From NCBI GenBank assembly GCA_002269645.1, contig NIVC01002241.1, positions 1 through 64,000 of the forward strand: a DNA stretch of 64,000 nucleotides, given 5' to 3'. The translations under genes were made by a program, and so were the position numbers. The notes below the pieces were generated by a model. That model saw nothing but the letters and a program-made list of their open reading frames with translations, was not told the origin of the DNA and ran no database searches. Positions 1-64,000 of the stretch are shown here, one piece after another (positions within the stretch are counted from its first letter, which is position 1; each line of letters begins with the position of its first letter). The stretch is from Macrostomum lignano. Lineage: Eukaryota.

Positions 1-95
1 TAGCTGCAGGGCGGTCCGAAGACGCAGCGGGGAGGCGAGCGTCGCCCATTCCGCTAATCCCTGAAAGACCCGCATAGGCTAGGGCGCGGGGCCGG

Positions 96-3000
96 TCAGG
101 GAGGTCTGCCGGTCCTGTCTGCAGCGTTGTCTTCGGTGGGGAAGACGGAGGCTCGCTTGGTGGCCCGGAGGAACCGGATGAGCCGTGGGATGTTCTCGGG
201 CCGGCAAACGTCGTCCAGGGACGGGTTGGGCCCGAGGTGGTTGAGCCGGTCTCGGTTGAAGGCCGGGCAGTAGCAGACGAAGTGCATGGCATCTTCATTC
301 TCGAGGCTGCAGAAGGGGCAGAGTTCACTCCGGCGAACACATCGGAGGAAGCAGTGCCTGGCAAAGCAACCGTGACCTGTGAAGGTCATAGTGAGAGCGC
401 GGATATCTTTTCGATTTTGATTCAAAAGGATTCTCCGCAGCTTGAGGGACGGATTGGGCACTGCCGCACGAGATTGGCGGCAGTTGGAGATACCATCCCA
501 TCTGCGCAAGTGCAGGATGTCCGCCCAGTCGTTAATCTGACGATTAATGACTGTGGCGGGGATGGGGCCAGGGCACGGGGCAAGGGCGAGCCGGAACAGC
601 CCGCCTTAGCGAGGGAGTCGGCGAGCTCGTTACCTTTGAAGCCGGCGTGTCCTGGGATCCACGTGAGCCGGACGGTGTTCCTCCGAGCCAGCTTGTTGAG
701 CTGCCCGATACAGTCGCGGACTGTTCGGGAGTTCGTAGTGGTGTGACACAGGGCCTGTAAAGCGGCCTGGCTGTCAGAGTGGAAGAAGATTCTTCTGTCC
801 TTGAAGTCCTTGCGGTGGAGCTCAGCTGCACAGGAGCTGATGGCAAGGACTTCATTCTGGAAGACGCTGGAGAGTCTGCCAGTGTGTTGGGCGTGAGTAG
901 CAATCACGCGGCCGTTGATAAGGATACAGACTCCAAAGCCGGATAAACCGTCTTTGGAGGATCCGTCAGTGAAGCAGTGAACCTCCTGAGGGGCCCAGCT
1001 GTCGTTGGCGTTCTCCCTGGAGGGGATCGTGACCTTGAAGCGTTGGTAGAGATTGAGGGAGCGCGGTTCAGCGTCCGAAAGGACAGCCGCACTCCCACTC
1101 TCCTCCAGAACTTTAAGGCACAGGTCAGAGTGCGGCAGGAGCTTGCGCTTCGCCATCGCTCTTTGTGGCTTGAAGCTAACACCAGCCTCGATGAGCCGGC
1201 GGGTGGTTTTAGCAGCCTCGCGACGGACAAAGATGTCCAGAGGCGGGAGGCAGAGAAAGGCGTTGAGGCCGTCAAAGGGAGCAGAGAGCGGGGCATTCAG
1301 GATCATGCGGCACGCACGTCCCTGCACCTTTTTGAGGGCTTCGTGGCAGGTTTTAATCTGCAAGGCGCTGGTCCAGACCAGACCGGCGTAAGTAACGGCC
1401 GGTCGGACCATTGCGGTATAGGTCCACCAGAGCCGTTTCGGGGTGAGGCCCCAGGTGGTGCCGACGGCTCTGCGCAGCTGCGCAAGAATCGCGAGGGCTT
1501 TTTTGGTTTTGGCCTGGACGTGGGTGGACCAGCTCAGCCGGTGGTCCAGCGTAACGCCGAGACACTTGGTTTGCTTGCAGGATGGAATTTCCACCCCGTA
1601 AAGCTTTAGTGGGCGAATACGCCAGTTAACCCTGCTGGTGAACATGATCGCGACAGTTTTGGTCTCGGAGAGCCTGAGGCCGCACCTGTCCGCCCAACGT
1701 TCAGCAGAGCGAATGAAGTTTTGCAGAAGATCTCTAAGGGTTTCAGGTGACGGTCCGGATGCCACGGCTGTGACATCATCGGCGTAACCGACCTTGAGGA
1801 TGGGGTCAAGATGGCTGTCCTGGAGGAGCTCATCGATGACCATGTTCCAGAGAACTGGAGAGAGGACACCGCCCTGGGGGCTGCCTTTGCAGACGGTTAC
1901 CGTCCGTTGGTGGCCCAACAGGTGTGCGGTGGCAGTACGGTGGCTGATCATATACATGATCCACCGGGTGAGGTGCGAGTGGGTTTTTCTAGCACGTAGA
2001 GCTCTGTCAAAAGCCTCAAAGAGGACATTATCAAGGCTCCAACAATGTCGAGGAAGACAGCGAGAGCGTAGCCATTACCAAGAACGGCTTTCTCCAGCAT
2101 GTCAACCAGAACGTGAAGCGCGCTCTCCGTGGACCTGCCTGCCCGAAAGGCATGCTGGTTCTCACTGAGCGGCTTGTTCTTCAGTTCCACAGAGAGGAGG
2201 CGCCAGAGCACCAGTCTCTCTAACAGCTTCACCAATGAGGAGGTGAGGCTAATTGGTCTGAAGGATTTAATGGACCGGTAGTCCGGTCGGCCAGGCTTGG
2301 GGATAAATACCACCTTGGCCTCGGTCCAGGATTTCGGAGCAAAGCCGAGCACAATGCAGGCTTTCAGAAGCCGGCAAAGGTTCCGCAGGAAACCGGTGCA
2401 TTTCACCGCCTCCCGCAGGAAGGCTGGCACAACGCCGTCCGGTCCTGGGGATTTGAAGGGTTTGAAGGAGGAGACAGCTTTAGTAACGCGGTCCTCCGTG
2501 ATGATTGAGTCAGCCAGTACGTGTCCGCCCACTGAGTGGTCAGGGGGGGGCCTGGCTGGCTCGTTCGGGAAAAACGCTGTTAGCATCGCTTCCAGTGTTT
2601 CTCCTGGGTTCTCAGTAAGCGAGCCGTCGGCTCTCTTGACTGAGGAGAGTTTGGACATTTTGTCCAGGGTGAGGGCTTTAACGATTCTGGAGGTGGGGCG
2701 GGAGCCCTCAAGTTCCTCACAGTATTCGCGCCACTTGTTGGTTTTGGCGTTCCTAACCTGCCTCTTGAACTCGTGGATAGAGTTCAGGTAGGCGGTTTGG
2801 TCGGCCGGGTTTTTAGTTTTTTGGGCCCTGCGGTGAAGCCTTTTGGCTCTGCGACGGAGGTCGCCAAGCTGCGGGTTCCACCATGGGGCCGACTGTTTGC
2901 CTTTATATGCCTTTAGTGGGCATGAGGCTTCGAAGGCAGCAGTGAGCGAGTCCGTAAGTGCGGCCGCAAATTCATCTGCTTCTTCGCAGGTGTTGATGGA

Positions 3001-3791
3001 GACTGGAGTGCTAGTGCAACGATAGGTCTCCTCCAGGGCAAGCCTGAAGGCGGTCCAGTCGGTATTCCTAGCATTCCGTTTCCAGTAAAGCTGGCCTGCG
3101 TTACGGGCGCTGGCCAGCGTGAAAGAGATGAACTTGTGATCGGAGAGGGACGCCTCAGGAAGCACCCGCCACTCCCTAGTGCTCCGGAAGAGCCTGGGCG
3201 TGGCGAGGGTGGCATCCAGCACCTCCGATCGGCGTCCGTTATTGAAGGTAGGGGTACTACCCGAGTTACAGAACTCAAGGGTTGTAGTAGCAATATAAGC
3301 CAGGAAGTCTTCACCTCTCTGGTTTATATCAGAACTGCCCCAGTGGGTGTGGTGGGCATTGATGTCACCTGCCACGAGCAGCTCATAGTTTCTGGTGGAG
3401 CAGAGCTCGACCAGTGTGACAAGCTCTACTGGGATCATCTCGCCGTCGCCCGGTAGGTAAACCGAGGCGATGAGGGTAGTCCTCCCAGGGAGTATGTCTT
3501 CAGACTGGATGACACAGATGTCCCTGGTGGACAGGTCTGATCTGAGCCATGCGTTAATAGAACTGGACACCATGATGCAGGATCTTGGTGCCAGGTTTCC
3601 CTCCCGGGTACCAGCGGTTAAACACTGGTAGCCGGTGGGGACATGTTGGGGCTGCCCCTAAGCGTCCAAGGTTCCTGGATAAGGATAATCCCTGGCACGT
3701 ATTGGTCAGTGTGCTTCAAGAGGTTGACTGAAGCAGCAATGCTGTGCTGCAGGTTGACCTGCAAGCAGTGGATGCCCTGGGAGACAGTCAT
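96..3791 (-). CDS. Retrotransposon ORF2 (APE endonuclease, reverse transcriptase, RNase H, CCHC-like finger), about 1230 aa, with three single-base frameshifts
   Basis: ATG at 3791: MTVSQGIHCLQVNLQHS..ILIQEPW. Motifs include AGDINAHH, SDHKFISF, KSPGPDG, FRPISLTS, QHAFRAGRST, PQGGVLSP, YADD, FTDGS, SDSQAAL, WIPGHAGFKGNELADSLAK and CPFCSLENEDAMHFVCYCP. Frameshifts at about 3646-3651, 2033-2034 and 564-567. Confidence 0.9.
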
Positions 3792-3793
3792 GT

Positions 3794-4170
3794 CTACTGT
3801 CCAGGGGAGGAGAAAAGCAACTCATTCTCAGCCTCATCGGTGAGAGTTGAGTCGCCAATTTCCATTGGCTCAGGCTCAGCCGCCTCCCCAGCCGCCGCGG
3901 AGGCGGACACGGCGCCCACGGCAGGTGAGTCACCTAGCCGCGCTACACCGCCCTCCTCCCCAGCGACTGGGGTACGGCTGCTGCCTTCGCCTTGCGCCCC
4001 GCCGTCGGGAGTCTGAGCTCGGCCGGCAGCGTCCTCCTGGTGGTAATCCCACCAGTTGGAAGGCTGAGCCGTGCCGTCGTCCAGTTCCCTCGGCTGGCTT
4101 TCAGTGTTTTTCGAGCGGCACGAGTCTGCTCCGTAGCCTCCGTAGCCTTACGGATAGCATCCGTAGCCTT
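3794..4170 (-). pseudogene. C-terminal remnant of retrotransposon ORF1
   Basis: Acidic low-complexity frame ending ..EPEPMEIGDSTLTDEAENELLFSSPGQ*. Its TAG lies 2 nt before the ORF2 ATG (TAG AC ATG). Confidence 0.6.
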
Positions 4171-4497
4171 ATTTTTTCTTGTTATAAATTTTTCATGTGT
4201 CTATTTTTTATGTATTTTCCATAAAAACGTTTACACTTTTCTAAATGGTTTATATTAAACGGTTTACCCATATAAAGCAGACAATAATCATAATAAATAT
4301 TCTCTGTTCAGGTATTCAAGTATAAAATTTAATTGCATTGAAGTAAGTGCTGATAACTTTGCTAAGTGTTTGGCAGTTATCAACTTCAGTGTCTCAATGC
4401 CGCATATTTACATTCTGCATTTAACCTGGTTCGCTGCATCAAGTGCGCAATTAAACTTTACCGCGGCCTCTGGCCACCCCCCCCTCCCGCATGCCAG

Positions 4498-7400
4498 CGC
4501 AAGTCGAAGGGTTTCGCCTACGCTGATCCAAGAATGCTGCAGGAGAGTCTTAGCAAACGGGTGAGGGGCTTGTCCATAATTCATGCCTACCGACTAACTC
4601 TGTAGGCTGTTAGTTACATATTCGAAGCCATTTTTTGCAGAAAAGTCGCCTGTCTCAAGCCTCCAATGAGGATCAGCCAAGGGTGAGTAAATTTACTTGC
4701 TGAGACCTGCTTATAGCTTCCAGCTAAAAAAACATTTCAGCTGCTTTTTCGTGCGATTGCTCAATTAGGCTGCTTTCACTGTCTCAAAATTGAAGCATAT
4801 GAATAATTGTCCCAACACAATTTTGGATCGGGTTTGTGTTCAAATTGGGAGTTGCAGCGACTGTGTGTCACAGTGCTCAGTCTGTGTGTCAGAGTGCTCA
4901 GTCTAGGTGTGTCACAGTGCTCAGCCTGTGTGTGTCAGAGTGATCAGTCTGTATGTCAGAGTGCTCAGTCTGTGTGTGTGTCAGTGCTCAGTCTGTGTGT
5001 GAGAGTGCTCAGTCTAAGTGTATCAGAGTGCTCAGTCTGTGTGTGTATCAGAGTGCTCAGTCTGTGTCAAAGTGCTCAGCCTGTGTGTGTGTCAGAGTGA
5101 TCAGTCTGTATGTCAGAGTGCTCAGTCTGTGTGTGTGTCAGAGTGCTCAGTCTGTGTGTCAGAGTGCTCAGTCTGTGTGTGTGTCACAGTGCTCATTCTG
5201 TGTGTGTGTGTCAGAGTGCTCAGCCTGTGTGTGTCAGAGTGCTCAGCCTGTGTGTGTGTCAGAGTGCTCAGTCTGTGTGTGTGTCACAGTGCTCAGTCTG
5301 TGTGTGTGTGTCAGAGTGCTCAGCCTGTGTGTGTCAGAGTGCTCAGCCTGTGTGTGTGTCAGAGTGCTCAGCCTGTGTGTGTCAGAGTGCTCAGTCTGTG
5401 TATCAGAGTGCTCAGCCTGTGTGTGTGTCAGAGCGCTCAGTCTGTGTATCAGAGTGCTCAGTCTGTGTGTGTGTGTCACAGTGCTCAGCCTGTGTGTGTG
5501 TCAGAGTGCTCAGTCTGTGTATCAGAGTGCTCAGCCTGTGTGTGTGTCAGAGTGCTCAGTCTGTGTGTGTCAGAGTGCTCAGCCTAAGTGTGTCAGAGTG
5601 CTCAGGCTGTGTGTGTCGGAGTACTCAGCATTGCTCATATCTTTGCGATAATGTCACCATCATCTCCTTCCCCATGCTTCTCGTGCAGCCTCGCATTAGT
5701 TTAGTTGCTGTGCATCTCTCAGCTATTGCAGTTTCTCTCCTTCCTTCTTGTATTTCTGCCTGTCTATCCGACTCAGTGCCCAGCAGCACGCCCAGCCCGA
5801 CGTCTCGGGTTTCCTGACTAATGCCAATTGTGCGTGACGCGGACTTTGATTTTAGCAGCAGAATATTTATCAAGCCAAGTTCATCATTTTTGTAGTCGGG
5901 CGCGGAGCATGGCAGCCACGAGCATCATCGGGGCGTCCAGCATCATCGGGGCGCTCGGGGCGGCTTTCTGGAGAGCGGCGAGCCGACTGTGTCTGTGCGG
6001 GAGACCCGGACTGAGGTGAGGCGGCCCGGGGCTCTGTTCTTGAGCTTTCAGGTTCAGAGATTCAGAGAGGGGAGATTCAGAGAGGGAGATTCAGAGAGGG
6101 AGATTCAGAGAGGGGAGATTCAGAGAGGGAGATTCAGAGAGGGAGATTCAGAGAGGGGAGATTCAGAGAGGGGGAGATTCAGAGAGGGGAGATTCAGAGA
6201 GGGGAGATTCAGAGAGGGAGATTCAGAGAGGGGAGATTCAGAGAGGGAGATTCAGAGGGGAGATTCAGAGAGGGAGATTCAGAGGGGAGATTCAGAGAGG
6301 GGAGATTCAGAGAGGGGAGATTCAGAGAGGGGAGATTCAGAGAGGGAGATTCAGAGGGGAGATTCAGAGAGGGGAGATTCAGAGAGGGGAGATTCAGAGA
6401 GGGGAGATTCAAAGAGGGGAGATTCAGAGAGGGGGAGATTCAGAGGGGAGATTCAGAGGGGAGATTCAGAGAAGGGGAGATTCAGAGAGGGGGAGATTCA
6501 GAGAGGGGAGATTCAGAGAGGGAGATTCAGAGGGGAGATTCAGAGAGGGAGAGATTCAGAGAGGGGAGATTCAGAGAGGGGAGATTCAGAGAGGGGAGAT
6601 TCAGAGAGGAGAGATTCAGAGAGGGGAAGATTCAGGTCGGGGAGATTCAGAGAGGGGGAGATTCAGAGGGGGATTCAGATGGGAGATTCAGAGAGGGAAA
6701 GATTCAGGTCGGGGAGATTCAGAGAGGGGGAGATTCAGAGGGGGGAGATTCAGAGAAGGGGAGATTCAGAGAGGGGGAGATTCAGAGGGGGGAGATTCAG
6801 AGAAGGGGAGATTCAGAGAGGGGGAGATTCAGAGGGGAGATTCAGAGGGGAGATTCAGGTCGGGGAGATTTAGAGAGGGGGAGATTCAGAGGGGGGAGAT
6901 TCAGAGAAGGGGAGATTCAGAGAGGGGGAGATTCAGAGGGGGGAGATTCAGAGAAGGGGAGATTCAGAGAGGGGGAGATTCAGAGGGGAGATTCAGAGGG
7001 GAGATTCAGAGGGGAGATTCAGAGAGGGGAGATTCAGAGGGGAGATTCAGAGAGGGGGAGATTCAGAGAGGGGATATTCAGAGAGGGGGAGATTCAGAGA
7101 GGGGAGATTCAGAGAGGGGAGATTCAGAGAGGGGAGATTCAGAGAGGGGGAGATTCAGGTCGGGGAGATTCAGAGAGGGGGAGATTCAGAGAGGGGAGAT
7201 TCAGAGAGGGGGAGATTCAGGTCGGGGAGATTCAGAGAGGGGGAGATTCAGAGAGGGGGAGATTCAGAGTGGAGATTCAGAGAGGGGAGATTCAGAGAGG
7301 CGGAGAGATTAAAATAGGGGGATGGGAGAGATTTAGAGAGAGGTTTTTAAGAGTAACTTTTATAGCCTCTGTTTATGTAATCATAATCATCAATTGTTTA

Positions 7401-10400
7401 ATTATGCTTGTCGTTCACAAAAATTATATTAAAAACTTTACCTTTTGAGCGTTGTTCGTTTCACAAAATCAATCAATTTAAACAAATCGTGCACTCTACT
7501 CGAAATCATCATTAAATAGAATTTTCACTCAATACTACTGTAAAAGTAGCATGTTCAGTAGTAGAGAGGCAATTTCAATATGAATTCGGATATGAAAACG
7601 CAGTGAAATAAAATGATTTCTGATTTTGTTCATCCCGCACTCACAAAATAGCAATCCGGCGATGAGGATTACTGCCTGTACGATGACAGCTTGGCCAAGC
7701 CTACGGCTATCCCACCGTGCCCATGGACTGCTGCGCCAGGGACAGCTATCCCAGTCATCACCACCATCTGGACCTGCAGCCTACGGAGAAAACCTATGTT
7801 ACTCACGTAGGCTGGCGCGGTTTTCTGCTTTGGAGTGGACGGGGCTTTTTGGGGCGATTGGGACGAGATTGGGAGAAATGAGATGGGATTTCTGAGATAA
7901 AAAGAAATGGGATGGGATTTCTGAGATGGGCCGAAATGGGAAGGGATTCCCGAGATTGGGAGAAATGACATAATTTCTGAGATGGGGAGAAATGACATGG
8001 GATTTCTGAGATGGGGAGAAATGGGAAGGGATTTCTGAGATGGGGAGAAATGGGAAGGGATTCCCGAGATTGGGAGAAATGACATAATTTCTGAGATGGG
8101 GAGAAATGACATGGGATTTCTGAGATGGGGAGAAATGGGAAGGGATTTCTGAGATGGGGAGAAATGGGAAGGGATTCCCGAGATTGGGAGAAATGACATA
8201 ATTTCTGAGATGGGGAGAAATGACATGGGATTTCTGAGATGGGGAGAAATGGGAAGGGATTTCTGAGATGGGGAGAAATGGGAAGGGATTTCTGAGATGG
8301 GGAGAAATGACATGGGATTTCTGAGATGGGGAGAAATGACATGCGATTTCTGAGATGGGGAGAAATGGCATGGGATTTCTGAGATGGGGAGAAATGACAT
8401 GCGATTTCTGAGATGAGGAGAAATGATATGGGATTTCTGAGATGAGGAGAAATGAGAAGGGATATCTGAGATTGGGATAAATGAGAAGGGATATCTGAGA
8501 TTGGGATAAATGGGAAGGGATTTCTGAGATGTGGAGAAATAGAATGGGATTTCTGAGATGTGGAGAAATAGAATGGGATTTCTGAGATGAGGAGAAATGA
8601 CATGGGATTTCTGACATGAAGAGAAATAGAATTGGATTTCTGAGATGGGGAAGCAGTGGGTAAGTAAAGTGTTGATCACCGTTCCCTTATTAATTTTTTG
8701 CATTGTCGTAGTTTCTGCATGCCTCTTCAGCAGTTCTTCAGCTTGCTATTCGGCAGTGTAAGCCATTAGCCAATAACAGCACCTTTCAGTGTTTTCGATT
8801 CACTTAATATAAGACTGAGCCTGTCAGATAAACAGTGAGTCTGTCAGATAGGCAGTGAGCCTGTCAGACAGGCAGTGAGTCTGTCAGATAGGCAGTGAGC
8901 CTGTCAGATAAACAGTGAGTCTGTCAGATAAACAGTGAGTCTGTCAGAAAAACAGTGAGCCTGTCAGATAAACAGTGAGTCTGTCAGATAGATAGTGAGT
9001 CTGTCAGATAGGCAGTGAGTCTGTCAGATAGGCAGTGAGTCTGTCAGATAAACAGTGAGCCTGTCAGATAGATAGTGAGTCTGTCAGATAGACAGTGAGC
9101 CTGTCATATAGGCAATGAGCTTGTCAGATAGACAGTGAGCCCGTCAGATTGATAGTGAGTCTGTCAGATAGGCAGTGAGTCTGTCAGATAGGCAATGAGC
9201 CTGTCAGATAGACAGTGAGCCTGTCAGATTAATAGTTAGTCTGTCAGATAGACAGTGAGCCTGTCAGATTGATAGTGAGTCTGTCAGATAGGCAGTGAGC
9301 CTTTCAGATAGGCAATGAGCCTGTCAGACAAGCGGTGGCCGAGTTCAGAGTGGTCAGGTCATTTTTTACCTTCCAAAATTCAGAGCGAAGAGATCGGCGA
9401 GCCCGAAGAAGAGGTCATGACCTTCACAGACGAGCACGGGAGCCGAATCACCAAGAAGGTGGTTCGCAGGCGCCAGGTTCGAAAAGTGATCACCAACAAG
9501 GTTGTCGAATCGCACGCGACCCACGGACCGCCCTGCTTCGACACTCACAGCGGAGGCGGCGGTGAGGGCGCCGGAGACGGCGGAGGTCCGCTCTTGGAGA
9601 GAACGGTGAGTGTGTGTTTCTACCCAGTACAAAACTGGCACTGATTCTCATTTACTTTCTTTTCCTGCATCATTTCTATTGCTCGCTTTCAATTCCCATT
9701 CAGATTAACGGGGTGCCCGAGGTGCGGCGGGAGACGCGAATTACACGGCGAAATCTGGTGATCTCCGGGGAGGGCGAGGACGAATCGGTGAGGCCGGGCT
9801 GGAGGGGTCGGTGGGATGGGGCGGCTTTGAAATTGGGGAGGCGGATGAAGATCAGGAAGCTGGGAGTGAGAGGGAGAGTAGAGAGATGAAGGAGGGAGAG
9901 GGAGATTAGTGAAGCGGAAAGGAAGGAGAGGAGGGGAGAGAGGAAAGGGGAGAGAGGGAGAGAGGAAAGGGGAGAGGAAAGGGGAGAGAGGGAGAGAGGA
10001 GGGGAGAGATGAGGGGGAGAGAGGAGAGGAGGAGAAGAGAGAGGAAAGGGGAGAGAAGGAGAGAGGAGGAGAAGAGAGGAAAGGGGAGAGAGGGAGAGAG
10101 GAGGGGAGAGATGAGGGGGAGAGAGGAGAGGAGGAGAAGAGAGAGGAAAGGGGAGAGGAGAGAGGAGGAGAAGAGAGGAAAGGGGAGAGAAGGAGAGAGG
10201 AGGAGAAGAGAGGAAAGGGGAGAGAAGGAGAGAGGAGGAGAAGAGAGGAAAGGGGAGAGAAGGAGAGAGGAGGAGAAGAGAGGAAAGGGGAGAGAAGGAG
10301 AGAGGAGGAGAAGAGAGGAAAGGGGAGAGAGGGAGAGAGGAGGGGAGAGATGAGAGGGAGAGAGGAGAGGGGAGAGAGGGAGATAGGAGGGGAGAGAGGA

Positions 10401-10697
10401 AAGGGGAGAGAAGGAGAGAGGAAAGGGAGAGAGGAGAGGAGGAGAAGAGATAGGAAAGGGAGAGAGAAGAGAGCGAAGAAGTTACATGTATGCAAGAAAA
10501 GGAAAGGAGGGTGCAGGAATAAGAGATTAAGTCGTCATTGGGTAGGAAAAGGCATCGCAGGAATAATAGGAGCTGGCATGAAGAGTAAAATCGATAATCC
10601 GGAATCGATGACAAAGGAATAAAAAATTAGCCAATAAAATTGCTTCGATTGAATTGGTCATTTTTAGAAGATTGATGATGAAGAGCCTCATCAATGA
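4498..10697 (+). CDS. 3' exons of an ankyrin-like gene (C-terminal regulatory region); upstream exons probably outside the window
   Basis: Seven AG/GT-bounded phase-0 exons join in frame: 4498-4560, 4641-4682, 5896-6015, 7652-7806 (155 nt, one base missing at about 7691), 9384-9605, 9704-9787 and 10668-10697 (stop). Exon 9384-9605 encodes FTDEHGSRITKKVVRR, resembling the ANK1/ANK2 C-terminal motif as recalled. The exon structure is more certain than the product name. Confidence 0.6.
4860..5625. repeat. Minisatellite, about 22-28 bp (GTGCTCAGTC(TG)nTCAGA)
   Basis: Visible tandem array in an intron of the ankyrin-like gene. Confidence 0.95.
6052..7300. repeat. Minisatellite, 15-17 bp (GAGATTCAGAGAGGG)
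   Basis: Visible intronic tandem array. Confidence 0.95.
7860..8650. repeat. Minisatellite of about 29 bp with a 114-bp higher-order unit
   Basis: The variant TTCCCGAG recurs at 7947, 8061 and 8175. Confidence 0.9.
8815..9335. repeat. Minisatellite, 20 bp (CAGTGAGTCTGTCAGATAGG)
   Basis: About 26 tandem units. Confidence 0.95.
9890..10480. repeat. Polypurine GA-rich low-complexity tract
   Basis: Almost exclusively G/A on the + strand, intronic. Confidence 0.95.
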
Positions 10698-10899
10698 GTA
10701 AGTTCTCGTCTGCGGAGTAAGTCTGCGGCAGTGTTGTCTAATATTTAGTCCACCTCTGCTGCTGCTGCAACCCCGTAGATGTTTCGGACGCGATTGAGTC
10801 TCTGTTTAGTCTCAATAGCTGTTTCATTTTTCTATAACTAACCGTTTATCCACTGGCATTAAACACAACAATTAAAATACTTTGAAATCTAAATCGGCA

Positions 10900-11520
10900 C
10901 ACCTGACACCCTAAATAAACACACCTGACACCCTAGATAAACACACCTGACACCCTAGATAAACACACCTGACACCCTAGATAAACACACCTGACACCCT
11001 AGATAAACACACCTGACACCCTAGATAAACACACCTGACACCCTAGATAAACACACCTGACACCCTAGATAAACACTCCTGACACCCTAGATAAACACAC
11101 CTGACACCCTAAATAAACACACCTGACACCCTAGATAAACACACCTGACACTCTAAATAAACACACCTGACACCCTAAATAAACACCTGACACCAAAAAT
11201 AAACACACCTGACACCCCAAATAAACACTGATACCTAAAATAAACACACTTGACACCCTAAATAAACACACCTGACACTCTAAATAAACACACCTGACAC
11301 CCTAAATAAACACACCTGACACTCTAAATAAACACACCTAACACCCTAAATAAACACACCTGACACTCTAAATAAACACACCTAACACCCTAAATAAACA
11401 CCTGACACCAAAAATAAACACACCTGACACCCTAAGTAAACACCTGATACCTAAAATAAACACACCTGACACCCTAAATAAACACACCTGACATCCCAAA
11501 ATAAACACACCTGACAGCCC
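10900..11520. repeat. Minisatellite, 22 bp (ACACCTGACACCCTAGATAAAC)
   Basis: Visible tandem array. Confidence 0.95.
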
Positions 11521-11964
11521 AAGTCGATGGATTTCAAGTTTTGTACAAATGCAATATTAATAATTCAGATAATTAGTGTAAAAATAAGCGCAATTTTAAA
11601 CAATAACAAATCATAACAACTCAAGTTTCTAGAGTTTTCATACTCCTGAAGTACACTCAGTGTTTTTATTTAATTCCCTTTGACGCACTATTATGCAAAC
11701 AATATGTAGATTTATTTCGGCATCAAATGTATAATTTGTACATACATGTTCACATAGATTTGGCCGCACTGTTATCTGGGTCTGTACTGTCAAAGATCTG
11801 TGGACAAAACTTGTCATGTTTATTTGTTTTGTTTTTAGATGCAAGGACTTTTAGTATAAGTTTAAACCGATAGTGTCTGGACTGGGGGAGTCTGTATTTT
11901 ACACCACCGATTTTCACTGCAGGTGTCTGTTCTTGAATAATGTTATAGATTATAATCGTATAGC

Positions 11965-12410
11965 ATAACACTCATCCGAAATCTCACACTGAGAGATAAT
12001 CTCATCGGAAATCTCACGCAGCGAGATAATCTCATCGGAAATCTCACGCAGAGAGATAATCTCATCGGAAATCTCACACAGAGAGAAAAATACCATCGGA
12101 AATCTCACACAGAGAGATAATCTCATCCAGAATCTCACACAGAGAGATAATCTCATCCAGAATCTCACACAGAGAGATAATCTCATCCAGAATCTTACAC
12201 TGAGAGATAATCTCACCCAGAATCTCACACAGAGAGATAATCTCATCCAGAATCTCACACAGAGAGATAATCTCATCCAGAAACTCACACAGAGAGATAA
12301 TCTCATCCAGAATCTCACACAGAGTGATAATCTCATCCAGAATCTCACACAGAGTGATAATCTCATCCAGAATCTCACACTGAGAGATAATCTCATCCAG
12401 AATCTCACAG
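11965..12410. repeat. Minisatellite, 30 bp (GAGATAATCTCATCCAGAATCTCACACAGA)
   Basis: Visible tandem array; same family as 17478-17725. Confidence 0.95.
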
Positions 12411-12550
12411 AGATAATTACTACCCCATATAGACACGCACGCTTATCGTCCCAGGTGCTAGAAGTCCATATTACAGAGATTTCCCAATCCTATCAATACT
12501 TCACTCTACATTCCCAGCGACAATTCATTTTGAAATCTGCATTCCCGCAG

Positions 12551-12682
12551 TTCCTAAACGACGCCATCTACCAGCAGACGGGATTTGACAAGGGCGACGC
12601 CACCATTGATGAAGAGAATTTGAACGCCGTCTGCATGGCGAACTCCGCTGCTGAATTGGAGACTAAAGAGAGCGACGTTTGA
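12551..12682 (+). CDS. Probable alternative terminal exon of the ankyrin-like gene, ending in ESDV*
   Basis: Acceptor ttcccgcag at 12550 and a phase-0 frame FLNDAIYQQTGFDKGDATIDEENLNAVCMANSAAELETKESDV*. Confidence 0.5.
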   Translation, partial: FLNDAIYQQTGFDKGDATIDEENLNAVCMANSAAELETKESDV

Positions 12683-12954
12683 GTTTTATACTGTTGTGTA
12701 AAAATTATGCGCTTATATAACTGTCAGAGTCCTCCAGTGTGTGTAGTTTTTTATACTCTAAAATCCCTAAAGTGTAATAATTTTCACTACTACTGTTGAT
12801 AGTACATTGCGTGTGTAGCCACGAAATCGATGCACTTTATTGTTAATGCTATACTCGTAGTTTCTGCTTAGTGTGATTGCGTCAGCTTTCGAAAAACTGA
12901 TTAAACTAAATGTTTCTGGCAAGTTTTGAATTATTAAATTAATTCTCGATTATT

Positions 12955-13585
12955 ATTAATCCCAATTCCAAATCCCAAATCAACGGCGATCCCAATTCCG
13001 ATTCCCAAATCAACCGCGATCCCAATTCCGAATCCCAAATCAACGGTGATCCCAATTCCAAATCCCAAATCCACGGCGATCCCAACTCCGAATCCCAAAT
13101 CAACCGCGATCCCAATTCCGAATCCCAAATCAACGGTGATCCCAATTCCGAATCCCAAATTAACCGCGATCCCAATTCCGAATCCCAAATTAACCGCGAT
13201 CCCAATTCCGAATCCCAAATCAACGGCGATCCCAATTCCGAATCCCAAATCAACGGCGATCCCAATTCCGAATCCCAAATCAACGGCGATCCCAATTCCG
13301 AATCCCAAATCAACCGCGATCCCAATTCCGAATCCCAAATGAACCGCGATCCCAATTCCGAATCCCAAATCAACCGCGATCCCAATTCCGAATCCCAAAT
13401 GAACCGCGATCCCAATTCCGAATCCCAAATGAACCGCGATCCCAATTCCGAATCCCAAATCAACGGCGATCCCAATTCCGAATCCCAAATCAACTGCGAT
13501 CCCAATTCCGAATCCCAAATCAACTGCGATCCCAATTCCAAATCCCAAATTAACCGCGATCCCAATTCCAAATCCCAAATTTAGA
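12955..13585. repeat. Minisatellite, 30 bp (GATCCCAATTCCGAATCCCAAATCAACCGC)
   Basis: Visible tandem array. Confidence 0.95.
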
Positions 13586-14717
13586 ATCAAGGAATAGTTT
13601 GATTTTAGTTTTTCGACAATTTCAAATCTATACAATTAAAAAATACAATAGAAAAATAATTTTATTTTTCTATTAATTAGAACACTTTCTAATCAATTTT
13701 GAAATTTTGCATGCGTTTTTTCGTTAACTAGCTGCTGCTTATTTTATCAATAATACTAATAACAATAGACTCGTGAATAAAGCTTACAGGCAGTGTGTGC
13801 ATAACAGCTTTAACGCTTTTGTCAATTGCCTGTGCTCCGGATCTCTTGTATGCCTACTCATACACATATGTCTCTCTATGACTCATTTTTACCAAACTTT
13901 TTATTTAATCGCTTTAATAAACTGCCGTTCACACAATCTGTTAATTGTTTTTTTGCAATTAAAGAAAATTAAATACAGTTTTTTTTGTCAGTTAATTGCG
14001 AAATTCGCTGCACTTTCTACTCGCGTTAGTAGCTAGTCGCGACTGTCGCTGCTATATCAATTAAACGTTGTGCAATAAAATGTTTTTTAGTTTGGCTTTT
14101 ATATTTTATAAATGCCTCTTGTTTGCCTGCAATCTCGCTTGAAAAGCTTCGCTTATTTATTAAGTTAATTTATGTCCATTGTCAAGTCCTGGTCCCACCG
14201 CTAGCAACGCAATCAGTTCATTTTCTACCTCTGCAAAATCTGTCTATTCTGTTCTGTGCTGTAGCTGTGATGAGGCAGAAGCTGTAATGCTGCTTTTTTA
14301 AACAACTCATCTTTTTCTCTGAAGATAATCTTCTCATATTTAGTCGGCCTTACTTATTAGAGTTCGCCATATTTATAGAAATTTCGCCTCCTCTACTATC
14401 AGTAGCAGCTTGTGAATAATTTTTTTACGAAAGAATCACGATTTATATTGTACTGCAGTTGTCATACAGCTGTTCAGCGGGCTTCATTGAGTGAGTGAGT
14501 TTTTAATCAATCGTTCATTGCTTTTTTCGAAATCGATTCTTTAAAGTTATTTTTTTGTTCTCAGTTTATAGTATTTGAGCATCGCACACAGTTTGCTGCA
14601 CTTGCTATCTGCCTGAAATTAATAAATATATATATGATAATTATATTGCCGCCTAAGCTGCTAATTTTGGATCGTCAATTCGATTCGTGTCAGAGATAAA
14701 CTGATTTGTAACTGCAG

Positions 14718-15696
14718 GCTGTTTTGAAACTTTATTTGCTGATATAGCTATAGTGCATTCCTTGATGGCCCCGCCCAGGTATGGGAGCTCAGGTATCGGA
14801 AATGGGAACTCAGGTATCGGAAATGGGAGCTCAGGTATCGGAAATGGGAATTCAGGTATCGGAAATGGGAACTCAAGGTATTGGAAATGGGAACTCAGGT
14901 ATCGGAAATGGGAGCTCAGGTATCGGAAATGGGAATTCAGGTATCGGAAATGGGAACTCAAGGTATCGGAAATGGGAACTCAAGGTATCGGAAATGGGAA
15001 CTCAGGTATCGGAAATGGGAACGCAGGTATCGGAAATGGGAACTCAGGTATTGGAAATGGGAATTCAGGTATCGGAAATGGGAACTCAGGTATCGGAAAT
15101 GGGAACTCAGGTATTGGAAATGGGAACACAGGTATTGGAAATGGGAATTCAGGTATCGGAAATGGGAACTCAGATATTGGAAATGGGAATTCAGGTATCG
15201 GAAATGGGAACTCAAGGTATCGGAAATGGGAACTCAGGTATCGTAAATGGGAACGCAGGTATCGGAACTGGGAACTCAGGTATCGGAAATCAGGAAATGG
15301 CGAATCAGGTATGGGGAATGGCGAATCAGGTGTGGGGAATGGCGAATCGAGTATAGGGAAGACTCGTGCTCAGAGAAGATTCTTATCAATTTGCAACACC
15401 TTCGATATTGAAATTGGTTGGTGGAGCCCCTGCGCGGCGGCAGACCGCAGCAAGCAGAGCAAGGCAGCTGCTTCCATCAGTGCATTCACTTCCATATTGG
15501 CCTGAGTCACGAGCTCAACAGTCGGAAAATACAAGCTTATGTCTAAACTAAGTCGCCTAAATGAAGCTGCCCCAGCATGCATTTTTATGCTAATGAATAT
15601 TTGGAATTTCGAAAAGCAAGCACGCCAGTGTTTCCGTTAAAATACTGTTGCGAAACACGCGGAAAAATGTGTCCTCGGAGCGGGAAATTTTTGTTG
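14718..15696 (+). other. Putative 5' exons (UTR or N-terminal) of the downstream channel gene
   Basis: Exon 14718-14778 (actgcag acceptor, CAG|GTATGG donor), acceptor gtgctcag at 15373 and a strong donor TTG|GTGAGT at 15697. The reading frame is unresolved. Confidence 0.35.
14779..15350. repeat. Minisatellite, 21 bp (GTATCGGAAATGGGAACTCAG)
   Basis: The array starts at a splice donor and fills the intron. Confidence 0.95.
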
Positions 15697-16875
15697 GTGA
15701 GTTCATAAGTGAGTGAGTTCATGAGTGAGTTCATGAGTGAGTTCATGAGTGAGTTCATGAGTGAGTGAGTTCATGAGTGAGTGAGTTCATGAGTGAGTTC
15801 ATGAGTGAGTTCATGAGTGAGTTCATGAGTGAGTTCATGAGTGAGTTCATGAGTGAGTTCATGAGTGAGTTCATGAGTGAGTTCATGAGTGAGTTCATGA
15901 GTGAGTTCATGAGTGAGTTCATGAGTGAGTTTATGAGAGAGTTCATGAGTGAGTTCATGAGTGAGTGAGTTCATGAGTGACTAAGTGAGTTCATGAGTGA
16001 GTTCATGAGTGAGTGAGTTCATGAGTGAGTGAGTTCATGAGTGACTAAGTGAGTTCATGAGTGAGTTTATGAGTGAGTGAGTTCATGAGTGAGTGAGTTC
16101 ATGAGTGAGTGAGTTCATGAGTGAGTTCATGAGTGAGTTCATGAGTAAGTTCATGAGTGAGTGAGTTCATGAGTGAGTTCATGAGTGAGTGAGTTCATGA
16201 GTGAGTGAGTTCATGAGTGAGTTCATGAGTGAGTTCATGAGTGAGTTCATGAGTGAGTTCATGAGTGAGTTCATGAGTGAGTTCATGAGTGAGTTTATGA
16301 GAGAGTTCATGAGTGAGTTCATGAGTGAGTGAGTTCATGAGTGACTAAGTGAGTTCATGAGTGAGTTCATGAGTGAGTGAGTTCATGAGTGAGTGAGTTC
16401 ATGAGTGACTAAGTGAGTTCATGAGTGAGTTTATGAGTGAGTGAGTTCATGAGTGACTAAGTGAGTTCATGAGTGAGTTCATGAGTGAGTTCATGAGTGA
16501 GTGAGTTCATGAGTGACTAAGTGAGTTCATGAGTGAGTTTATGAGTGAGTGAGTTCATGAGTGACTAAGTGAGTTCATGAGTGAGTGAGTTCATGAGTGA
16601 CTAAGTGAGTTCATGAGTGAGTTTATGAGTGAGTGAGTTCATGAGTGACTAAGTGAGTTCATGAGTGAGTTCATGAGTGAGTTCATGAGTGAGTTCATGA
16701 GTGAGTTCATGAGTGACTAAGTGAGTTCATGAGTGAATTCATGAGTGAGTTCATGAGTGAGTTCATGAGTGAGTTCATGAGTGAGTTCATGAGTGAGTTC
16801 ATGTGAGTGAGTGAGTGGGTTACTGACCGACTGTCTGACTGACTGACTGACTGACTGACTGTCTGACTGACTGAT
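15697..16875. repeat. Minisatellite, 12 bp (GTGAGTTCATGA), followed by (GACT)n
   Basis: About 90 units to about 16802. Confidence 0.97.
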
Positions 16876-17055
16876 TTCGTAAATAAAAATTCTATTAGAA
16901 TTTCAGTATTTCTATTGCAATACTTAATCAGTAGCACGTTAAGGATTTAAAGCAGCTCTAAATAAGAGCTGCCTTCCTTTCCGATTGGATGGCGGAGCGG
17001 CCTAAGTGAGATATTTAACTCGAGGCAGAGCCAAAAGCATTTGCATCGCCAGGCC

Positions 17056-19992
17056 ATGCATTCAAGAAGCAAATCCCCTGATGATTATTCAAAGTTCAGC
17101 ATCCTACTGTGGCCGGACCGCCTTCTCCAGCTCCTCTCCGTCATCTGGCCGATGGGCCTGTCGTTCGGGCTGTTCGGAATCGAACTCGCGACCTCGCCTG
17201 GCCAGTGCCTGCTCGACCATCGTCAGAATGCCAGTCAACAGACGATGGAGTTTCTCAATCAGCTGTGCCCGCTGCTGCAACCGGTTGGGACTCGAACCCG
17301 CGACCTCGCGATAGGGTTGCTGACCTACGCCGGGCTGATGTGGCTGCCGCACCTGTGGTGGAGTCACGCTGTTGGCCCCCTGCTGCGGCGGAGGCTGCTG
17401 CTGGTGCAGAGCGAGCTGCGGCAGCTGACAGACCTCATCGGGAGGTAGAGCGGGGGAACGGTTAATCTCTTGACTCTTAGATAATCTCATCCCCCGAAAT
17501 CTCTCGCACGGAGCTAATCTCATCCCGTAGAATCTCTCTCACAGAGATAATCTCATCCCAGAGATCTCTAACAGAGATAATCTCATTCTGTAGAATCTCT
17601 CTCACAGAGATAATCTCATCCTGTAGAATCTCTCTCACAGAGATAATCTCATCCTGTAGAATCTCTCTCACAGAGATAATCTCATCCCCCAGAATCTCTC
17701 TCATAGAGATAATCTCATCCCCCGAAATTTCTCTCCACCAGAGAAGCCGCTGAGCCGCCCCGCCAGCCGCCCCTTCTCGGCGGCTTCTCGGCCATCGGCG
17801 CCGCCCGCCTGGCCAGCTGCGAGGCCGGTCGCATCGACTGGACGCTCGGCCACCGCCTGGCCGCCTGTGGCGCGCCTGGGCAGCCAAGCAGGGGGCCTGC
17901 CTTGCTGGCCAGATCCTGCTGCTCGCCTGTGGCGCCCTCGCCTGCGGCGCCGCCGGCTCCCTGGCGCCGTTTCCGGCCAGCCGGACGTGCCGAACCGATC
18001 GCCACGGAGCCGCCATGGCCACCTGCGCTCAGCCGCTGTCGCGCTGGGCGAACGCCGCACTGCTGGGCCTCCTGGCCGCTGCTGCCGCCGCCTGCGCCGC
18101 CCAAGTCGCCTTCGCCCGGCTCCGCTTCGCCCAATCGAGGCTGGCCTTCAGGGAGGACGCCTACATGGAGGCCAGCTTCTTTGCCAGCTTCATCAAGCTG
18201 ATGGCGCTGGGGTACTATAGAAATGAAGTGAGACCGGCTGAGCCACTCACTCATGAACTCACTCATGAACTCACTCATGAACTCACTCATGAACTCACTC
18301 ATGAACTCACTCATGAACTCACTCATGAACTCACTCATGAACTCACTCATGAACTCACTCATGAACTCACTCATGAACTCACTCATGAACTCACTCATGA
18401 ACTCACTCATGAACTCACTCATGAACTCACTCATGAACTCACTCATGAACTCACTCATGAACTCACTCATGAACTCACTCATGAACTCACTCATGAACTC
18501 ACTCATGAACTCATTCATGAACTCACTCATGAACTCACTCATGAACTCACTCATGAACTCACTCATGAACTCACTCATGAACTCACTCATGAACTCACTC
18601 ATGAACTCACTCATGAACTCACTCATGAACTCATTCATGAACTCACTCATGAACTCACTCATGAACTCACTCATGAACTCATTCATGAACTCACTCATGA
18701 ACTCACTCATGAACTCACTCATGAACTCACTCATAAATTCACTCAGGAACTCACAATATCACTCATTATTTCCATCCTTCACTCATTGCTTGGCTCATGC
18801 GGGTTCTCTTCAGCTCAGTCCGAAAGCATGACTCATGAGCCAAGCCGATGCTGGCGGCATATTTGCTCAGCCTCCCTGCTCCCGCCTTCATCCGGCCTCG
18901 ATCTCCCTGCAACGCCCCGCGCTGCTTCTTTGGAAGCCCTACGAGAAAATGCCATTCGCCTGCATTCGACAGGCCAGGGAGCCGCACCTGCCCCGCCACC
19001 CCCGACGGAAGTGGCCAAAAATCCTTGCTTGAGTGTCACGCCACACCACCGAGACCGGGGATTAAGAGATGGGGAGTTGAAGCAATCCTATTTAGTCTTT
19101 CTAATCCTTGATGAGGAGTGGGACCTCGTTTCGTGAGAGGGTCGCGCGCGATTAAAACTTTTGAAAAGGAAAAATTATCAAAGGTGATTTAATTTAATTC
19201 TCTTCTACTTCTTCGTGGTTTCTAAATTTGAGGATAAATGTGTTGGTAAAGAAGCAGTAAATGTTGTCGCATTACATTCTACGGAATTCAACATTCATAT
19301 TAGACCCACAATTCACAAATTATCCTACATTCCACAAAAATCGCATGTGCCACATTTTAAATAATCGAACGTCTCCCAAATCCCACAAAACCCACACCCC
19401 CAGAAATCCCACACCCACAGAAATTCCACCCTCCCCAGAAATCCCACACCCCTTAGAAAATACCACATCCCCAGAAATCCAACACTCCCCAGAAATACCA
19501 CACCCCTCAGAAATACCACACCCCTCAGAAATACCACACCCCTCAGAAATACCACACCCATCAGAAATACCACACCCCAAGACATACCACAGTCCCTTGA
19601 AATACCACACTCTCCGATCTCCAGACACTTCAAGGACATTCCGAACATCCCTACAGGTTCACCGCATCCGGGACGTGAGCTTCCACCTGTTGCCCGGCTT
19701 CCTCACCTCGGACTTCCACCTGATGTCGCTGCTATGCGAGGCCAACCAGCACCTGCTCCTGGAGTCCATCCTGCTCAGAGCCTGGACTGAGCGGTTCCTG
19801 CGGCTCAACAACCAGCAGCATCACGGCCTGCACCTGCCCACAGCCCGCCCGGCCGCCGCCGTCTTCCTCAAAGCCGCCCAGCGGTCCGGCGGCCGGCGCG
19901 CCTACACGCAGCTTCGAGCCGAGGACCTCACGAAGCGGCTGGACTTCTCCAAGGTCAAGGTCAAGATGGAGACGCACGCGTGTATCGCGTGA
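17056..19992 (+). CDS. Pannexin/innexin/LRRC8-superfamily large-pore channel, pannexin-like, about 403 aa
   Basis: Exons 17056-17444, 17742-18227 (one C missing at about 17865) and 19657-19992 join in frame through GT/AG sites. There are four hydrophobic segments and two Cys per extracellular loop. [15 protein letters not shown] and [13 protein letters not shown] parallel PANX1 [15 protein letters not shown] and NDLSLYNLFLEEN as recalled. The start codon is uncertain. Confidence 0.7.
17478..17725. repeat. Minisatellite, 30-31 bp (GAGATAATCTCATC family)
   Basis: Fills intron 17445-17741. Confidence 0.9.
18245..18752. repeat. Minisatellite, 12 bp (TCATGAACTCAC), reverse complement of the 15697 array
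   Basis: About 42 nearly perfect units. Confidence 0.97.
19380..19610. repeat. Minisatellite, 18 bp (CAGAAATACCACACCCCT)
   Basis: Short intronic array. Confidence 0.85.
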
Positions 19993-20164
19993 TTGGCTGG
20001 CGGCTGTTTATTAACTAAATTTATTGATTGATTGGATTCACTCAAGTCAGATGCCCGCGGTCCGTCCGAGACCCAGCACTCAGGGACCTTTGTGTCACTC
20101 TTCAAAATTTTTACTTCTACTGTCTCTTCATCAATCTGCCACTCTTTAAAGCCATTCACACTAT

Positions 20165-20750
20165 AAATCATTTGCTCCATAAATCATTTGCTCCATAAAC
20201 CAGTCACTCTATAAACCAGTCACTCAATAAACCAGTCACTCTATAAACCAGTCACTCTATAAACCAGTCACTCAATAAACCAGTCACTCAATAAACCAGT
20301 CACTCTATAAACCAGTCACTCTATAAACCAGTCACTCAATAAACCAGTCACTCAATAAACCAGTCACTCTATAAACCAGTCACTCAATAAACCAGTCACT
20401 CAATAAACCAGTCACTCTATAAACCAGTCACTCTATAAACCAGTCACTCAATAAACCAGTCACTCTATAAACCAGTCACTCTATAAACCAGTCACTCAAT
20501 AAACCAGTCACTCAATAAACCAGTCACTCTATAAACCAGTCACTCTATAAACCAGTCACTCAATAAACCAGTCACTCTATAAACCAGTCACTCTATAAAC
20601 CAGTCACTCAATAAACCAGTCACTCAATAAACCAGTCACTCTATAAACCAGTCACTCTATAAACCAGTCACTCAATAAACCAGTCACTCAATAAACCAGT
20701 CACTCAATAAACCAGTCACTCTATAAACCAGTCACTCCATAAACTAGTCA
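20165..20750. repeat. Minisatellite, 16 bp (TAAACCAGTCACTCTA/CAA)
   Basis: Two variant units interspersed. Confidence 0.95.
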
Positions 20751-21278
20751 CAGTATAATTCAGTTGTAAAATTATTTCTCACTTGATTTCTCTGACACCC
20801 CAATATCTGTCACTGCCTGTCTCAGCCTCCAGCTGAAGATAACTCTGGTCCTGCTGGTAATTTACTGAACACATTTTATGCTAGCCATTGTTTTTCGTTA
20901 ATTATCAACAAATGAAATCTGGTAACACATGTACAATACGAGTATCTCTATGAAATATACTTGTGTAAAATAGCATTTGATTATTAATCAAAGTTGAATC
21001 ATCTTGACTAGCAAAGACCAGGAGGCTTCTTTCTTAAAATTCATAAATTAAACGCCTTGCTCGAGTCTCATCCAGAGCCAGTTTTAGCATCCCTGCTGGT
21101 GAGCGCACGGCTTCCCATGAGATGCCATCTGTTTGCCAACTGGGCAGAGAATTTGGGAAATTTTCATTTCAACTGTCAACGCAAAACTTGCATCATCAGC
21201 CCTCCCCACTGGTAGGACAGCACAACTGCAGCTCCTGGGATCCCCTTAGGGAAAGAAAAGATAGAAATGAGTATTATC

Positions 21279-22345
<1,067 letters not shown>

Positions 22346-22809
22346 CACTGAAACCTGATGCCACCCCGAGCCCTAATCAAGCGCCCCAGTGGCCAACAAG
22401 CTCAGCTCAAAATGATCACCCAATCTGCTCCCAATGTCCTGGGCAGACACCGGGAAGGATTATTCCCTTCACGCCCAGCCACGTGCAGCGTTTGGTAGCT
22501 CTGGAGCGATGAGGCTTCGATGATTGAAGGATTATATTTCTCACTTTACTAAATTAATGAATGACGCAACCAAGCCGCTCTTTGTCTTCCAGGCCTGGGG
22601 CGCTAATTGGAAAAATCCCAGTTCCCAAAAGGCATTTATGGAACCGAGCTGGGAAGAGGCCCATCGGGAATTCAAAGTTTTTTTCAGTCCCGGCAACAAA
22701 ACTGAATCAGGAATGTCGGGCCGGGACTGAGTGGCAGTGTCAGCATAAGGGCTGTTGGTGCAGACTGGTTTAACAGTAGTCAGAGAGGAAGGAATGAGAC
22801 TCCGCTGAG

Positions 22810-23550
22810 ATGAGATCAGGGTGAGACTAAGGTGCGATCAGGGTGAGACTAAGGTTCGATCAGGATGAGACTATGGTGAGATCAGGGTGAGATTAATGTG
22901 AGATCAGGGTGAGACTAAGGTGAGATCAGGGTGAGATTAATGTGAGATCAGGGTGAGACTAAGGTGCGATCAGGTTGAGACTATGGTGAGATCAGGGTGA
23001 GATTAATGTGAGATCAGGGTGAGACTAGGTGAAATCAGGGTGAGATTAATGTGAGATCAGGGTGAGACTAAGGTGCGATCAGGATGAGACTATGGTGAGA
23101 TCAGGGTGAGATTAATGTGAGATCAGGGTGAGACTAAGGTGAGATCAGGGTGAGATTAATGTGAGATCAGGGTGAGACTAAGGTGAAATCAGGGTGAGAT
23201 TAATGTGAGATCAGGGTGAGACTAAGGTGAAATCAGGGTGAGATTAATGTGAGATCAGGGTGAGACTAAGGTGCGATCAGGTTGAGACTATGGTGAGATC
23301 AGGGTGAGACTTTTTATGCAATCAAAAAGAGATTTTTAATGAGATCAAGGTAAGACTAGGATGAGATCAAGGTAAGATATGCAATAAAATCAGGGTGAGA
23401 CTAGGATGAGATCAAGGTGCGATATGCAATAAGATCAGGGTGAGACTGGGATGAGGTCAGGGTGAGACTGGGATGAGATAAGGGTGCGACTCGGATGAGA
23501 TCAGGGTGAGACTGGGATAAGATCAGGGTGAGACTGGGATGACATCACAG
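22810..23550. repeat. Minisatellite, 22 bp (GAGATCAGGGTGAGACTAAGGT)
   Basis: Visible tandem array. Confidence 0.93.
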
Positions 23551-24139
23551 TGAAATGAGATGTCTAACCGCTAAGCAGACTAGAAAAGATGTTTTATCCA
23601 GAGTGCACCCAAAACCCCGAACGCCCGCCCGATGAAGCCCCCAGCTGATCGACCGTCAATCAGCAGCTCATTTGAGTCCCTGAGCACCAATTTGGGTGTT
23701 GCGTCAGGCGCTCGGCAAGTCGCAGCATTTGAGCCTCTTGCCACTTCACCACCAAGCACTCGCGCAGCTGTTCTCCGGTGCGCCAATTTGCTTCTTCTGC
23801 TTCTAGGAGAGGCTGTTGCTGGCCAAGAAACAGTTTAGTTGCAGAGTCTGCAGTTGCTTTTATTGACTTTCAGCTGAAACAGCCGCTCGGGCAACTTCGG
23901 GGCCGAAGCGGCGGGTTGCGTAATGCGGGAGAGAGTTGCTGCGAGCGAGAAGAAAGTCTGCAACAGTCAATCAGATTTTGCCTGCTTCGGACACCCGCCC
24001 CATCCGCGACTGAGGCACTGCGCTTGGAAACAAGATTTTAGGAATAGGGAATGCAGAGCAGACTGCAGCTAGCTGCATCATTCCGAGCAGCTGAGCCTTG
24101 GCCTCTCTCTGCCTCATTTCCTCTGTTTGTATCTCTGCG

Positions 24140-25080
24140 TCTGTCTGTGTGTCTGTCTTAGTGTCTGTCTGTTTGTCTTTACTGTCTGTCTGTCTTTAGT
24201 GTCTTAGTGTCCGTCTGTTTGTCTTTAGTGTCTTAGTGTCCGTCTGTTTGTCTTTACTGTCTTAGTGTCTTAGTGTCTGTCTGTTTGTCTTTACTGTCTT
24301 AGTGTCTTAGTGTCTGTCTGTTTGTCTTTACTGTCTTAGTGTCTTAGTGTCTGTCTGTTTGTCTTTACTGTCTGTCTGTCTTAGTGTCTTAGTGTCCGTC
24401 TGTTTGTCTTTACTGTCTGTCTGTCATAGTGTCTTAGTGCCCGTCTGTTTGTCTTTACTGTCTGTCTGTCTTAGTGTCTTAGTGCCCGTCTGTTTGTCTT
24501 TACTGTCTGTCTGTCTTAGTGTCTTAGTGCCCGTCTGTTTGTCTTTACTGTCTGTCTGTCTGTCTTAGTGTCTTAGTGTCCGTCTGTTTGTCTTTACTGT
24601 CTGTCTGTCTGTCTTAGTGTCTTAGTGTCCGTCTGTTTGTCTTTACTGTCTGTCTGTCTGTCTTAGTGTCTTAGTGCCCGTCTGTTTGTCTTTACTGTCT
24701 GTCTGTCTTAGTGTCTTAGTGTCCGTCTGTTTGTCTTTACTGTCTTTACTGTCTTAGTGTCTTAGTGCCCGTCTGTTTGTCTTTACTGTCTGTCTGTCTT
24801 AGTGTCTTAGTGTCCGTCTGTTTGTCTTTACTGTCTTTACTGTCTTAGTGTCTTAGTGCCCGTCTGTTTGTCTTTACTGTCTGTCTGTCTTAGTGTCTTA
24901 GTGCCCGTCTGTTTGTCTTTACTGTCTGTCTGTCTGTCTTAGTGTCTTAGTGTCCGTCTGTTTGTCTTTACTGTCTGTCTGCCTGTCTTAGTGTCTTAGT
25001 GCCCGTCTGTCTGTCTTAGTGTCCGTCTGCCTGCCTTTACTGTCTGTCTGTCTGTCTTAGTGTCTGTCTGTCTGTCTATA
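24140..25080. repeat. GTCTTAGT/GTCT compound satellite, unit of about 45 bp
   Basis: GCCCGT recurs at 24439 and 24484; related to 50610-53300. Confidence 0.93.
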
Positions 25081-25939
25081 ACAAATGATTAACAGTTTCA
25101 TCTTAAACATACTTACTACTTGAAGTAAGATGGATAGTTACCACATTTAAAGGGGCGGGTTGTCTGTCTAGACAACAGAAAATTTAGTCTCTTATACTCT
25201 CGCACATGGCTACTGACAACAGTAGCAATATAGGAGCAAGAGAAAGTCAGTTAAGCGGAGCATAAATCGATAATATTTCAGCCAAATCTTGGCTCAAAAA
25301 ACATTTTGCAACGAAATGCAACAACTAAAAACAACACATGGTATAGATTTATTTGAACTTTATAATAATCATTAGCATTAGTAATTTATATATAGACAAC
25401 AATAATAGCAGAGCTGGACGAGAAATGGAAATAGAGCTGCTTGAGATGAGTCTCGAGATGAGTTTAAGGACAGTCGAAATGATTAAAATAGATGGCTCAA
25501 TGATTGTGTGTACAGTTAATATATTCGCAGAGAAGTTGTTCAAACCCGCGTGTTTGTGTACTGGCGAACGCCTCCAAGGAACAAAAAGCGGCAAAATTGC
25601 CGCAAAGCAGACAGACTGCAGCTTATAATTGCAAGCACAAGAAGCGGAAATCAATAGGGCAAAGCAAAATTACATTTAAAAAAGCAGCAATACAGCAATA
25701 CTACGACTAGTATAGAAATTGCATTTTTTCAGTAAAAAGCCAAAATGACCAGCCTCGATTGAATACGATTTTTGCGCACAAATGAGCCACTCAAAAACCG
25801 AGCTACAGGTGCTATCTAGAAGGAACTGGTGCAGTGAGGAGCCTCGAATATTTCTCAAATAAAAAGTCTCGATCAGAATTTTCGAATGCAAATTTTATTT
25901 AATTTTTTAGAAATTTCAGCTAATTACTAAAGTATTGCA

Positions 25940-27000
25940 AAAATCAATGTAAACAAATTGAAAATCCTAATGTAAACAAATTGAAAATCCCAATGTAAAC
26001 AAATTGAAAATCCCAATGTAAACAAATTGAAAATCCCAAGTTAAACAAACTGAAATCCCAATGTAAACAATTAGAAAATCTCAATGTAAACAAATTGAAA
26101 ATCCCAGTTTAAACAAATTGAAAATCTCAAGTTAAACAAATTGAAAATCCCAGTTTAAACAAATTGAAAATCCCAGTTTAAACAAATTGAAAATCCCAAT
26201 GTAAACAAATTGAAAATCCCAATGTAAACAAATTGAAAATCCCAGTTTAAACAAATTGAAAATCCCAATGTAAACAAATTTAAAATCCCAATTTAAACAA
26301 ATTAAAATCCCAATGTAAACAAATTGAAAATCCCAATGTAAACAAATTGAAAATCCCAGTTTAAACAAATTGAAAATCTCAAGTTAAACAAATTGAAAAT
26401 CCCAGTTTAAACAAATTGAAAATCCCAATGTAAACAAATTTAAAATCCCAATTTAAACAAATTAAAATCCCAATGTAAACAAATTGATAATCCCAATTTA
26501 AACAAATTAAAAATCCCCAAAAAAATTGAAAATCCTAATTTAAACAAATTAAAAATCCCAATTTGAACAAATTGAAAATCCCAATTTAAACAAATTAAAA
26601 TCCCAATGTAAACAAATTGATAATCCCAATTTAAACAAATTAAAAATCCCCAAAAAAATTGAAAATCCTAATTTAAACAAATTAAAAATCCCAATTTGAA
26701 CAAATTGAAAATCCCAAGTTAAACAAATTGAAAATCCCAGTTTAAACAAATTGAAAATCCCAGTTTAAACAAATTGAAAATCCCAATGTAAACAAATTGA
26801 AAATCCCAATGTAAACAAATTTAAAATCCCAATTTAAACAAATTAAAATCCCAATGTAAACAAATTGATAATCCCAATTTAAACAAATTAAAAATTCCCA
26901 AAAAAATTGAAAATCCTAATTTAAACAAATTAAAAATCCCAATTTGAACAAATTGAAAATCCCAATTTAAACAATTTGAAAATCCTATACAAACTTAAAC
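25940..27000. repeat. AT-rich minisatellite, 23 bp (AAACAAATTGAAAATCCCAATGT)
   Basis: Visible tandem array downstream of the Src stop codon. Confidence 0.95.
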
Positions 27001-27274
27001 CAATTGAAAAATGCCAAGCAGTCGTACCCACTGTATTCAGAAACTCCCAATTAATAAATTGATTTCACTAAGTTAACGCTTTTGTAGGATTTGAAGATTA
27101 GGATTTGAAACCTGCTTCACGGAATTCAAAATTCCGCAGAGAGGGCGATAGAGGCAACAGAGATTGTAAAACTTATTTCTATTTTTAAAAAGCTCTACAA
27201 TGCGCAGCGCTATTGATACTTCAAATCAGCAAGGCTTATAAAAAGTTTTGCATAATATCTGTACATGTGTGGAA

Positions 27275-29989
27275 TTACTTAAACAGACTTCTTCTACCGC
27301 CGCCTCCGCCGCAGGCTCCGCCCCCGCCGCCCACGCACTCGTCATCGTCGGCGTTGAGCATATCCTCGATCCGGGCGTGAATCTCTTCAAAGCTGGGCCG
27401 CCTGTTCTCGTCCGAGTCCCAGCAGAGGCGCATGAGGCGGTAGACAGGGTCCGGACAGCCGGACGGCCGGGGCATCCTGTAGCCGTTCTCAACCTGATGG
27501 AGCACATCCATGTTGCTCATGCCCGGGTACGGCACCCGGCCGTAGGTGAGCAGCTCCATCAGCAGGATGCCGTAAGACCAGACGTCGGATTTGATGGAGA
27601 ACCGGCTGAAATTGGCGGCCTCCGGCGCGGTCCACTTGATCGGGAACCGGGAGCCGTGCCTGGCCTCGTACTCCTGGCCGATTTTCAGCAGTCGGGCCAG
27701 CCCGAAGTCGCAGATCTTCGCCACCCGATTGTCGCCGACTAGAATGTTGCGGGCAGCCAGGTCTCTGCGGATTGGGGAAGGGGATTATTGGGATTCTGTA
27801 GCTGCTTTGACGCTCCCAGGTTTATGGGATTGCTTGGGATATTTATGGGTGCATGGCATTCTATGGGTGAATGGGATAGATAGGGACGTATGGGATTAAT
27901 ACAGATACATAGGATAAATGTGGATAAATTAACATGCTTGCAATAGGGGATGAGGGATAAATACGAGATTAACGAGTAAGGTAGGGGGTGGATGGGATGA
28001 ATAGGGAATACATGGGATAAATAGGGAATACATGGGATAAATAGGGAATACATGGGATAAATAGAGAATACATGGGATAAATAGGGAATACGTGGGATAA
28101 AAAGGGAACAAATGGGATAAATAGGAAACAAATGGAATAAATAGGTAACACATGGGATAAGTAGGGAACACATGGGATAAATAGGGAATACATGGGATAA
28201 ATAGGGAATACATGGGATAAATAGGGAATGCATGGGATAAATAGGGAATACATGGGATAAATAGGGAATACATGGGATAAATAGGGAATACATGGGATAA
28301 ATAGGGAATACATGGGATAAATAGGGAATACATGGGATAAATAGGGAATACATGGGATAAATAGAGAATACATGGGATAAATAGGGAATACGTGGGATAA
28401 AAAGGGAACAAATGGGATAAATAGGAAACAAATGGAATAAATAGGTAACACATGGGATAAGTAGGGAACACATGGGATAAATAGGGAACATATAGGATAG
28501 ATAGGGAACACACGGGATAAATAAGGGATGTAAACTCTCACCTGTGAATATAGTTCCGGCCCTCCAGATAGGCCATCCCGGCGGCCACCTGCGATCCCAT
28601 GAACAGCAGGTCCTTAACAGCCAGGCTCCGGCCGGCCGGGCCCTGCAAATAATCCAACAGACTGCCGTGCTTCATCAGCTCGGTGACAATGTAGATCGGC
28701 TCATCCTGGGTGCACACGGCGTATAGTTGGATGAGGTTGGGATGACGCAATCGTTTCATAGTCTGCGCCTCGCGTAGGAAATCTTTAGCATCCATAGTGC
28801 CCGGCTTCAGGGTCTTGACGGCCACCCGAGTTGTGCTGTTCCAGACGCCTTCCCACACTTCGCCGAATTGGCCCTGGCCAACCAGATTGCGCAGCTGCAG
28901 CGAAGCCTTGGGAATCTCCCACATGTCCACGGTGTCGTAGGACAGGCCGATCGGCTCGGGGACATTGGACCGAACGCAGGGAGCGACTAGGCGGGTGCAC
29001 AGGCCGTTGGACTCGGCACTGTAGTGCGCGATCAGGTCCGGCACGGTGCGGAATTTCACGTGCCGACTGATGAACAGCAGGCCGCTCTCGTGCCGGCGAA
29101 TCCGGTAGTGCTTCACCACCGAGTGGTCCCGGACGGACAGGGAGTACGCGTGATGCCGCCTGGACGAGCGGTTCTCGCAGTTGCGCACTAGAAATGAGCC
29201 AACTCGATTCTCGGTGCGCAGCAGTAGAATCTGCGCGTCCATGCGCGTTAACTGGCCAAAGAACCAGGGCTCGGAGTCGATAGTCTCGGCCTGGGCTAAG
29301 AAATTCGACGGCACGTAGCCTTGACGACCGGTGGTCAGGCCGCGAGCCATCCACCAGGGCCCCTGGCCGCTGTCCACCACCTCCAGCATCTCGTCTTTGT
29401 TAAATGACAGATCCTCCTCGGTTCGAGCTTCGTAGTTGTACATGGCGACGAATAGGTTGGCTTTGCCAGGGGAAGCCGCCGAAGCCGCCACTGCTGCCGC
29501 CGCCTGCTGTCGAGGGCTGCTCTCGGCTGCGCCAGCTGGAGCTGCCGCCGTTGCCGCAGAAGATGCAGCGGCGACAGCGGAAGGCGCAACGCAGTTTAAA
29601 GCAGAATTATTATTATTGATAAGCCGCTCCTCTGCGCTGCCCAGCAACGACTGGGACGCCTGGTAGGAGGCCCCGACAGGCTCGACGGTGCAGGCAACAG
29701 CCGGGGCCGCCGACATCGACGTGGACGCCGAGACAATGTCTGCCGCATTGTTATTATTGTTGACATTGCTATTGTTATTGTTGACAGCTATGGAGCAGGT
29801 GGCCGAGCTGATCAGCGCTGCTGATGTTGTTCCGCCAGTTGTTGCACCGGCGCTGCTACTACTAGGAGCGGCTGTTACTGCTGCTGTTGCTGCTGATGCT
29901 GCACCAGGGTCGGCAGCCGAAGCCGCTAGCGAAGCTCGGTGACGCGTAGACGAGCGCAACGATTTGAATGGGCGCAATGCGTTGCCCAT
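27275..29989 (-). CDS. Src42A: Src-family non-receptor tyrosine kinase (Src42A/FRK-like; SH3-SH2-kinase), 645 aa
   Basis: Exons 29989-28542 and 27764-27275, with the intron splitting HR|DLAARN. Motifs include MGNAL, SH3 [25 protein letters not shown]2 [36 protein letters not shown] and FPIKWTAPE. Confidence 0.93.
27900..28530. repeat. Minisatellite, 20 bp (ATAGGGAATACATGGGATAA), with a 300-bp internal duplication
   Basis: Fills the Src intron; the variant block at 28061 recurs at 28361. Confidence 0.95.
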
Positions 29990-30756
29990 GGTTAGGAGCA
30001 GAGAAGAAAGCAACAACAGAGAGAGAGTAGGGAGACTGAGAAGCAGGCGATAAACTATGGCCGGCGGCGCTGGCTGCTGCGCATTTCGGCGATTTGGCTG
30101 CAAATGTCAACAAAACAAAATTGCAGTTAAAAAAAAAACAGCACAAAAGCTTCAAGATGGGCTGGAGAGAGGATTAAATATAGGGGGAGAGGATGGGATG
30201 GCATTGCTGCGGAATGGGTTTGTAGCAGCAGTATGCAGTAGTAAAAGGAAATCGGAGAACAAAGAAGCCAAAATACACCTCAAAAACCGCGCGTCCACCA
30301 ACCCCCTCTCTCTCTGTCCTCTCGATCCAATAAGCTAAAATCTATATAGCAGAAAGACTGCCAGTGCAATGCGTTCACCATGGGCGGGGTTGGGGGTTGG
30401 GAAGGACAGGAGGGAGGGCGGGAGAGACAGTACAGGAACCGAGGATGGTACCGGAGGGTCTTGGGGACCTGAAATTGGGGCGATCGGGGCAGTGGAGGAA
30501 GGGGAGAAATATGTGGTGAGGAACCGGACAGGGGTGTGCGGGGTGGGGTGGGGCTGATAGCCAGCTCAACACAGCGCTGTACACACAGCAATCGGCGGCG
30601 GCAGCAGCAAGCAAAGAAGACCACGGGAAACTTTATACTTCGGCTTATATTGGTTGGCCGAAACAGGAGGGCTTGAGGGAGCCGGACAGCGTACGCTTGC
30701 AGCGCACAAAGAAGGCGGGAGGCGAATGTTTCTAAAATTGCGCGTACCTTTTATAA

Positions 30757-30866
30757 TCCTACTAAACTAATGGGGCCGATTGCTGCTTTCTGCTTGTGAG
30801 ACAAGTGGCAAGAGTGACAACATACCGTATAACTCGTGTATAGTAAAAATGGTTTGTCTCTATCTA

Positions 30867-30947
<81 letters not shown>

Positions 30948-31650
30948 ATATCTATCTATCTATCTATCTGTCTGTCTATCTATCTATCTATCTATCTGTC
31001 TGTCTATCTATCTATCTATCTATCCCTCTATCTATCTATCTATCTATCCATCTATTTATCTATCTATCTATCCACCTACCCATCTATCTATCTTTCTATC
31101 TATTTATCTAACCATCTATCTATCTATCTATCTGTCTATCTGTCTGTATATCTATCTATCTATCTATCTGTCTATCTGTCTGTATATCTATCTATCTATC
31201 TATCTGTCTATCTGTCTGTATATCTATCTATCTATCTATCTGTCTGTCTATCTATCTATCTATCTATCCCTCTATCTATCTATCTATCTATCCATCTATT
31301 TATCTATCTATCTATCCACCTACCCATCTATCTATCTTTCTATCTATTTATCTAACCATCTATCTATCTATCTTTCTTTCTATCTATCTCCGATTGATTT
31401 CAGAAAAAACGGCCCAACCGATTTTCATGAAACTTGCACTGTTAGATCATTCGACATCTTCCGTGACAGTACATGTATCGTGGCTAAGAAATTGCTTAAT
31501 GCTAAAGAGATTAAATATTTTTCATCTAATTTCCCGCTAGGATCGCGCCCTGTAGTATACTTACTTGGACTGATGAATGTAAAGAAATAAAAATCAATGC
31601 GAAGGGGAGAGAGTGAAGAGCAGGGCAAGTTCTATATTTAGTAACCCTAG
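30757..31650 (+). mobile_element. Possible non-autonomous Helitron/DINE-like element carrying a (TCTG/TCTA)n tract
   Basis: Starts A|TCCTACTAAACTAAT, contains a microsatellite, then AACCGATTTTCATGAAACTT (31416-31435), a layout recalled from non-autonomous Helitron-related repeats. The 3' terminus is degenerate. Confidence 0.3.
30860..31390. repeat. (TCTG)n/(TCTA)n microsatellite
   Basis: Directly visible. Confidence 0.97.
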
Positions 31651-34600
31651 AACTATGACGACACGAGGGGAGGCAGACGAGGGCTGCTCAGGGCTCGGAG
31701 ATGGCGGAAAGCAGACAGGAGAGGAGAAGAGGGATACGGGGGGATGAGGGGCTCAGACTGCACAGCGGAAAGTGCAAGTGCAGACAAGCGAGACTGGGAG
31801 CTGGACTGGAAGGATTTCATGGGAGAAATCAGTCTAGCGATTTCTGCTTCTGCAGGGAGCAATGCAATGCTTACAAATCAGCTGCCTAGCGCCGCACATT
31901 AATCAGTTGGCAGGAGGGCATCCCCGAAAAAGTGGCCAAAACTCACTCATCTCAGGCGATGAGAAACAGCTTTATCAATTCTTCTAATTTGCATTTTCAA
32001 ACCCGCTTCCCTTCCTTTTCTCGCGCGCGCACAGAGAGTTGGTTAAGTCTGTATAGACAGGCAGACAATATGAAAGCTTCTGAGCAGAGATGATGAGGCC
32101 AAGATGCTGAGTGCTCTCCTACTATTAGATGCTACACTCTCAAACACTTCTGGGGAAAAAAATCCCAAGAGAGGAAATCCCCTCTTCCACCCATATAGCT
32201 AGCTCACAGAACTTCACTGGACTGTGAATGCCGCATTAATAATTAATAAGCTCAAACCCCGAGCAGATATTCTCTGCCTACTTATAGCCACTTAGCTAAT
32301 TAGTCTTGCGAAACCTGAGGAAAAATGAGAAACCCTAAAAAAAACAATAAAAACTCAGTGTAAATGATTGATTTTTGACTGCCAGAAGTATGTTTAACTG
32401 GGACAGACTGCAACAGAGCGTTAAGCCACAGGGTAGTTAGTCATCATAATTCCATTCCTATTCAGCAATGTTGATAAGCATCTAAGAGAGAGACAAAAAC
32501 TGAGTAAAAATCTCTCTGACCTGACCTGGCGCGAGAAATCCCCTCAGGGGGAAAACTGGGAGAGACGGCGCGTGGACCGATTATGTAACACGGGAATTTA
32601 TTATAATTCGTCGCTCACTTCCTGTTACCCAGAACCTCTCTCTCTCCACAAGTTTCTTTGTCCCAAAGCCGTTCCATAGCTAATGCTTCGCTTCACATCT
32701 CTCGCGGCTGGATGGGGTTGGGGCAGCGTTCTAGGGTTTCAAATCGGCACCCCAAAGCTTCGGCCTCATCATAATCCTGTCGTCCTAAAGCTTGGCCATC
32801 AGAGGAAGTGGGGGGGTAGTGTGGGAGAGACTGGCTCATTTTAGCCCAGCGGCGGCAGCAGCAGCAGCAGGTCATCAACATCATCATTATTTCTCCCTTA
32901 GATATCCCCGCCTGTCTCCTTCCCACTCGTCTTTCCCAATCGCCAATAGGGAGGCTAATTCGTCACGCAAACCCCGAGTTTGACGAGAGAAGTGGCCCAG
33001 CTAAAGAAGAGAGGAAAAAGCAGTCAGTCAGCTTTAAAAAGGAAATAAAACTGAAGAAAGCGTAGGCTGGCTGGCTTAGGCTAGGGAAGGGATTTACAAA
33101 GACACAAGTTACCCCAGCCAAGCCAGCCAGATGACCTCGCCTCCCCCCACACCCAACCCTGCAGGAGTGAGGGAGAGAGTTAGGGAAGAATTAAGATAAG
33201 TTATGCGACTATAAAGGCCAAGGCAGACAGGAGGATCCAGTGCAGTGACTAAACAAACAAGAGCGTGGAAACAGGGGCTGAGAGAGAGAGAGAGCGGAAT
33301 TATAGTTTTTAGACATAGCGCACACACGTGACAGGTCAGCGCCAGTTTGGAAACACAATACTCCGATAAGGTAGAGAATCCGTCATATCTACAGAGAGCT
33401 GCAGAAGTAGAAAGGGAGGGAAATCTGGAACTAAAACAGCGGGGGAGCAGCGGGCGGAGAGGGGTTGCTGCTGGGAAGACCTGGCGCCTGAAAAAAAGAA
33501 GGGAGAAAAACGCAAGCAGTCAGCGAAAGGTCCCAAAACACACACACACACAAGGCGGGCATTTACACATAACGATCCGCCTTTTTAAGCATTCCACCTC
33601 CCCTTCCTCTTTTGCCGCGCCTTCCGCCACGCCCCAGTTGAAAATTCCCCCAAGCCAGATGAATGAATCATCGGGGTCTCATTGTCACAGCACACTAGAG
33701 TTAGCTGTTGGGACGGGGGGTGAAAAGGCGGCAGCCACATAAGTCAGTCGGGGGGGGGGGCTCGCCCTGAAAACCTTCCCGTGGACGGACTCCCCTTTTA
33801 TAACAAATCAAACAACTCCCTAATCTTGCTGACGAAGGCTTCCTAATATTTGCTAACCAACCCCGAGCTCTGGCAGTGCCTACACTTATACACCCACACA
33901 CAAATAGGTACGAAGATCCTGGAGACTCTTTCTTTAGTAGCAATTTTTCCCACTGGGAGATTCATCCCCTATCCAACCCCAATCCCGCGCTAGCCTTTCT
34001 TTCATCCTATTTGATTAGTATTCCCAGCCCGCTAGGCCAGATGTTTAGTCTCTAGAGCCGCTTATAAGCCCTTGGCACCAGAAAGACAGGAAGGGACAGG
34101 GAAGAGAGGGGAGGGACCCCTATTGGCAAGTGACTCGGCTAAAACCATTTGGGACGGAGCCGAAGCATAATTTATGGCTGCAATTTTTTTTGGCACTCTT
34201 TGTTCTCTCACCAGGTTTGGCAGCGGCTGCGAATTACTAAAAGAAGAGAATAAATTTGAGGGCCGCAACAAACACTTTGCAGCATTGCACTGACGTGCCA
34301 ATTCAACAACTCTTAGTACTAATAATAACTTAGTTGGGCTGATCAATCGATTCAATTTAGGACAAGCATGACTCATACGGTGCCAACTTTTCAGCTGGTA
34401 CGCAGTTCAAAGCCTGCGATATTATTAAACTACTGAAAGTAGCTATAAAAGTACAAAAAGGAGGTAAATTGCTAAATTTTATAAGCTAATAAGGCAAGCT
34501 TAAAGAATAAAAAACTTCGTCATAAACCAGCATTATGGAGTCGTTCTTCTAATAAAGCAATAAATGCCGCCAAAAGCTGTTCTCCCCAGATTTTTCCGTT

Positions 34601-35007
34601 TCTAAACAGAAATACAATTTTTCGAAGAGCGTTTGTCGGATTACAACACAGCTGAAAAAATACGTGCAGAAGGCAGACAAGACGCTGCGGACACGGAAAT
34701 GCTATTCGGGTGCGAACTAACAAAGCCAATCTGCTGGGGAAAAACAGCATGCAGTCTGTATATAATAGATGGGGCCAGCCAGCAACAGGGCAAGAAGATT
34801 AGGAAGAAGAAAGTTCAGTCGCCGGAACCAGACTCTGTAAATTCTTTGAAAGATCGAATTGATAAAAAAGTTTACCGCGAGGAAAAACTGGGGGGGGGCT
34901 GCACCCAAGGAGATTTTCAAATAGAGTCTGGAACAGACAAAACCCACCAACTGTTGACGCAGAGATTGATGACTGATCAATGATAGATATAATTCATAAT
35001 ATAATGT

Positions 35008-35300
35008 TAATAATAATAATTAATTTTACCTGCCCTGATGGACAGATGTGCAACCGACAGCTCAGCCGCAGCTATTGCGCGGTGCATCTGAAGGCTGCGT
35101 ACGGCTGTTCAGTCTAAAGGGGTCGCCACACACAGCCTCAATTACCCCAGCTAATGCTGGCACCCATTTTACAGCTCGGTGAACTGAAGCAATGCAGAGT
35201 TAAGTGTCTTGCTCAAGGACACAAATTGTTCCGAGTGGTTCCGGGAATCGAACCCCCCACCTGCCAGTTGAGCCCGACGCTCTAACCAAAAGCCTACAAA
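35008..35300 (-). mobile_element. tRNA-derived SINE with a CORE/MIR-like central domain
   Basis: On the minus strand: A-box-like TGGTTAGAGC, B-box GGTTCGATTCCC, then TGTGTCCTTGAGCAAGACACTTAAC...CTGTAAAATGGG, and an (ATT)n tail. Confidence 0.75.
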
Positions 35301-36184
35301 CCCAAGTTCTGGATCATGGCCATCCCTGTGACACCCATCGCACGAGATCTCTACCCCTTGTAAGCACTGGAAACTTTAAACTGCCCACACAGTGTGGCGG
35401 TGAATGTCTCTAAAAAATAGTGCGATTCGAAATAGCGGCCTCCTTAATCCCTTAATCCCCCCATAGGCTTTCCTCCTACCCGCTGCAGCTTGTCAGCGGG
35501 AGGTCCGCCCCGGCCAGACAGGCGCTTGATGAATGACACTCCTGGCGGAGGCGGGAGGGAACACAGATCTCCCAGAAAATCTACCAGCTAACGATCCACC
35601 TGAAATCCTAATTCAAGAATTGTTCTTCATCAGGCCAGCTGCAGGATCTATATACAGAGAAAAATGTTTAACCAGATTCGCCCAGCTCCGGTGCAAAAGT
35701 AAAAATATTCAGCGATAAAATCTGTCAGACTTTGAAAGCCTAGCCAACTAAACCTGTCTTTAATAATGCTGCCTAAAGTTTGAATAAAATGTAAAAAAAA
35801 TCGACAAAAAACGGACAGCTATTTCCACTTGATAAACGAATACGGCCTTATATTTATTATAACAAACTATTAAGTTAATTTTCTAAGAAAACAGCATCGT
35901 ACGATTTTAAAAGTACGTCCGAAATGCAGCGGATTCAACGCACACAAAACTAGTCAAAATTGTTTTTTTACTTTCAGCATCCCAGCGTCATCCACCTTCT
36001 AATGCTAACATTTGCATCCTAGTAGCATGGTAGAAATGACTGCGAGAATAAAATACGACAGTATTTGTACTATTAATATACTATTAAATAAACTGAGTTA
36101 AGTTTACGACGTATAGTTATTATTACGGGCATTCCTGTGGTTATCAGACCCTATAGCTATTATTATTGCTATCAATATTACTTT

Positions 36185-36615
36185 AATAATAAATAATAAT
36201 AATAACAATCATTATAATCACTATCATCATCATTATTATTAGTATCATCATCATAATAATCATCACGATCATCATCATTATCATCGTTATCATCATCTTC
36301 ATCATAATCCCCATTATTATCATTATTATTTTTATTACCATCATTATCATCATAATCATCACTATTATCAATATTATCATCAATATTATCAACATAATCA
36401 TCATTACTATAATCATTATCATTATAATCATCATTACTATAATCATTATCATCATAATCATAATTATTATCATCATAATCATCATTATTATCATTATTAT
36501 CATTATTATCATCATTATAATCACAATCATCATCATTATCATCATAATCATTATTATTATCATCATTATAATCACAATCATCATCATTCTCATCATTATC
36601 ACCATCATCACCATT
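36185..36615. repeat. (ATC/ATT)n trinucleotide tract just 3' of the DHX9 stop
   Basis: Directly visible. Confidence 0.95.
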
Positions 36616-36663
36616 ATCAGCAGCAGCTCGTGGATGATATATGCAAATTCGCTTTCCTCATCA

Positions 36664-39600
36664 TCATCTGGGACCATAATAAGGCGGACGACCGAAGCCG
36701 CCGCCACGGCCGAAGCCACCGCCACGGCCGAAGCCGCCGCCGAAACGTGGCTGCCGCTGTTGGTACTGCGGCAGCGGGCTGCCGAACCGGCCGCCGGCTC
36801 CGCCGAAGAAGCCCGGCTGTCGCTGCTGTTGACTCGTCGGCTGAGGCGTCCAGCCGCGGCCTATCACAGCGCCTGGCGGAGGCGGCGGTCCACGAGGCGA
36901 AAACTGCAGCTGCTGCTGCTGCTGCTGCTGAAGCTGACCGCCAGCAGGTCTAAATCGCTTATAAGGCGGCTGATTTAACTGATCGCTACTACTAGCAGTA
37001 GCAGCGGAAGGATCTTCGCTTTCTTTGCCGCCGCTAGCAACGCCGCTAGCAACGCCGCTAGCAACGCCGCATTCGGCCGCATTGAAGCGGCTCAACGAGC
37101 GAAACATATCGCTAAGCCGTTTGTCCCGCTCGTCGGGCGCCGTAGTGGCAATCACCGATTCGGGCTGCAGACAGGCTTTCACTAGCAGGGCCTCCAAGGC
37201 TGGCCGAAGGCTGAGCAGCTTGGCAGCCGTATCGAAGTCAACCTGAAGGCCGATCCAATCGTCTAGGAGGACCCGGCCGCCAGTCCAGACGGCTTTGCGA
37301 GCGCCGAACACAAGGTATTGGAGCGGCGTGACGTTGGACAGCTGCTTGCAGGACACCGCCCTGGTGCGCAGCTTCTCCCCGAACACAAATAGAGGCGACG
37401 GGAAGTGCAGATCGGGGAAATTGCTGGCCACTACGGAGGATTTGTGGACAAGCGCGGCGCGACCTTCAGCTGTTATTACCTGCGCATTGTTTGATAAGGC
37501 CGCATTAAATGAAAATTATTACGATATGAGATGTACAGAGGTGGAAAAGCTAACGATTTATGGGCCGATATGGAAAATAGGAATAATGTGGGGAAGAAAG
37601 GACAGTGAATGGGGAAGATAAGCGATTGGGAAGATAGTGGATGGGGAAGATAAGCGATTCGGAAGATAGTGGATGGGGAAGATAAGCGATTCGGAAGATA
37701 GTGGATGGGGAAAATAGTGGATGGGGAAAATAGTGGATGGGAAGATAGTGAATAAGGAAGATAAGACATTGGGAAGATAGTGAATGGGGAAGATAGTGGA
37801 TGGGGAAGATAAGCGATTCGGAAGATAGTGGATGGGGAAGATAGTGAATAGGGAAGATAAGACATTGGGAAGATAGTGAATGGGGAAGATAGTGGATGGG
37901 AAGATAGTGGATGGGAAAGATAGTGAATGTGGAAGATAGTGAATAGGGAAGATAAGACATTGGGAAGATAGTGAATGGGGAAGATAGTGAATAGGGAAGA
38001 TAGTGAATAGGGAAGATAGTGAATAGGGAAGATAAGACATTGGGAAGATAGTGAATAGGGAAGATAAGACATTGGGAAGATAGTGAATAGGGAAGATAAG
38101 ACATTGGGAAGATAGTGAATAGGGAAGATAGTGAATAGGGAAGATAGTGAATAGGGAAGATAGTGAATAGGGAAGATAGGACATTCGGAAGATAGTGGAT
38201 GGGGAAGATAGTGAATGGGGAAGATAGTGAATAGGGAAGATAGTGAATAGGGAAGATAGTGAATAGGGAAGATAGTGAATGGGGAAGATAGTGAATAGGG
38301 AAGATAAGACATTGGGAAGATAGTGAATGGGGAAGATAGTGAATAGGGAAGATAAGACATTGGGAAGATAGTGAATGGGGAAGATAGTGGATGGGAAGAT
38401 AGTGGATGGGAAAGATAGTGAATGTGGAAGATAGTGGATGGGGAAGATAGTGGATGGGGAAGATAGTGAATAGGGAAGATAAGACATTGGGAAGATAGTG
38501 AATGGGGAAGATAGTGAATAGGGAAGATAGTGAATAGGGAAGATAGTGAATAGGGAAGATAGTGAATAGGGAAGATAGTGAATAGGGAAGATAGTGAATA
38601 GGGAAGATAGTGAATAGGGAAGATAGTGAATAGGGAAGATAAGACATTGGGAAGATAGTGAATGGGGAAGATAGTGAATAGGGAAGATAGTGAATGGGGA
38701 AGATAGTGGATGGGAAGATAGTGAATTGGGAAGATAGTGAATAGGGAAGATAAGACATTGGGAAGATAGTGAATGGGGAAGATAGTGGATGGGAAGATAG
38801 TGGATGGGAAAGATAGTGAATGGGGAAGATAGTGGATGGGGAAGATAGTGGATGGGGAAGATAGTGGATGGGGAAGATAGTGAATGGGGAAGATAGTGAA
38901 TTGGGAAGATAAGACATTGGGAAGATAGTGAATGGGGAAGATAGTGGATGGGAAGATAGTGGATGGGAAAGATAGTGAATGGGGAAGATAGTGGATGGGA
39001 AGATAGTGAATGGGGAAGATAGTGGATGGGAAGATAGTGGATGGGAAAGATAGTGAATGGGGAAGATAGTGGATGGGAAGATAGTGGATGGGGAAGATAG
39101 TGGATGGGGAAGATAGTGAATGGGGAAGATAGTGAATAGGGAAGATAAGACATTGGGAAGATAGTGAATGGGGAAGATAGTGGATGGGAAGATAGTGGAT
39201 GGGGAAGATAGTGGATGGGGAAGATAGTGAATGGGGAAGATAGGGGATGGGTAAGACAAGCGCTGGAGAATTCAGAGAAAAAATAAATCAATAAATATCT
39301 GGAATAGGTGACATGAAACCGGTAAAGATTCGATACAGTTTGAAGATACGCACTGGGATCGAAGGACAGTTTTTGAAGGGAAAATAAATTCATTATATGC
39401 GCGTACCTTCCGCTTTTCCTTGTGATAGCAGACATTGGGACTCAGGCCCAGAGTGATCAGGCTGACCAAAGCGCCCCAGTCGTCGAATCCTTCCCCGCCA
39501 ACTGTATCAGCGGCTGCCGGACCTTCGGGCCCGTCAATCTCGTGATCGCCAACAAAACCGGACGAGTGCAGAATGCCCAACAATTGATTGCGCGCTTCCA

Positions 39601-42600
39601 GAGTGGCGCGCAACGTTGGCGCGCTAAGTCCGCGCTCCTCGCACATCCATTCGGCTCGACCGGGGCCGCCAGCGGAGGCCGATTCGAACATTCGCAGGGC
39701 GACTAGGCAGGCCACGTGATCAGAATTGGTGCCCCGGGCCAGGCCGCGCTGCTGACCGGTTAGCCAGCGCTGGCCAGGCGCCAGAACCAGCGCGTCGCCG
39801 GCGCTAGCGGCTGCGCAGACAGCGGCGCACGGTCGGGCTAAGCCAAGCGCGCAGCCCTGTAGCAGCATGCGTCCTGTTGGGTGCAAGAGAGTGGAGTGAT
39901 ATGCCTGCCAGAGTGCTGTACTTAAGTAGCCTTATAGAATATTCAGTATCATGTATGGTTCAAAGTTAAGAGCATGAATCAAAACTGTCTACGCGCACGG
40001 CGTTTACGTTGATTGTTTGCTGCTTGTTTTGATTTGTTTATCGTCAATATTAGTTTGTTATATCAATTGATCCTTTATTTACAGTGCGCTGTTATTTTGG
40101 CCATTACAAACTTGCCCTTGCGCTTATTTACTTGTGTACTTTCCCTTGCACTTTCGATTCAATGCGCCTTCAAGTTTTAACAATTAAGGTCGAAATCATT
40201 CTGCTGGCAGTTGCTACCGCCACTCCGTCTGAGGCAAAGCTAATGCAGACGCTTGCGAATGAAGTGTTGCAAATTGAATTCCATTGAAATTACGAAACTG
40301 TTAGACAAATTATCGGCTGTCGAGAAGATAGCTGAGACCTGCTTGTGTCCGAAAAAATTATAGATAGACCCACCAAGTGGCCTTTTTGTTAAAATAATGT
40401 CATCTTCAAATATATTACTCGTATTTCAAAATTTAACGGATTTTAATGTCCGCATGAGGAGTGCTGTTGGTATTGTGGCTGCTGCAGCTGCATGTTGTCT
40501 TGTGAGTATTGACGCAGTTTTGTAATTTTGTTTTGTAGTTTTGTGAGTATCGAAGGCATCAAGGCGTCCAATTCAGCAGGAAGCGACGTTCCGTGACGAA
40601 GATAGACCCTGGTATAGTGAATTGCAAACAATTTTCCAAGACTCGTCGAAAGGTAAGTCGAGGTCGCACCTACTTACCGGCAAGCCAGACGAAAGTCAGA
40701 CTAACCTGATCGGCTACGGCCGCTACGCGGATGACCTTACCGTTGCCAATCTGGATCTAATCTGCAGCTCTATTGAACAGCAGCTCAACGACTACCTAGC
40801 CGAACTCGCACCTTTCCTGGAGTCGCGCAAACTACAGATCTGGACTTCAAACTGCACGGCTACTTTCTTCAGCCCGGACCAGCGCGAGTACTCGCGTCGA
40901 CTGCACGTCTGCATCAACGGCACCCAGCTCCCGCAGGCCTTTTATCCGAAAATTCTGCACTGTAAATAAATAACGGCCATCGGGGGTCCGAATTGGAATT
41001 TCGGACCTTATAAAAAAATTCGGACCTCACAGAATGAGTCTTCAACAAAAATCAATGGAACTCATACTCGTATGATAGGGTGATGATAAATAAAATACAT
41101 AAACTCAAGCTAATTTAGTTCTTTTTCACCGGAGGATTTGCTAATACATTACATTAAACGTTGCAAGTTGTTTATTTTCTTAAAAGCTGTATTTGACCAA
41201 TCTAAAAGATGAAACTTGAATGTGATGAACCTTCGTATTTTAATACCATGAGCAGACGTGTCTAGCATCTATTGTAGGGCTTATTAAATAAGGCTTCAAG
41301 AAGAAAGTATAAAATATTTTTTAACTAGGCTCAGAGCCTAGAACTCTAGAAGGGCCAACCAACGGCCAAGGGTATTATGGATTATGGATGATTTTAAGTG
41401 CTAATTTTGCTCTTTTCAATCAACTAACATAAAGAAATTAGTGACACACACAATAGATCATACCATTCTTTAGGATATAACTTCATATTTATAGAATGCA
41501 TCGTTAGATTGAGTCTATGCCTAGTTCATCAAGTTCAATGTCAGTGGCAAGAAATTTAGATTCATTCACGCAGTGATGCCATATCTTTGCTCACTGCATT
41601 TCGCTAATCATGCTTTATTTGTTGCTGAATGATGATGCTGGTGCCCATAGTTCGCTGACACTAAGTAATATTTCTACAATCATTCATTTGCTTCTTAACA
41701 ATACATCACATCCATAAAGAACTGGGGATTCAATTCAAAGCGAAATAGCTCTTTGGATGGTGTTGTATTTATGTCCCCTCTACACAATCCCAAAATAGTT
41801 GTTTGAATTATGATTGATATTTAGAATTATTTAGAAGTAAATGAATGAACTGGTATCTTTTGTCAATCGTTGTTTTTGCTGTCAGTCTGGTTTTTTATGC
41901 ATTATTAATTGCATATTTTTGTATATAGTGTTCCTTACATGCTTTATTATAGCTAATGATATAATGTTACATGTTATCGGTGCATTTTTTACCTCATAAT
42001 TGGTTTTTGACAGTCACTAATACTTAGCTACTCTGAATGCCCGCATAATGCATTGTTTTTTTCTTGCTTTCAATTTCAATTGATTTCAATGCCTGTATAA
42101 TGTATTGCCTTGTACTTGCTTTCAATTACTTCTAAGCATCTTTTGTTGCTTGGCGAAATATAATTGTTCTTTTAAAAAGCACATCCAACACATTTACTAA
42201 ATTAAGAAAACCTTTGTCAGGAAAGCGTTCGCAAATGAAAACGGAAAAGAATGTATCTTTACAAAAATGGGTATTTTTACTCTTTGAACAAAATAAAACT
42301 TCCCTGGTAGCTATAACAATAATTAAATAAACTCCTCCTACAGTTCAATTATGAAAAAATGCAGTACGAAATCAACCAAGAGTTCCGTTTCAAGGATGCC
42401 ACGGACATTTAATTTGGACCTTCTGAGGACCTTCCTTTCGGACGTTTAAGGTCCGCATTGACGATAAGATCCGCATATATAGACGCCGCGGACCTTACAT
42501 AATGGACCTCCTGCGGATCTTCTTTCGGACCTTTACGAATCACAGTGTGGGCGTCAACTTCGACCACAAGCTGTCCTGAGACACGTCTCCACCCTTGCGT

Positions 42601-45600
42601 TGGAGTCGTCAGTTCACGACAAAGAGACAAGAGATTTCTTTGCAGTGGCTCCCTGACGACCAGAGTTATTGACAACGCGTCAGGCCAACCAATAAACCCC
42701 ATTTGACTCGGTCTGTGCCCCGAATAAATATTTAAAAATTTCAGTCATGCAAGACACTGCCAAAATCATGACAACTTCAAACAAATAGTTGGACTCTACC
42801 AACTGGAAGCTTGCCATTGCCACGGCAACTCTACGCCGACATCTACGACATCTCGTACATTCAAAAACAAACGACGCAAGTGCCACGAAGTCAGTGCAGT
42901 GCAAGAGCCGAAAATTACAGTGGCGGTCTGGACTGTAAGTGCCACGAAGTCAGTGCAGTGCAAGAGCCGAAATTACAGTGGCAGTCTGGTCTGTAAGTGC
43001 CACGAAGTCAGTGCAGTGCAAGAGCCGAAATTACAGTGGCAGTCTGGTCTGTAAGTGCCACGAAGTCAATGCAGTGCAAGAGCCGAAAATTACAGTGGCA
43101 GTCTGGTCTGTAAGTGCCACGAAGTCAGTGCAGTCCAAGAGCCGAAAATTACAGTGGCAGTCTGAACTGTAAGTGCCACGAAGTCAGTGCAGTGCAAGAG
43201 CCGAAATTACAATGGCAGTCTGGTAAGTGCCACGAAGTCAATGCAGTGCATTGAGTGCAAGAGCCGAAAATTACAGTGGCAGTCTGGTCTGTAAGTGCCA
43301 CGAAGTCAGTGCAGTCCAAGAGCCGAAAATTACAGTGGCGGTCTGTAAGTGCCACGAAGTCAATGCAGTGCAAGAGCCGAAAATTACAGTGGCAGTCTGG
43401 TCTGTAAGTGCCACGAAGTCAATGCAGTGCAAGAGCCGAAAATTACAGTGGCAGTCTGGTCTGTAAGTGCCACGAAGTCAGTGCGGTGCAAGAGCCGAAA
43501 ATTACAGTGGCGGTCTGTAAGTGCCACGAAGTCAATGCAGTGCAAGAGCCGAAAATTACAGTGGCAGTCTGAACTGTAAGTGCCACGAAGTCAGTGCGGT
43601 GCAAGAGCCGAAAATTACAGTGGCGGTCTGGACTGTAAGTGCCACGAAGTCAATGCAGTGCAAGAGTCGAAAATTACAGTGGCGGTCTGTGGCACTTAGT
43701 CTCAAACTTAACTTTTTACTTCAAATACGGTCGTAGTAACTTGTTTAACACTTTACTATAATATTTATGCACGTATAAATTGTGCCTAAAATAATGCAAC
43801 TTCATCCCATGATTAAATTGAACTTCCACATGATGCTTCATACGGCAACGCAGACGGCAATAACTTGATTCTCGACTATTGAAGTTGCAAAATGTTCTCA
43901 ATATCAGATGATTCATCAAAGAAAAGAAAAGAACAAGCACGATTTCAGCACGGTCTTCAACGGCATGGGTTGTTGGCTTTGCAAGAGATTGCTACCATTC
44001 GTGCTGTATTGAAATCCGAAAATTTTTTGAACATAGTTATTCGACAAGCTTGCCTTAGATCTTTAAAGTCAACTACAAGTACTATGCTTCAATGAGGCAA
44101 GTGCTGTTAGAGTGACAGATTTATGCAATACTAGACGTCATATATGCAGCTCTTACACTATCGATTGACTGTCTCTATTTGCCACCTTATTTGCCACTTG
44201 TAAAGAGCTGCTTGTGTGCACCAATGATGCGCATTCCTCCAGATCTTTGATCGAGATAAAAGAAGTTGCAAGCGACATTCTACGAGCAGTCGTATGGCAT
44301 CACCAATTAGCAAAGTCACGACCTTGAAAACCACAAAAATCACCAAGTTTTTAACTGGCTTGCCAAATTTTGTGAAGGAGATTACAAAATTTTCTTGTCC
44401 GTATGAATATTCACTTCGTTTCTTGTATGTTATTCACCAACAGCAATTTAATTTGTCCTGAGATACAAAAGTATTGCTTTAATTATTATTTAATATTTTA
44501 TGCCTATACCAATTTCAATGCCGAATTCCACGCCGTCTCCTGCATTGTAAGTGCAGGAGACAATATTTAGTCAGATTCTTCAACTTACTGGACTACCTCA
44601 GCTGAAAAGAAACCCAAAAATGGCTTCGTATCAAAGTTCTATAATTTAAGATATCATTTGGGAGGCTTGTGGCCCTGCAACTGAGGATCTGGGAGGGTGG
44701 CAGCCCAGCAAATGAGGATCTAGGAGGCTGGCCTAGCAACTGAGGATCTGGGATGGAGGCAGTCCAGCCTGAGTAGCTGGGAGGGTGGCTCAGCAACTGA
44801 GGACCTGGGAGGGTGACAGCCCAGCCTGAGTATCTGGGAGGGTGGCAGCCCAGCAAATGAGGATCTGTGAGGCTGGCCCTGCAACTGAGGATTTGGGAGG
44901 GTGACAGCCCAGCAACTGAGGATCTGGGAGGGTGACAGCTCAGCAACTGAGGATCTGGGAGGGTGACAGCCCAGCAAATGAGGATCTGGGAGGGTGGCTC
45001 AGCAACTGAGGATCTGGGAGGGTGGCAGCCCAGCAAATGAGGATCTGTGAGGCTGGCCCAGCAACTGAGGATCTGGGAGGGTGGCAGCCCAGCAACCGAG
45101 GATCTGTGAGGCTGGCCCTGCAACTGAGGATCTGGGAGAGTGGCAGCCCAGCCTGAGTATTTGGGGGGGGGGAGGCTAGCAGCCCAAATTGAGCATGAAG
45201 GTCAAGAGATCCAGCAGCATACCCAGTCGCGGCTCAAGCGGCAGCCTAGCAAGCAGGCGCCCCAGCGGGGTCAGCTCATCATTAGCGTCCAGCGCACGCA
45301 TCTCCCGCAGAGTGTGCTCAGCCTCCATAACGGCATCCAGTGGCGGCGGTTGCGGCGTCTTAGCCAGGAACTCCGGTATGGGTCCCAGCCGGAGCAGTTT
45401 GCCCATCAGCGACAGTTCGTGCAAGGGCGAGCGCAACAGTTCGGGAGTGACGTGAGCTTCCATTCGTTCCTGGCGAGCCCTGGAGCACAGGTGAAAGCAG
45501 AAGCCAGGCCTGGTGCGACCGGCCCGACCGCGCCGCTGCTCCAGGTTGGACTTGGCGGCCCAGACGGTGCAATAGTGAGTCAGGTTGTTCCTAGAGGTGA

Positions 45601-46018
45601 ACAGCTTCACCTTGGCTTTACACGAGTCGATTACAAATACAACATCGTTGATAGTGATGGAAGATTCGGCAATGTTGGTGCTTAGTATCACCTTGGTAAC
45701 GCCGTCTGGCACCGGTTCAAATACTCGACGCTGATCTTCGCGAGGAATCTGCGAGTGCAATGGCAGAATAGTGTAGGAGGCGTTCCCGAATTCCGGATGG
45801 TTCTGCAGGTGGCGCGCTAATGAGAATATGAGGCTCCAGCCAGGCAAGAAGATGAGCACTGCACCCGATACGGGCAGCGTCTGGATGTACCTGGATGAAA
45901 AAAGGTTTTAGGGGTTAGTTTTCGCATTTCTATAAGTGTTTTCGATATTCAGGTGAGTAGTATTTGTAACACTCGTAGTAATTAGCAGCAGTACAGTAAT
46001 AAAAGTAGTAGTAGTAGT

Positions 46019-46105
<87 letters not shown>

Positions 46106-46107
46106 AA

Positions 46108-46156
<49 letters not shown>

Positions 46157-47375
46157 CAATTAGCTCACCTGAGCAGAGCTTCAATCAATTCGAAGCTGGT
46201 CTCCCGTTCGGAAATTTTAGCCATGGCAGCTTTGGTCTCGGCCGAATATTCATCCGAGCAGATGAGGTTGCAGTTTTCATCTGCGGGATCGTCTGGCGCG
46301 CCGCCGACGCCGCCGCCTTGTCTTGTCTCTTGTCTTGTGATCCTTTTGTCGCCGGTAGGCGTGGATTACCCGAATGGTTACTCTCGTTCCCATCGGGTTT
46401 TTGACCTTGATATTGTTTAGGGAGGTGCTCTGGGTGGTCGGTCCAGAGCCACTCTGATAGGGGAAGGTTTGCCCCCGAAACATAGTTTTTACACTATGAT
46501 CGAGGGCCTCTCCCCCCCCCCCGGTTCTCTCTTTGCCGGCCGGAAGGCCGCCCGCTTGGCACCTCTTGACGGTGGAGAACCGTTGCACCAGCCGACGCCG
46601 CCGCCACCTCCGCCGTCTTCATCGTCGTCGTCGTCATCCTGGCCGGCGCGACCTCTGCCGCTTTTGCCTCGTTTTATCGGCGGCGGCGGCACAAATTTCA
46701 GCATTTCGATGCAGTCCTCTAGAAAATAACTTTGCACCGGATGAACCCGACCGTCGATTTGCATGCAGACGCAGGGGTTGAAGAATTCGGTAAACAGAGA
46801 GGTGTCAACCGTAGCGGACATTAGAATCAACCGAAGCTGCGGATTAGCCCTAATCACATCGCGCATAATAGCCATGACAAAGTCCGTGTTAGCGTCGCGC
46901 TCGTGAATCTCGTCGATGATCACGTGACTAACGCCGCGAAGGCCGCCTTCGAGCCGGCGCAGAAGGGTGCCGACTGTGACGTATTGTAGGGCCCCGTACG
47001 GCCGGGGCGTCACGGTCTCGAAGCGGACCGAGTAGCCGACGGAGATCCCGAGAGGCTCGGCGCGTTCAGCCGCGACTCGGTCCGCGATGCTGATGGCGGA
47101 GATGCGGCGCGGCTGGGTGACGATGATGTTGCAGTGGGCACCGCGGCCGCTAGACAGATAGTCGTCCAGGATGAACTGCGGCAGCTGGGTGGTCTTGCCC
47201 GAGCCGGTCTCGCCTCGGATCAGTGTGACGGAGTTTTCGTGTACAGCGGCCAGGAGCTGCTCCCGGTGCGCCGCGGCTGGCAGCTGGTTGCGTTCGGCTA
47301 GGAGGCGCTGGTACTCGGGATTGGCCGACTGCGGGATGGCATAGGCGTGTGGTTGACGGACAGACAGACAAACAA

Positions 47376-47430
<55 letters not shown>

Positions 47431-47453
47431 CAGACAGACAGACAGACAGACAC

Positions 47454-47508
<55 letters not shown>

Positions 47509-47509
47509 C

Positions 47510-47554
<45 letters not shown>

Positions 47555-50500
47555 ATACCAACCTCTGCAGCGAACTGCTCAGCCAGTCGTTGGCTGATCT
47601 CCTCCAACGAGGCGAACGCGTCCGGTCCTTCATCGATGTTGCAGGACTGCCAGGCGTTCCAGTTGGGCACAGGCGGAGACCAGGGCAGGGTGCAGGGCCG
47701 CTGCCTGCGATAGTTAATAGGTTTAAATGTGTGTAAAAAGTAAAAAAGAATCAAAACTCAAAAAGATGCAATCTTACTTAGGCGAGGGTTCAAAGTCGGT
47801 CACGTGATAATTGATAAGCAGGCTGACTCCCGCGTCTCCATTGGCGGCATCGGATCCGCCCGGATACTGCGCATCAGCAGCATCCCCAGCGTCATCTTGA
47901 TCTAGATTCGGCGGCCGGACCACCGGTCTCAGCTGCAGGTCCTGCAGCAGGCCGTCTAGCTGGGCTTCAATCTCTGACGCCAGGCGCAGCGTCAATTCCG
48001 GCACATCTTCGCCGCGCTTCTTTTTCGACCGACCAGTGTAGGCCTCGATGTCGCCTAGGTGGAACAGCTGGCGAACCAAGGATAAAGCGCAGGCTTTACT
48101 AGCGGTCTGCTTGTTTGAGCCGTGCTCAACTGCCGTGATGCTTCGGTTTGTTCGACGGCACTGGATAGTCATCTTGGCTGAGAAGCTTCTGCCAACGGGT
48201 TGTGATCAGGATTGTTAAAGCTGATGGCTTAATGGGAATGGGAATTGCTCAGATGGTCAGTGACTCAATGGGAATTGCTCAGATGGTCAGTGACTCAATG
48301 GGAATTGCTCAGATGGTCAGTGACTCAATGGGAATTGCTCAGGTGGTCAGTGACTCAATGGGAATTGCTCAGATGGTCAGTGACTCAATGGGAATTGCTC
48401 AGGTGGTCAGTGACTCAAAGAGAATTGCTCAGGTGGTCAGTGACTCAAAGGGAATTGCTCAGATGGTCAGTGACTCAATGGGAATTGCTCAGGTGGTCAG
48501 TGACTCAAAGAGAATTGCTCAGGTGGTCAGTGACTCAAAGGGAATTGCTCAGATGGTCAGTGACTCAATGGGAATTGCTCAGATGGTCAGTGACTCAATG
48601 GGAATTGCTCAGATGGTCAGTGACTCAATGGGAATTGCTCAGATGGTCAGTGACTCAATGGGAATTGCTCAGATGGTCAGTGACTCAATGGGAATTGCTC
48701 AGATGGTCAGTGACTCAATGGGAATTGCTCAGATGGTCAGTGACTCAATGGGAATTGCTCAGATGGTCAGTGACTCAATGGGAATCGCTCAGATGGTCAG
48801 TGACTCAATGGGAATCGCTCAGATGGTCAGTGACTCAATGGGAATTGCTCAGATGGTCAGTGACTCAAAGGGAATTGCTCAGATGGTCAGTGACTCAATG
48901 GGAATTGCTCAGATGGTCAGTGACTCAATGGGAATTGCTCAGATGGTCAGTGACTCAATGGGAATTGCTCAGATGGTCAGTGACTCAATGGGAATTGCTC
49001 AGATGGTCAGTGACTCAATGGGAATTGCTTAGATGGTAAATAACTCAATGGGAATTTCTCAGATGGTAAATAACTCAATGGGAATTGCTCAGGTGGTCAA
49101 TGACTCAAAGGGAATTGCTCAGATAGTAAATGACTCAAAGGAAATTAATGGCGAATCTGCTGATTTAACTAAGACTGAAACAAACAACCTCAATAATACG
49201 AATGCACTCAGACTCACCAGTTGGGCCATTCGAACAAAAAACCATGCACAATGTACTGTAACAGAGAGAAGACGGCGGCCTAAAATGTGAGGAATAGTTT
49301 TTATTCTGGTTGACCTAATAGATTGTTTTGTACTGCCGCTGTTTATATTACTTGTAAGTAGCATAATCAACATTTCCTCACAATTTAGGCCGCCATTAAA
49401 TTATAGCAAATTTCACCTAGCTCCGCTTGGCAACAAAATGTATATTGAGCACCAATTTGATGCCAAGTGATTTGATTTATAGATTAGGGAAAAGTTTCGC
49501 CGCAACAGGTGAGTCTGGTGCCTTCTTATCAATGCTATTAAATCAATCCAAATATAAAAGTACAAGCAGTTACTACCTTCGATGATCCGGGCCAATAGAA
49601 CTATAGTGATAATCGATTTTGCCTTGTTTAGTCGTCTGCAGGTACTGGTGCAGCCGGCTCTTGGCATTGTCTATGGTCCAGCCTCCGTGGATGTCGGCTG
49701 TGAAGTCAACTTCCTCGGCCTGCGATAAGAATCATATCAACAGGTATAATAGAGCTTTTGTCTATGGTAGCAAGGCCGGCACAGCGGCTTGGGCCCATAG
49801 ATTTTATATTCTCTAGATAGGAGCCGCTTTGTATTGCGGTAATAGGGAAAGTGCGACCCTTTTTTTGGTCACTTGTGTGAAAAAGCTGACATGAGTTCAG
49901 TAGCTTAGGGACATGGACGCTATTTTTTGAGAATTTGATAGAACTTCTCGTTTAGTAAGAGTAGATATGTATCTCAGTGGAATGGAACTTTCGTATCTCA
50001 GACATGCCCACAAATGAGTTAAATAAAAAGCTACTCAATCAAACTAACAATGATGCATGCACTGCAGAGACTACTGACGAAATTGAGTTCAGTAGTTGAT
50101 TTTCGCGCTGTTGCGACTAGCAGAGAAAGCGTATTCTGAGGAGCTGCTGCCACCCTTGCTACCATAGACAAAAGCTCAAATCTTTCCTTTGGCAAACACA
50201 TCTTGGATTAAATCCAATGCATCACCGAACCCACCTCTTCCAGTCGCTTCTGATCGGCAATTCTATCGATATAGCCATGCCTAGGTCCCCCCAGAGCGCC
50301 AGTTTGCGGGCCGCCACCTCCTATGCCAGCCTGGTCGGCAGCAGCGGCCTGGAACCCGACCGGACCGCCGCCAGCCATCACCGGTTTCTGATACGGGCCA
50401 GCGCCGCCAATAGCCGAGCATTCTAACGAGTCCTGAGTAAACTGCGGCACTTCAGAGGCCGTCATTTGGCCCTGCCTGACCAAATAGGCTACGAAATCTC

Positions 50501-53500
50501 TGGCTGCATTAGTCTGCGCGTCCTTCTTGCTTGTGGAGCTGCCGCGGGCTACATAGTCGAAACTGTCCACTCGAAGCTGCGGGTCGGTGGTGAGGAATAG
50601 GTAGGTAATAAGGTCTGTCTGTCTGTCTGTCTGTCTGACTGTCTGTCTCTGGTCTTAGTGTCTGTCTGACCATGTCTTAGTGTCTGTCTGGCTGTGTCTT
50701 AGTGTCTGTCTGTCTCCGTGTCTTAGTGTCTGTCTGACCATGTCTTAGTGTCTGTCTGACCATGTCTTAGTGTCTGTCTGTCTCCGTGTCTTAGTGTCTG
50801 CCTGACTGTGTCTTAGTGTCTATCTGACTGTGTCTTAGTGTCTGTCTGTCTCCGTGTCTTAGTGTCTGTCTGACCATGTCTTAGTGTCTGTCTGACCATG
50901 TCTTAGTGTCTGTCTGTCTCCGTGTCTTAGTGTCTGCCTGACTGTGTCTTAGTGTCTGTCTGTCTCCGTGTCTTAGTGTCTGCCTGACTGTGTCTTAGTG
51001 TCTGTCTGACTGTGTCTTAGTGTCTGTCTGTCTCCGTGTCTTAGTGTCTGCCTGACTGTGTCTTAGTGTCTGTCTGTCTGTGTCTTAGTGTCTGTCTGAC
51101 TGTGTCTTAGTGTCTGTCTGACTGTGTCTTAGTGTCTGTCTGTCTCCGTGTCTTAGTGTCTGCCTGACTGTGTCTTAGTGTCTGTCTGTCTGTGTCTTAG
51201 TGTCTGTCTGTCTGTGTCTTAGTGTCTGTCTGACCGTGTCTTAGTGTCTGTCTGTCTCCGTGTCTTAGTGTCTGTCTGACTGTGTCTTAGTGTCTGTCTG
51301 ACTGTGTCTTAGTGTCTGTCTGTCTCCGTGTCTTAGTGTCTGCCTGACTGTGTCTTAGTGTCTGTCTGTCTGTGTCTTAGTGTCTGTCTGACTGTGTCTT
51401 AGTGTCTGTCTGACCATGTCTTAGTGTCTGTCTGTCTCCGTGTCTTAGTGTCTGTCTGACTGTGTCTTAGTGTCTGTCTGACCATGTCTTAGTGTCTGTC
51501 TGACCATGTCTTAGTGTCTGTCTGACCGTGTCTTAGTGTCTGCCTGACTGTGTCTTAGTGTCTGTCTGACTGTGTCTTAGTGTCTGTCTGACCATGTCTT
51601 CGTGTGTGTCTGTCTCCGTGTCTTAGTGTCTGCCTGACTGTGTCTTAGTGTCTGTCTGTCTGTGTCTTAGTGTCTGTCTGACTGTGTCTTAGTGTCTGTC
51701 TGTCTCCGTGTCTTAGTGTCTGCCTGACTGTGTCTTAGTGTCTGTCTGTCTGTGTCTTAGTGTCTGTCTGACTGTGTCTTAGTGTCTGTCTGACTGTGTC
51801 TTAGTGTCTGTCTGACCATGTCTTAGTGTCTGTCTGTCTCCGTGTCTTAGTGTCTGCCTGACTGTGTCTTAGTGTCTGTCTGACTGTGTCTTAGTGTCTG
51901 TCTGTCTCCGTGTCTTAGTGTCTGCCTGACTGTGTCTTAGTGTCTGTCTGTCTCCGTGTCTTAGTGTCTGCCTGACTGTGTCTTAGTGTCTGTCTGACTG
52001 TGTCTTAGTGTCTGTCTGTCTCCGTGTCTTAGTGTCTGCCTGACTGTGTCTTAGTGTCTGTCTGTCTGTGTCTTAGTGTCTGTCTGACTGTGTCTTAGTG
52101 TCTGTCTGACTGTGTCTTAGTGTCTGTCTGTCTCCGTGTCTTAGTGTCTGCCTGACTGTGTCTTAGTGTCTGTCTGTCTGTGTCTTAGTGTCTGTCTGAC
52201 TGTGTCTTAGTGTCTGTCTGACCATGTCTTAGTGTCTGTCTGTCTGTGTCTTAGTGTCTGTCTGACTGTGTCTTAGTGTCTGTCTGTCTCCGTGTCTTAG
52301 TGTCTGCCTGACTGTGTCTTAGTGTCTGTCTGACTGTGTCTTAGTGTCTGTCTGTCTCCGTGTCTTAGTGTCTGCCTGACCGTGTCTTAGTGTCTGCCTG
52401 ACTGTGTCTTAGTGTCTGTCTGTCTGTGTCTTAGTGTCTGTCTGACTGTGTCTTAGTGTCTGTCTGACCATGTCTTAGTGTCTGTCTGTCTCTGTCTTAG
52501 TGTCTGTCTGTCTGTCTGACCGTGTCTTAGTGTGTCTGTCTGTCTGTCTGACCGTGTCTTAGTGTCTGTCTGTCTCCGTGTCTTAGTATCTGCCTGACTG
52601 TGTCTTAGTGTCTGTCTGACTGTGTCTTAGTGTCTGTCTGTCTCCGTGTCTTAGTGTCTGCCTGACTGTGTCTTAGTGTCTGTCTGTCTCCGTGTCTTAG
52701 TGTCTGCCTGACTGTGTCTTAGTGTCTGTCTGTCTGTGTCTTAGTGTCTGTCTGACTGTGTCTTAGTGTCTGTCTGACCATGTCTTAGTGTCTGTCTGTC
52801 TGTGTCTTAGTGTCTGTCTGACTGTGTCTTAGTGTCTGTCTGACCATGTCTTAGTGTCTGTCTGTCTCCGTGTCTTAGTGTCTGCCTGACTGTGTCTTAG
52901 TGTCTGTCTGACTGTGTCTTAGTGTCTGTCTGACTGTGTCTTAGTGTCTGTCTGTCTCCGTGTCTTAGTGTCTGCCTGACTGTGTCTTAGTGTCTGTCTG
53001 ACTGTGTCTTAGTGTCTGTCTGTCTCCGTGTCTTAGTGTCTGCCTGACCGTGTCTTAGTGTCTGCCTGACTGTGTCTTAGTGTCTGTCTGTCTGTGTCTT
53101 AGTGTCTGTCTGACTGTGTCTTAGTGTCTGTCTGACCATGTCTTAGTGTCTGTCTGTCTCTGTCTTAGTGTCTGTCTGTCTCTATGTCTTAGTGTCTGTC
53201 TGTCTCTGTCTTAGTGTCTGTCTGTCTGTCTGACCGTGTCTTAGTGTGTCTGTCTGTCTGTCTGACCGTGTCTTAGTGTCTGTCTGTCTGTCTGTCTGTC
53301 CAGTTATTAATAGTACAGTTATAATGAGTGGGTTCATCTACGAGTGTGACAAGATCAATGGTGACATAAAACACTCAGTTTAAAAAGGATCAGCAACAAA
53401 TCCAAGCTGTCTTACATCGCAAACAAACCGGGACCGTCCCCGGCCGGATTCTTGGCGCACTTCGTACGCGGGTGGCTGGTATTTTCTGGTGCCAAGCCAG

Positions 53501-53529
53501 CCGTATAGGAATGCTTTGATGTCGGACAT
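36664..53529 (-). CDS. DHX9: ATP-dependent RNA helicase A (DHX9/maleless), about 1323 aa
   Basis: Exons 53529-53416, 50576-50235, 49719-49577, 48188-47778, 47704-47563, 47328-46608, 46316-46169, 45890-45223, 39873-39407 and 37479-36664, all phase-consistent. Motifs include two dsRBDs ([30 protein letters not shown]), [27 protein letters not shown]2/OB-fold segments and a Gly/Arg-rich tail. Confidence 0.96.
37590..39250. repeat. Minisatellite, 16-17 bp (GGGAAGATAGTGAATA)
   Basis: Fills the last DHX9 intron. Confidence 0.96.
40690..42870 (+). pseudogene. Decayed non-LTR reverse transcriptase fragment in a DHX9 intron, split by an insertion
   Basis: The left part (about 40690-40957) reads YADDLTV..SRKLQI..INGTQLP..PKIL. 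The right part (from 42548) continues GVNFDHKLS and later [11 protein letters not shown], with stops. Confidence 0.75.
40958..42547. mobile_element. Non-autonomous CACTA/EnSpm-like DNA element
   Basis: CACTGT...ACAGTG termini with a TG dinucleotide duplicated on both flanks and clustered GGTCCG/CGGACC(T) subterminal motifs near both ends. Removing it restores the RT frame. Confidence 0.7.
42880..43690. repeat. Minisatellite, about 59 bp (AAGTGCCACGAAGTCAGTGCAGTGCAAGAGCCGAAAATTACAGTGGCAGTCTGGTCTGT)
   Basis: About 14 tandem units. Confidence 0.95.
44670..45160. repeat. Minisatellite, 31 bp (GAGGATCTGGGAGGGTGGCAGCCCAGCAACT)
   Basis: Same core as 60600-61300. Confidence 0.93.
46005..46157. repeat. 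(TAG)n microsatellite
   Basis: In DHX9 intron 45891-46168. Confidence 0.98.
46303..46605 (-). mobile_element. 273-bp retroposed insertion (46318-46590) with a 15-bp target-site duplication inside the DHX9 coding sequence
   Basis: Identical GCCGACGCCGCCGCC at 46303-46317 and 46591-46605. The minus-strand 3' end is a CAAGA-type repeat tail (..CACAAGACAAGAGACAAGACAA). There are stops in the DHX9 frame. Confidence 0.88.
47357..47553. repeat. (GACA)n microsatellite
   Basis: In DHX9 intron 47329-47562. Confidence 0.98.
48230..49145. repeat. Highly homogeneous minisatellite, 30 bp (GGGAATTGCTCAGATGGTCAGTGACTCAAT)
   Basis: About 30 units in a DHX9 intron. Confidence 0.98.
50610..53300. repeat. Minisatellite, 22-24 bp (GTCTTAGTGTCTGTCTGACTGT), about 2.7 kb
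   Basis: Fills the first DHX9 coding intron. Confidence 0.97.
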
Positions 53530-53659
53530 GAGGCTGCAATTGCCGCACAATTGGATCGGATTGGAGGCTAGGCTTGAATCTGTTATAAGTCTGTAACTTC
53601 CCAGTCTCCAGTCTAACTGCCTATCTATCTACACAACTATCCATATACATTACCATGGT

Positions 53660-54130
53660 CTCTACCCACCCACCCATCCATCCATCTATCTACCAACCCA
53701 TCTATCTACCCACCCATCTACTCGTATCTACCAACCATCTATCTACCAACTTATCTGTCTACGAACCCATCTATCTACCAACCCATCTATTTACCAACCC
53801 ATCTATCTACCAACCCATCTATCTACCAACCCATCTACTTGTATCTACCAACCCATCTATTTACCCACCCATCTAGCTACCAATCCATCTATCTACCAAC
53901 CCATCTATTTACCAATCCATCTATCTACCAACCCATCTATCTGCCAACCCATCTACTCGTATCTACCAACCCATCTATCTACGAACCCATCTATCTACCA
54001 ACCCATCTATCTACCAACTTATCTATCTACTAACCCATCTATCTACCAACCCATCTATCTACCAATCCACCTATCTACAAACTATCTGTCTACCAACTCA
54101 CCCACCGCACCCACCTATCTATTTTTCTAC
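53660..54130. repeat. TCTA/CCAA degenerate microsatellite
   Basis: Directly visible. Confidence 0.9.
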
Positions 54131-54649
54131 CTACCTGTCTTTTTTCTTAAACTATCAGTCTTTAGAGGGGAGCCACTTTATAAAGAAAGCCGAATTTGAA
54201 GAAAAATAAGTTATTACGCTCTCTAAATGTTAAAAAGTGAGTGGGACCCTGCTCTAATAGTCTACATTCGTGCCCAGGTCGAAGGAGTAAAGCTACAAAA
54301 ATTTAGTCAGACTCAATAACAGAGATATTCTTAATTAGAAAGAAAAAATATTAACTATCTGCCATCGTTTTTTATTTATTAGATTGTCGCTAAGCATATC
54401 AGAAAACTGACTCAAGTAAAAAAGAATCAGTAAAACAAAAAATTTTAATCATCGCAAAATGCTACGAGAAATTGGTAATAGCGATTAAGGGAAGAATCAC
54501 AATAGAAAAAAAGTTTGTAGAGAAAAACATTTTTTACAAATTTGAATCATTTCTGGTGCATTATAGCACCATTGTAATATTACAATTAAATCTTACTTAA
54601 GGGTTAAGTGCCCTTATACGAACAAGTGCCAATAAGTGCCCTTGGATAA

Positions 54650-55415
54650 ACCGACTATTTGTGACCTCAGATGAGCCAACAGGTATCAGTGACCTTATAT
54701 GAACCTACAACTATCGGTGACCTTAGATGAACCCACAACTATAAGTGACCTTAGATGAAGCCACAACTATCGGTGACCTCAGATGAAGCCACAACTATCG
54801 GTGACCTCAGATGAAGCCACAACTATCGGTGACCTCAGATGAAGCCACAACTATCGGTGACCTCAGATGAACCTACAACTATCGGTGACCTTAGATGAAC
54901 CCACAACTATAAGTGACCTTAGATGAAGCCACAACTATCGGTGACCTCAGATGAAGCCACAACTATCAGTGACCTCAGATGAAGCCACAACTATCGGTGA
55001 CCTCAGATGAAGCCACAACTATCAGTGACCTCAGATGAAGCCACAACTATCGGTGACCTCAGATGAAGCCACAACTATCGGTGACCTCAGATGAAGCCAC
55101 AACTATCGGTGACCTCAGATGAAGCCACAACTATCGGTGACCTCAGATGAAGCCACAGCTATCGGTGACCTCAGATGAACCTACAACTATCGGTGACCTC
55201 AGATGAAGCCACAACTATCGGTGACCTCAGATGAACCTACAACTATCGGTGACCTCAGATGAAGCCACAACTATCGGTGACCTCAGATGAAGCCACAACT
55301 ATCGGTGACCTCAGATGAAGCCACAACTATCGGTGACCTCAGATGAAGCCACAACTATCGGTGACCTCAGATGAAGCCACAACTATCGGTGACCTCAGAT
55401 GAAGCCACAACTATA
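54650..55415. repeat. Minisatellite, 28 bp (GACCTCAGATGAAGCCACAACTATCGGT)
   Basis: Visible tandem array. Confidence 0.96.
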
Positions 55416-55428
55416 AGCACGCGGGCAG

Positions 55429-55960
55429 TCAAAGCCCAGCCAGAGCGGCATAGCAGTTAAAAATGAGCAGCAACACATTAGGCACAAACAGTCGGGCAAA
55501 CTGCACCAGAGGCAGCCGACCGGGAGCCAGCCAGCCAGTCAGCAGGCAGAGCAAGCGGCACAGGCAGTAATAGATGGAGAACAACGGCAGCAGGGGCAGC
55601 AGCAGGCGAGGAGCAGCCGCGGCGCCGGCCAGCATGTTGATCAGCGTCAGCAGACTGTGCACCAGCGACTCAGTGGCGAAGGTGTCCCAAGAACTGGCAG
55701 GCTGCGGGACGCCGCGGGCAGCACAGCCGCCATCAGAGCCGGCGGCGCCAGCCAAGTGGCGGCCACACTCAGACCAGCGGCTCTACTGACGTCATCGCCA
55801 CTACTAATAGCACTACTAACAGTAGCTGGCAGCAGCCAGGGCGCAGTGATTGGCGGCAGAAATCTGAACACAAAAACGTTGAGCAACACAGTCAAGAGAA
55901 GATTTAGCGGGCCAACAAAACGACCGCCTTTGGCTTCGATCTGCTTTGGTTTTTCCTGAA
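55429..55960 (-). CDS. Putative exon of an unidentified multi-pass membrane protein
   Basis: GC-rich island with a Leu-rich hydrophobic frame (..ESLVHSLLTLINMLAG..LLLPLLPLFSIYYCLCRLLCLLTGW..LFVPNVLLLIFNCYAALAGL*). It probably needs one frameshift near 55690 to join the upstream hydrophobic frame. Confidence 0.3.
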
Positions 55961-56122
55961 ATTTTGTTTGTTTGTTAAATAGAAATTTTAAACTAATAAT
56001 TCAATAATGGACTGTGCTCGCTAGATCAGCTATAAAAGCATCAAAGCACTTGATTTCTAAGAATATTTAAAGGCCTATTCATGTTTCACTGTTCCAGCCT
56101 TCCTATTGTATTTTTATATGTA

Positions 56123-56470
56123 GAATTCCCAAGGACTACTCAAGTAGGATAAGAAACTACGTTTCTTGGGAAATTTTAGAAAGCAGGTTTTTTTTCGAAA
56201 AAAAACACTACGGAGATATCTCATCTGTAACTTTCTAATTGTCTTAATTTTCTAAACGAAAGACTATAAATATCAATAGAGCTATAAGACAGACCAAAAT
56301 ATCAAAAGATGAACATTGGGTCTGCCTCCCATCGAAAGTAATAAACTTTTTAAGCTCAAAAGTGATAACTTCCTATCTCCGTAGTGTATTTTTTTCTGAA
56401 ATACCTGCCATCTAAAAATTTCCAAACTTCCCATCTTTCTACTTAAGTAAGTAGTAGACCTTGAGAATTC
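56123..56470. mobile_element. MITE-like fold-back element
   Basis: Degenerate inverted arms of about 95 bp (56123-56217 and 56375-56470), both bounded by GAATTC. The core ACACTACGGAGAT is a perfect 13-bp match. Confidence 0.6.
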
Positions 56471-57184
56471 CACGAGCCAAAAAGAACTTCTATTGTACAG
56501 CTCTATTTTATTGGCTATATCAGAACTACTAACTCTTAAAATCTACATAAAATGAACATAAGATTCGGCATAATCATTTTTGGACTGAAAATGTCCAAAA
56601 TTATTAACTTGGGATTTTTTATTTGTCCTGCACTGAGCCGCCTCAGCAATAGAATTAAATATTCGCTTCCAGTCGGCGTTTTATCGGTAATAATAATATT
56701 ATTGTTATTACAAACATATAGTATTACTATAGCAGCAGTGAACATAGCATACACTGCGAATTACAACACGACTGTGGCCAAGTACAAAAATTTATAAACG
56801 AAAAGAAAACAAAAATATGTGTAACTTTTATGTTTTTGAAGATTTTTTGGCAATTTACGAACAGACAGGTAAACGCAGCGGTGCTGGATAGTGATTATGC
56901 TTTTTTATAATTTTTATTCCTTTTTTATAATTCATCCACAAGCAGGTTAGGGGTGGAACAAATGAGACAGATAATGCTTCATATTTATAATTAAAGAAAT
57001 GCTGTGAAACACGCAACAGTAACGCAATTAAGCAAGATAATTAATACATAATTTAATCCTATTAGCCTGTTTGATTTTTTAGTTAATTTTAACTGTATAC
57101 AGCAAGGACTGATCCAGCGATATTTGGAAGAGAATAATTGCTTTCGCTTTACTTTCCGACTCTTTTTTGCACTTCTTTGGGATG

Positions 57185-57720
57185 GTACAGTTGCTATGGA
57201 AACGGTATGGTACAGTTGCTATGGAAACGGTACAGATGCTAAGGGTATGGTACAGTTGCTAAGGGAATGGTACAGTTGCTAAGGTAATGGTATAGTTGCT
57301 AAGGGAATGGTACTGTTGCTAAGGGAATGGTACAGTTGCTAAGGTAATGGTATAGTTGCTAAGGGAATGGTACTGTTGCTAAGGGAATGGTACAGTTGCT
57401 AAGGTAATGGTATAGTTGCTAAGGGAATGGTACAGTTGCTAAGGTAATGGTATAGTTGCTAAGGGAATGGTACAGTTGCTAAGGGAATGGTACAGTTGCT
57501 AAGGTAATGGTATAGTTGCTAAGGGAATGGTACAGTTGCTAAGGGATGGTACAGTTGCTAAGGGAATGGTATAGTTGCTAAGGGAATGGTACAGTTGCTA
57601 AGGGAATGGTACTGTTGCTAAGGGAATGGTGCAGTTTCTAAGGGAATGGTACAGTTGCTAAGGGAATGGTACAGTTGCTAAGGGAATGTTACAGTTGCTA
57701 AGGGATGGTACAGTTGCTAA
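57185..57720. repeat. Minisatellite, 20 bp (TGGTACAGTTGCTAAGGGAA)
   Basis: Visible tandem array. Confidence 0.96.
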
Positions 57721-58299
57721 GGCAATGCTGCCAAGGGAGCGATTTACTGTGAATATTTTCAAATTCCTTGGAGACTTAAGAGTAAGTATGGTGATGATAG
57801 TCTATATGATCTGTGCAGTTTGTATTGTTTGTACTGAGACATAATCACACTGGTAGTTTATAATTTTACAGCGGCTCAGACGTTATCCAGTAGGTCAATT
57901 AATAGCAGTTTCCTGTAATTCTACATAAATAATAAATTAACACGTACTGAATAAGACAAGTCAACACAGAGAGAAAACACAAGCAGAATATATAAAAAAG
58001 CACACAGACAGTAGCTACCAATTTCACGGTACATGAACTCGCATGTACGAGTAATTATAAATCTTTCTAAACTAGTCTAGCTAATGCCACAGATACTACT
58101 CGTATATTAACTGGATATGTCAGTCGGAAAGTAAAAGTGTTGTGAAAAAGTACATCGTCTACACTTTTTCCAGTAGTTTTTCTGCGCAGAGTCACTTAAA
58201 TTTATTGTGGCAGTTAAAATTTCATTTCCTTTTTCGGGGTTGGCTGAGGTTTGCGGCCTCTAAGGTTAAGAATAAATCACGTAAGATAGACAAAACTCA

Positions 58300-58840
58300 G
58301 TTTAGGGACAGGCCAATTTCAACTCAGCCAATGAGAGAGCAGTTAGGAGAGAGAGATTATAGTTAGACAAACAAAACGTCCTAGTGGGGGGCAGGCCCAA
58401 TTCCAGCTCAGCCAATGAGAGAGCAGTAATGAGAGAGGTCAAATTCTGACAAACAAAACAGCCTAGCGGGGGGCAGGCCTAATTCCAGCTCAGCCAATGA
58501 GAGAGCAGTAAGGAGAGAGGTCAAAGTTAGACGAACAAAACAGCCTAGCGGGGGGCAGGCCTAATTCCAGCTCAGCCAATGAGAGAGCAGTAAGGAGAGA
58601 GGTCAAAGTTAGACGAACAAAACAGCCTAGCGGGGGGCAGGCCTAATTCCAGCTCAGCCAATGAGAGAGCAGTAAGGAGAGAGGTCAAAGTTAGACGAAC
58701 AAAACAGCCTAGCGGGGGGCAGGCCTAATTCCAGCTCAGCCAATGAGAGAGCAGTAAGGAGAGAGGTCAAAGTTGGACGAACAAAACAGCCTAGCGGGGG
58801 GCAGGCCTAATTCCAGCTCAGCCAATGAGAGAAGTTCAAA
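58300..58840. repeat. 82-bp tandem repeat, about 6.5 copies
   Basis: CCAGCTCAGCCAAT recurs at 58403, 58485, 58567, 58649, 58731 and 58813. Confidence 0.96.
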
Positions 58841-59286
58841 GGAGAGGACCTAAGGAGAGGGTCAAAGTCTGACAGTCCACTGATTGGGCTCGGGGATGGG
58901 GTGTCCCTCTTTTCTCTTGCTCGCGATGCACACGCACTAGATTTGGTTTTTCAAGTTCTCCAACAGACTTCAAGCTCAAATTGGTTTCTTTTAAAATAAT
59001 TTTGAGCCTGGGGGCAGTCTGGAGTCAGAAAAACAGGATGAAGATGCTTAATTTATGAGTCTGCTTGTTATTGCAGCTACCAAAAGTTTCCGACAAATTC
59101 AATAGATTATTTTACTAATAAAAACGCAAAAAACTCATTTTTGCGATTGACAAATCTAGCTATTCGAGCATCTGTGGCTAATTCTAAATCAAAGCCAAAG
59201 AACGACCCAGCGAAGAGAAATTATAAGAAAACAAAACGTCAGATATTAAGCAACCACCCCAGTTAATTGGCTACTATATAAACTTG

Positions 59287-62200
59287 CTACTTAGTAAAGT
59301 AGTGAGGCAGGCTCGGTTTGTGCTTTTTAGACTGATTGGCATCGCCAGCTGACGAAGAGAAATCGCCGGGCACGGCGTGGTGCGGTCGCTTCGAACCGGA
59401 GAGGCTGGGCGGCACGACGGCTGATCCGGAGGCCGACGAGGATGCTGAGCCGGACAGACCCGGACGCGAATGATGATGATGATGCTGATGCTGCTGTTGA
59501 CGATAATGATGATTCGGATGCTGGCCAGAATGATGCGGATGCTGGCCAGAATGATGCGAATGATGCTGATGATTATTGTGATGCTGCTGTTGCTGCTGTG
59601 ATTGCTGCTGCTGTTGCCTGTGTAAAAATTGGATTAAATTGTTTGTCACATATAGTAAATAGGGCTTAAAGGGGGCTTGATGAGATGCTAATGCTCAAGG
59701 AGGGTTGATGAGATGCCAATGCTCAAAGGGGGTTGATGAGATGCCAATGCTCAAAGGGGGTTGATGAGATGCCAATGCTCAAAGGGGGTTGATGAGATGC
59801 CAATGCTCAAGGGGGATTGATGAGATGCCAATACTCAAGGGGGTTGATGAGATGCCAATGCTCAAGGGGGAGGGGTTGATGAGATGCCAATGGTCAGGGG
59901 GGTTGATGAGATGCCAATGCTCAAGGGGGGTTGATGAGATGCCAATGCTCAAAGGGGTTGATGAGATGCCAATGCTCAGGGGGGGGGGTTGATGAGATGC
60001 CAATGCTCAGGGGGGGGGGGGGTTGATGAGATGCCAATGCTCAAGGCAAGAGCCAAACGTATGAGTCAATTTATTGCACTCACCTGTGATGCTGCGACCA
60101 AGGAAGCTGCTGTCGCTGGTGCTGCTGCTGCTGATGGTGATGATAAGCCGGGCCGGAAGGCTTGCCGGCGCCAGCCGACTGCGCCGCTGCTGCCGCGTCG
60201 TTTTGACGCCGCTTCTTGTACTCGTCAATCGTTAGGGCCGCTGCTGGCCGGCTGTGCTGCGTGACAGCTGCTGCTGCTGCTGCTGCTGCTCCTGTCGCAG
60301 CTGATGAAGAGTCGCCAGATGCTGACGGGGCCGAACTGGCATCTGTTGAAGCTGATGCGCTGGCCGCGGCTGCGGCGGCGGCGGCTTTGGCAGCTTTCGC
60401 AGCGGCTTCGCGATCCTGTTGACGCTTAGCAATCTGCTGCTGCTGCAGCTGCATGAGCTGGCTTGGGGTGGGAGCCGCCTGCGGGTTGGTTAAGCCGCGG
60501 TTATCAGATGTTTCTGTTGAAACTCCTCTAAGAGTGCTCTAGCCAGTGCTCCAGTGCTCTAACCCAGTGCTCAAACAAGTTAAACAGAATTCACCTGGAT
60601 CTGGAAGGGTGGCTGCGAACAGCTTGAGGATCTGGGAGGGTGGATACTCAGTCTGAGGATCTGGGAGGGTGGCAATCCAGTCTGAGGATCCGTGAGGGTG
60701 GCAATGGCAACCCAGTCTGAGGATCTGGGAGGGTGGCAACCCAGTCTGAGGATCTGGGAGGGTGGCAATCCAGTCTGAGGATCTGGGAGGCAATCCAGTC
60801 TGAGGATCTGGGAGGGTGGCAATCCAGTCTGAGGATCCGGGAGGGTGGCAATCCAGTCTGAGGATCTGGGAGGGTGGCAATCCAGTCTGAGGATCCGGGA
60901 GGGTGGCAATTCAGTCTGAGGATCTGGGAGGGTGGCAATCCAGTCTGAGGATCTGGGAGGGTGGATACTCAACCTGAGGATCTGGGAGGGCGGATACTCA
61001 ACCTGAGGATCTGGGAGGGTGGCAATCCAGTCTGAGGATCCGGGAGGGTGGCAATTCAGTCTGAGGATCTGGGAGGGTGGCAATCCAGTCTGAGGATCTG
61101 GGAGGGTGGATACTCAGCCTAAGGATCTGGGAGGGCGGATACTCAACCTGAGGATCTGGGAGGGTGGCAATCCAGTCTGAGGATCTGGGAGGGTGGATAC
61201 TCAGCCTGAGGATCTGGGAGGGCGGATACTCAACCTGAGGATCTGGGAGGGTGGCAATCCAGTCTGAGGATCTGGGAGGGTGGCAACCCAGCCTGAGTAT
61301 GATCTGGTAAAATACGGCTCGTAGCTATGCTTCTTAACTTTAGCTGATTAATCACGTGGATCCAGTAAAATTAATTGTAAGTCCCTCTGCGAACTGCAAG
61401 TTCCACTTTGTCTGACTGGAAATGTCAAGCAGCTATTGATGGGACTGATCGATCATGTAAGCAAGCTCTAGTTAAGCATTGAGAATTTGGCGCACTTTTT
61501 ATTTTGCTTGTGAGCTGCCAAATTCCTCAGTTATATTTTGCTTTAGCTTGCTAGTGGACATTACCGTTTAAAACGTTTCGTCGCTTTAAAATAGAATCGA
61601 ATATTCGACTCTACTCGCACATTACCCCTCCTGTTCACCCTACCACCCCTCCTGTTCACCCTACCACCCCTCCTGTTCACCCTACCACCCCTCCTGTTCA
61701 CCCTACCGACCCTCCTGTTCACCCTAGCACCCTCCTGTTCACCCTACCGACCCTCCTGTTCACCCTAGCACCCTCCTGTTCACCCTACCACCCCTCCTGT
61801 TTACCCTACCACCCCTCCTGTTTACCCTACCACCCCTCCTGTTCACCCTACCACCCCTCCTGTTCACCCTACCACCTCCTGTTCACCCTACCACCTCCTG
61901 TTCACCCTACCACCCCTCCTGTTCACCCTACCACCCCTCCTGTTCACCCTACCACCCCTCCTGTTCACCCTACCGACCCTCCTGTTCACCCTACCGACCC
62001 TCCTGTTCACCCTACCACCCTCCTGTTCACTTTATCACCCCTCGTGTTCACCCTACCACCCCTTCTGTTCACTCTATCACCCCTCCTTTTCACCCTACCA
62101 CCCTCCTGTTCACCATACCCCTGCCATCTACCCTACTTCTGTTCACACCACCCTATAATCACATTATACTCTAAACACTACCCCTAAACACGCTACACCA

Positions 62201-63106
62201 TTAACACACACTACCAATTATTACAGTACAAACTTACTGCTTACACCATTTTTGCACCCAACAGCCGCAAAGCAAATAGCTCACCTTAGTAAGAAGCTTA
62301 ACCGTCTTCTTCTCCTCCGGCGGCACTTTAGTGAGCTCGGCGATGCACTCGTCTACGGCAGCTTTGAGCAGTTCGGGCGTCATGCTGGGATCGAAGTAAT
62401 TAAACCAATACTTGCCGTCAGTCTCAGTGACGGATGGCAGATCAGTGTTGCTCCAAGAGGCGGCCATCTGAACGCAGGCGGCTGCCAGAGTCTCCGGTCG
62501 GAGTCTGAGCACCATCATGGTGAGGTGCAGCAGATTGGTACAGTTATAATAGGCCGTCTGGATCAAGGGTCTGGGCAGATTCAAAGCGCGACAGCCCCGA
62601 CTAAGCATATTGTGCGGATGCGTGATGGTCAGGTTGAAGCCGAGACAGGGCAGGATAAGGCTCTCCAGCAGCACGATCTCTTCGCCGACTTGCGACATCT
62701 CCTCGTCGCTCACCTGCAAATTAATGGAAAAAATAACCGTTTCTAAAGTTATTTTTCGATACATATCGGCTTATTAATTTTGGTGGCCGCGCACTTAGCA
62801 AACTGATAATAAAAGTAGAAACCAGAAACAAAGACAAAGACCTCAGTAACTCATTTCAGTTACTGAACTCGCGCGAGTTCGAATCTCATTTTATATATTT
62901 TCCTCACCTGTTTGATATCGGCCACCTGTCGCTCGTGTCGAAAGTACTGCTGCACAACGTAGGCCAGCCGACGCGGGCAATCCTCCATTTTAGCAGCCAA
63001 AAAGAAACAGGCGGCGGCCACTTTGCCCAGTGGCAGCTTGTGCGATGGCCAATAGATTAACAGGCGGTGCATCATAATGATCGCGGCGTTCATCACCACC
63101 TGGGCG
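59287..63106 (-). CDS. CycT: Cyclin T (P-TEFb subunit); first coding exon lies beyond the window
   Basis: Exons 63106-62908, 62713-62285, 60478-60084 and 59617-59287 are in frame. Motifs include AIIMMHR, FLAAKMED, LESLILPCLGFNLTITHPH, DGKYWFNY, LTIDEYKKRR and a His/Gln-rich C-terminus. Confidence 0.88.
59675..60045. repeat. Minisatellite, about 28 bp (TTGATGAGATGCCAATGCTCAAAGGGGG)
   Basis: Fills the last cyclin T intron. Confidence 0.95.
60600..61300. repeat. Minisatellite, 29 bp (GAGGATCTGGGAGGGTGGCAATCCAGTCT)
   Basis: In a cyclin T intron. Confidence 0.95.
61620..62150. repeat. Minisatellite, 21 bp (ACCACCCCTCCTGTTCACCCT)
   Basis: In a cyclin T intron. Confidence 0.95.
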
Positions 63107-63656
63107 CTTGAGGTGCGAATAATGGGGTAGTTATATGTAATAAATTACTCTTTACACTGTGTCTTATCCTTAAAAGAATAAATTAATAAAGTCCTAAGAT
63201 AGGCCTAAATATTTAAATATAATGAACTTTTGAGCAGGGTTGGTATTGAACAATTAACATACATCTTGTAAATCCAATGTAAATGTGTGATCTTGTCTCA
63301 GTGCCAAAACAGATTATTCCAGTATGGATTCAATTAAATCTAAGTTTCCTTTTTCCTATAACTCATAGTTATTAGATAGGCCACTTGGCAAATCTGAAGG
63401 TGAGCTACTTTTATTTCAGTAGTAAGTTAAAATTCAAACCCATGTTGCTACATTAGCAGTTCAGTCTGTTTATGTCTAGGCTAGCTCTCATTGTTTCAAT
63501 AACATCAATTATAGCACTTATATAATTCAAAACTCAAATCAAGTCAGTTGGAGTAAAATTCACATGAAGCAGTTATGGCATAATCAATTTTTCAAGCAGA
63601 AAGCATGAGTCTCAAAATTAATATGGTTATGCAATCTAAATCAAGTCTCATGCTTG

Positions 63657-63814
63657 GGCACAACCTTGGGATTCCCTCGGCTGTTTCTATTGGCAACACA
63701 CACATGTAAGTCGCTATTGGATGGAATAGTAGTCACGTGACTGCTCTCAGCCAATAGCGACTTACATGTGTGTGTTGCCAATAGAAATGGCCGGGTGATT
63801 CCCAAAGTTGCGCA
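63657..63814. repeat. Near-perfect palindrome of about 155 bp
   Basis: Perfect 37-bp inverted repeat (63684-63720 and 63751-63787), imperfect outer arms and a central AGTCACGTGACT. Confidence 0.92.
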
Positions 63815-64000
63815 TGTATGTCAAGTCTTATACTATGCTTCCATACTGCTTTTTTCAACAATGTGACACAACTCAAGTCAGAGTCACAATTCAGTTGTGA
63901 TGCAATCTTTATTAGAATCAGAACTCAGTCATTCTTTTCTAGCATTCTTACAGTGCATTTCAAGTTGAAAAGTCTGTTTGACCTTTGCAAAAAGCTTGTT

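What the first reader, a model, noticed from the sequence alone, without database searches (positions are those of the whole stretch)
17056..19992. Pannexin-like rather than typical innexin-like channel in an invertebrate-type genome
Seen: a 4-TM protein of about 403 aa with two Cys in each extracellular loop (GQC..NQLC; RTC..ATC) and no YYQW motif. Known (recalled): protostome innexins typically carry YYQW before TM2. Segments here track human PANX1: DRLLQLLSVIWPMGLSFGLFGIEL vs [52 protein letters not shown] vs [41 protein letters not shown] vs NDLSLYNLFLEEN. CAQPLS also echoes LRRC8 CAHPLA, but no LRR tail is present. Inference: a divergent, possibly undescribed branch of the large-pore channel superfamily.
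Basis: partly seen in the sequence, partly recalled or inferred. Interest (0 to 1): 0.75.

Follow-up and report, generated by a model that had tools for sequence, protein, structure and literature searches.

The report
Pannexin-like channel gene, frame broken
This is a real three-exon gene for a four-helix large-pore channel protein, from a small and so far undescribed flatworm gene family that resembles vertebrate pannexins more than ordinary invertebrate innexins; in this assembly its reading frame is broken by one base.

Summary
Window 17056-19992 (+) carries a three-exon gene (17056-17444, 17742-18227, 19657-19992). It has coding-type codon bias, precise GT-AG introns, four hydrophobic helices and two Cys in each extracellular loop, and it lacks YYQW.

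Two corrections are needed. The exons sum to 1211 nt, so the "403 aa" protein exists only if one base is added at 17859-17865. As assembled, translation stops at 18199-18201 after 282 aa, before TM3 and TM4. The protein alone also matches nothing in Pfam, PDB or a word-indexed search.

An exhaustive HMMER scan found seven relatives. The named ones come from trematodes, cestodes and a monogenean, and all are intronless. The candidate scores 165 bits against a profile built from them without it.

That family profile hits human PANX3 (8e-17), PANX1 and PANX2 (~1e-9), and INX-6 (2e-6). By hhalign, family-pannexin scores 83 over 236 columns, family-innexin about 50, and family-LRRC8 shows no relation. 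Five discrete motifs, a bootstrap NJ tree (99%) and a fold search (PANX3 top) agree.

None of the clade's accessions appears in the 2022 compendium of 1,521 invertebrate innexins. The verdict is a new variant of a known superfamily. This particular copy is divergent and may be a pseudogene.

The parts
17056..17444 (+). Exon 1 (ATG 17056; residues 1-130, last codon split, phase 2). It encodes a short N-terminus, TM1, extracellular loop 1, TM2 and the post-TM2 motif.
   Evidence: ORF and donor AG|GTAGAG; codon LLR 0.21 and GC3 0.77; tblastn hits by P0007 (2e-8), P0013, P0001 and P0003
17122..17187 (+). TM1 (residues 23-44, LLQLLSVIWPMGLSFGLFGIEL), preceded by the family motif F..LW.DR.L
   Evidence: Hydropathy peak 1.63; aligned to PANX TM1; AF2 helix 19-46 with pLDDT about 80
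17200..17268 (+). Extracellular loop 1 core: Cys51 (17206-17208), N-glycosylation sequon N58-A-S (17227-17235), Cys71 (17266-17268). The loop is shortened and lacks the family's LQG...QHECYPF segment.
   Evidence: in the profile alignment the family consensus 'snas' sits over PANX3 'SNFS'
17305..17418 (+). TM2 (residues 84-102, [19 protein letters not shown]) and the pannexin-type post-TM2 motif [10 protein letters not shown] (17389-17418)
   Evidence: Best BLASTP HSP to PANX1; shuffle test 0/300; alignment
17445..17741 (+). Intron 1 (297 nt, GT-AG, phase 2), filled by a 33-nt minisatellite (17479-17722)
17742..18227 (+). Exon 2 (486 nt): cytoplasmic loop with the FSA...C..IDWTL block (17782-17859), the frame disruption, then LWRAWAAK (17865-17891), TM3 (17895-17957), EL2 with Cys213 (17988-17990) and Cys225 (18024-18026), TM4 (18051-18116), and FF..FI.L (18174-18209)
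   Evidence: Frame-specific coding signal; frame-specific family-HMM domains; coordinates
17859..17865 (+). Frame disruption equivalent to a missing single base in a GGCCGCC run, inside three imperfect CCGCCTGG-like units
   Evidence: Family HMM: the splice frame ends at 17862 and the TM3/TM4 frame starts at 17862. The best repair is +1 nt here (176 bits); removing 8 nt nearby scores 175 bits
18199..18201 (+). TGA that ends the reading frame as assembled (282 aa product lacking TM3, EL2, TM4 and the C-terminal domain)
18228..19656 (+). Intron 2 (1429 nt, GT-AG, phase 0), with a 12-nt satellite (18245-18754) and an 18-nt repeat (19392-19610)
   Evidence: The junction lies inside a conserved block, and the alignment to relatives runs across it without gain or loss
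19657..19992 (+). Exon 3: cytoplasmic C-terminal domain with [13 protein letters not shown] (19708-19746), WTERFLRL (19783-19806) and RAEDLTKRLDFSKVKVKME (19915-19971); stop TGA 19990-19992
   Evidence: Codon LLR 0.34 and GC3 0.91; tblastn P0001 1e-17, P0005 1e-11, P0003 5e-11. The protein ends at the same position as its relatives

Best explanation
The locus is a spliced gene for a subunit of a large-pore membrane channel of the innexin/pannexin superfamily.

Shown: the protein has the superfamily's layout. That layout is a cytoplasmic N-terminus, TM1, EL1 with two Cys, TM2, a cytoplasmic loop, TM3, a short EL2 with two Cys, TM4 and a helical cytoplasmic C-terminal domain. The gene belongs to a small clade otherwise found as intronless genes in trematodes, cestodes and a monogenean. 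In sequence motifs, profile scores and predicted fold, that clade resembles chordate pannexins more than innexins.

Inferred from the solved PANX, INX-6 and LRRC8 structures: subunits would assemble as a ring (seven in pannexins) around a central pore. Two EL1-EL2 disulfides would hold the extracellular domain. The channel would pass ions and small metabolites such as ATP. Because EL2 is short and pannexin-like, and EL1 carries an N-glycosylation sequon at the position used in PANX3, the channel more likely works as an unpaired surface channel than as half of a gap junction.

In this assembly the gene is disabled by a one-base frame shift in the cytoplasmic loop (17859-17865). Either the assembly has dropped a base, or this copy is a recent pseudogene. 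I put these two at roughly equal odds.
For: Gene reality: codon bias, precise GT-AG introns, cross-species tblastn on every exon, and start and stop at the family's positions.

Family membership: exhaustive phmmer found P0001 at 2e-35, 34% identity over residues 14-397, plus six more hits. The candidate scores 165 bits (E 1e-52) against a family HMM built without it.

Superfamily: one relative passes Pfam's Innexin threshold (26.2 vs 25 bits). The family profile hits PANX3 at 8e-17 in two collinear stretches, PANX1 and PANX2 at about 1e-9, and INX-6 at 2e-6.

Pannexin affinity: hhalign family-PANX score 83, E 4e-10, 236 columns from TM1 to TM4; family-INX score 49-52 over ~100 columns; control PANX-INX 57-66. 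Five shared motifs or indels are listed. NJ bootstrap gives 99% for (family+PANX | INX). The Pfam Innexin calibration gives innexins 79-433 bits over the full length, pannexins 30-45 bits and the family 0-26 bits, the last two on the N-terminal half only.

Fold: the AF2 model built with the family alignment (pLDDT 53, helices 60-83, EL2 beta-hairpin) retrieves only PANX, LRRC8 and INX-6 chains, with PANX3 first (E 7e-4, TM 0.43-0.49).

Host lineage: the window's DHX9 groups with cestode+trematode at 97.5% bootstrap and lies outside that pair.
Against: The candidate alone has no significant match to any pannexin, innexin or Pfam model, so everything rests on transitive homology through seven relatives. 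The frame is broken. The copy has lost family-conserved elements: the pre-TM2 H..PF motif, S.WQ before TM3, and the N-x-S at the start of TM4. It has a weak TM2 and an alanine-rich TM4, all compatible with decay. The structural model is of low confidence overall. No N-terminal pore-lining helix is evident. The residues aligned to the PANX1 pore constriction W74/R75 are Q61/Q62 (read off the alignment), so permeation properties cannot be inferred. No expression data or function exists for any member. The innexin panel lacked flatworm and other lophotrochozoan innexins, so long-branch attraction between two divergent groups is not excluded.
Confidence: 0.8

Rival explanations
1. It is a recently dead pseudogene of the pannexin-like family. 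The one-base deletion at 17859-17865 is real, the product is truncated after TM2, and the locus has no channel function.
For: Frame disruption mapped by two independent signals. No splice rescue. Loss of several family-conserved motifs and a shortened EL1. No identical or closely related predicted protein or transcript-derived ORF in about 15 billion sequences; the best hit is 34% identical.
Against: Apart from the single shift there is no stop in 403 codons, whereas the other frames of the same exons carry 1-7 stops each. Codon-position GC bias is as strong as in the window's conserved genes. Both introns keep canonical boundaries. All four loop cysteines and all eleven family-invariant residues are kept. 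The shift sits in a G/C run of low complexity, where assemblies do drop bases.
Confidence: 0.45
2. The clade is only a fast-evolving offshoot of ordinary flatworm innexins. Its greater similarity to pannexins is a long-branch or convergence artefact.
For: UniProt auto-labels two Paragonimus members 'Innexin'. One member passes the Pfam Innexin threshold. At profile level INX-6 (29-32 bits) scores above lancelet pannexin (23-26 bits). My panel had no lophotrochozoan innexins. Parasitic flatworm proteins evolve fast.
Against: Pfam's Innexin model also covers pannexins: PANX1 45, lancelet 34, PANX3 30 bits. The shared characters are discrete and are not only scores: H-x3-P-[YF] in place of YYQW, a gap-free post-TM2 [DN]L..[IV]..EL, a short EL2 with F.C.[IL], absence of the TM4 NEK.Y.FLWFW, and the C-terminal [SN]D[FL].[FL]..L..[EA]N. 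hhalign to pannexins covers TM1-TM4, to innexins TM1-TM2 only. Bootstrap is 99%. Even a cnidarian innexin keeps the innexin-type characters and scores 79 bits over the full length on Pfam.
Confidence: 0.25
3. It is an LRRC8-type (volume-regulated anion channel) relative that has lost its leucine-rich-repeat tail, as hinted by CAQPLS vs CAHPLA.
For: LRRC8A does read YRCAHPLATLF at the homologous second EL2 cysteine, and its KNDFAFMLHL resembles the family's [ST]DFHFMSLL. LRRC8 pore domains appear among the fold hits from rank 5.
Against: hhalign family vs LRRC8 (human LRRC8A plus two cnidarian LRRC8-like sequences) gives probability 1-1.5%, E 0.03-0.05, while the control pannexin vs LRRC8 gives 88%, E 3e-6. 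The family HMM scores LRRC8A and the Nematostella LRRC8-like protein below 0 bits. Other family members have C[VM]L rather than CAQPL at that site. There is no LRR in the 110-residue tail.
Confidence: 0.03
4. It is not a gene. A GC-rich island open in several frames merely gives hydrophobic, Ala/Leu/Arg-rich pseudo-peptides.
For: Several frames on both strands are open for more than 100 codons across 17.0-18.2 kb. The protein is 17% Leu, 15% Ala and 9% Arg. The single sequence has no database hit at E<=1 in the word-indexed search.
Against: Full-length homology to P0001 (2e-35) and to six other proteins from named flatworms. 165 bits to the family HMM. Frame-specific codon bias. Exon ends coincide with canonical splice sites and with seamless continuation of the alignment.
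Confidence: 0.01

Closest known systems
Chordate pannexins (PANX1, PANX2, PANX3; lancelet pannexin)
   Same: Four-TM layout with two Cys per extracellular loop. H-x3-P-[YF] before TM2. The [YW][LI]P..[LF].W then [DN]L.[LF][IV]..EL run after TM2 without an insert. The pre-TM3 'L..YL...' block. A short EL2 with [E]F.C.[IL]. The C-terminal [SN]D[FL].[FL]..L[FLC].[EA]N. An EL1 sequon at the PANX3 N71 position in this copy. Best profile (8e-17), profile-profile (E 4e-10, 236 columns) and fold (PANX3 top) matches.
   Different: Only 16-22% identity on well-aligned columns. It is found in flatworms, not chordates. There is no recognisable N-terminal pore-lining helix. The PANX1 constriction residues W74/R75 are not conserved. 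The neodermatan members carry 100-170-residue low-complexity N-termini and long loop inserts and are intronless. The C-terminal domain has its own conserved end, R.EDLS.[RK][LF]NFSK[IV]R[VI]K.E.
Innexins (Pfam PF00876; C. elegans INX-6 and UNC-9, Drosophila Inx2 and ShakB, cnidarian innexins)
   Same: The same superfamily and topology, the same four cysteines, and a detectable TM1-EL1-TM2 similarity (family HMM vs INX-6 29-32 bits; hhalign E about 1e-5; one relative at 26 bits on Pfam Innexin).
   Different: No YYQW[VF]P. No 25-35-residue EL2 insert with FP[RK]...C[DT]F. No TM4 NEK.Y.FLWFW. Pfam Innexin gives 0-26 bits on the N-terminal half only, against 79-433 bits over the full length for true innexins.
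LRRC8 / volume-regulated anion channel pore domain
   Same: The same fold class (fold hits from rank 5, TM about 0.40-0.48). A similar motif after TM4 (NDFAFMLHL vs SDFHFMSLL). In this copy only, a CAQPL / CAHPL resemblance.
   Different: No LRR domain. No significant profile-profile relation (probability ~1%), whereas pannexins do relate to LRRC8 (88%).
Molluscan 'Group 7' innexins with pannexin-like loops (Sadamoto et al. 2021, PMC8049302)
   Same: Invertebrate superfamily members described as pannexin-like because their extracellular loops are glycosylated.
   Different: Those proteins are classified as innexins within a molluscan innexin phylogeny, and their pannexin-like loops are longer, not shorter. 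The present clade differs from innexins in core motifs throughout the protein.

Membership tests
Innexin/pannexin superfamily (Pfam PF00876 sensu lato) | Significant sequence-profile similarity to the family | tested here: met
   It is met through the clade and not by the candidate alone. The candidate alone has 0 Pfam hits at E<=10. Relative P0004/P0012 scores 26.2/26.1 bits against a cutoff of 25. The clade profile hits PANX3 at 8e-17 and INX-6 at 2e-6. The candidate scores 165 bits against the clade profile.
Innexin/pannexin superfamily (Pfam PF00876 sensu lato) | Four transmembrane helices with cytoplasmic N- and C-termini | tested here: met
   Hydropathy peaks for TM1, TM3 and TM4; TM2 is weaker. 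AF2 helices 19-46, 77-133, 178-202 and 230-273. Each aligns to the corresponding PANX helix. This requires the one-base frame repair.
Innexin/pannexin superfamily (Pfam PF00876 sensu lato) | Two conserved cysteines in each extracellular loop | tested here: met
   C51, C71, C213 and C225 lie in the conserved columns.
Innexin/pannexin superfamily (Pfam PF00876 sensu lato) | Large-pore channel fold and oligomeric ring | tested here: inconclusive
   The monomer model has pLDDT 53 and pTM 0.46. Its top 50 PDB fold hits are all PANX, LRRC8 or INX-6, but TM-scores are 0.43-0.49 and the best E is 7e-4. The oligomeric state is not testable here.
Innexins proper | YYQW[VF][PC][FY] motif before TM2 | tested here: not met
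   It is absent in the candidate. Relatives have QHECYPF, HHQYYPF or HTNVPF, with H where pannexins have H.
Innexins proper | Long EL2 and the TM4 motif NEK.Y.FLWFW | tested here: not met
   EL2 is short as in pannexins, and the TM4 motif is absent in all clade members.
Innexins proper | Full-length match to the Pfam Innexin model | tested here: not met
   The clade scores 0-26 bits covering profile positions about 14-116 (up to 5-129 in the weak sub-threshold hits) of 333. True innexins score 79-433 bits over positions 1-333.
Pannexins (chordate PANX1-3 clade) | Pannexin-type core motifs (H-x3-PY before TM2; DL.FI..EL after TM2; EF.C.I in a short EL2; ND[LI]..[LY]..[FL]L..N after TM4) | tested here: met
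   The clade shows all of them in slightly altered form. The candidate keeps three (post-TM2, EL2, C-terminal) and has lost the pre-TM2 one.
Pannexins (chordate PANX1-3 clade) | Phylogenetic position inside the chordate pannexin clade | tested here: not met
   Human and lancelet pannexins are monophyletic at 100% to the exclusion of the clade, so the clade is at best their sister group (99% for the joint split from innexins). This is an NJ tree on a small panel.
Pannexins (chordate PANX1-3 clade) | N-glycosylated extracellular loop and non-junctional channel function | not testable with these tools
   One sequon (N58-A-S) in EL1 sits at the PANX3 SNFS position. Whether it is occupied, and what the channel does, need experiments.
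LRRC8 | C-terminal leucine-rich-repeat domain | tested here: not met
   No LRR hit in Pfam. The tail is about 110 residues and has its own conserved motifs.
LRRC8 | Profile similarity of the pore domain to LRRC8 | tested here: not met
   hhalign probability 1-1.5%. The control pannexin vs LRRC8 gives 88%.

The most novel reading that the evidence does not exclude
Flatworms carry, alongside their ordinary innexins, a separate and so far unrecognised lineage of pannexin-type channels that is sister to chordate pannexins. If so, the pannexin lineage predates the protostome-deuterostome split rather than being a chordate remodelling of an innexin. Flatworms would then offer a system in which a pannexin-type surface channel and innexin gap junctions coexist, and a parasite-specific large-pore channel would be available as a drug-target candidate. 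The window's copy, with its two introns, would be the only intron-bearing member so far; the five relatives whose loci or contigs could be examined are uninterrupted ORFs.
Probability: 0.4. Interest if true: 0.75.

Novelty: new variant of a known kind. Interest (0 to 1): 0.58.

Why it matters
Pannexins are treated in the literature as the chordate representatives of the innexin superfamily, and invertebrate members are simply called innexins (PMC8769644, PMC3928549). A protostome clade that shares pannexin-specific motifs, loop architecture and predicted fold, and that was missed by a 1,521-sequence survey, bears on two questions. The first is when the pannexin type of channel arose. The second is whether unpaired 'hemichannel' function had a dedicated gene lineage before chordates. 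The named members occur in medically and veterinarily important parasites (Paragonimus, Hymenolepis/Rodentolepis, Echinostoma, monogeneans) and have no close host counterpart (about 20% identity to human pannexins). That makes an intact member a reasonable object for expression and electrophysiology. The specific copy in this window matters less, because it is divergent and may be non-functional.

Tried and rejected
(1) Direct searches with the conceptual protein against Pfam, PDB sequences, the word-indexed 5.8-billion-protein database and pairwise BLASTP vs PANX1 (best E 0.18) gave nothing significant. Only the exhaustive HMMER scan found relatives.

(3) The single-sequence AF2 model was unusable (pLDDT 40).

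(4) Splice rescue of the frame failed. Enumerating all GT/GC-AG joins and all frame-restoring micro-introns inside exon 2 gave nothing plausible. The only GT-donor option of reasonable size (17828-17883, 56 nt) removes the conserved DW[ST]L block and is GC-rich, unlike the real introns.

(5) Organism identification by exact look-up of the retrotransposon ORF and by cluster names of the best DHX9 hits failed. BLAST-style identities first suggested a non-flatworm. Trees on global alignments corrected that: the window groups with cestode+trematode at 97.5%.

(6) I could not obtain authentic flatworm, mollusc or annelid innexin sequences from paper supplements. The FASTA files are gap-padded and truncated before those phyla, and the second paper holds none.

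(7) Horizontal transfer of a host pannexin into parasites was considered. It is not supported, because the clade falls outside the human+lancelet pannexin group, identity is about 20%, and the window's lineage lies outside Cestoda+Trematoda and has introns.

(8) The LRRC8 relationship was rejected.

(9) Rfam found no RNA family in the window.
Full report
WHAT IS AT THE COORDINATES

The window is metazoan DNA. GC-rich exon blocks are separated by AT-rich introns filled with minisatellites. Besides the candidate it holds a non-LTR retrotransposon, a Src-type tyrosine kinase gene, a DHX9-like helicase gene and a cyclin-box exon, all on the minus strand.

On the plus strand at 17056-19992 there are three exon-like blocks with canonical boundaries:
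- ATG 17056 to 17444, donor AG|GTAGAG
- 17742 (acceptor CTCCACCAG|AG) to 18227, donor GAA|GTGAGA
- 19657 (acceptor CCCTACAG|GT) to TGA 19990-19992

Several frames on both strands are open in this GC-rich stretch, so I tested coding potential against the window's own conserved exons. The codon log-likelihood ratio is positive, and GC3 far exceeds GC2, only in the proposed frames (exon 1: 0.21, GC3 0.77; exon 3: 0.34, GC3 0.91).

The exons sum to 1211 nt. Within exon 2 the coding signal changes frame. No GT/GC-AG join of exon 1 to the TM3/TM4 frame keeps TM3.

A family HMM built without the candidate places the change precisely. The frame set by the exon 1 splice matches up to window position 17862 (HMM positions 330-355). 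The other frame matches from 17862 onward (HMM positions 362-495). The best repair is one added base at 17859-17865, in a GGCCGCC run (176 bits); removing 8 nt nearby scores 175 bits. The one-base repair gives exactly 403 aa.

As assembled, translation ends at TGA 18199-18201 after 282 aa, before TM3. Frame-restoring micro-introns are implausible. Apart from this shift the 403 codons contain no stop, while the other frames of the same exons carry 1-7 stops each. I cannot tell an assembly error from a recent real lesion.

HOMOLOGY

The conceptual protein alone matches nothing in Pfam at E<=10, in PDB sequences at E<=10 or in the word-indexed protein database at E<=1. BLASTP against verified human PANX1 gives a best E of 0.18.

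An exhaustive phmmer scan of 1.84 billion cluster representatives found seven proteins. P0001 (423 aa) matches at 2e-35, with 34% identity over residues 14-397. Six others match at 1e-11 to 1.5e-7.

Cluster look-up names them. They are hypothetical proteins of Paragonimus (four species; two are auto-labelled 'Innexin' by UniProt), Echinostoma caproni, Rodentolepis nana / Hymenolepis microstoma and the monogenean Cichlidogyrus casuarinus. Two further clusters come from unnamed ENA and Logan assemblies.

The candidate scores 165 bits (E 1e-52) against an HMM of these relatives built without it. They hit each of its three exons by tblastn, and the window holds only this one copy. The alignment runs seamlessly across both splice junctions and ends at the same C-terminal position. 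The gene model is therefore confirmed except for the frame shift.

SUPERFAMILY PLACEMENT

One relative (P0004/P0012) passes Pfam's Innexin gathering threshold on its TM1-EL1-TM2 region (26.2 bits). The family profile searched against all PDB sequences returns only large-pore channels:
- PANX3 at 8e-17, in two collinear stretches covering TM1-TM2 and pre-TM3 to TM4
- PANX1 and PANX2 at 2e-10 to 2e-9
- INX-6 at 2e-6

An AF2 model using the family alignment is modest (pLDDT 53, pTM 0.46), but it has confident membrane helices and a beta-hairpin in EL2. Its 50 best PDB fold matches are exclusively PANX3 (first; E 7e-4, TM 0.43-0.49), PANX1, PANX2, LRRC8 pore domains and INX-6 (rank 38).

PANNEXIN-LIKE OR INNEXIN-LIKE?

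I used only references I could authenticate. Human PANX1, PANX3, INX-6 and LRRC8A(1-411) are each identical to PDB chains. Lancelet pannexins and cnidarian sequences come from published source data. Three fly and worm innexins recalled from memory score 352-433 bits over the full length of Pfam Innexin.

(a) Pfam Innexin calibration:

| Group | Bits on Pfam Innexin | Coverage |
|---|---|---|
| True innexins, including a cnidarian one | 79-433 | full length |
| PANX1 / lancelet pannexin / PANX3 | 45 / 34 / 30 | N-terminal half only |
| The new clade | 0-26 | N-terminal half only |

(b) Every clade member scores higher against human PANX1 and PANX3 than against the innexins in pairwise phmmer.

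(c) hhalign:

| Comparison | Score | E-value | Aligned columns |
|---|---|---|---|
| Clade vs pannexins | 83 | 4e-10 | 236 (TM1 to TM4) |
| Clade vs innexins | 49-52 | about 1e-5 | about 100 (TM1-TM2) |
| Control: pannexins vs innexins | 57-66 | 3e-8 to 7e-7 | 67-89 |

(d) Discrete characters in a joint alignment. The clade shares the following with pannexins and not with innexins:
- H-x3-P-[YF] where innexins have YYQW[VF]P
- a gap-free post-TM2 [DN]L.[LF][IV]..EL
- a short EL2 with [E]F.C.[IL], where innexins have a 25-35-residue insert and C[DT]F
- absence of the innexin TM4 motif NEK.Y.FLWFW
- the post-TM4 motif [SN]D[FL].[FL]..L[FLC].[EA]N

(e) A bootstrap NJ tree on 242 well-occupied columns gives the clade 100%, pannexins (human plus lancelet) 100%, and the split (clade + pannexins | innexins) 99%.

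Against a clean picture, the family HMM scores INX-6 (29-32 bits) above lancelet pannexin (23-26 bits). My panel also has no flatworm, mollusc or annelid innexin, so long-branch attraction is not excluded.

The LRRC8 alternative fails. hhalign gives probability 1-1.5%, against 88% for the pannexin-LRRC8 control. 'CAQPLS' is peculiar to this copy, because relatives have C[VM]L at that site.

The quoted PANX1 and LRRC8A strings are accurate. Each of the three hand alignments is the best ungapped placement of that PANX1 segment in the candidate, and they are collinear. The post-TM2 pair scores 49 against a shuffled best of 9.7 +/- 5.3 (0/300). The TM1 and C-terminal pairs reach p of about 0.05 and 0.02. 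HMMER and hhalign align the same segments.

The four cysteines are C51, C71, C213 and C225. YYQW is absent. In this copy, however, that is partly because EL1 carries a deletion that removed the clade's own QHECYPF-type motif.

CONTEXT

The Paragonimus, Rodentolepis and Cichlidogyrus relatives are single uninterrupted ORFs in their genomes. The ENA relative P0012 and the closest relative P0001 are also uninterrupted on their contigs, but the origin of those contigs (genomic or transcript) is unknown. The window's copy has two precise introns, so it is not a processed retrocopy.

The source species is not represented in the protein collections: the best DHX9 identity is about 70%, and there is no close relative of the channel. 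In NJ trees of the DHX9 helicase core, the window groups with cestode + trematode at 97.5% bootstrap and lies outside that pair (99%). The window therefore most likely comes from a platyhelminth lineage outside Cestoda + Trematoda. This is an inference from one gene.

HOW IT LIKELY WORKS

By analogy with the solved PANX, INX-6 and LRRC8 structures (established knowledge), subunits of this fold form a ring around a wide pore. Two EL1-EL2 disulfides stabilise the extracellular domain, and the four cysteines needed are present. The pannexin-like short EL2, and an EL1 sequon (N58-A-S) that falls at the position of the PANX3 SNFS site in the profile alignment, suggest an unpaired, glycosylated surface channel rather than a docking hemichannel. 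This is inference only.

Pore properties cannot be predicted. No N-terminal pore helix is recognisable, and the PANX1 W74/R75 positions are Q61/Q62 here (read off the alignment). For this particular copy, function depends on whether the frame shift is real.

NOVELTY

The superfamily is well known. The clade is not. None of its accessions occurs in the 2022 compendium of 1,521 non-chordate innexins, which does list other innexins of the same species. No searchable paper cites any of them. 'Pannexin-like' in invertebrates has so far meant molluscan Group 7 innexins with glycosylated, longer loops.

I file the gene as a new variant of a known kind. It is firmly a member of the innexin/pannexin superfamily. 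It is not an ordinary innexin, not a member of the chordate pannexin clade, and not LRRC8. It is probably (about 0.4-0.5) the sister lineage of pannexins.

Noticed in passing
window 15710-16803 and 18245-18754: The 12-nt satellite TGAGTGAGTTCA upstream of the gene (58 exact units) recurs as its reverse complement inside intron 2 (37 exact units). Inverted arrays of one satellite therefore bracket exons 1-2.
   Followed up: partly
window 11971-12413 and 17479-17722: The 30-33-nt minisatellite that fills intron 1 belongs to the same family, on the same strand, as an array 5 kb upstream. They share the 14-mer AGATAATCTCATCC at 12115-12385 and 17479-17707.
   Followed up: partly
window 422-3573 (-): A non-LTR retrotransposon with two long ORFs (541 aa and 511 aa) free of internal stops. 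The 541-aa ORF carries reverse-transcriptase-like motifs in its C-terminal part and the 511-aa ORF continues the RT-like sequence and ends in an RNase H-like region, by my reading of the translations; no domain search was run. It has no exact match in the gene-position index.
   Followed up: partly
window 27275-30103 (-), 45176-50570 (-), 62234-62764 (-): Neighbouring genes: a Src-type SH3-SH2-tyrosine kinase with a long Ala/Ser/Asn-rich N-terminus, a DHX9-like DEAH helicase whose introns are also filled with minisatellites, and a cyclin-box exon. The DHX9 core places the source organism next to, but outside, cestodes + trematodes (97.5% bootstrap).
   Followed up: partly
L001, L003, L004 (Cichlidogyrus, Paragonimus, Rodentolepis loci); P0012 contig: Every relative whose locus or contig could be examined is a single uninterrupted ORF (1770-1899 nt), in genomes where I would expect most genes to have introns (my expectation, not tested here). 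The window's copy has two introns. This points to intron loss or retroposition in Neodermata, or intron gain here.
   Followed up: partly
eLife 2022 source data (PMC8769644, supplementary files 5 and 8): Sequences labelled as tunicate (Tu_Cin_01/02, Tu_Cro_01/02) are essentially identical to the lancelet entries above them (N-terminal or C-terminal truncations or a few gap characters apart). Some cnidarian 'innexins' (Cn_Nve_02, Cn_Edi_02) have LRRC8-type N-termini, and Cn_Nve_02 also carries leucine-rich repeats, so LRRC8-like proteins may not be confined to chordates.
   Followed up: no
window 17853-17880: The frame disruption lies in three imperfect CCGCCTGG-like units (CCGCCTGG CCGCCTGTGG CGCGCCTGGG). 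This is a slippage-prone context that could produce either a real indel or an assembly error.
   Followed up: partly

What the first reader, a model, noticed from the sequence alone, without database searches (positions are those of the whole stretch)
46303..46607. Retro-insertion in a DHX9 coding exon that can be spliced out in frame: a possible intron caught at birth
Seen: 273 bp flanked by a perfect 15-bp duplication interrupt the Asp/Gly-rich segment after the DEIH domain and carry several in-frame stops. On the gene strand a GT lies just before the first TSD (GGA G|GT, 46607-46606). The element's tail plus the first base of the second TSD creates an AG (CAAG|GC, 46318-46317). Removing 46317-46607 (291 nt) gives [13 protein letters not shown] instead of the original [14 protein letters not shown], losing only one Gly. 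Known: long TSDs with a simple-repeat tail mark target-primed retrotransposition, and TE-mediated intron gain (introners) is mostly described for DNA transposons. Inference: either a SINE/LINE-type intron-generating element or a null allele/paralogue. Caveat: the acceptor has no pyrimidine tract.
Basis: partly seen in the sequence, partly recalled or inferred. Interest (0 to 1): 0.82.

Follow-up and report, generated by a model that had tools for sequence, protein, structure and literature searches.

The report
Young retroposon insertion in flatworm DHX9
One of three near-identical copies of the DHX9 RNA-helicase gene in the polyploid flatworm Macrostomum lignano carries a recent 273-bp SINE-like insertion in a coding exon; it most likely just breaks that redundant copy, and nothing shows it is a new intron.

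Summary
A 273-bp insert (46318-46590) sits between two perfect 15-bp repeats. It interrupts exon 6 of a minus-strand DHX9/MLE gene and adds four in-frame stops.

The window is Macrostomum lignano. My 9-exon model matches UniProt A0A1I8HX42 at 1182 of 1182 aligned residues. This species is a neopolyploid with three subgenomes that are about 98% identical. A second DHX9 copy (UPI0007A25941, 99.3% identical) has exactly the predicted empty site. So the insertion and its target-site duplication are confirmed as specific to one gene copy.

The element looks like a sense-oriented non-LTR retroposon. It has an (ACAAG)n-like tail, no terminal repeats, twice as many A as T, no T4 run and a strong RNA fold.

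The intron-at-birth idea is untested, and the sequence does not favour it. The proposed acceptor is AAG with 17% pyrimidine, whereas all eight real acceptors are CAG with 56-72%. The proposed donor lacks G at +5. A better in-frame acceptor exists at 46281. Public gene models splice the insert out, but the same annotation also draws 12- and 21-nt "introns", so its junctions are not RNA evidence.

Most likely this is a disrupted, redundant gene copy.

The parts
36664..53529 (-). DHX9/MLE-like RNA helicase A gene with 9 exons. Without the insertion it encodes an intact 1324-aa protein.
   Evidence: Gene model built; all 8 introns are GT-AG. Pfam finds dsrm x2, DEAD, Helicase_C, HA2_N/HA2_C and OB_NTP_bind. 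1182/1182 aligned residues match M. lignano A0A1I8HX42.
46169..47328 (-). Exon 6. It is 1160 nt with the insertion and 872 nt without. It encodes the DEIH RecA1 domain and the acidic/Gly linker.
46591..46605 (-). Target-site duplication, upstream copy (GGCGGCGGCGTCGGC).
46318..46590 (-). 273-bp inserted element, SINE-like, sense to the gene.
   Evidence: Contains 4 in-frame stops. A=82 versus T=39, with no T4 run on this strand and three on the opposite strand. RNA fold z = -4.6 on this strand versus -2.4 on the other. No terminal inverted repeats. No tRNA or Rfam match.
46318..46339 (-). 3' simple-repeat tail, CACAAGACAAGAGACAAGACAA ((ACAAG)n-like).
46303..46317 (-). Target-site duplication, downstream copy.
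46606..46607 (-). It lies in pre-existing exon sequence.
   Evidence: Score -0.4 against 0.2 to 7.2 for the 8 real donors; C at +5.
46317..46318 (-).
   Evidence: Score -12.5 against -2.0 to 8.3 for real acceptors. Pyrimidine 0.17 against 0.56-0.72. This is the only GT-AG solution for the P0121 peptide.
46651..46652 (-). GT of the donor GAG|GTCGCG used by the public model A0A1I8HX42, giving a 336-nt 'intron'.
   Evidence: Donor score -4.3.
46281..46282 (-). AG of the better cryptic acceptor GATCCCGCAG|ATG, 22 nt downstream of the second repeat copy. Paired with the 46607 donor it removes 327 nt in frame, giving EDGG|DENCN.
   Evidence: Best-scoring in-frame, stop-free GT-AG pair. Pyrimidine 0.56. 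It has the same CCCGCAG heptamer as the real acceptors of introns 1 and 5. Its product equals the peptide of model P0124.

Best explanation
[quoted passage not shown] Its neopolyploid genome holds three DHX9/MLE gene copies (homeologs) that are about 98-99% identical. In the copy seen here, a 273-bp non-autonomous non-LTR retroposon inserted in the sense orientation into the (GGC)n-rich linker-coding part of exon 6. The element is either SINE-like or the 3' end of a 5'-truncated LINE. The likely mechanism is target-primed reverse transcription: a staggered cut 15 bp wide produced the perfect duplication, and the (ACAAG)n-like 3' tail abuts the downstream copy.

The insertion is recent. The duplication is perfect, the tail is intact, and nothing else in 3975 nt of coding sequence is broken.

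As it stands, the insertion puts four stop codons into the reading frame. The default outcome is a truncated product (dsRBDs plus RecA1 only) or a message degraded by nonsense-mediated decay. That makes this a null or strongly hypomorphic copy, tolerated because the other copies are intact, one of them with the empty site. Any rescue by cryptic splicing would be a side effect of weak pre-existing sites, not a property of the element.

Shown here: the insertion, the duplication, the empty-site copy, the otherwise intact gene, the species, and the poor splice signals.
Inferred: the retrotransposition mechanism, Pol III/SINE status, and loss of function.
For: - Perfect 15-bp duplication flanking 273 bp, with 4 in-frame stops.
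- Complete 9-exon GT-AG gene encoding an intact 1324-aa protein with full DHX9 architecture once the insert is removed.
- 1182/1182 residue identity to M. lignano A0A1I8HX42.
- A second copy, UPI0007A25941, is 99.3% identical and carries the exact empty-site peptide. A third copy is A0A1I8F4N9.
- M. lignano has three subgenomes (S, L1, L2) with about 2% SNP divergence and abundant indels (PMC10733133).
- Element features: simple-repeat tail, no terminal repeats, A-rich and T-poor sense strand, no T4 run in sense but three in antisense, fold z = -4.6 versus -2.4.
- SINEs make up 0.39% of the assembly, about one per 64 kb. A single copy in this window is therefore expected.
- The proposed splice sites are much weaker than the gene's eight real pairs.
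Against: - No second copy of the element was found anywhere: not in the window, two metagenome scans, one viral scan, or two protein-space searches. The M. lignano genome itself is not in any searchable collection, so membership of a repeat family is unproven.
- There is no recognisable tRNA, 7SL or 5S head, and no correctly ordered A and B boxes.
- This copy shows no excess of amino-acid changes: about 3 lineage-specific differences against 5 and 4 in the other two copies. That fits a very recent insertion or continued function equally well.
- Three in-frame GT-AG solutions exist. All of them leave a linker at least as long as in 88 other animals (61-76 aa against 55-64), so functional rescue by splicing cannot be excluded without RNA data.
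Confidence: 0.7

Rival explanations
1. Nascent intron. The insertion pushed weak pre-existing or tail-derived GT and AG sites far enough apart to work as an intron. This copy's pre-mRNA is then spliced in frame by one of three routes: 46607..46317 (291 nt), 46652..46317 (336 nt) or 46607..46281 (327 nt). The result is a working helicase with a slightly shorter linker.
For: - Three stop-free, in-frame GT-AG pairs exist.
- The acceptor at 46281 (CCCGCAG|A, 56% pyrimidine) falls at the low end of the real acceptor range.
- The linker in this species is 13-23 aa longer than the 55-64 aa seen in 88 orthologues, so each product would still have a linker of normal or greater length.
- The rest of the gene is intact and shows no extra amino-acid changes.
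- Public models already draw such introns.
- Own knowledge: transposon insertions in exons are sometimes removed by cryptic splicing, for example Tc1 in C. elegans and Ds/dSpm in maize.
Against: - No RNA evidence of any kind is available.
- Both candidate donors have C at +5, where 7 of 8 real donors have G.
- The 46317 acceptor is AAG with 17% pyrimidine and no T, while all 8 real acceptors are CAG.
- The public models come from an annotation that also draws 12-nt and 21-nt GT..AG 'introns', so they reflect frame-saving in silico.
- With two intact copies present, there is no selective need for rescue.
Confidence: 0.15
2. The insert is not a transposable element. It is filler DNA captured during repair of a staggered double-strand break, which also leaves short flanking direct repeats. 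This is the route proposed for new Daphnia introns.
For: - Only one copy was seen in every search.
- No recognisable SINE head or known RNA family.
Against: - A 15-bp duplication, a simple-repeat 3' tail, strong strand asymmetry (A 82, T 39), no T4 run on the sense strand and a strongly structured sense RNA (z = -4.6) are all typical of retroposons.
- The species' genome could not be searched, so the absence of other copies carries little weight.
- SINE density predicts about one copy per window.
Confidence: 0.07
3. Assembly artefact. The 288 bp were introduced by a chimeric or mis-corrected long read in a repeat-rich polyploid assembly.
For: The M. lignano assemblies are known to be difficult. 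36% of the Mlig_3_7 assembly length is in scaffolds chimeric between subgenomes (PMC10733133).
Against: - An artefact would not create a precise 15-bp duplication with an in-frame, cleanly bounded insert.
- The public model A0A1I8HX42, identical in coding sequence, also has to skip this site. However, it may derive from the same reads.
Confidence: 0.04

Closest known systems
SINE or 5'-truncated LINE insertions made by target-primed reverse transcription, such as exonic Alu/L1 insertion alleles and SINE-like Sm-alpha elements of schistosomes (own knowledge)
   Same: A 15-bp duplication of variable-length type, a simple-repeat 3' tail, no terminal repeats, a short (273 bp) non-coding structured RNA, an A-rich sense strand free of Pol III terminators, and disruption of a coding exon.
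   Different: No recognisable tRNA, 7SL or 5S head and no correctly ordered A and B boxes. The LINE partner was not identified. Multi-copy status was not demonstrated.
Introners, the intron-generating transposons (PMC9860276; PMC12130899, which attributes about 5% of confidently classified families to non-LTR retrotransposons)
   Same: A transposon inside a coding exon, flanked by a duplication, with an AG that can be read from the element end plus the duplication. This resembles Micromonas introners, which co-opt a splice site from the duplication (PMC11282704).
   Different: Introners are defined as families of many near-identical, demonstrably spliced introns that carry or create good splice sites. 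Here there is one copy, no RNA evidence, no donor in the element and a very poor acceptor. Macrostomum and flatworms are not mentioned in the main text of the 2025 survey.
Transposon insertion alleles partly rescued by cryptic splicing: Tc1 in C. elegans, Ds/dSpm in maize (own knowledge)
   Same: An exonic transposon that could be removed imprecisely using fortuitous GT and AG sites in or near the element, leaving small in-frame changes.
   Different: In those cases the splicing was shown experimentally. Here it is only a possibility.
Gene-copy divergence after whole-genome duplication in M. lignano (PMC10733133; PMC5730564)
   Same: Three paralogous copies with about 98% small-scale identity that differ mainly by indels. 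The insertion is one such indel, falling in the coding sequence of one copy.
   Different: The papers describe genome-wide patterns. This particular DHX9 insertion is not described in them.

Membership tests
Non-LTR retroposon (SINE-type) insertion by target-primed reverse transcription | Flanking target-site duplication of variable length (about 5-20 bp) | tested here: met
   Perfect 15-bp duplication. The empty site is confirmed in a second gene copy.
Non-LTR retroposon (SINE-type) insertion by target-primed reverse transcription | A-rich or simple-repeat 3' tail abutting the downstream duplication copy, with no terminal inverted or long terminal repeats | tested here: met
   22-nt (ACAAG)n-like tail at 46339-46318. 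No inverted repeat between the element ends.
Non-LTR retroposon (SINE-type) insertion by target-primed reverse transcription | Pol III-type head (tRNA, 7SL or 5S derived, with A and B boxes in order) | tested here: inconclusive
   ARAGORN finds nothing. No Rfam match. An A-box-like site with 1 mismatch lies at element position 132, and a B-box-like site with 2 mismatches lies at position 10, which is the wrong order. There is no T4 terminator on the sense strand and three on the antisense strand. The element may be 5'-truncated.
Non-LTR retroposon (SINE-type) insertion by target-primed reverse transcription | Many dispersed copies in the host genome | not testable with these tools
   There is no other copy in the 64-kb window, but about one SINE per 64 kb is expected. 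The M. lignano genome is not in the searchable collections. Scans of other collections were negative.
Introner (intron-generating transposon) | Removed from the mRNA by the spliceosome | not testable with these tools
   No transcript data are reachable. The public gene models are not RNA evidence.
Introner (intron-generating transposon) | A family of near-identical introns in many unrelated genes | not testable with these tools
   Only one copy was seen. The host genome could not be searched.
Introner (intron-generating transposon) | The element ends and/or the duplication supply competent splice sites | tested here: not met
   The only GT near the element's 5' end is CTG|GTGCAA (score -2.3). 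The tail AG is AAG with 17% pyrimidine (score -12.5). Real sites score 0.2-7.2 for donors and -2.0 to 8.3 for acceptors.
Ordinary U2-type intron of this gene | GT-AG ends with donor G at +5 and a CAG acceptor preceded by a pyrimidine-rich stretch, as in the gene's 8 introns | tested here: not met
   The 46607 and 46652 donors both have C at +5 (7 of 8 real donors have G). The 46317 acceptor is AAG at 17% pyrimidine, against 8 of 8 CAG at 56-72%. Only the alternative acceptor at 46281 (CAG, 56%) reaches the bottom of the real range.
DHX9 / MLE (RNA helicase A) | Two N-terminal dsRBDs, a DEIH helicase core, HA2, an OB fold and a Gly/Arg-rich tail | tested here: met
   Pfam finds dsrm x2, DEAD, Helicase_C, HA2_N, HA2_C and OB_NTP_bind. 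The protein has a DEIH motif and a C-terminal [12 protein letters not shown]. Best hits are RNA helicase A / MLE across animals.

The most novel reading that the evidence does not exclude
The insertion-bearing DHX9 copy is still functional because the spliceosome removes the retroposon in frame, most plausibly from the 46607 donor to the 46281 acceptor. That would be a retroposon-triggered intron birth caught within one genome, with the intact empty-site copy alongside it as a built-in 'before' state.
Probability: 0.12. Interest if true: 0.65.

Novelty: new member of a known kind. Interest (0 to 1): 0.25.

Why it matters
As it stands, this is an ordinary event: a young retroposon insertion knocking out one of three redundant gene copies in a recently polyploid animal. 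It is useful mainly in two ways. It gives a dated example of early gene-copy decay in M. lignano, and it is a warning that public gene models (A0A1I8HX42) hide such insertions behind invented introns.

It would matter more if copy-specific RNA data showed in-frame splicing. The three copies would then offer a natural before-and-after comparison for how a transposon insertion turns exon sequence into an intron in an animal. Public M. lignano RNA-seq makes that directly testable.

Tried and rejected
1. Other copies of the element. None was found in any search:
- blastn with word size 7 against the window and a tail-motif search;
- two exact-pattern scans of the metagenome collection and one viral scan;
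- a protein search with the one frame that is open through the element (nothing);
- an exhaustive HMMER search. Its single hit is a 3038-aa repeat protein at 27% identity, which I judged spurious.

2. Known RNA families. There is no tRNA. No Rfam family reaches its gathering score anywhere in the window. The low-level matches over 46200-46700 are chance (nhaA-I, microRNAs).

3. Hammerhead ribozyme. The plus strand at 46454-46481 resembles a hammerhead core lacking G8. No Rfam hammerhead model matched at E<=10, and the motif is antisense to the orientation that every other feature favours. I kept it only as a lead.

4. DNA transposon, MITE or LTR element. Rejected: there are no terminal inverted repeats, and 15 bp is too long a duplication for those classes.

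5. Ciliate-type internal eliminated sequence or programmed DNA elimination, prompted by the direct repeats flanking an insert in coding sequence. Rejected: the gene is a standard-code animal gene with animal-type introns, and no such system is known in Macrostomum.

6. A pre-existing 39-nt alternatively spliced segment in the empty allele, suggested by model P0124, which lacks exactly the 13 residues between the 46607 donor and the 46281 acceptor. Not accepted: the same model also has 12-nt and 21-nt GT..AG gaps, so these are annotation devices.

7. The first protein search seemed to show that no close relative existed. That was misleading: every listed hit was 490 aa or shorter for a 281-aa query. 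Repeating the search with the full 1324-aa protein found M. lignano at once.

8. DNA of the other two copies. The look-up of encoding contigs has no record for P0122 or P0124.

9. The annotation methods of Wasik et al. 2015 could not be read because the paper is not held.

Full report
**Observation.** The gene lies on the minus strand. The 15-mer GGCGGCGGCGTCGGC occurs at 46605-46591 and again at 46317-46303, and the two copies flank exactly 273 nt, 46590-46318. Insert plus one repeat is 288 nt, so the frame is preserved. Four in-frame stops fall inside the insert, with first bases at 46491, 46419, 46380 and 46368. Removing 46607..46317 gives [13 protein letters not shown], and removing the insert plus one repeat gives [14 protein letters not shown]. 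The description is correct in every detail.

**Gene and organism.** I built a 9-exon model on the minus strand:

| Exon | Coordinates |
|---|---|
| 1 | 53529-53416 |
| 2 | 50576-50235 |
| 3 | 49719-49577 |
| 4 | 48188-47778 |
| 5 | 47704-47563 |
| 6 | 47328-46169 |
| 7 | 45890-45223 |
| 8 | 39873-39407 |
| 9 | 37479-36664 |

All eight introns are GT-AG, and all eight acceptors end in CAG. Without the 288 bp, the coding sequence is 3975 nt and encodes an uninterrupted 1324-aa protein. It has two dsRBDs, DEAD (DEIH), Helicase_C, HA2, an OB fold and a Gly/Arg-rich tail. The insertion is the only defect.

A first protein search with the 281-aa exon found nothing above 66% identity. All of its listed hits were 490 aa or shorter. 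Repeating the search with the full-length protein gave Macrostomum lignano RNA helicase A0A1I8HX42 (P0121) as the top hit. It is identical to my model at 1182 of 1182 aligned residues. The window is therefore M. lignano.

**Empty site in a second gene copy.** Two further M. lignano sequences were returned.
- P0122 (UniParc UPI0007A25941) is 99.3% identical (1046/1053). At the site it reads ...[37 protein letters not shown]..., which is exactly the empty-site peptide predicted from one repeat copy.
- P0124 (A0A1I8F4N9) is a third copy with its own substitutions.

This matches what is published for the species. It is a neopolyploid with three subgenomes (S, L1, L2) that differ by about 2% in SNPs but by many indels (PMC10733133), and its assembly holds large duplicated blocks (PMC5730564). 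The insertion is thus specific to one of three gene copies.

**The element.** Several features fit a non-LTR retroposon inserted sense to the gene.
- On the gene strand the insert ends in CACAAGACAAGAGACAAGACAA, an (ACAAG)n-like tail, directly before the downstream repeat copy.
- There are no terminal inverted repeats.
- The gene strand has 82 A against 39 T. It has no run of four or more T, while the opposite strand has three such runs.
- As RNA, the gene strand folds at -109.7 kcal/mol, z = -4.6 against shuffles. The other strand gives z = -2.4.

Together with the 15-bp duplication, these point to either a SINE or the 3' end of a 5'-truncated LINE.

Some expected features are missing. ARAGORN and Rfam find no tRNA, 7SL or 5S relationship. 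The box-like motifs are weak and in the wrong order. A LINE with endonuclease, RT and RNase H lies at 425-3657, but it shares no sequence with the insert and its 3' end is cut off by the window edge.

I could not show that the element is repeated. The window, two metagenome scans, one viral scan and two protein-space searches were all negative or spurious. The M. lignano genome itself is not searchable here. SINEs make up 0.39% of that genome, which is about one copy per 64 kb, so a single copy in the window is expected.

**Could it be spliced?** I scored sites with an approximate generic animal matrix and compared them with the gene's own sites.

| Site | Sequence | Score | Pyrimidine (-20 to -3) |
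|---|---|---|---|
| Real donors (8) | 7 of 8 have G at +5 | 0.2 to 7.2 | - |
| Real acceptors (8) | all CAG | -2.0 to 8.3 | 56-72% |
| Alternative acceptor, 46281 | GATCCCGCAG\|ATG | -1.9 | 56% |

Among all 146 GT-AG pairs in exon 6 that remove every stop and keep the frame, the best uses the same donor with the acceptor at 46281, 22 nt downstream of the second repeat copy. That acceptor carries the CCCGCAG heptamer of the real acceptors of introns 1 and 5. The pair removes 327 nt and gives EDGG|DENCN.

The element brings no usable donor. Its nearest GT, CTG|GTGCAA, scores -2.3.

The linker hit by the insertion is unusually long in this species. It spans 77 aa between the YFLED and FELIEALL motifs, against 55-64 aa in 88 other animals. 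Each of the three in-frame products (76, 64 and 61 aa) would probably still be a working protein. Splicing rescue is therefore possible in principle, but the signals argue against efficient use.

**Public gene models are not RNA evidence.** This is the only GT-AG solution that yields its peptide [14 protein letters not shown]. P0124 lacks exactly the 13 residues between the 46607 donor and the 46281 acceptor. However, P0124 also contains 12-nt and 21-nt gaps that are bounded by GT..AG in the window sequence, and real introns cannot be that short. Both models also include two dubious extra exons inside intron 7, one of them with an AAG acceptor. These junctions look like frame-saving choices made by a gene predictor. 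I could not read the annotation methods.

**Interpretation.** The most likely reading (about 0.7) is a recent retroposon insertion that disables one of three redundant DHX9 copies. It is an ordinary early step in the divergence of duplicated genes after genome doubling. The insertion must be young: the duplication is perfect, the tail is intact, there is no other lesion, and this copy has about 3 private amino-acid differences against 5 and 4 in the other two.

The rivals are:
- real in-frame splicing, making it a nascent intron (about 0.15);
- captured filler DNA rather than a transposon (about 0.07);
- an assembly artefact (about 0.04).

**Comparison with what is known.**
- In mechanism it resembles SINE or L1 exonic insertion alleles.
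- If spliced, it would resemble transposon alleles rescued by cryptic splicing (Tc1, Ds; own knowledge) more than introners. Introners are defined by large families of well-spliced copies (PMC9860276).
- Introners derived from non-LTR retrotransposons are already reported, at about 5% of confidently classified families (PMC12130899). Singular introns of retrotransposon origin are also known (PMC11282704). Even the optimistic reading would therefore be a new example and not a new principle.
- Its one special asset is that the empty-site copy sits in the same genome.

**Verdict.** I class it as a new member of a known kind, with low to moderate interest (0.25). The decisive test is copy-specific junction counting in existing M. 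lignano RNA-seq.

Noticed in passing
window 425-3657 (minus strand): LINE-type retrotransposon ORFs with an AP-endonuclease, a reverse transcriptase and an RNase H domain, split over two frames. Its 3' UTR is cut off by the window start. It shares no sequence with the 273-bp insert.
   Followed up: partly
window 47329-47562 and 45891-46168 (DHX9 introns 5 and 6): Two short introns consist almost entirely of microsatellite on the gene strand: about 200 bp of (CTGT)n and about 150 bp of (TAC)n. The first stays open in all three frames.
   Followed up: no
window 37604-39256, 42878-43689, 44672-45152, 48237-49146, and 50616 to about 53300: Long minisatellite arrays with units of 16/48, 59, 31, 30 and 22 nt fill the larger DHX9 introns. 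This fits the 13% tandem-repeat content reported for M. lignano.
   Followed up: partly
window 42499-42573 and about 40813-40938 (minus strand, inside intron 7): Two GT-AG-flanked open segments are included as exons in the public models A0A1I8HX42 and UPI0007A25941. Together they would insert 68 aa at the start of the HA2 domain. The second has an AAG acceptor with a purine-rich upstream stretch. They may be real alternative exons or prediction artefacts.
   Followed up: partly
window 46454-46481 (plus strand, inside the insert): CTGATAGGGGAAGGTTTGCCCCCGAAAC resembles a hammerhead ribozyme core (CUGAUGA, helix II, GAAAC) missing one G. It is followed by a 5-bp hairpin and GATC. No Rfam hammerhead model matched at E<=10. 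The motif is antisense to the orientation the other features favour. Hammerhead-bearing SINE-like elements are known in schistosomes (own knowledge).
   Followed up: partly
protein A0A1I8F4N9 (P0124), compared with window exons 4, 6 and 7: This public gene model has 12-nt and 21-nt gaps that are bounded by GT..AG in the window sequence, plus out-of-frame stretches. This shows that the annotation bridges assembly errors with artificial micro-introns.
   Followed up: yes
window 62237-62770 (minus strand): An open reading frame that looks like a cyclin box, of cyclin T/K type by eye, suggests a neighbouring gene upstream of DHX9. A further Ala/Gln-rich ORF lies at 60083-60538.
   Followed up: no
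tool behaviour: the search for homologous proteins listed only hits up to about 1.75 times the query length: 490 aa or shorter for a 281-aa query. This hid the species' own full-length proteins until the full-length query was used.
   Followed up: yes
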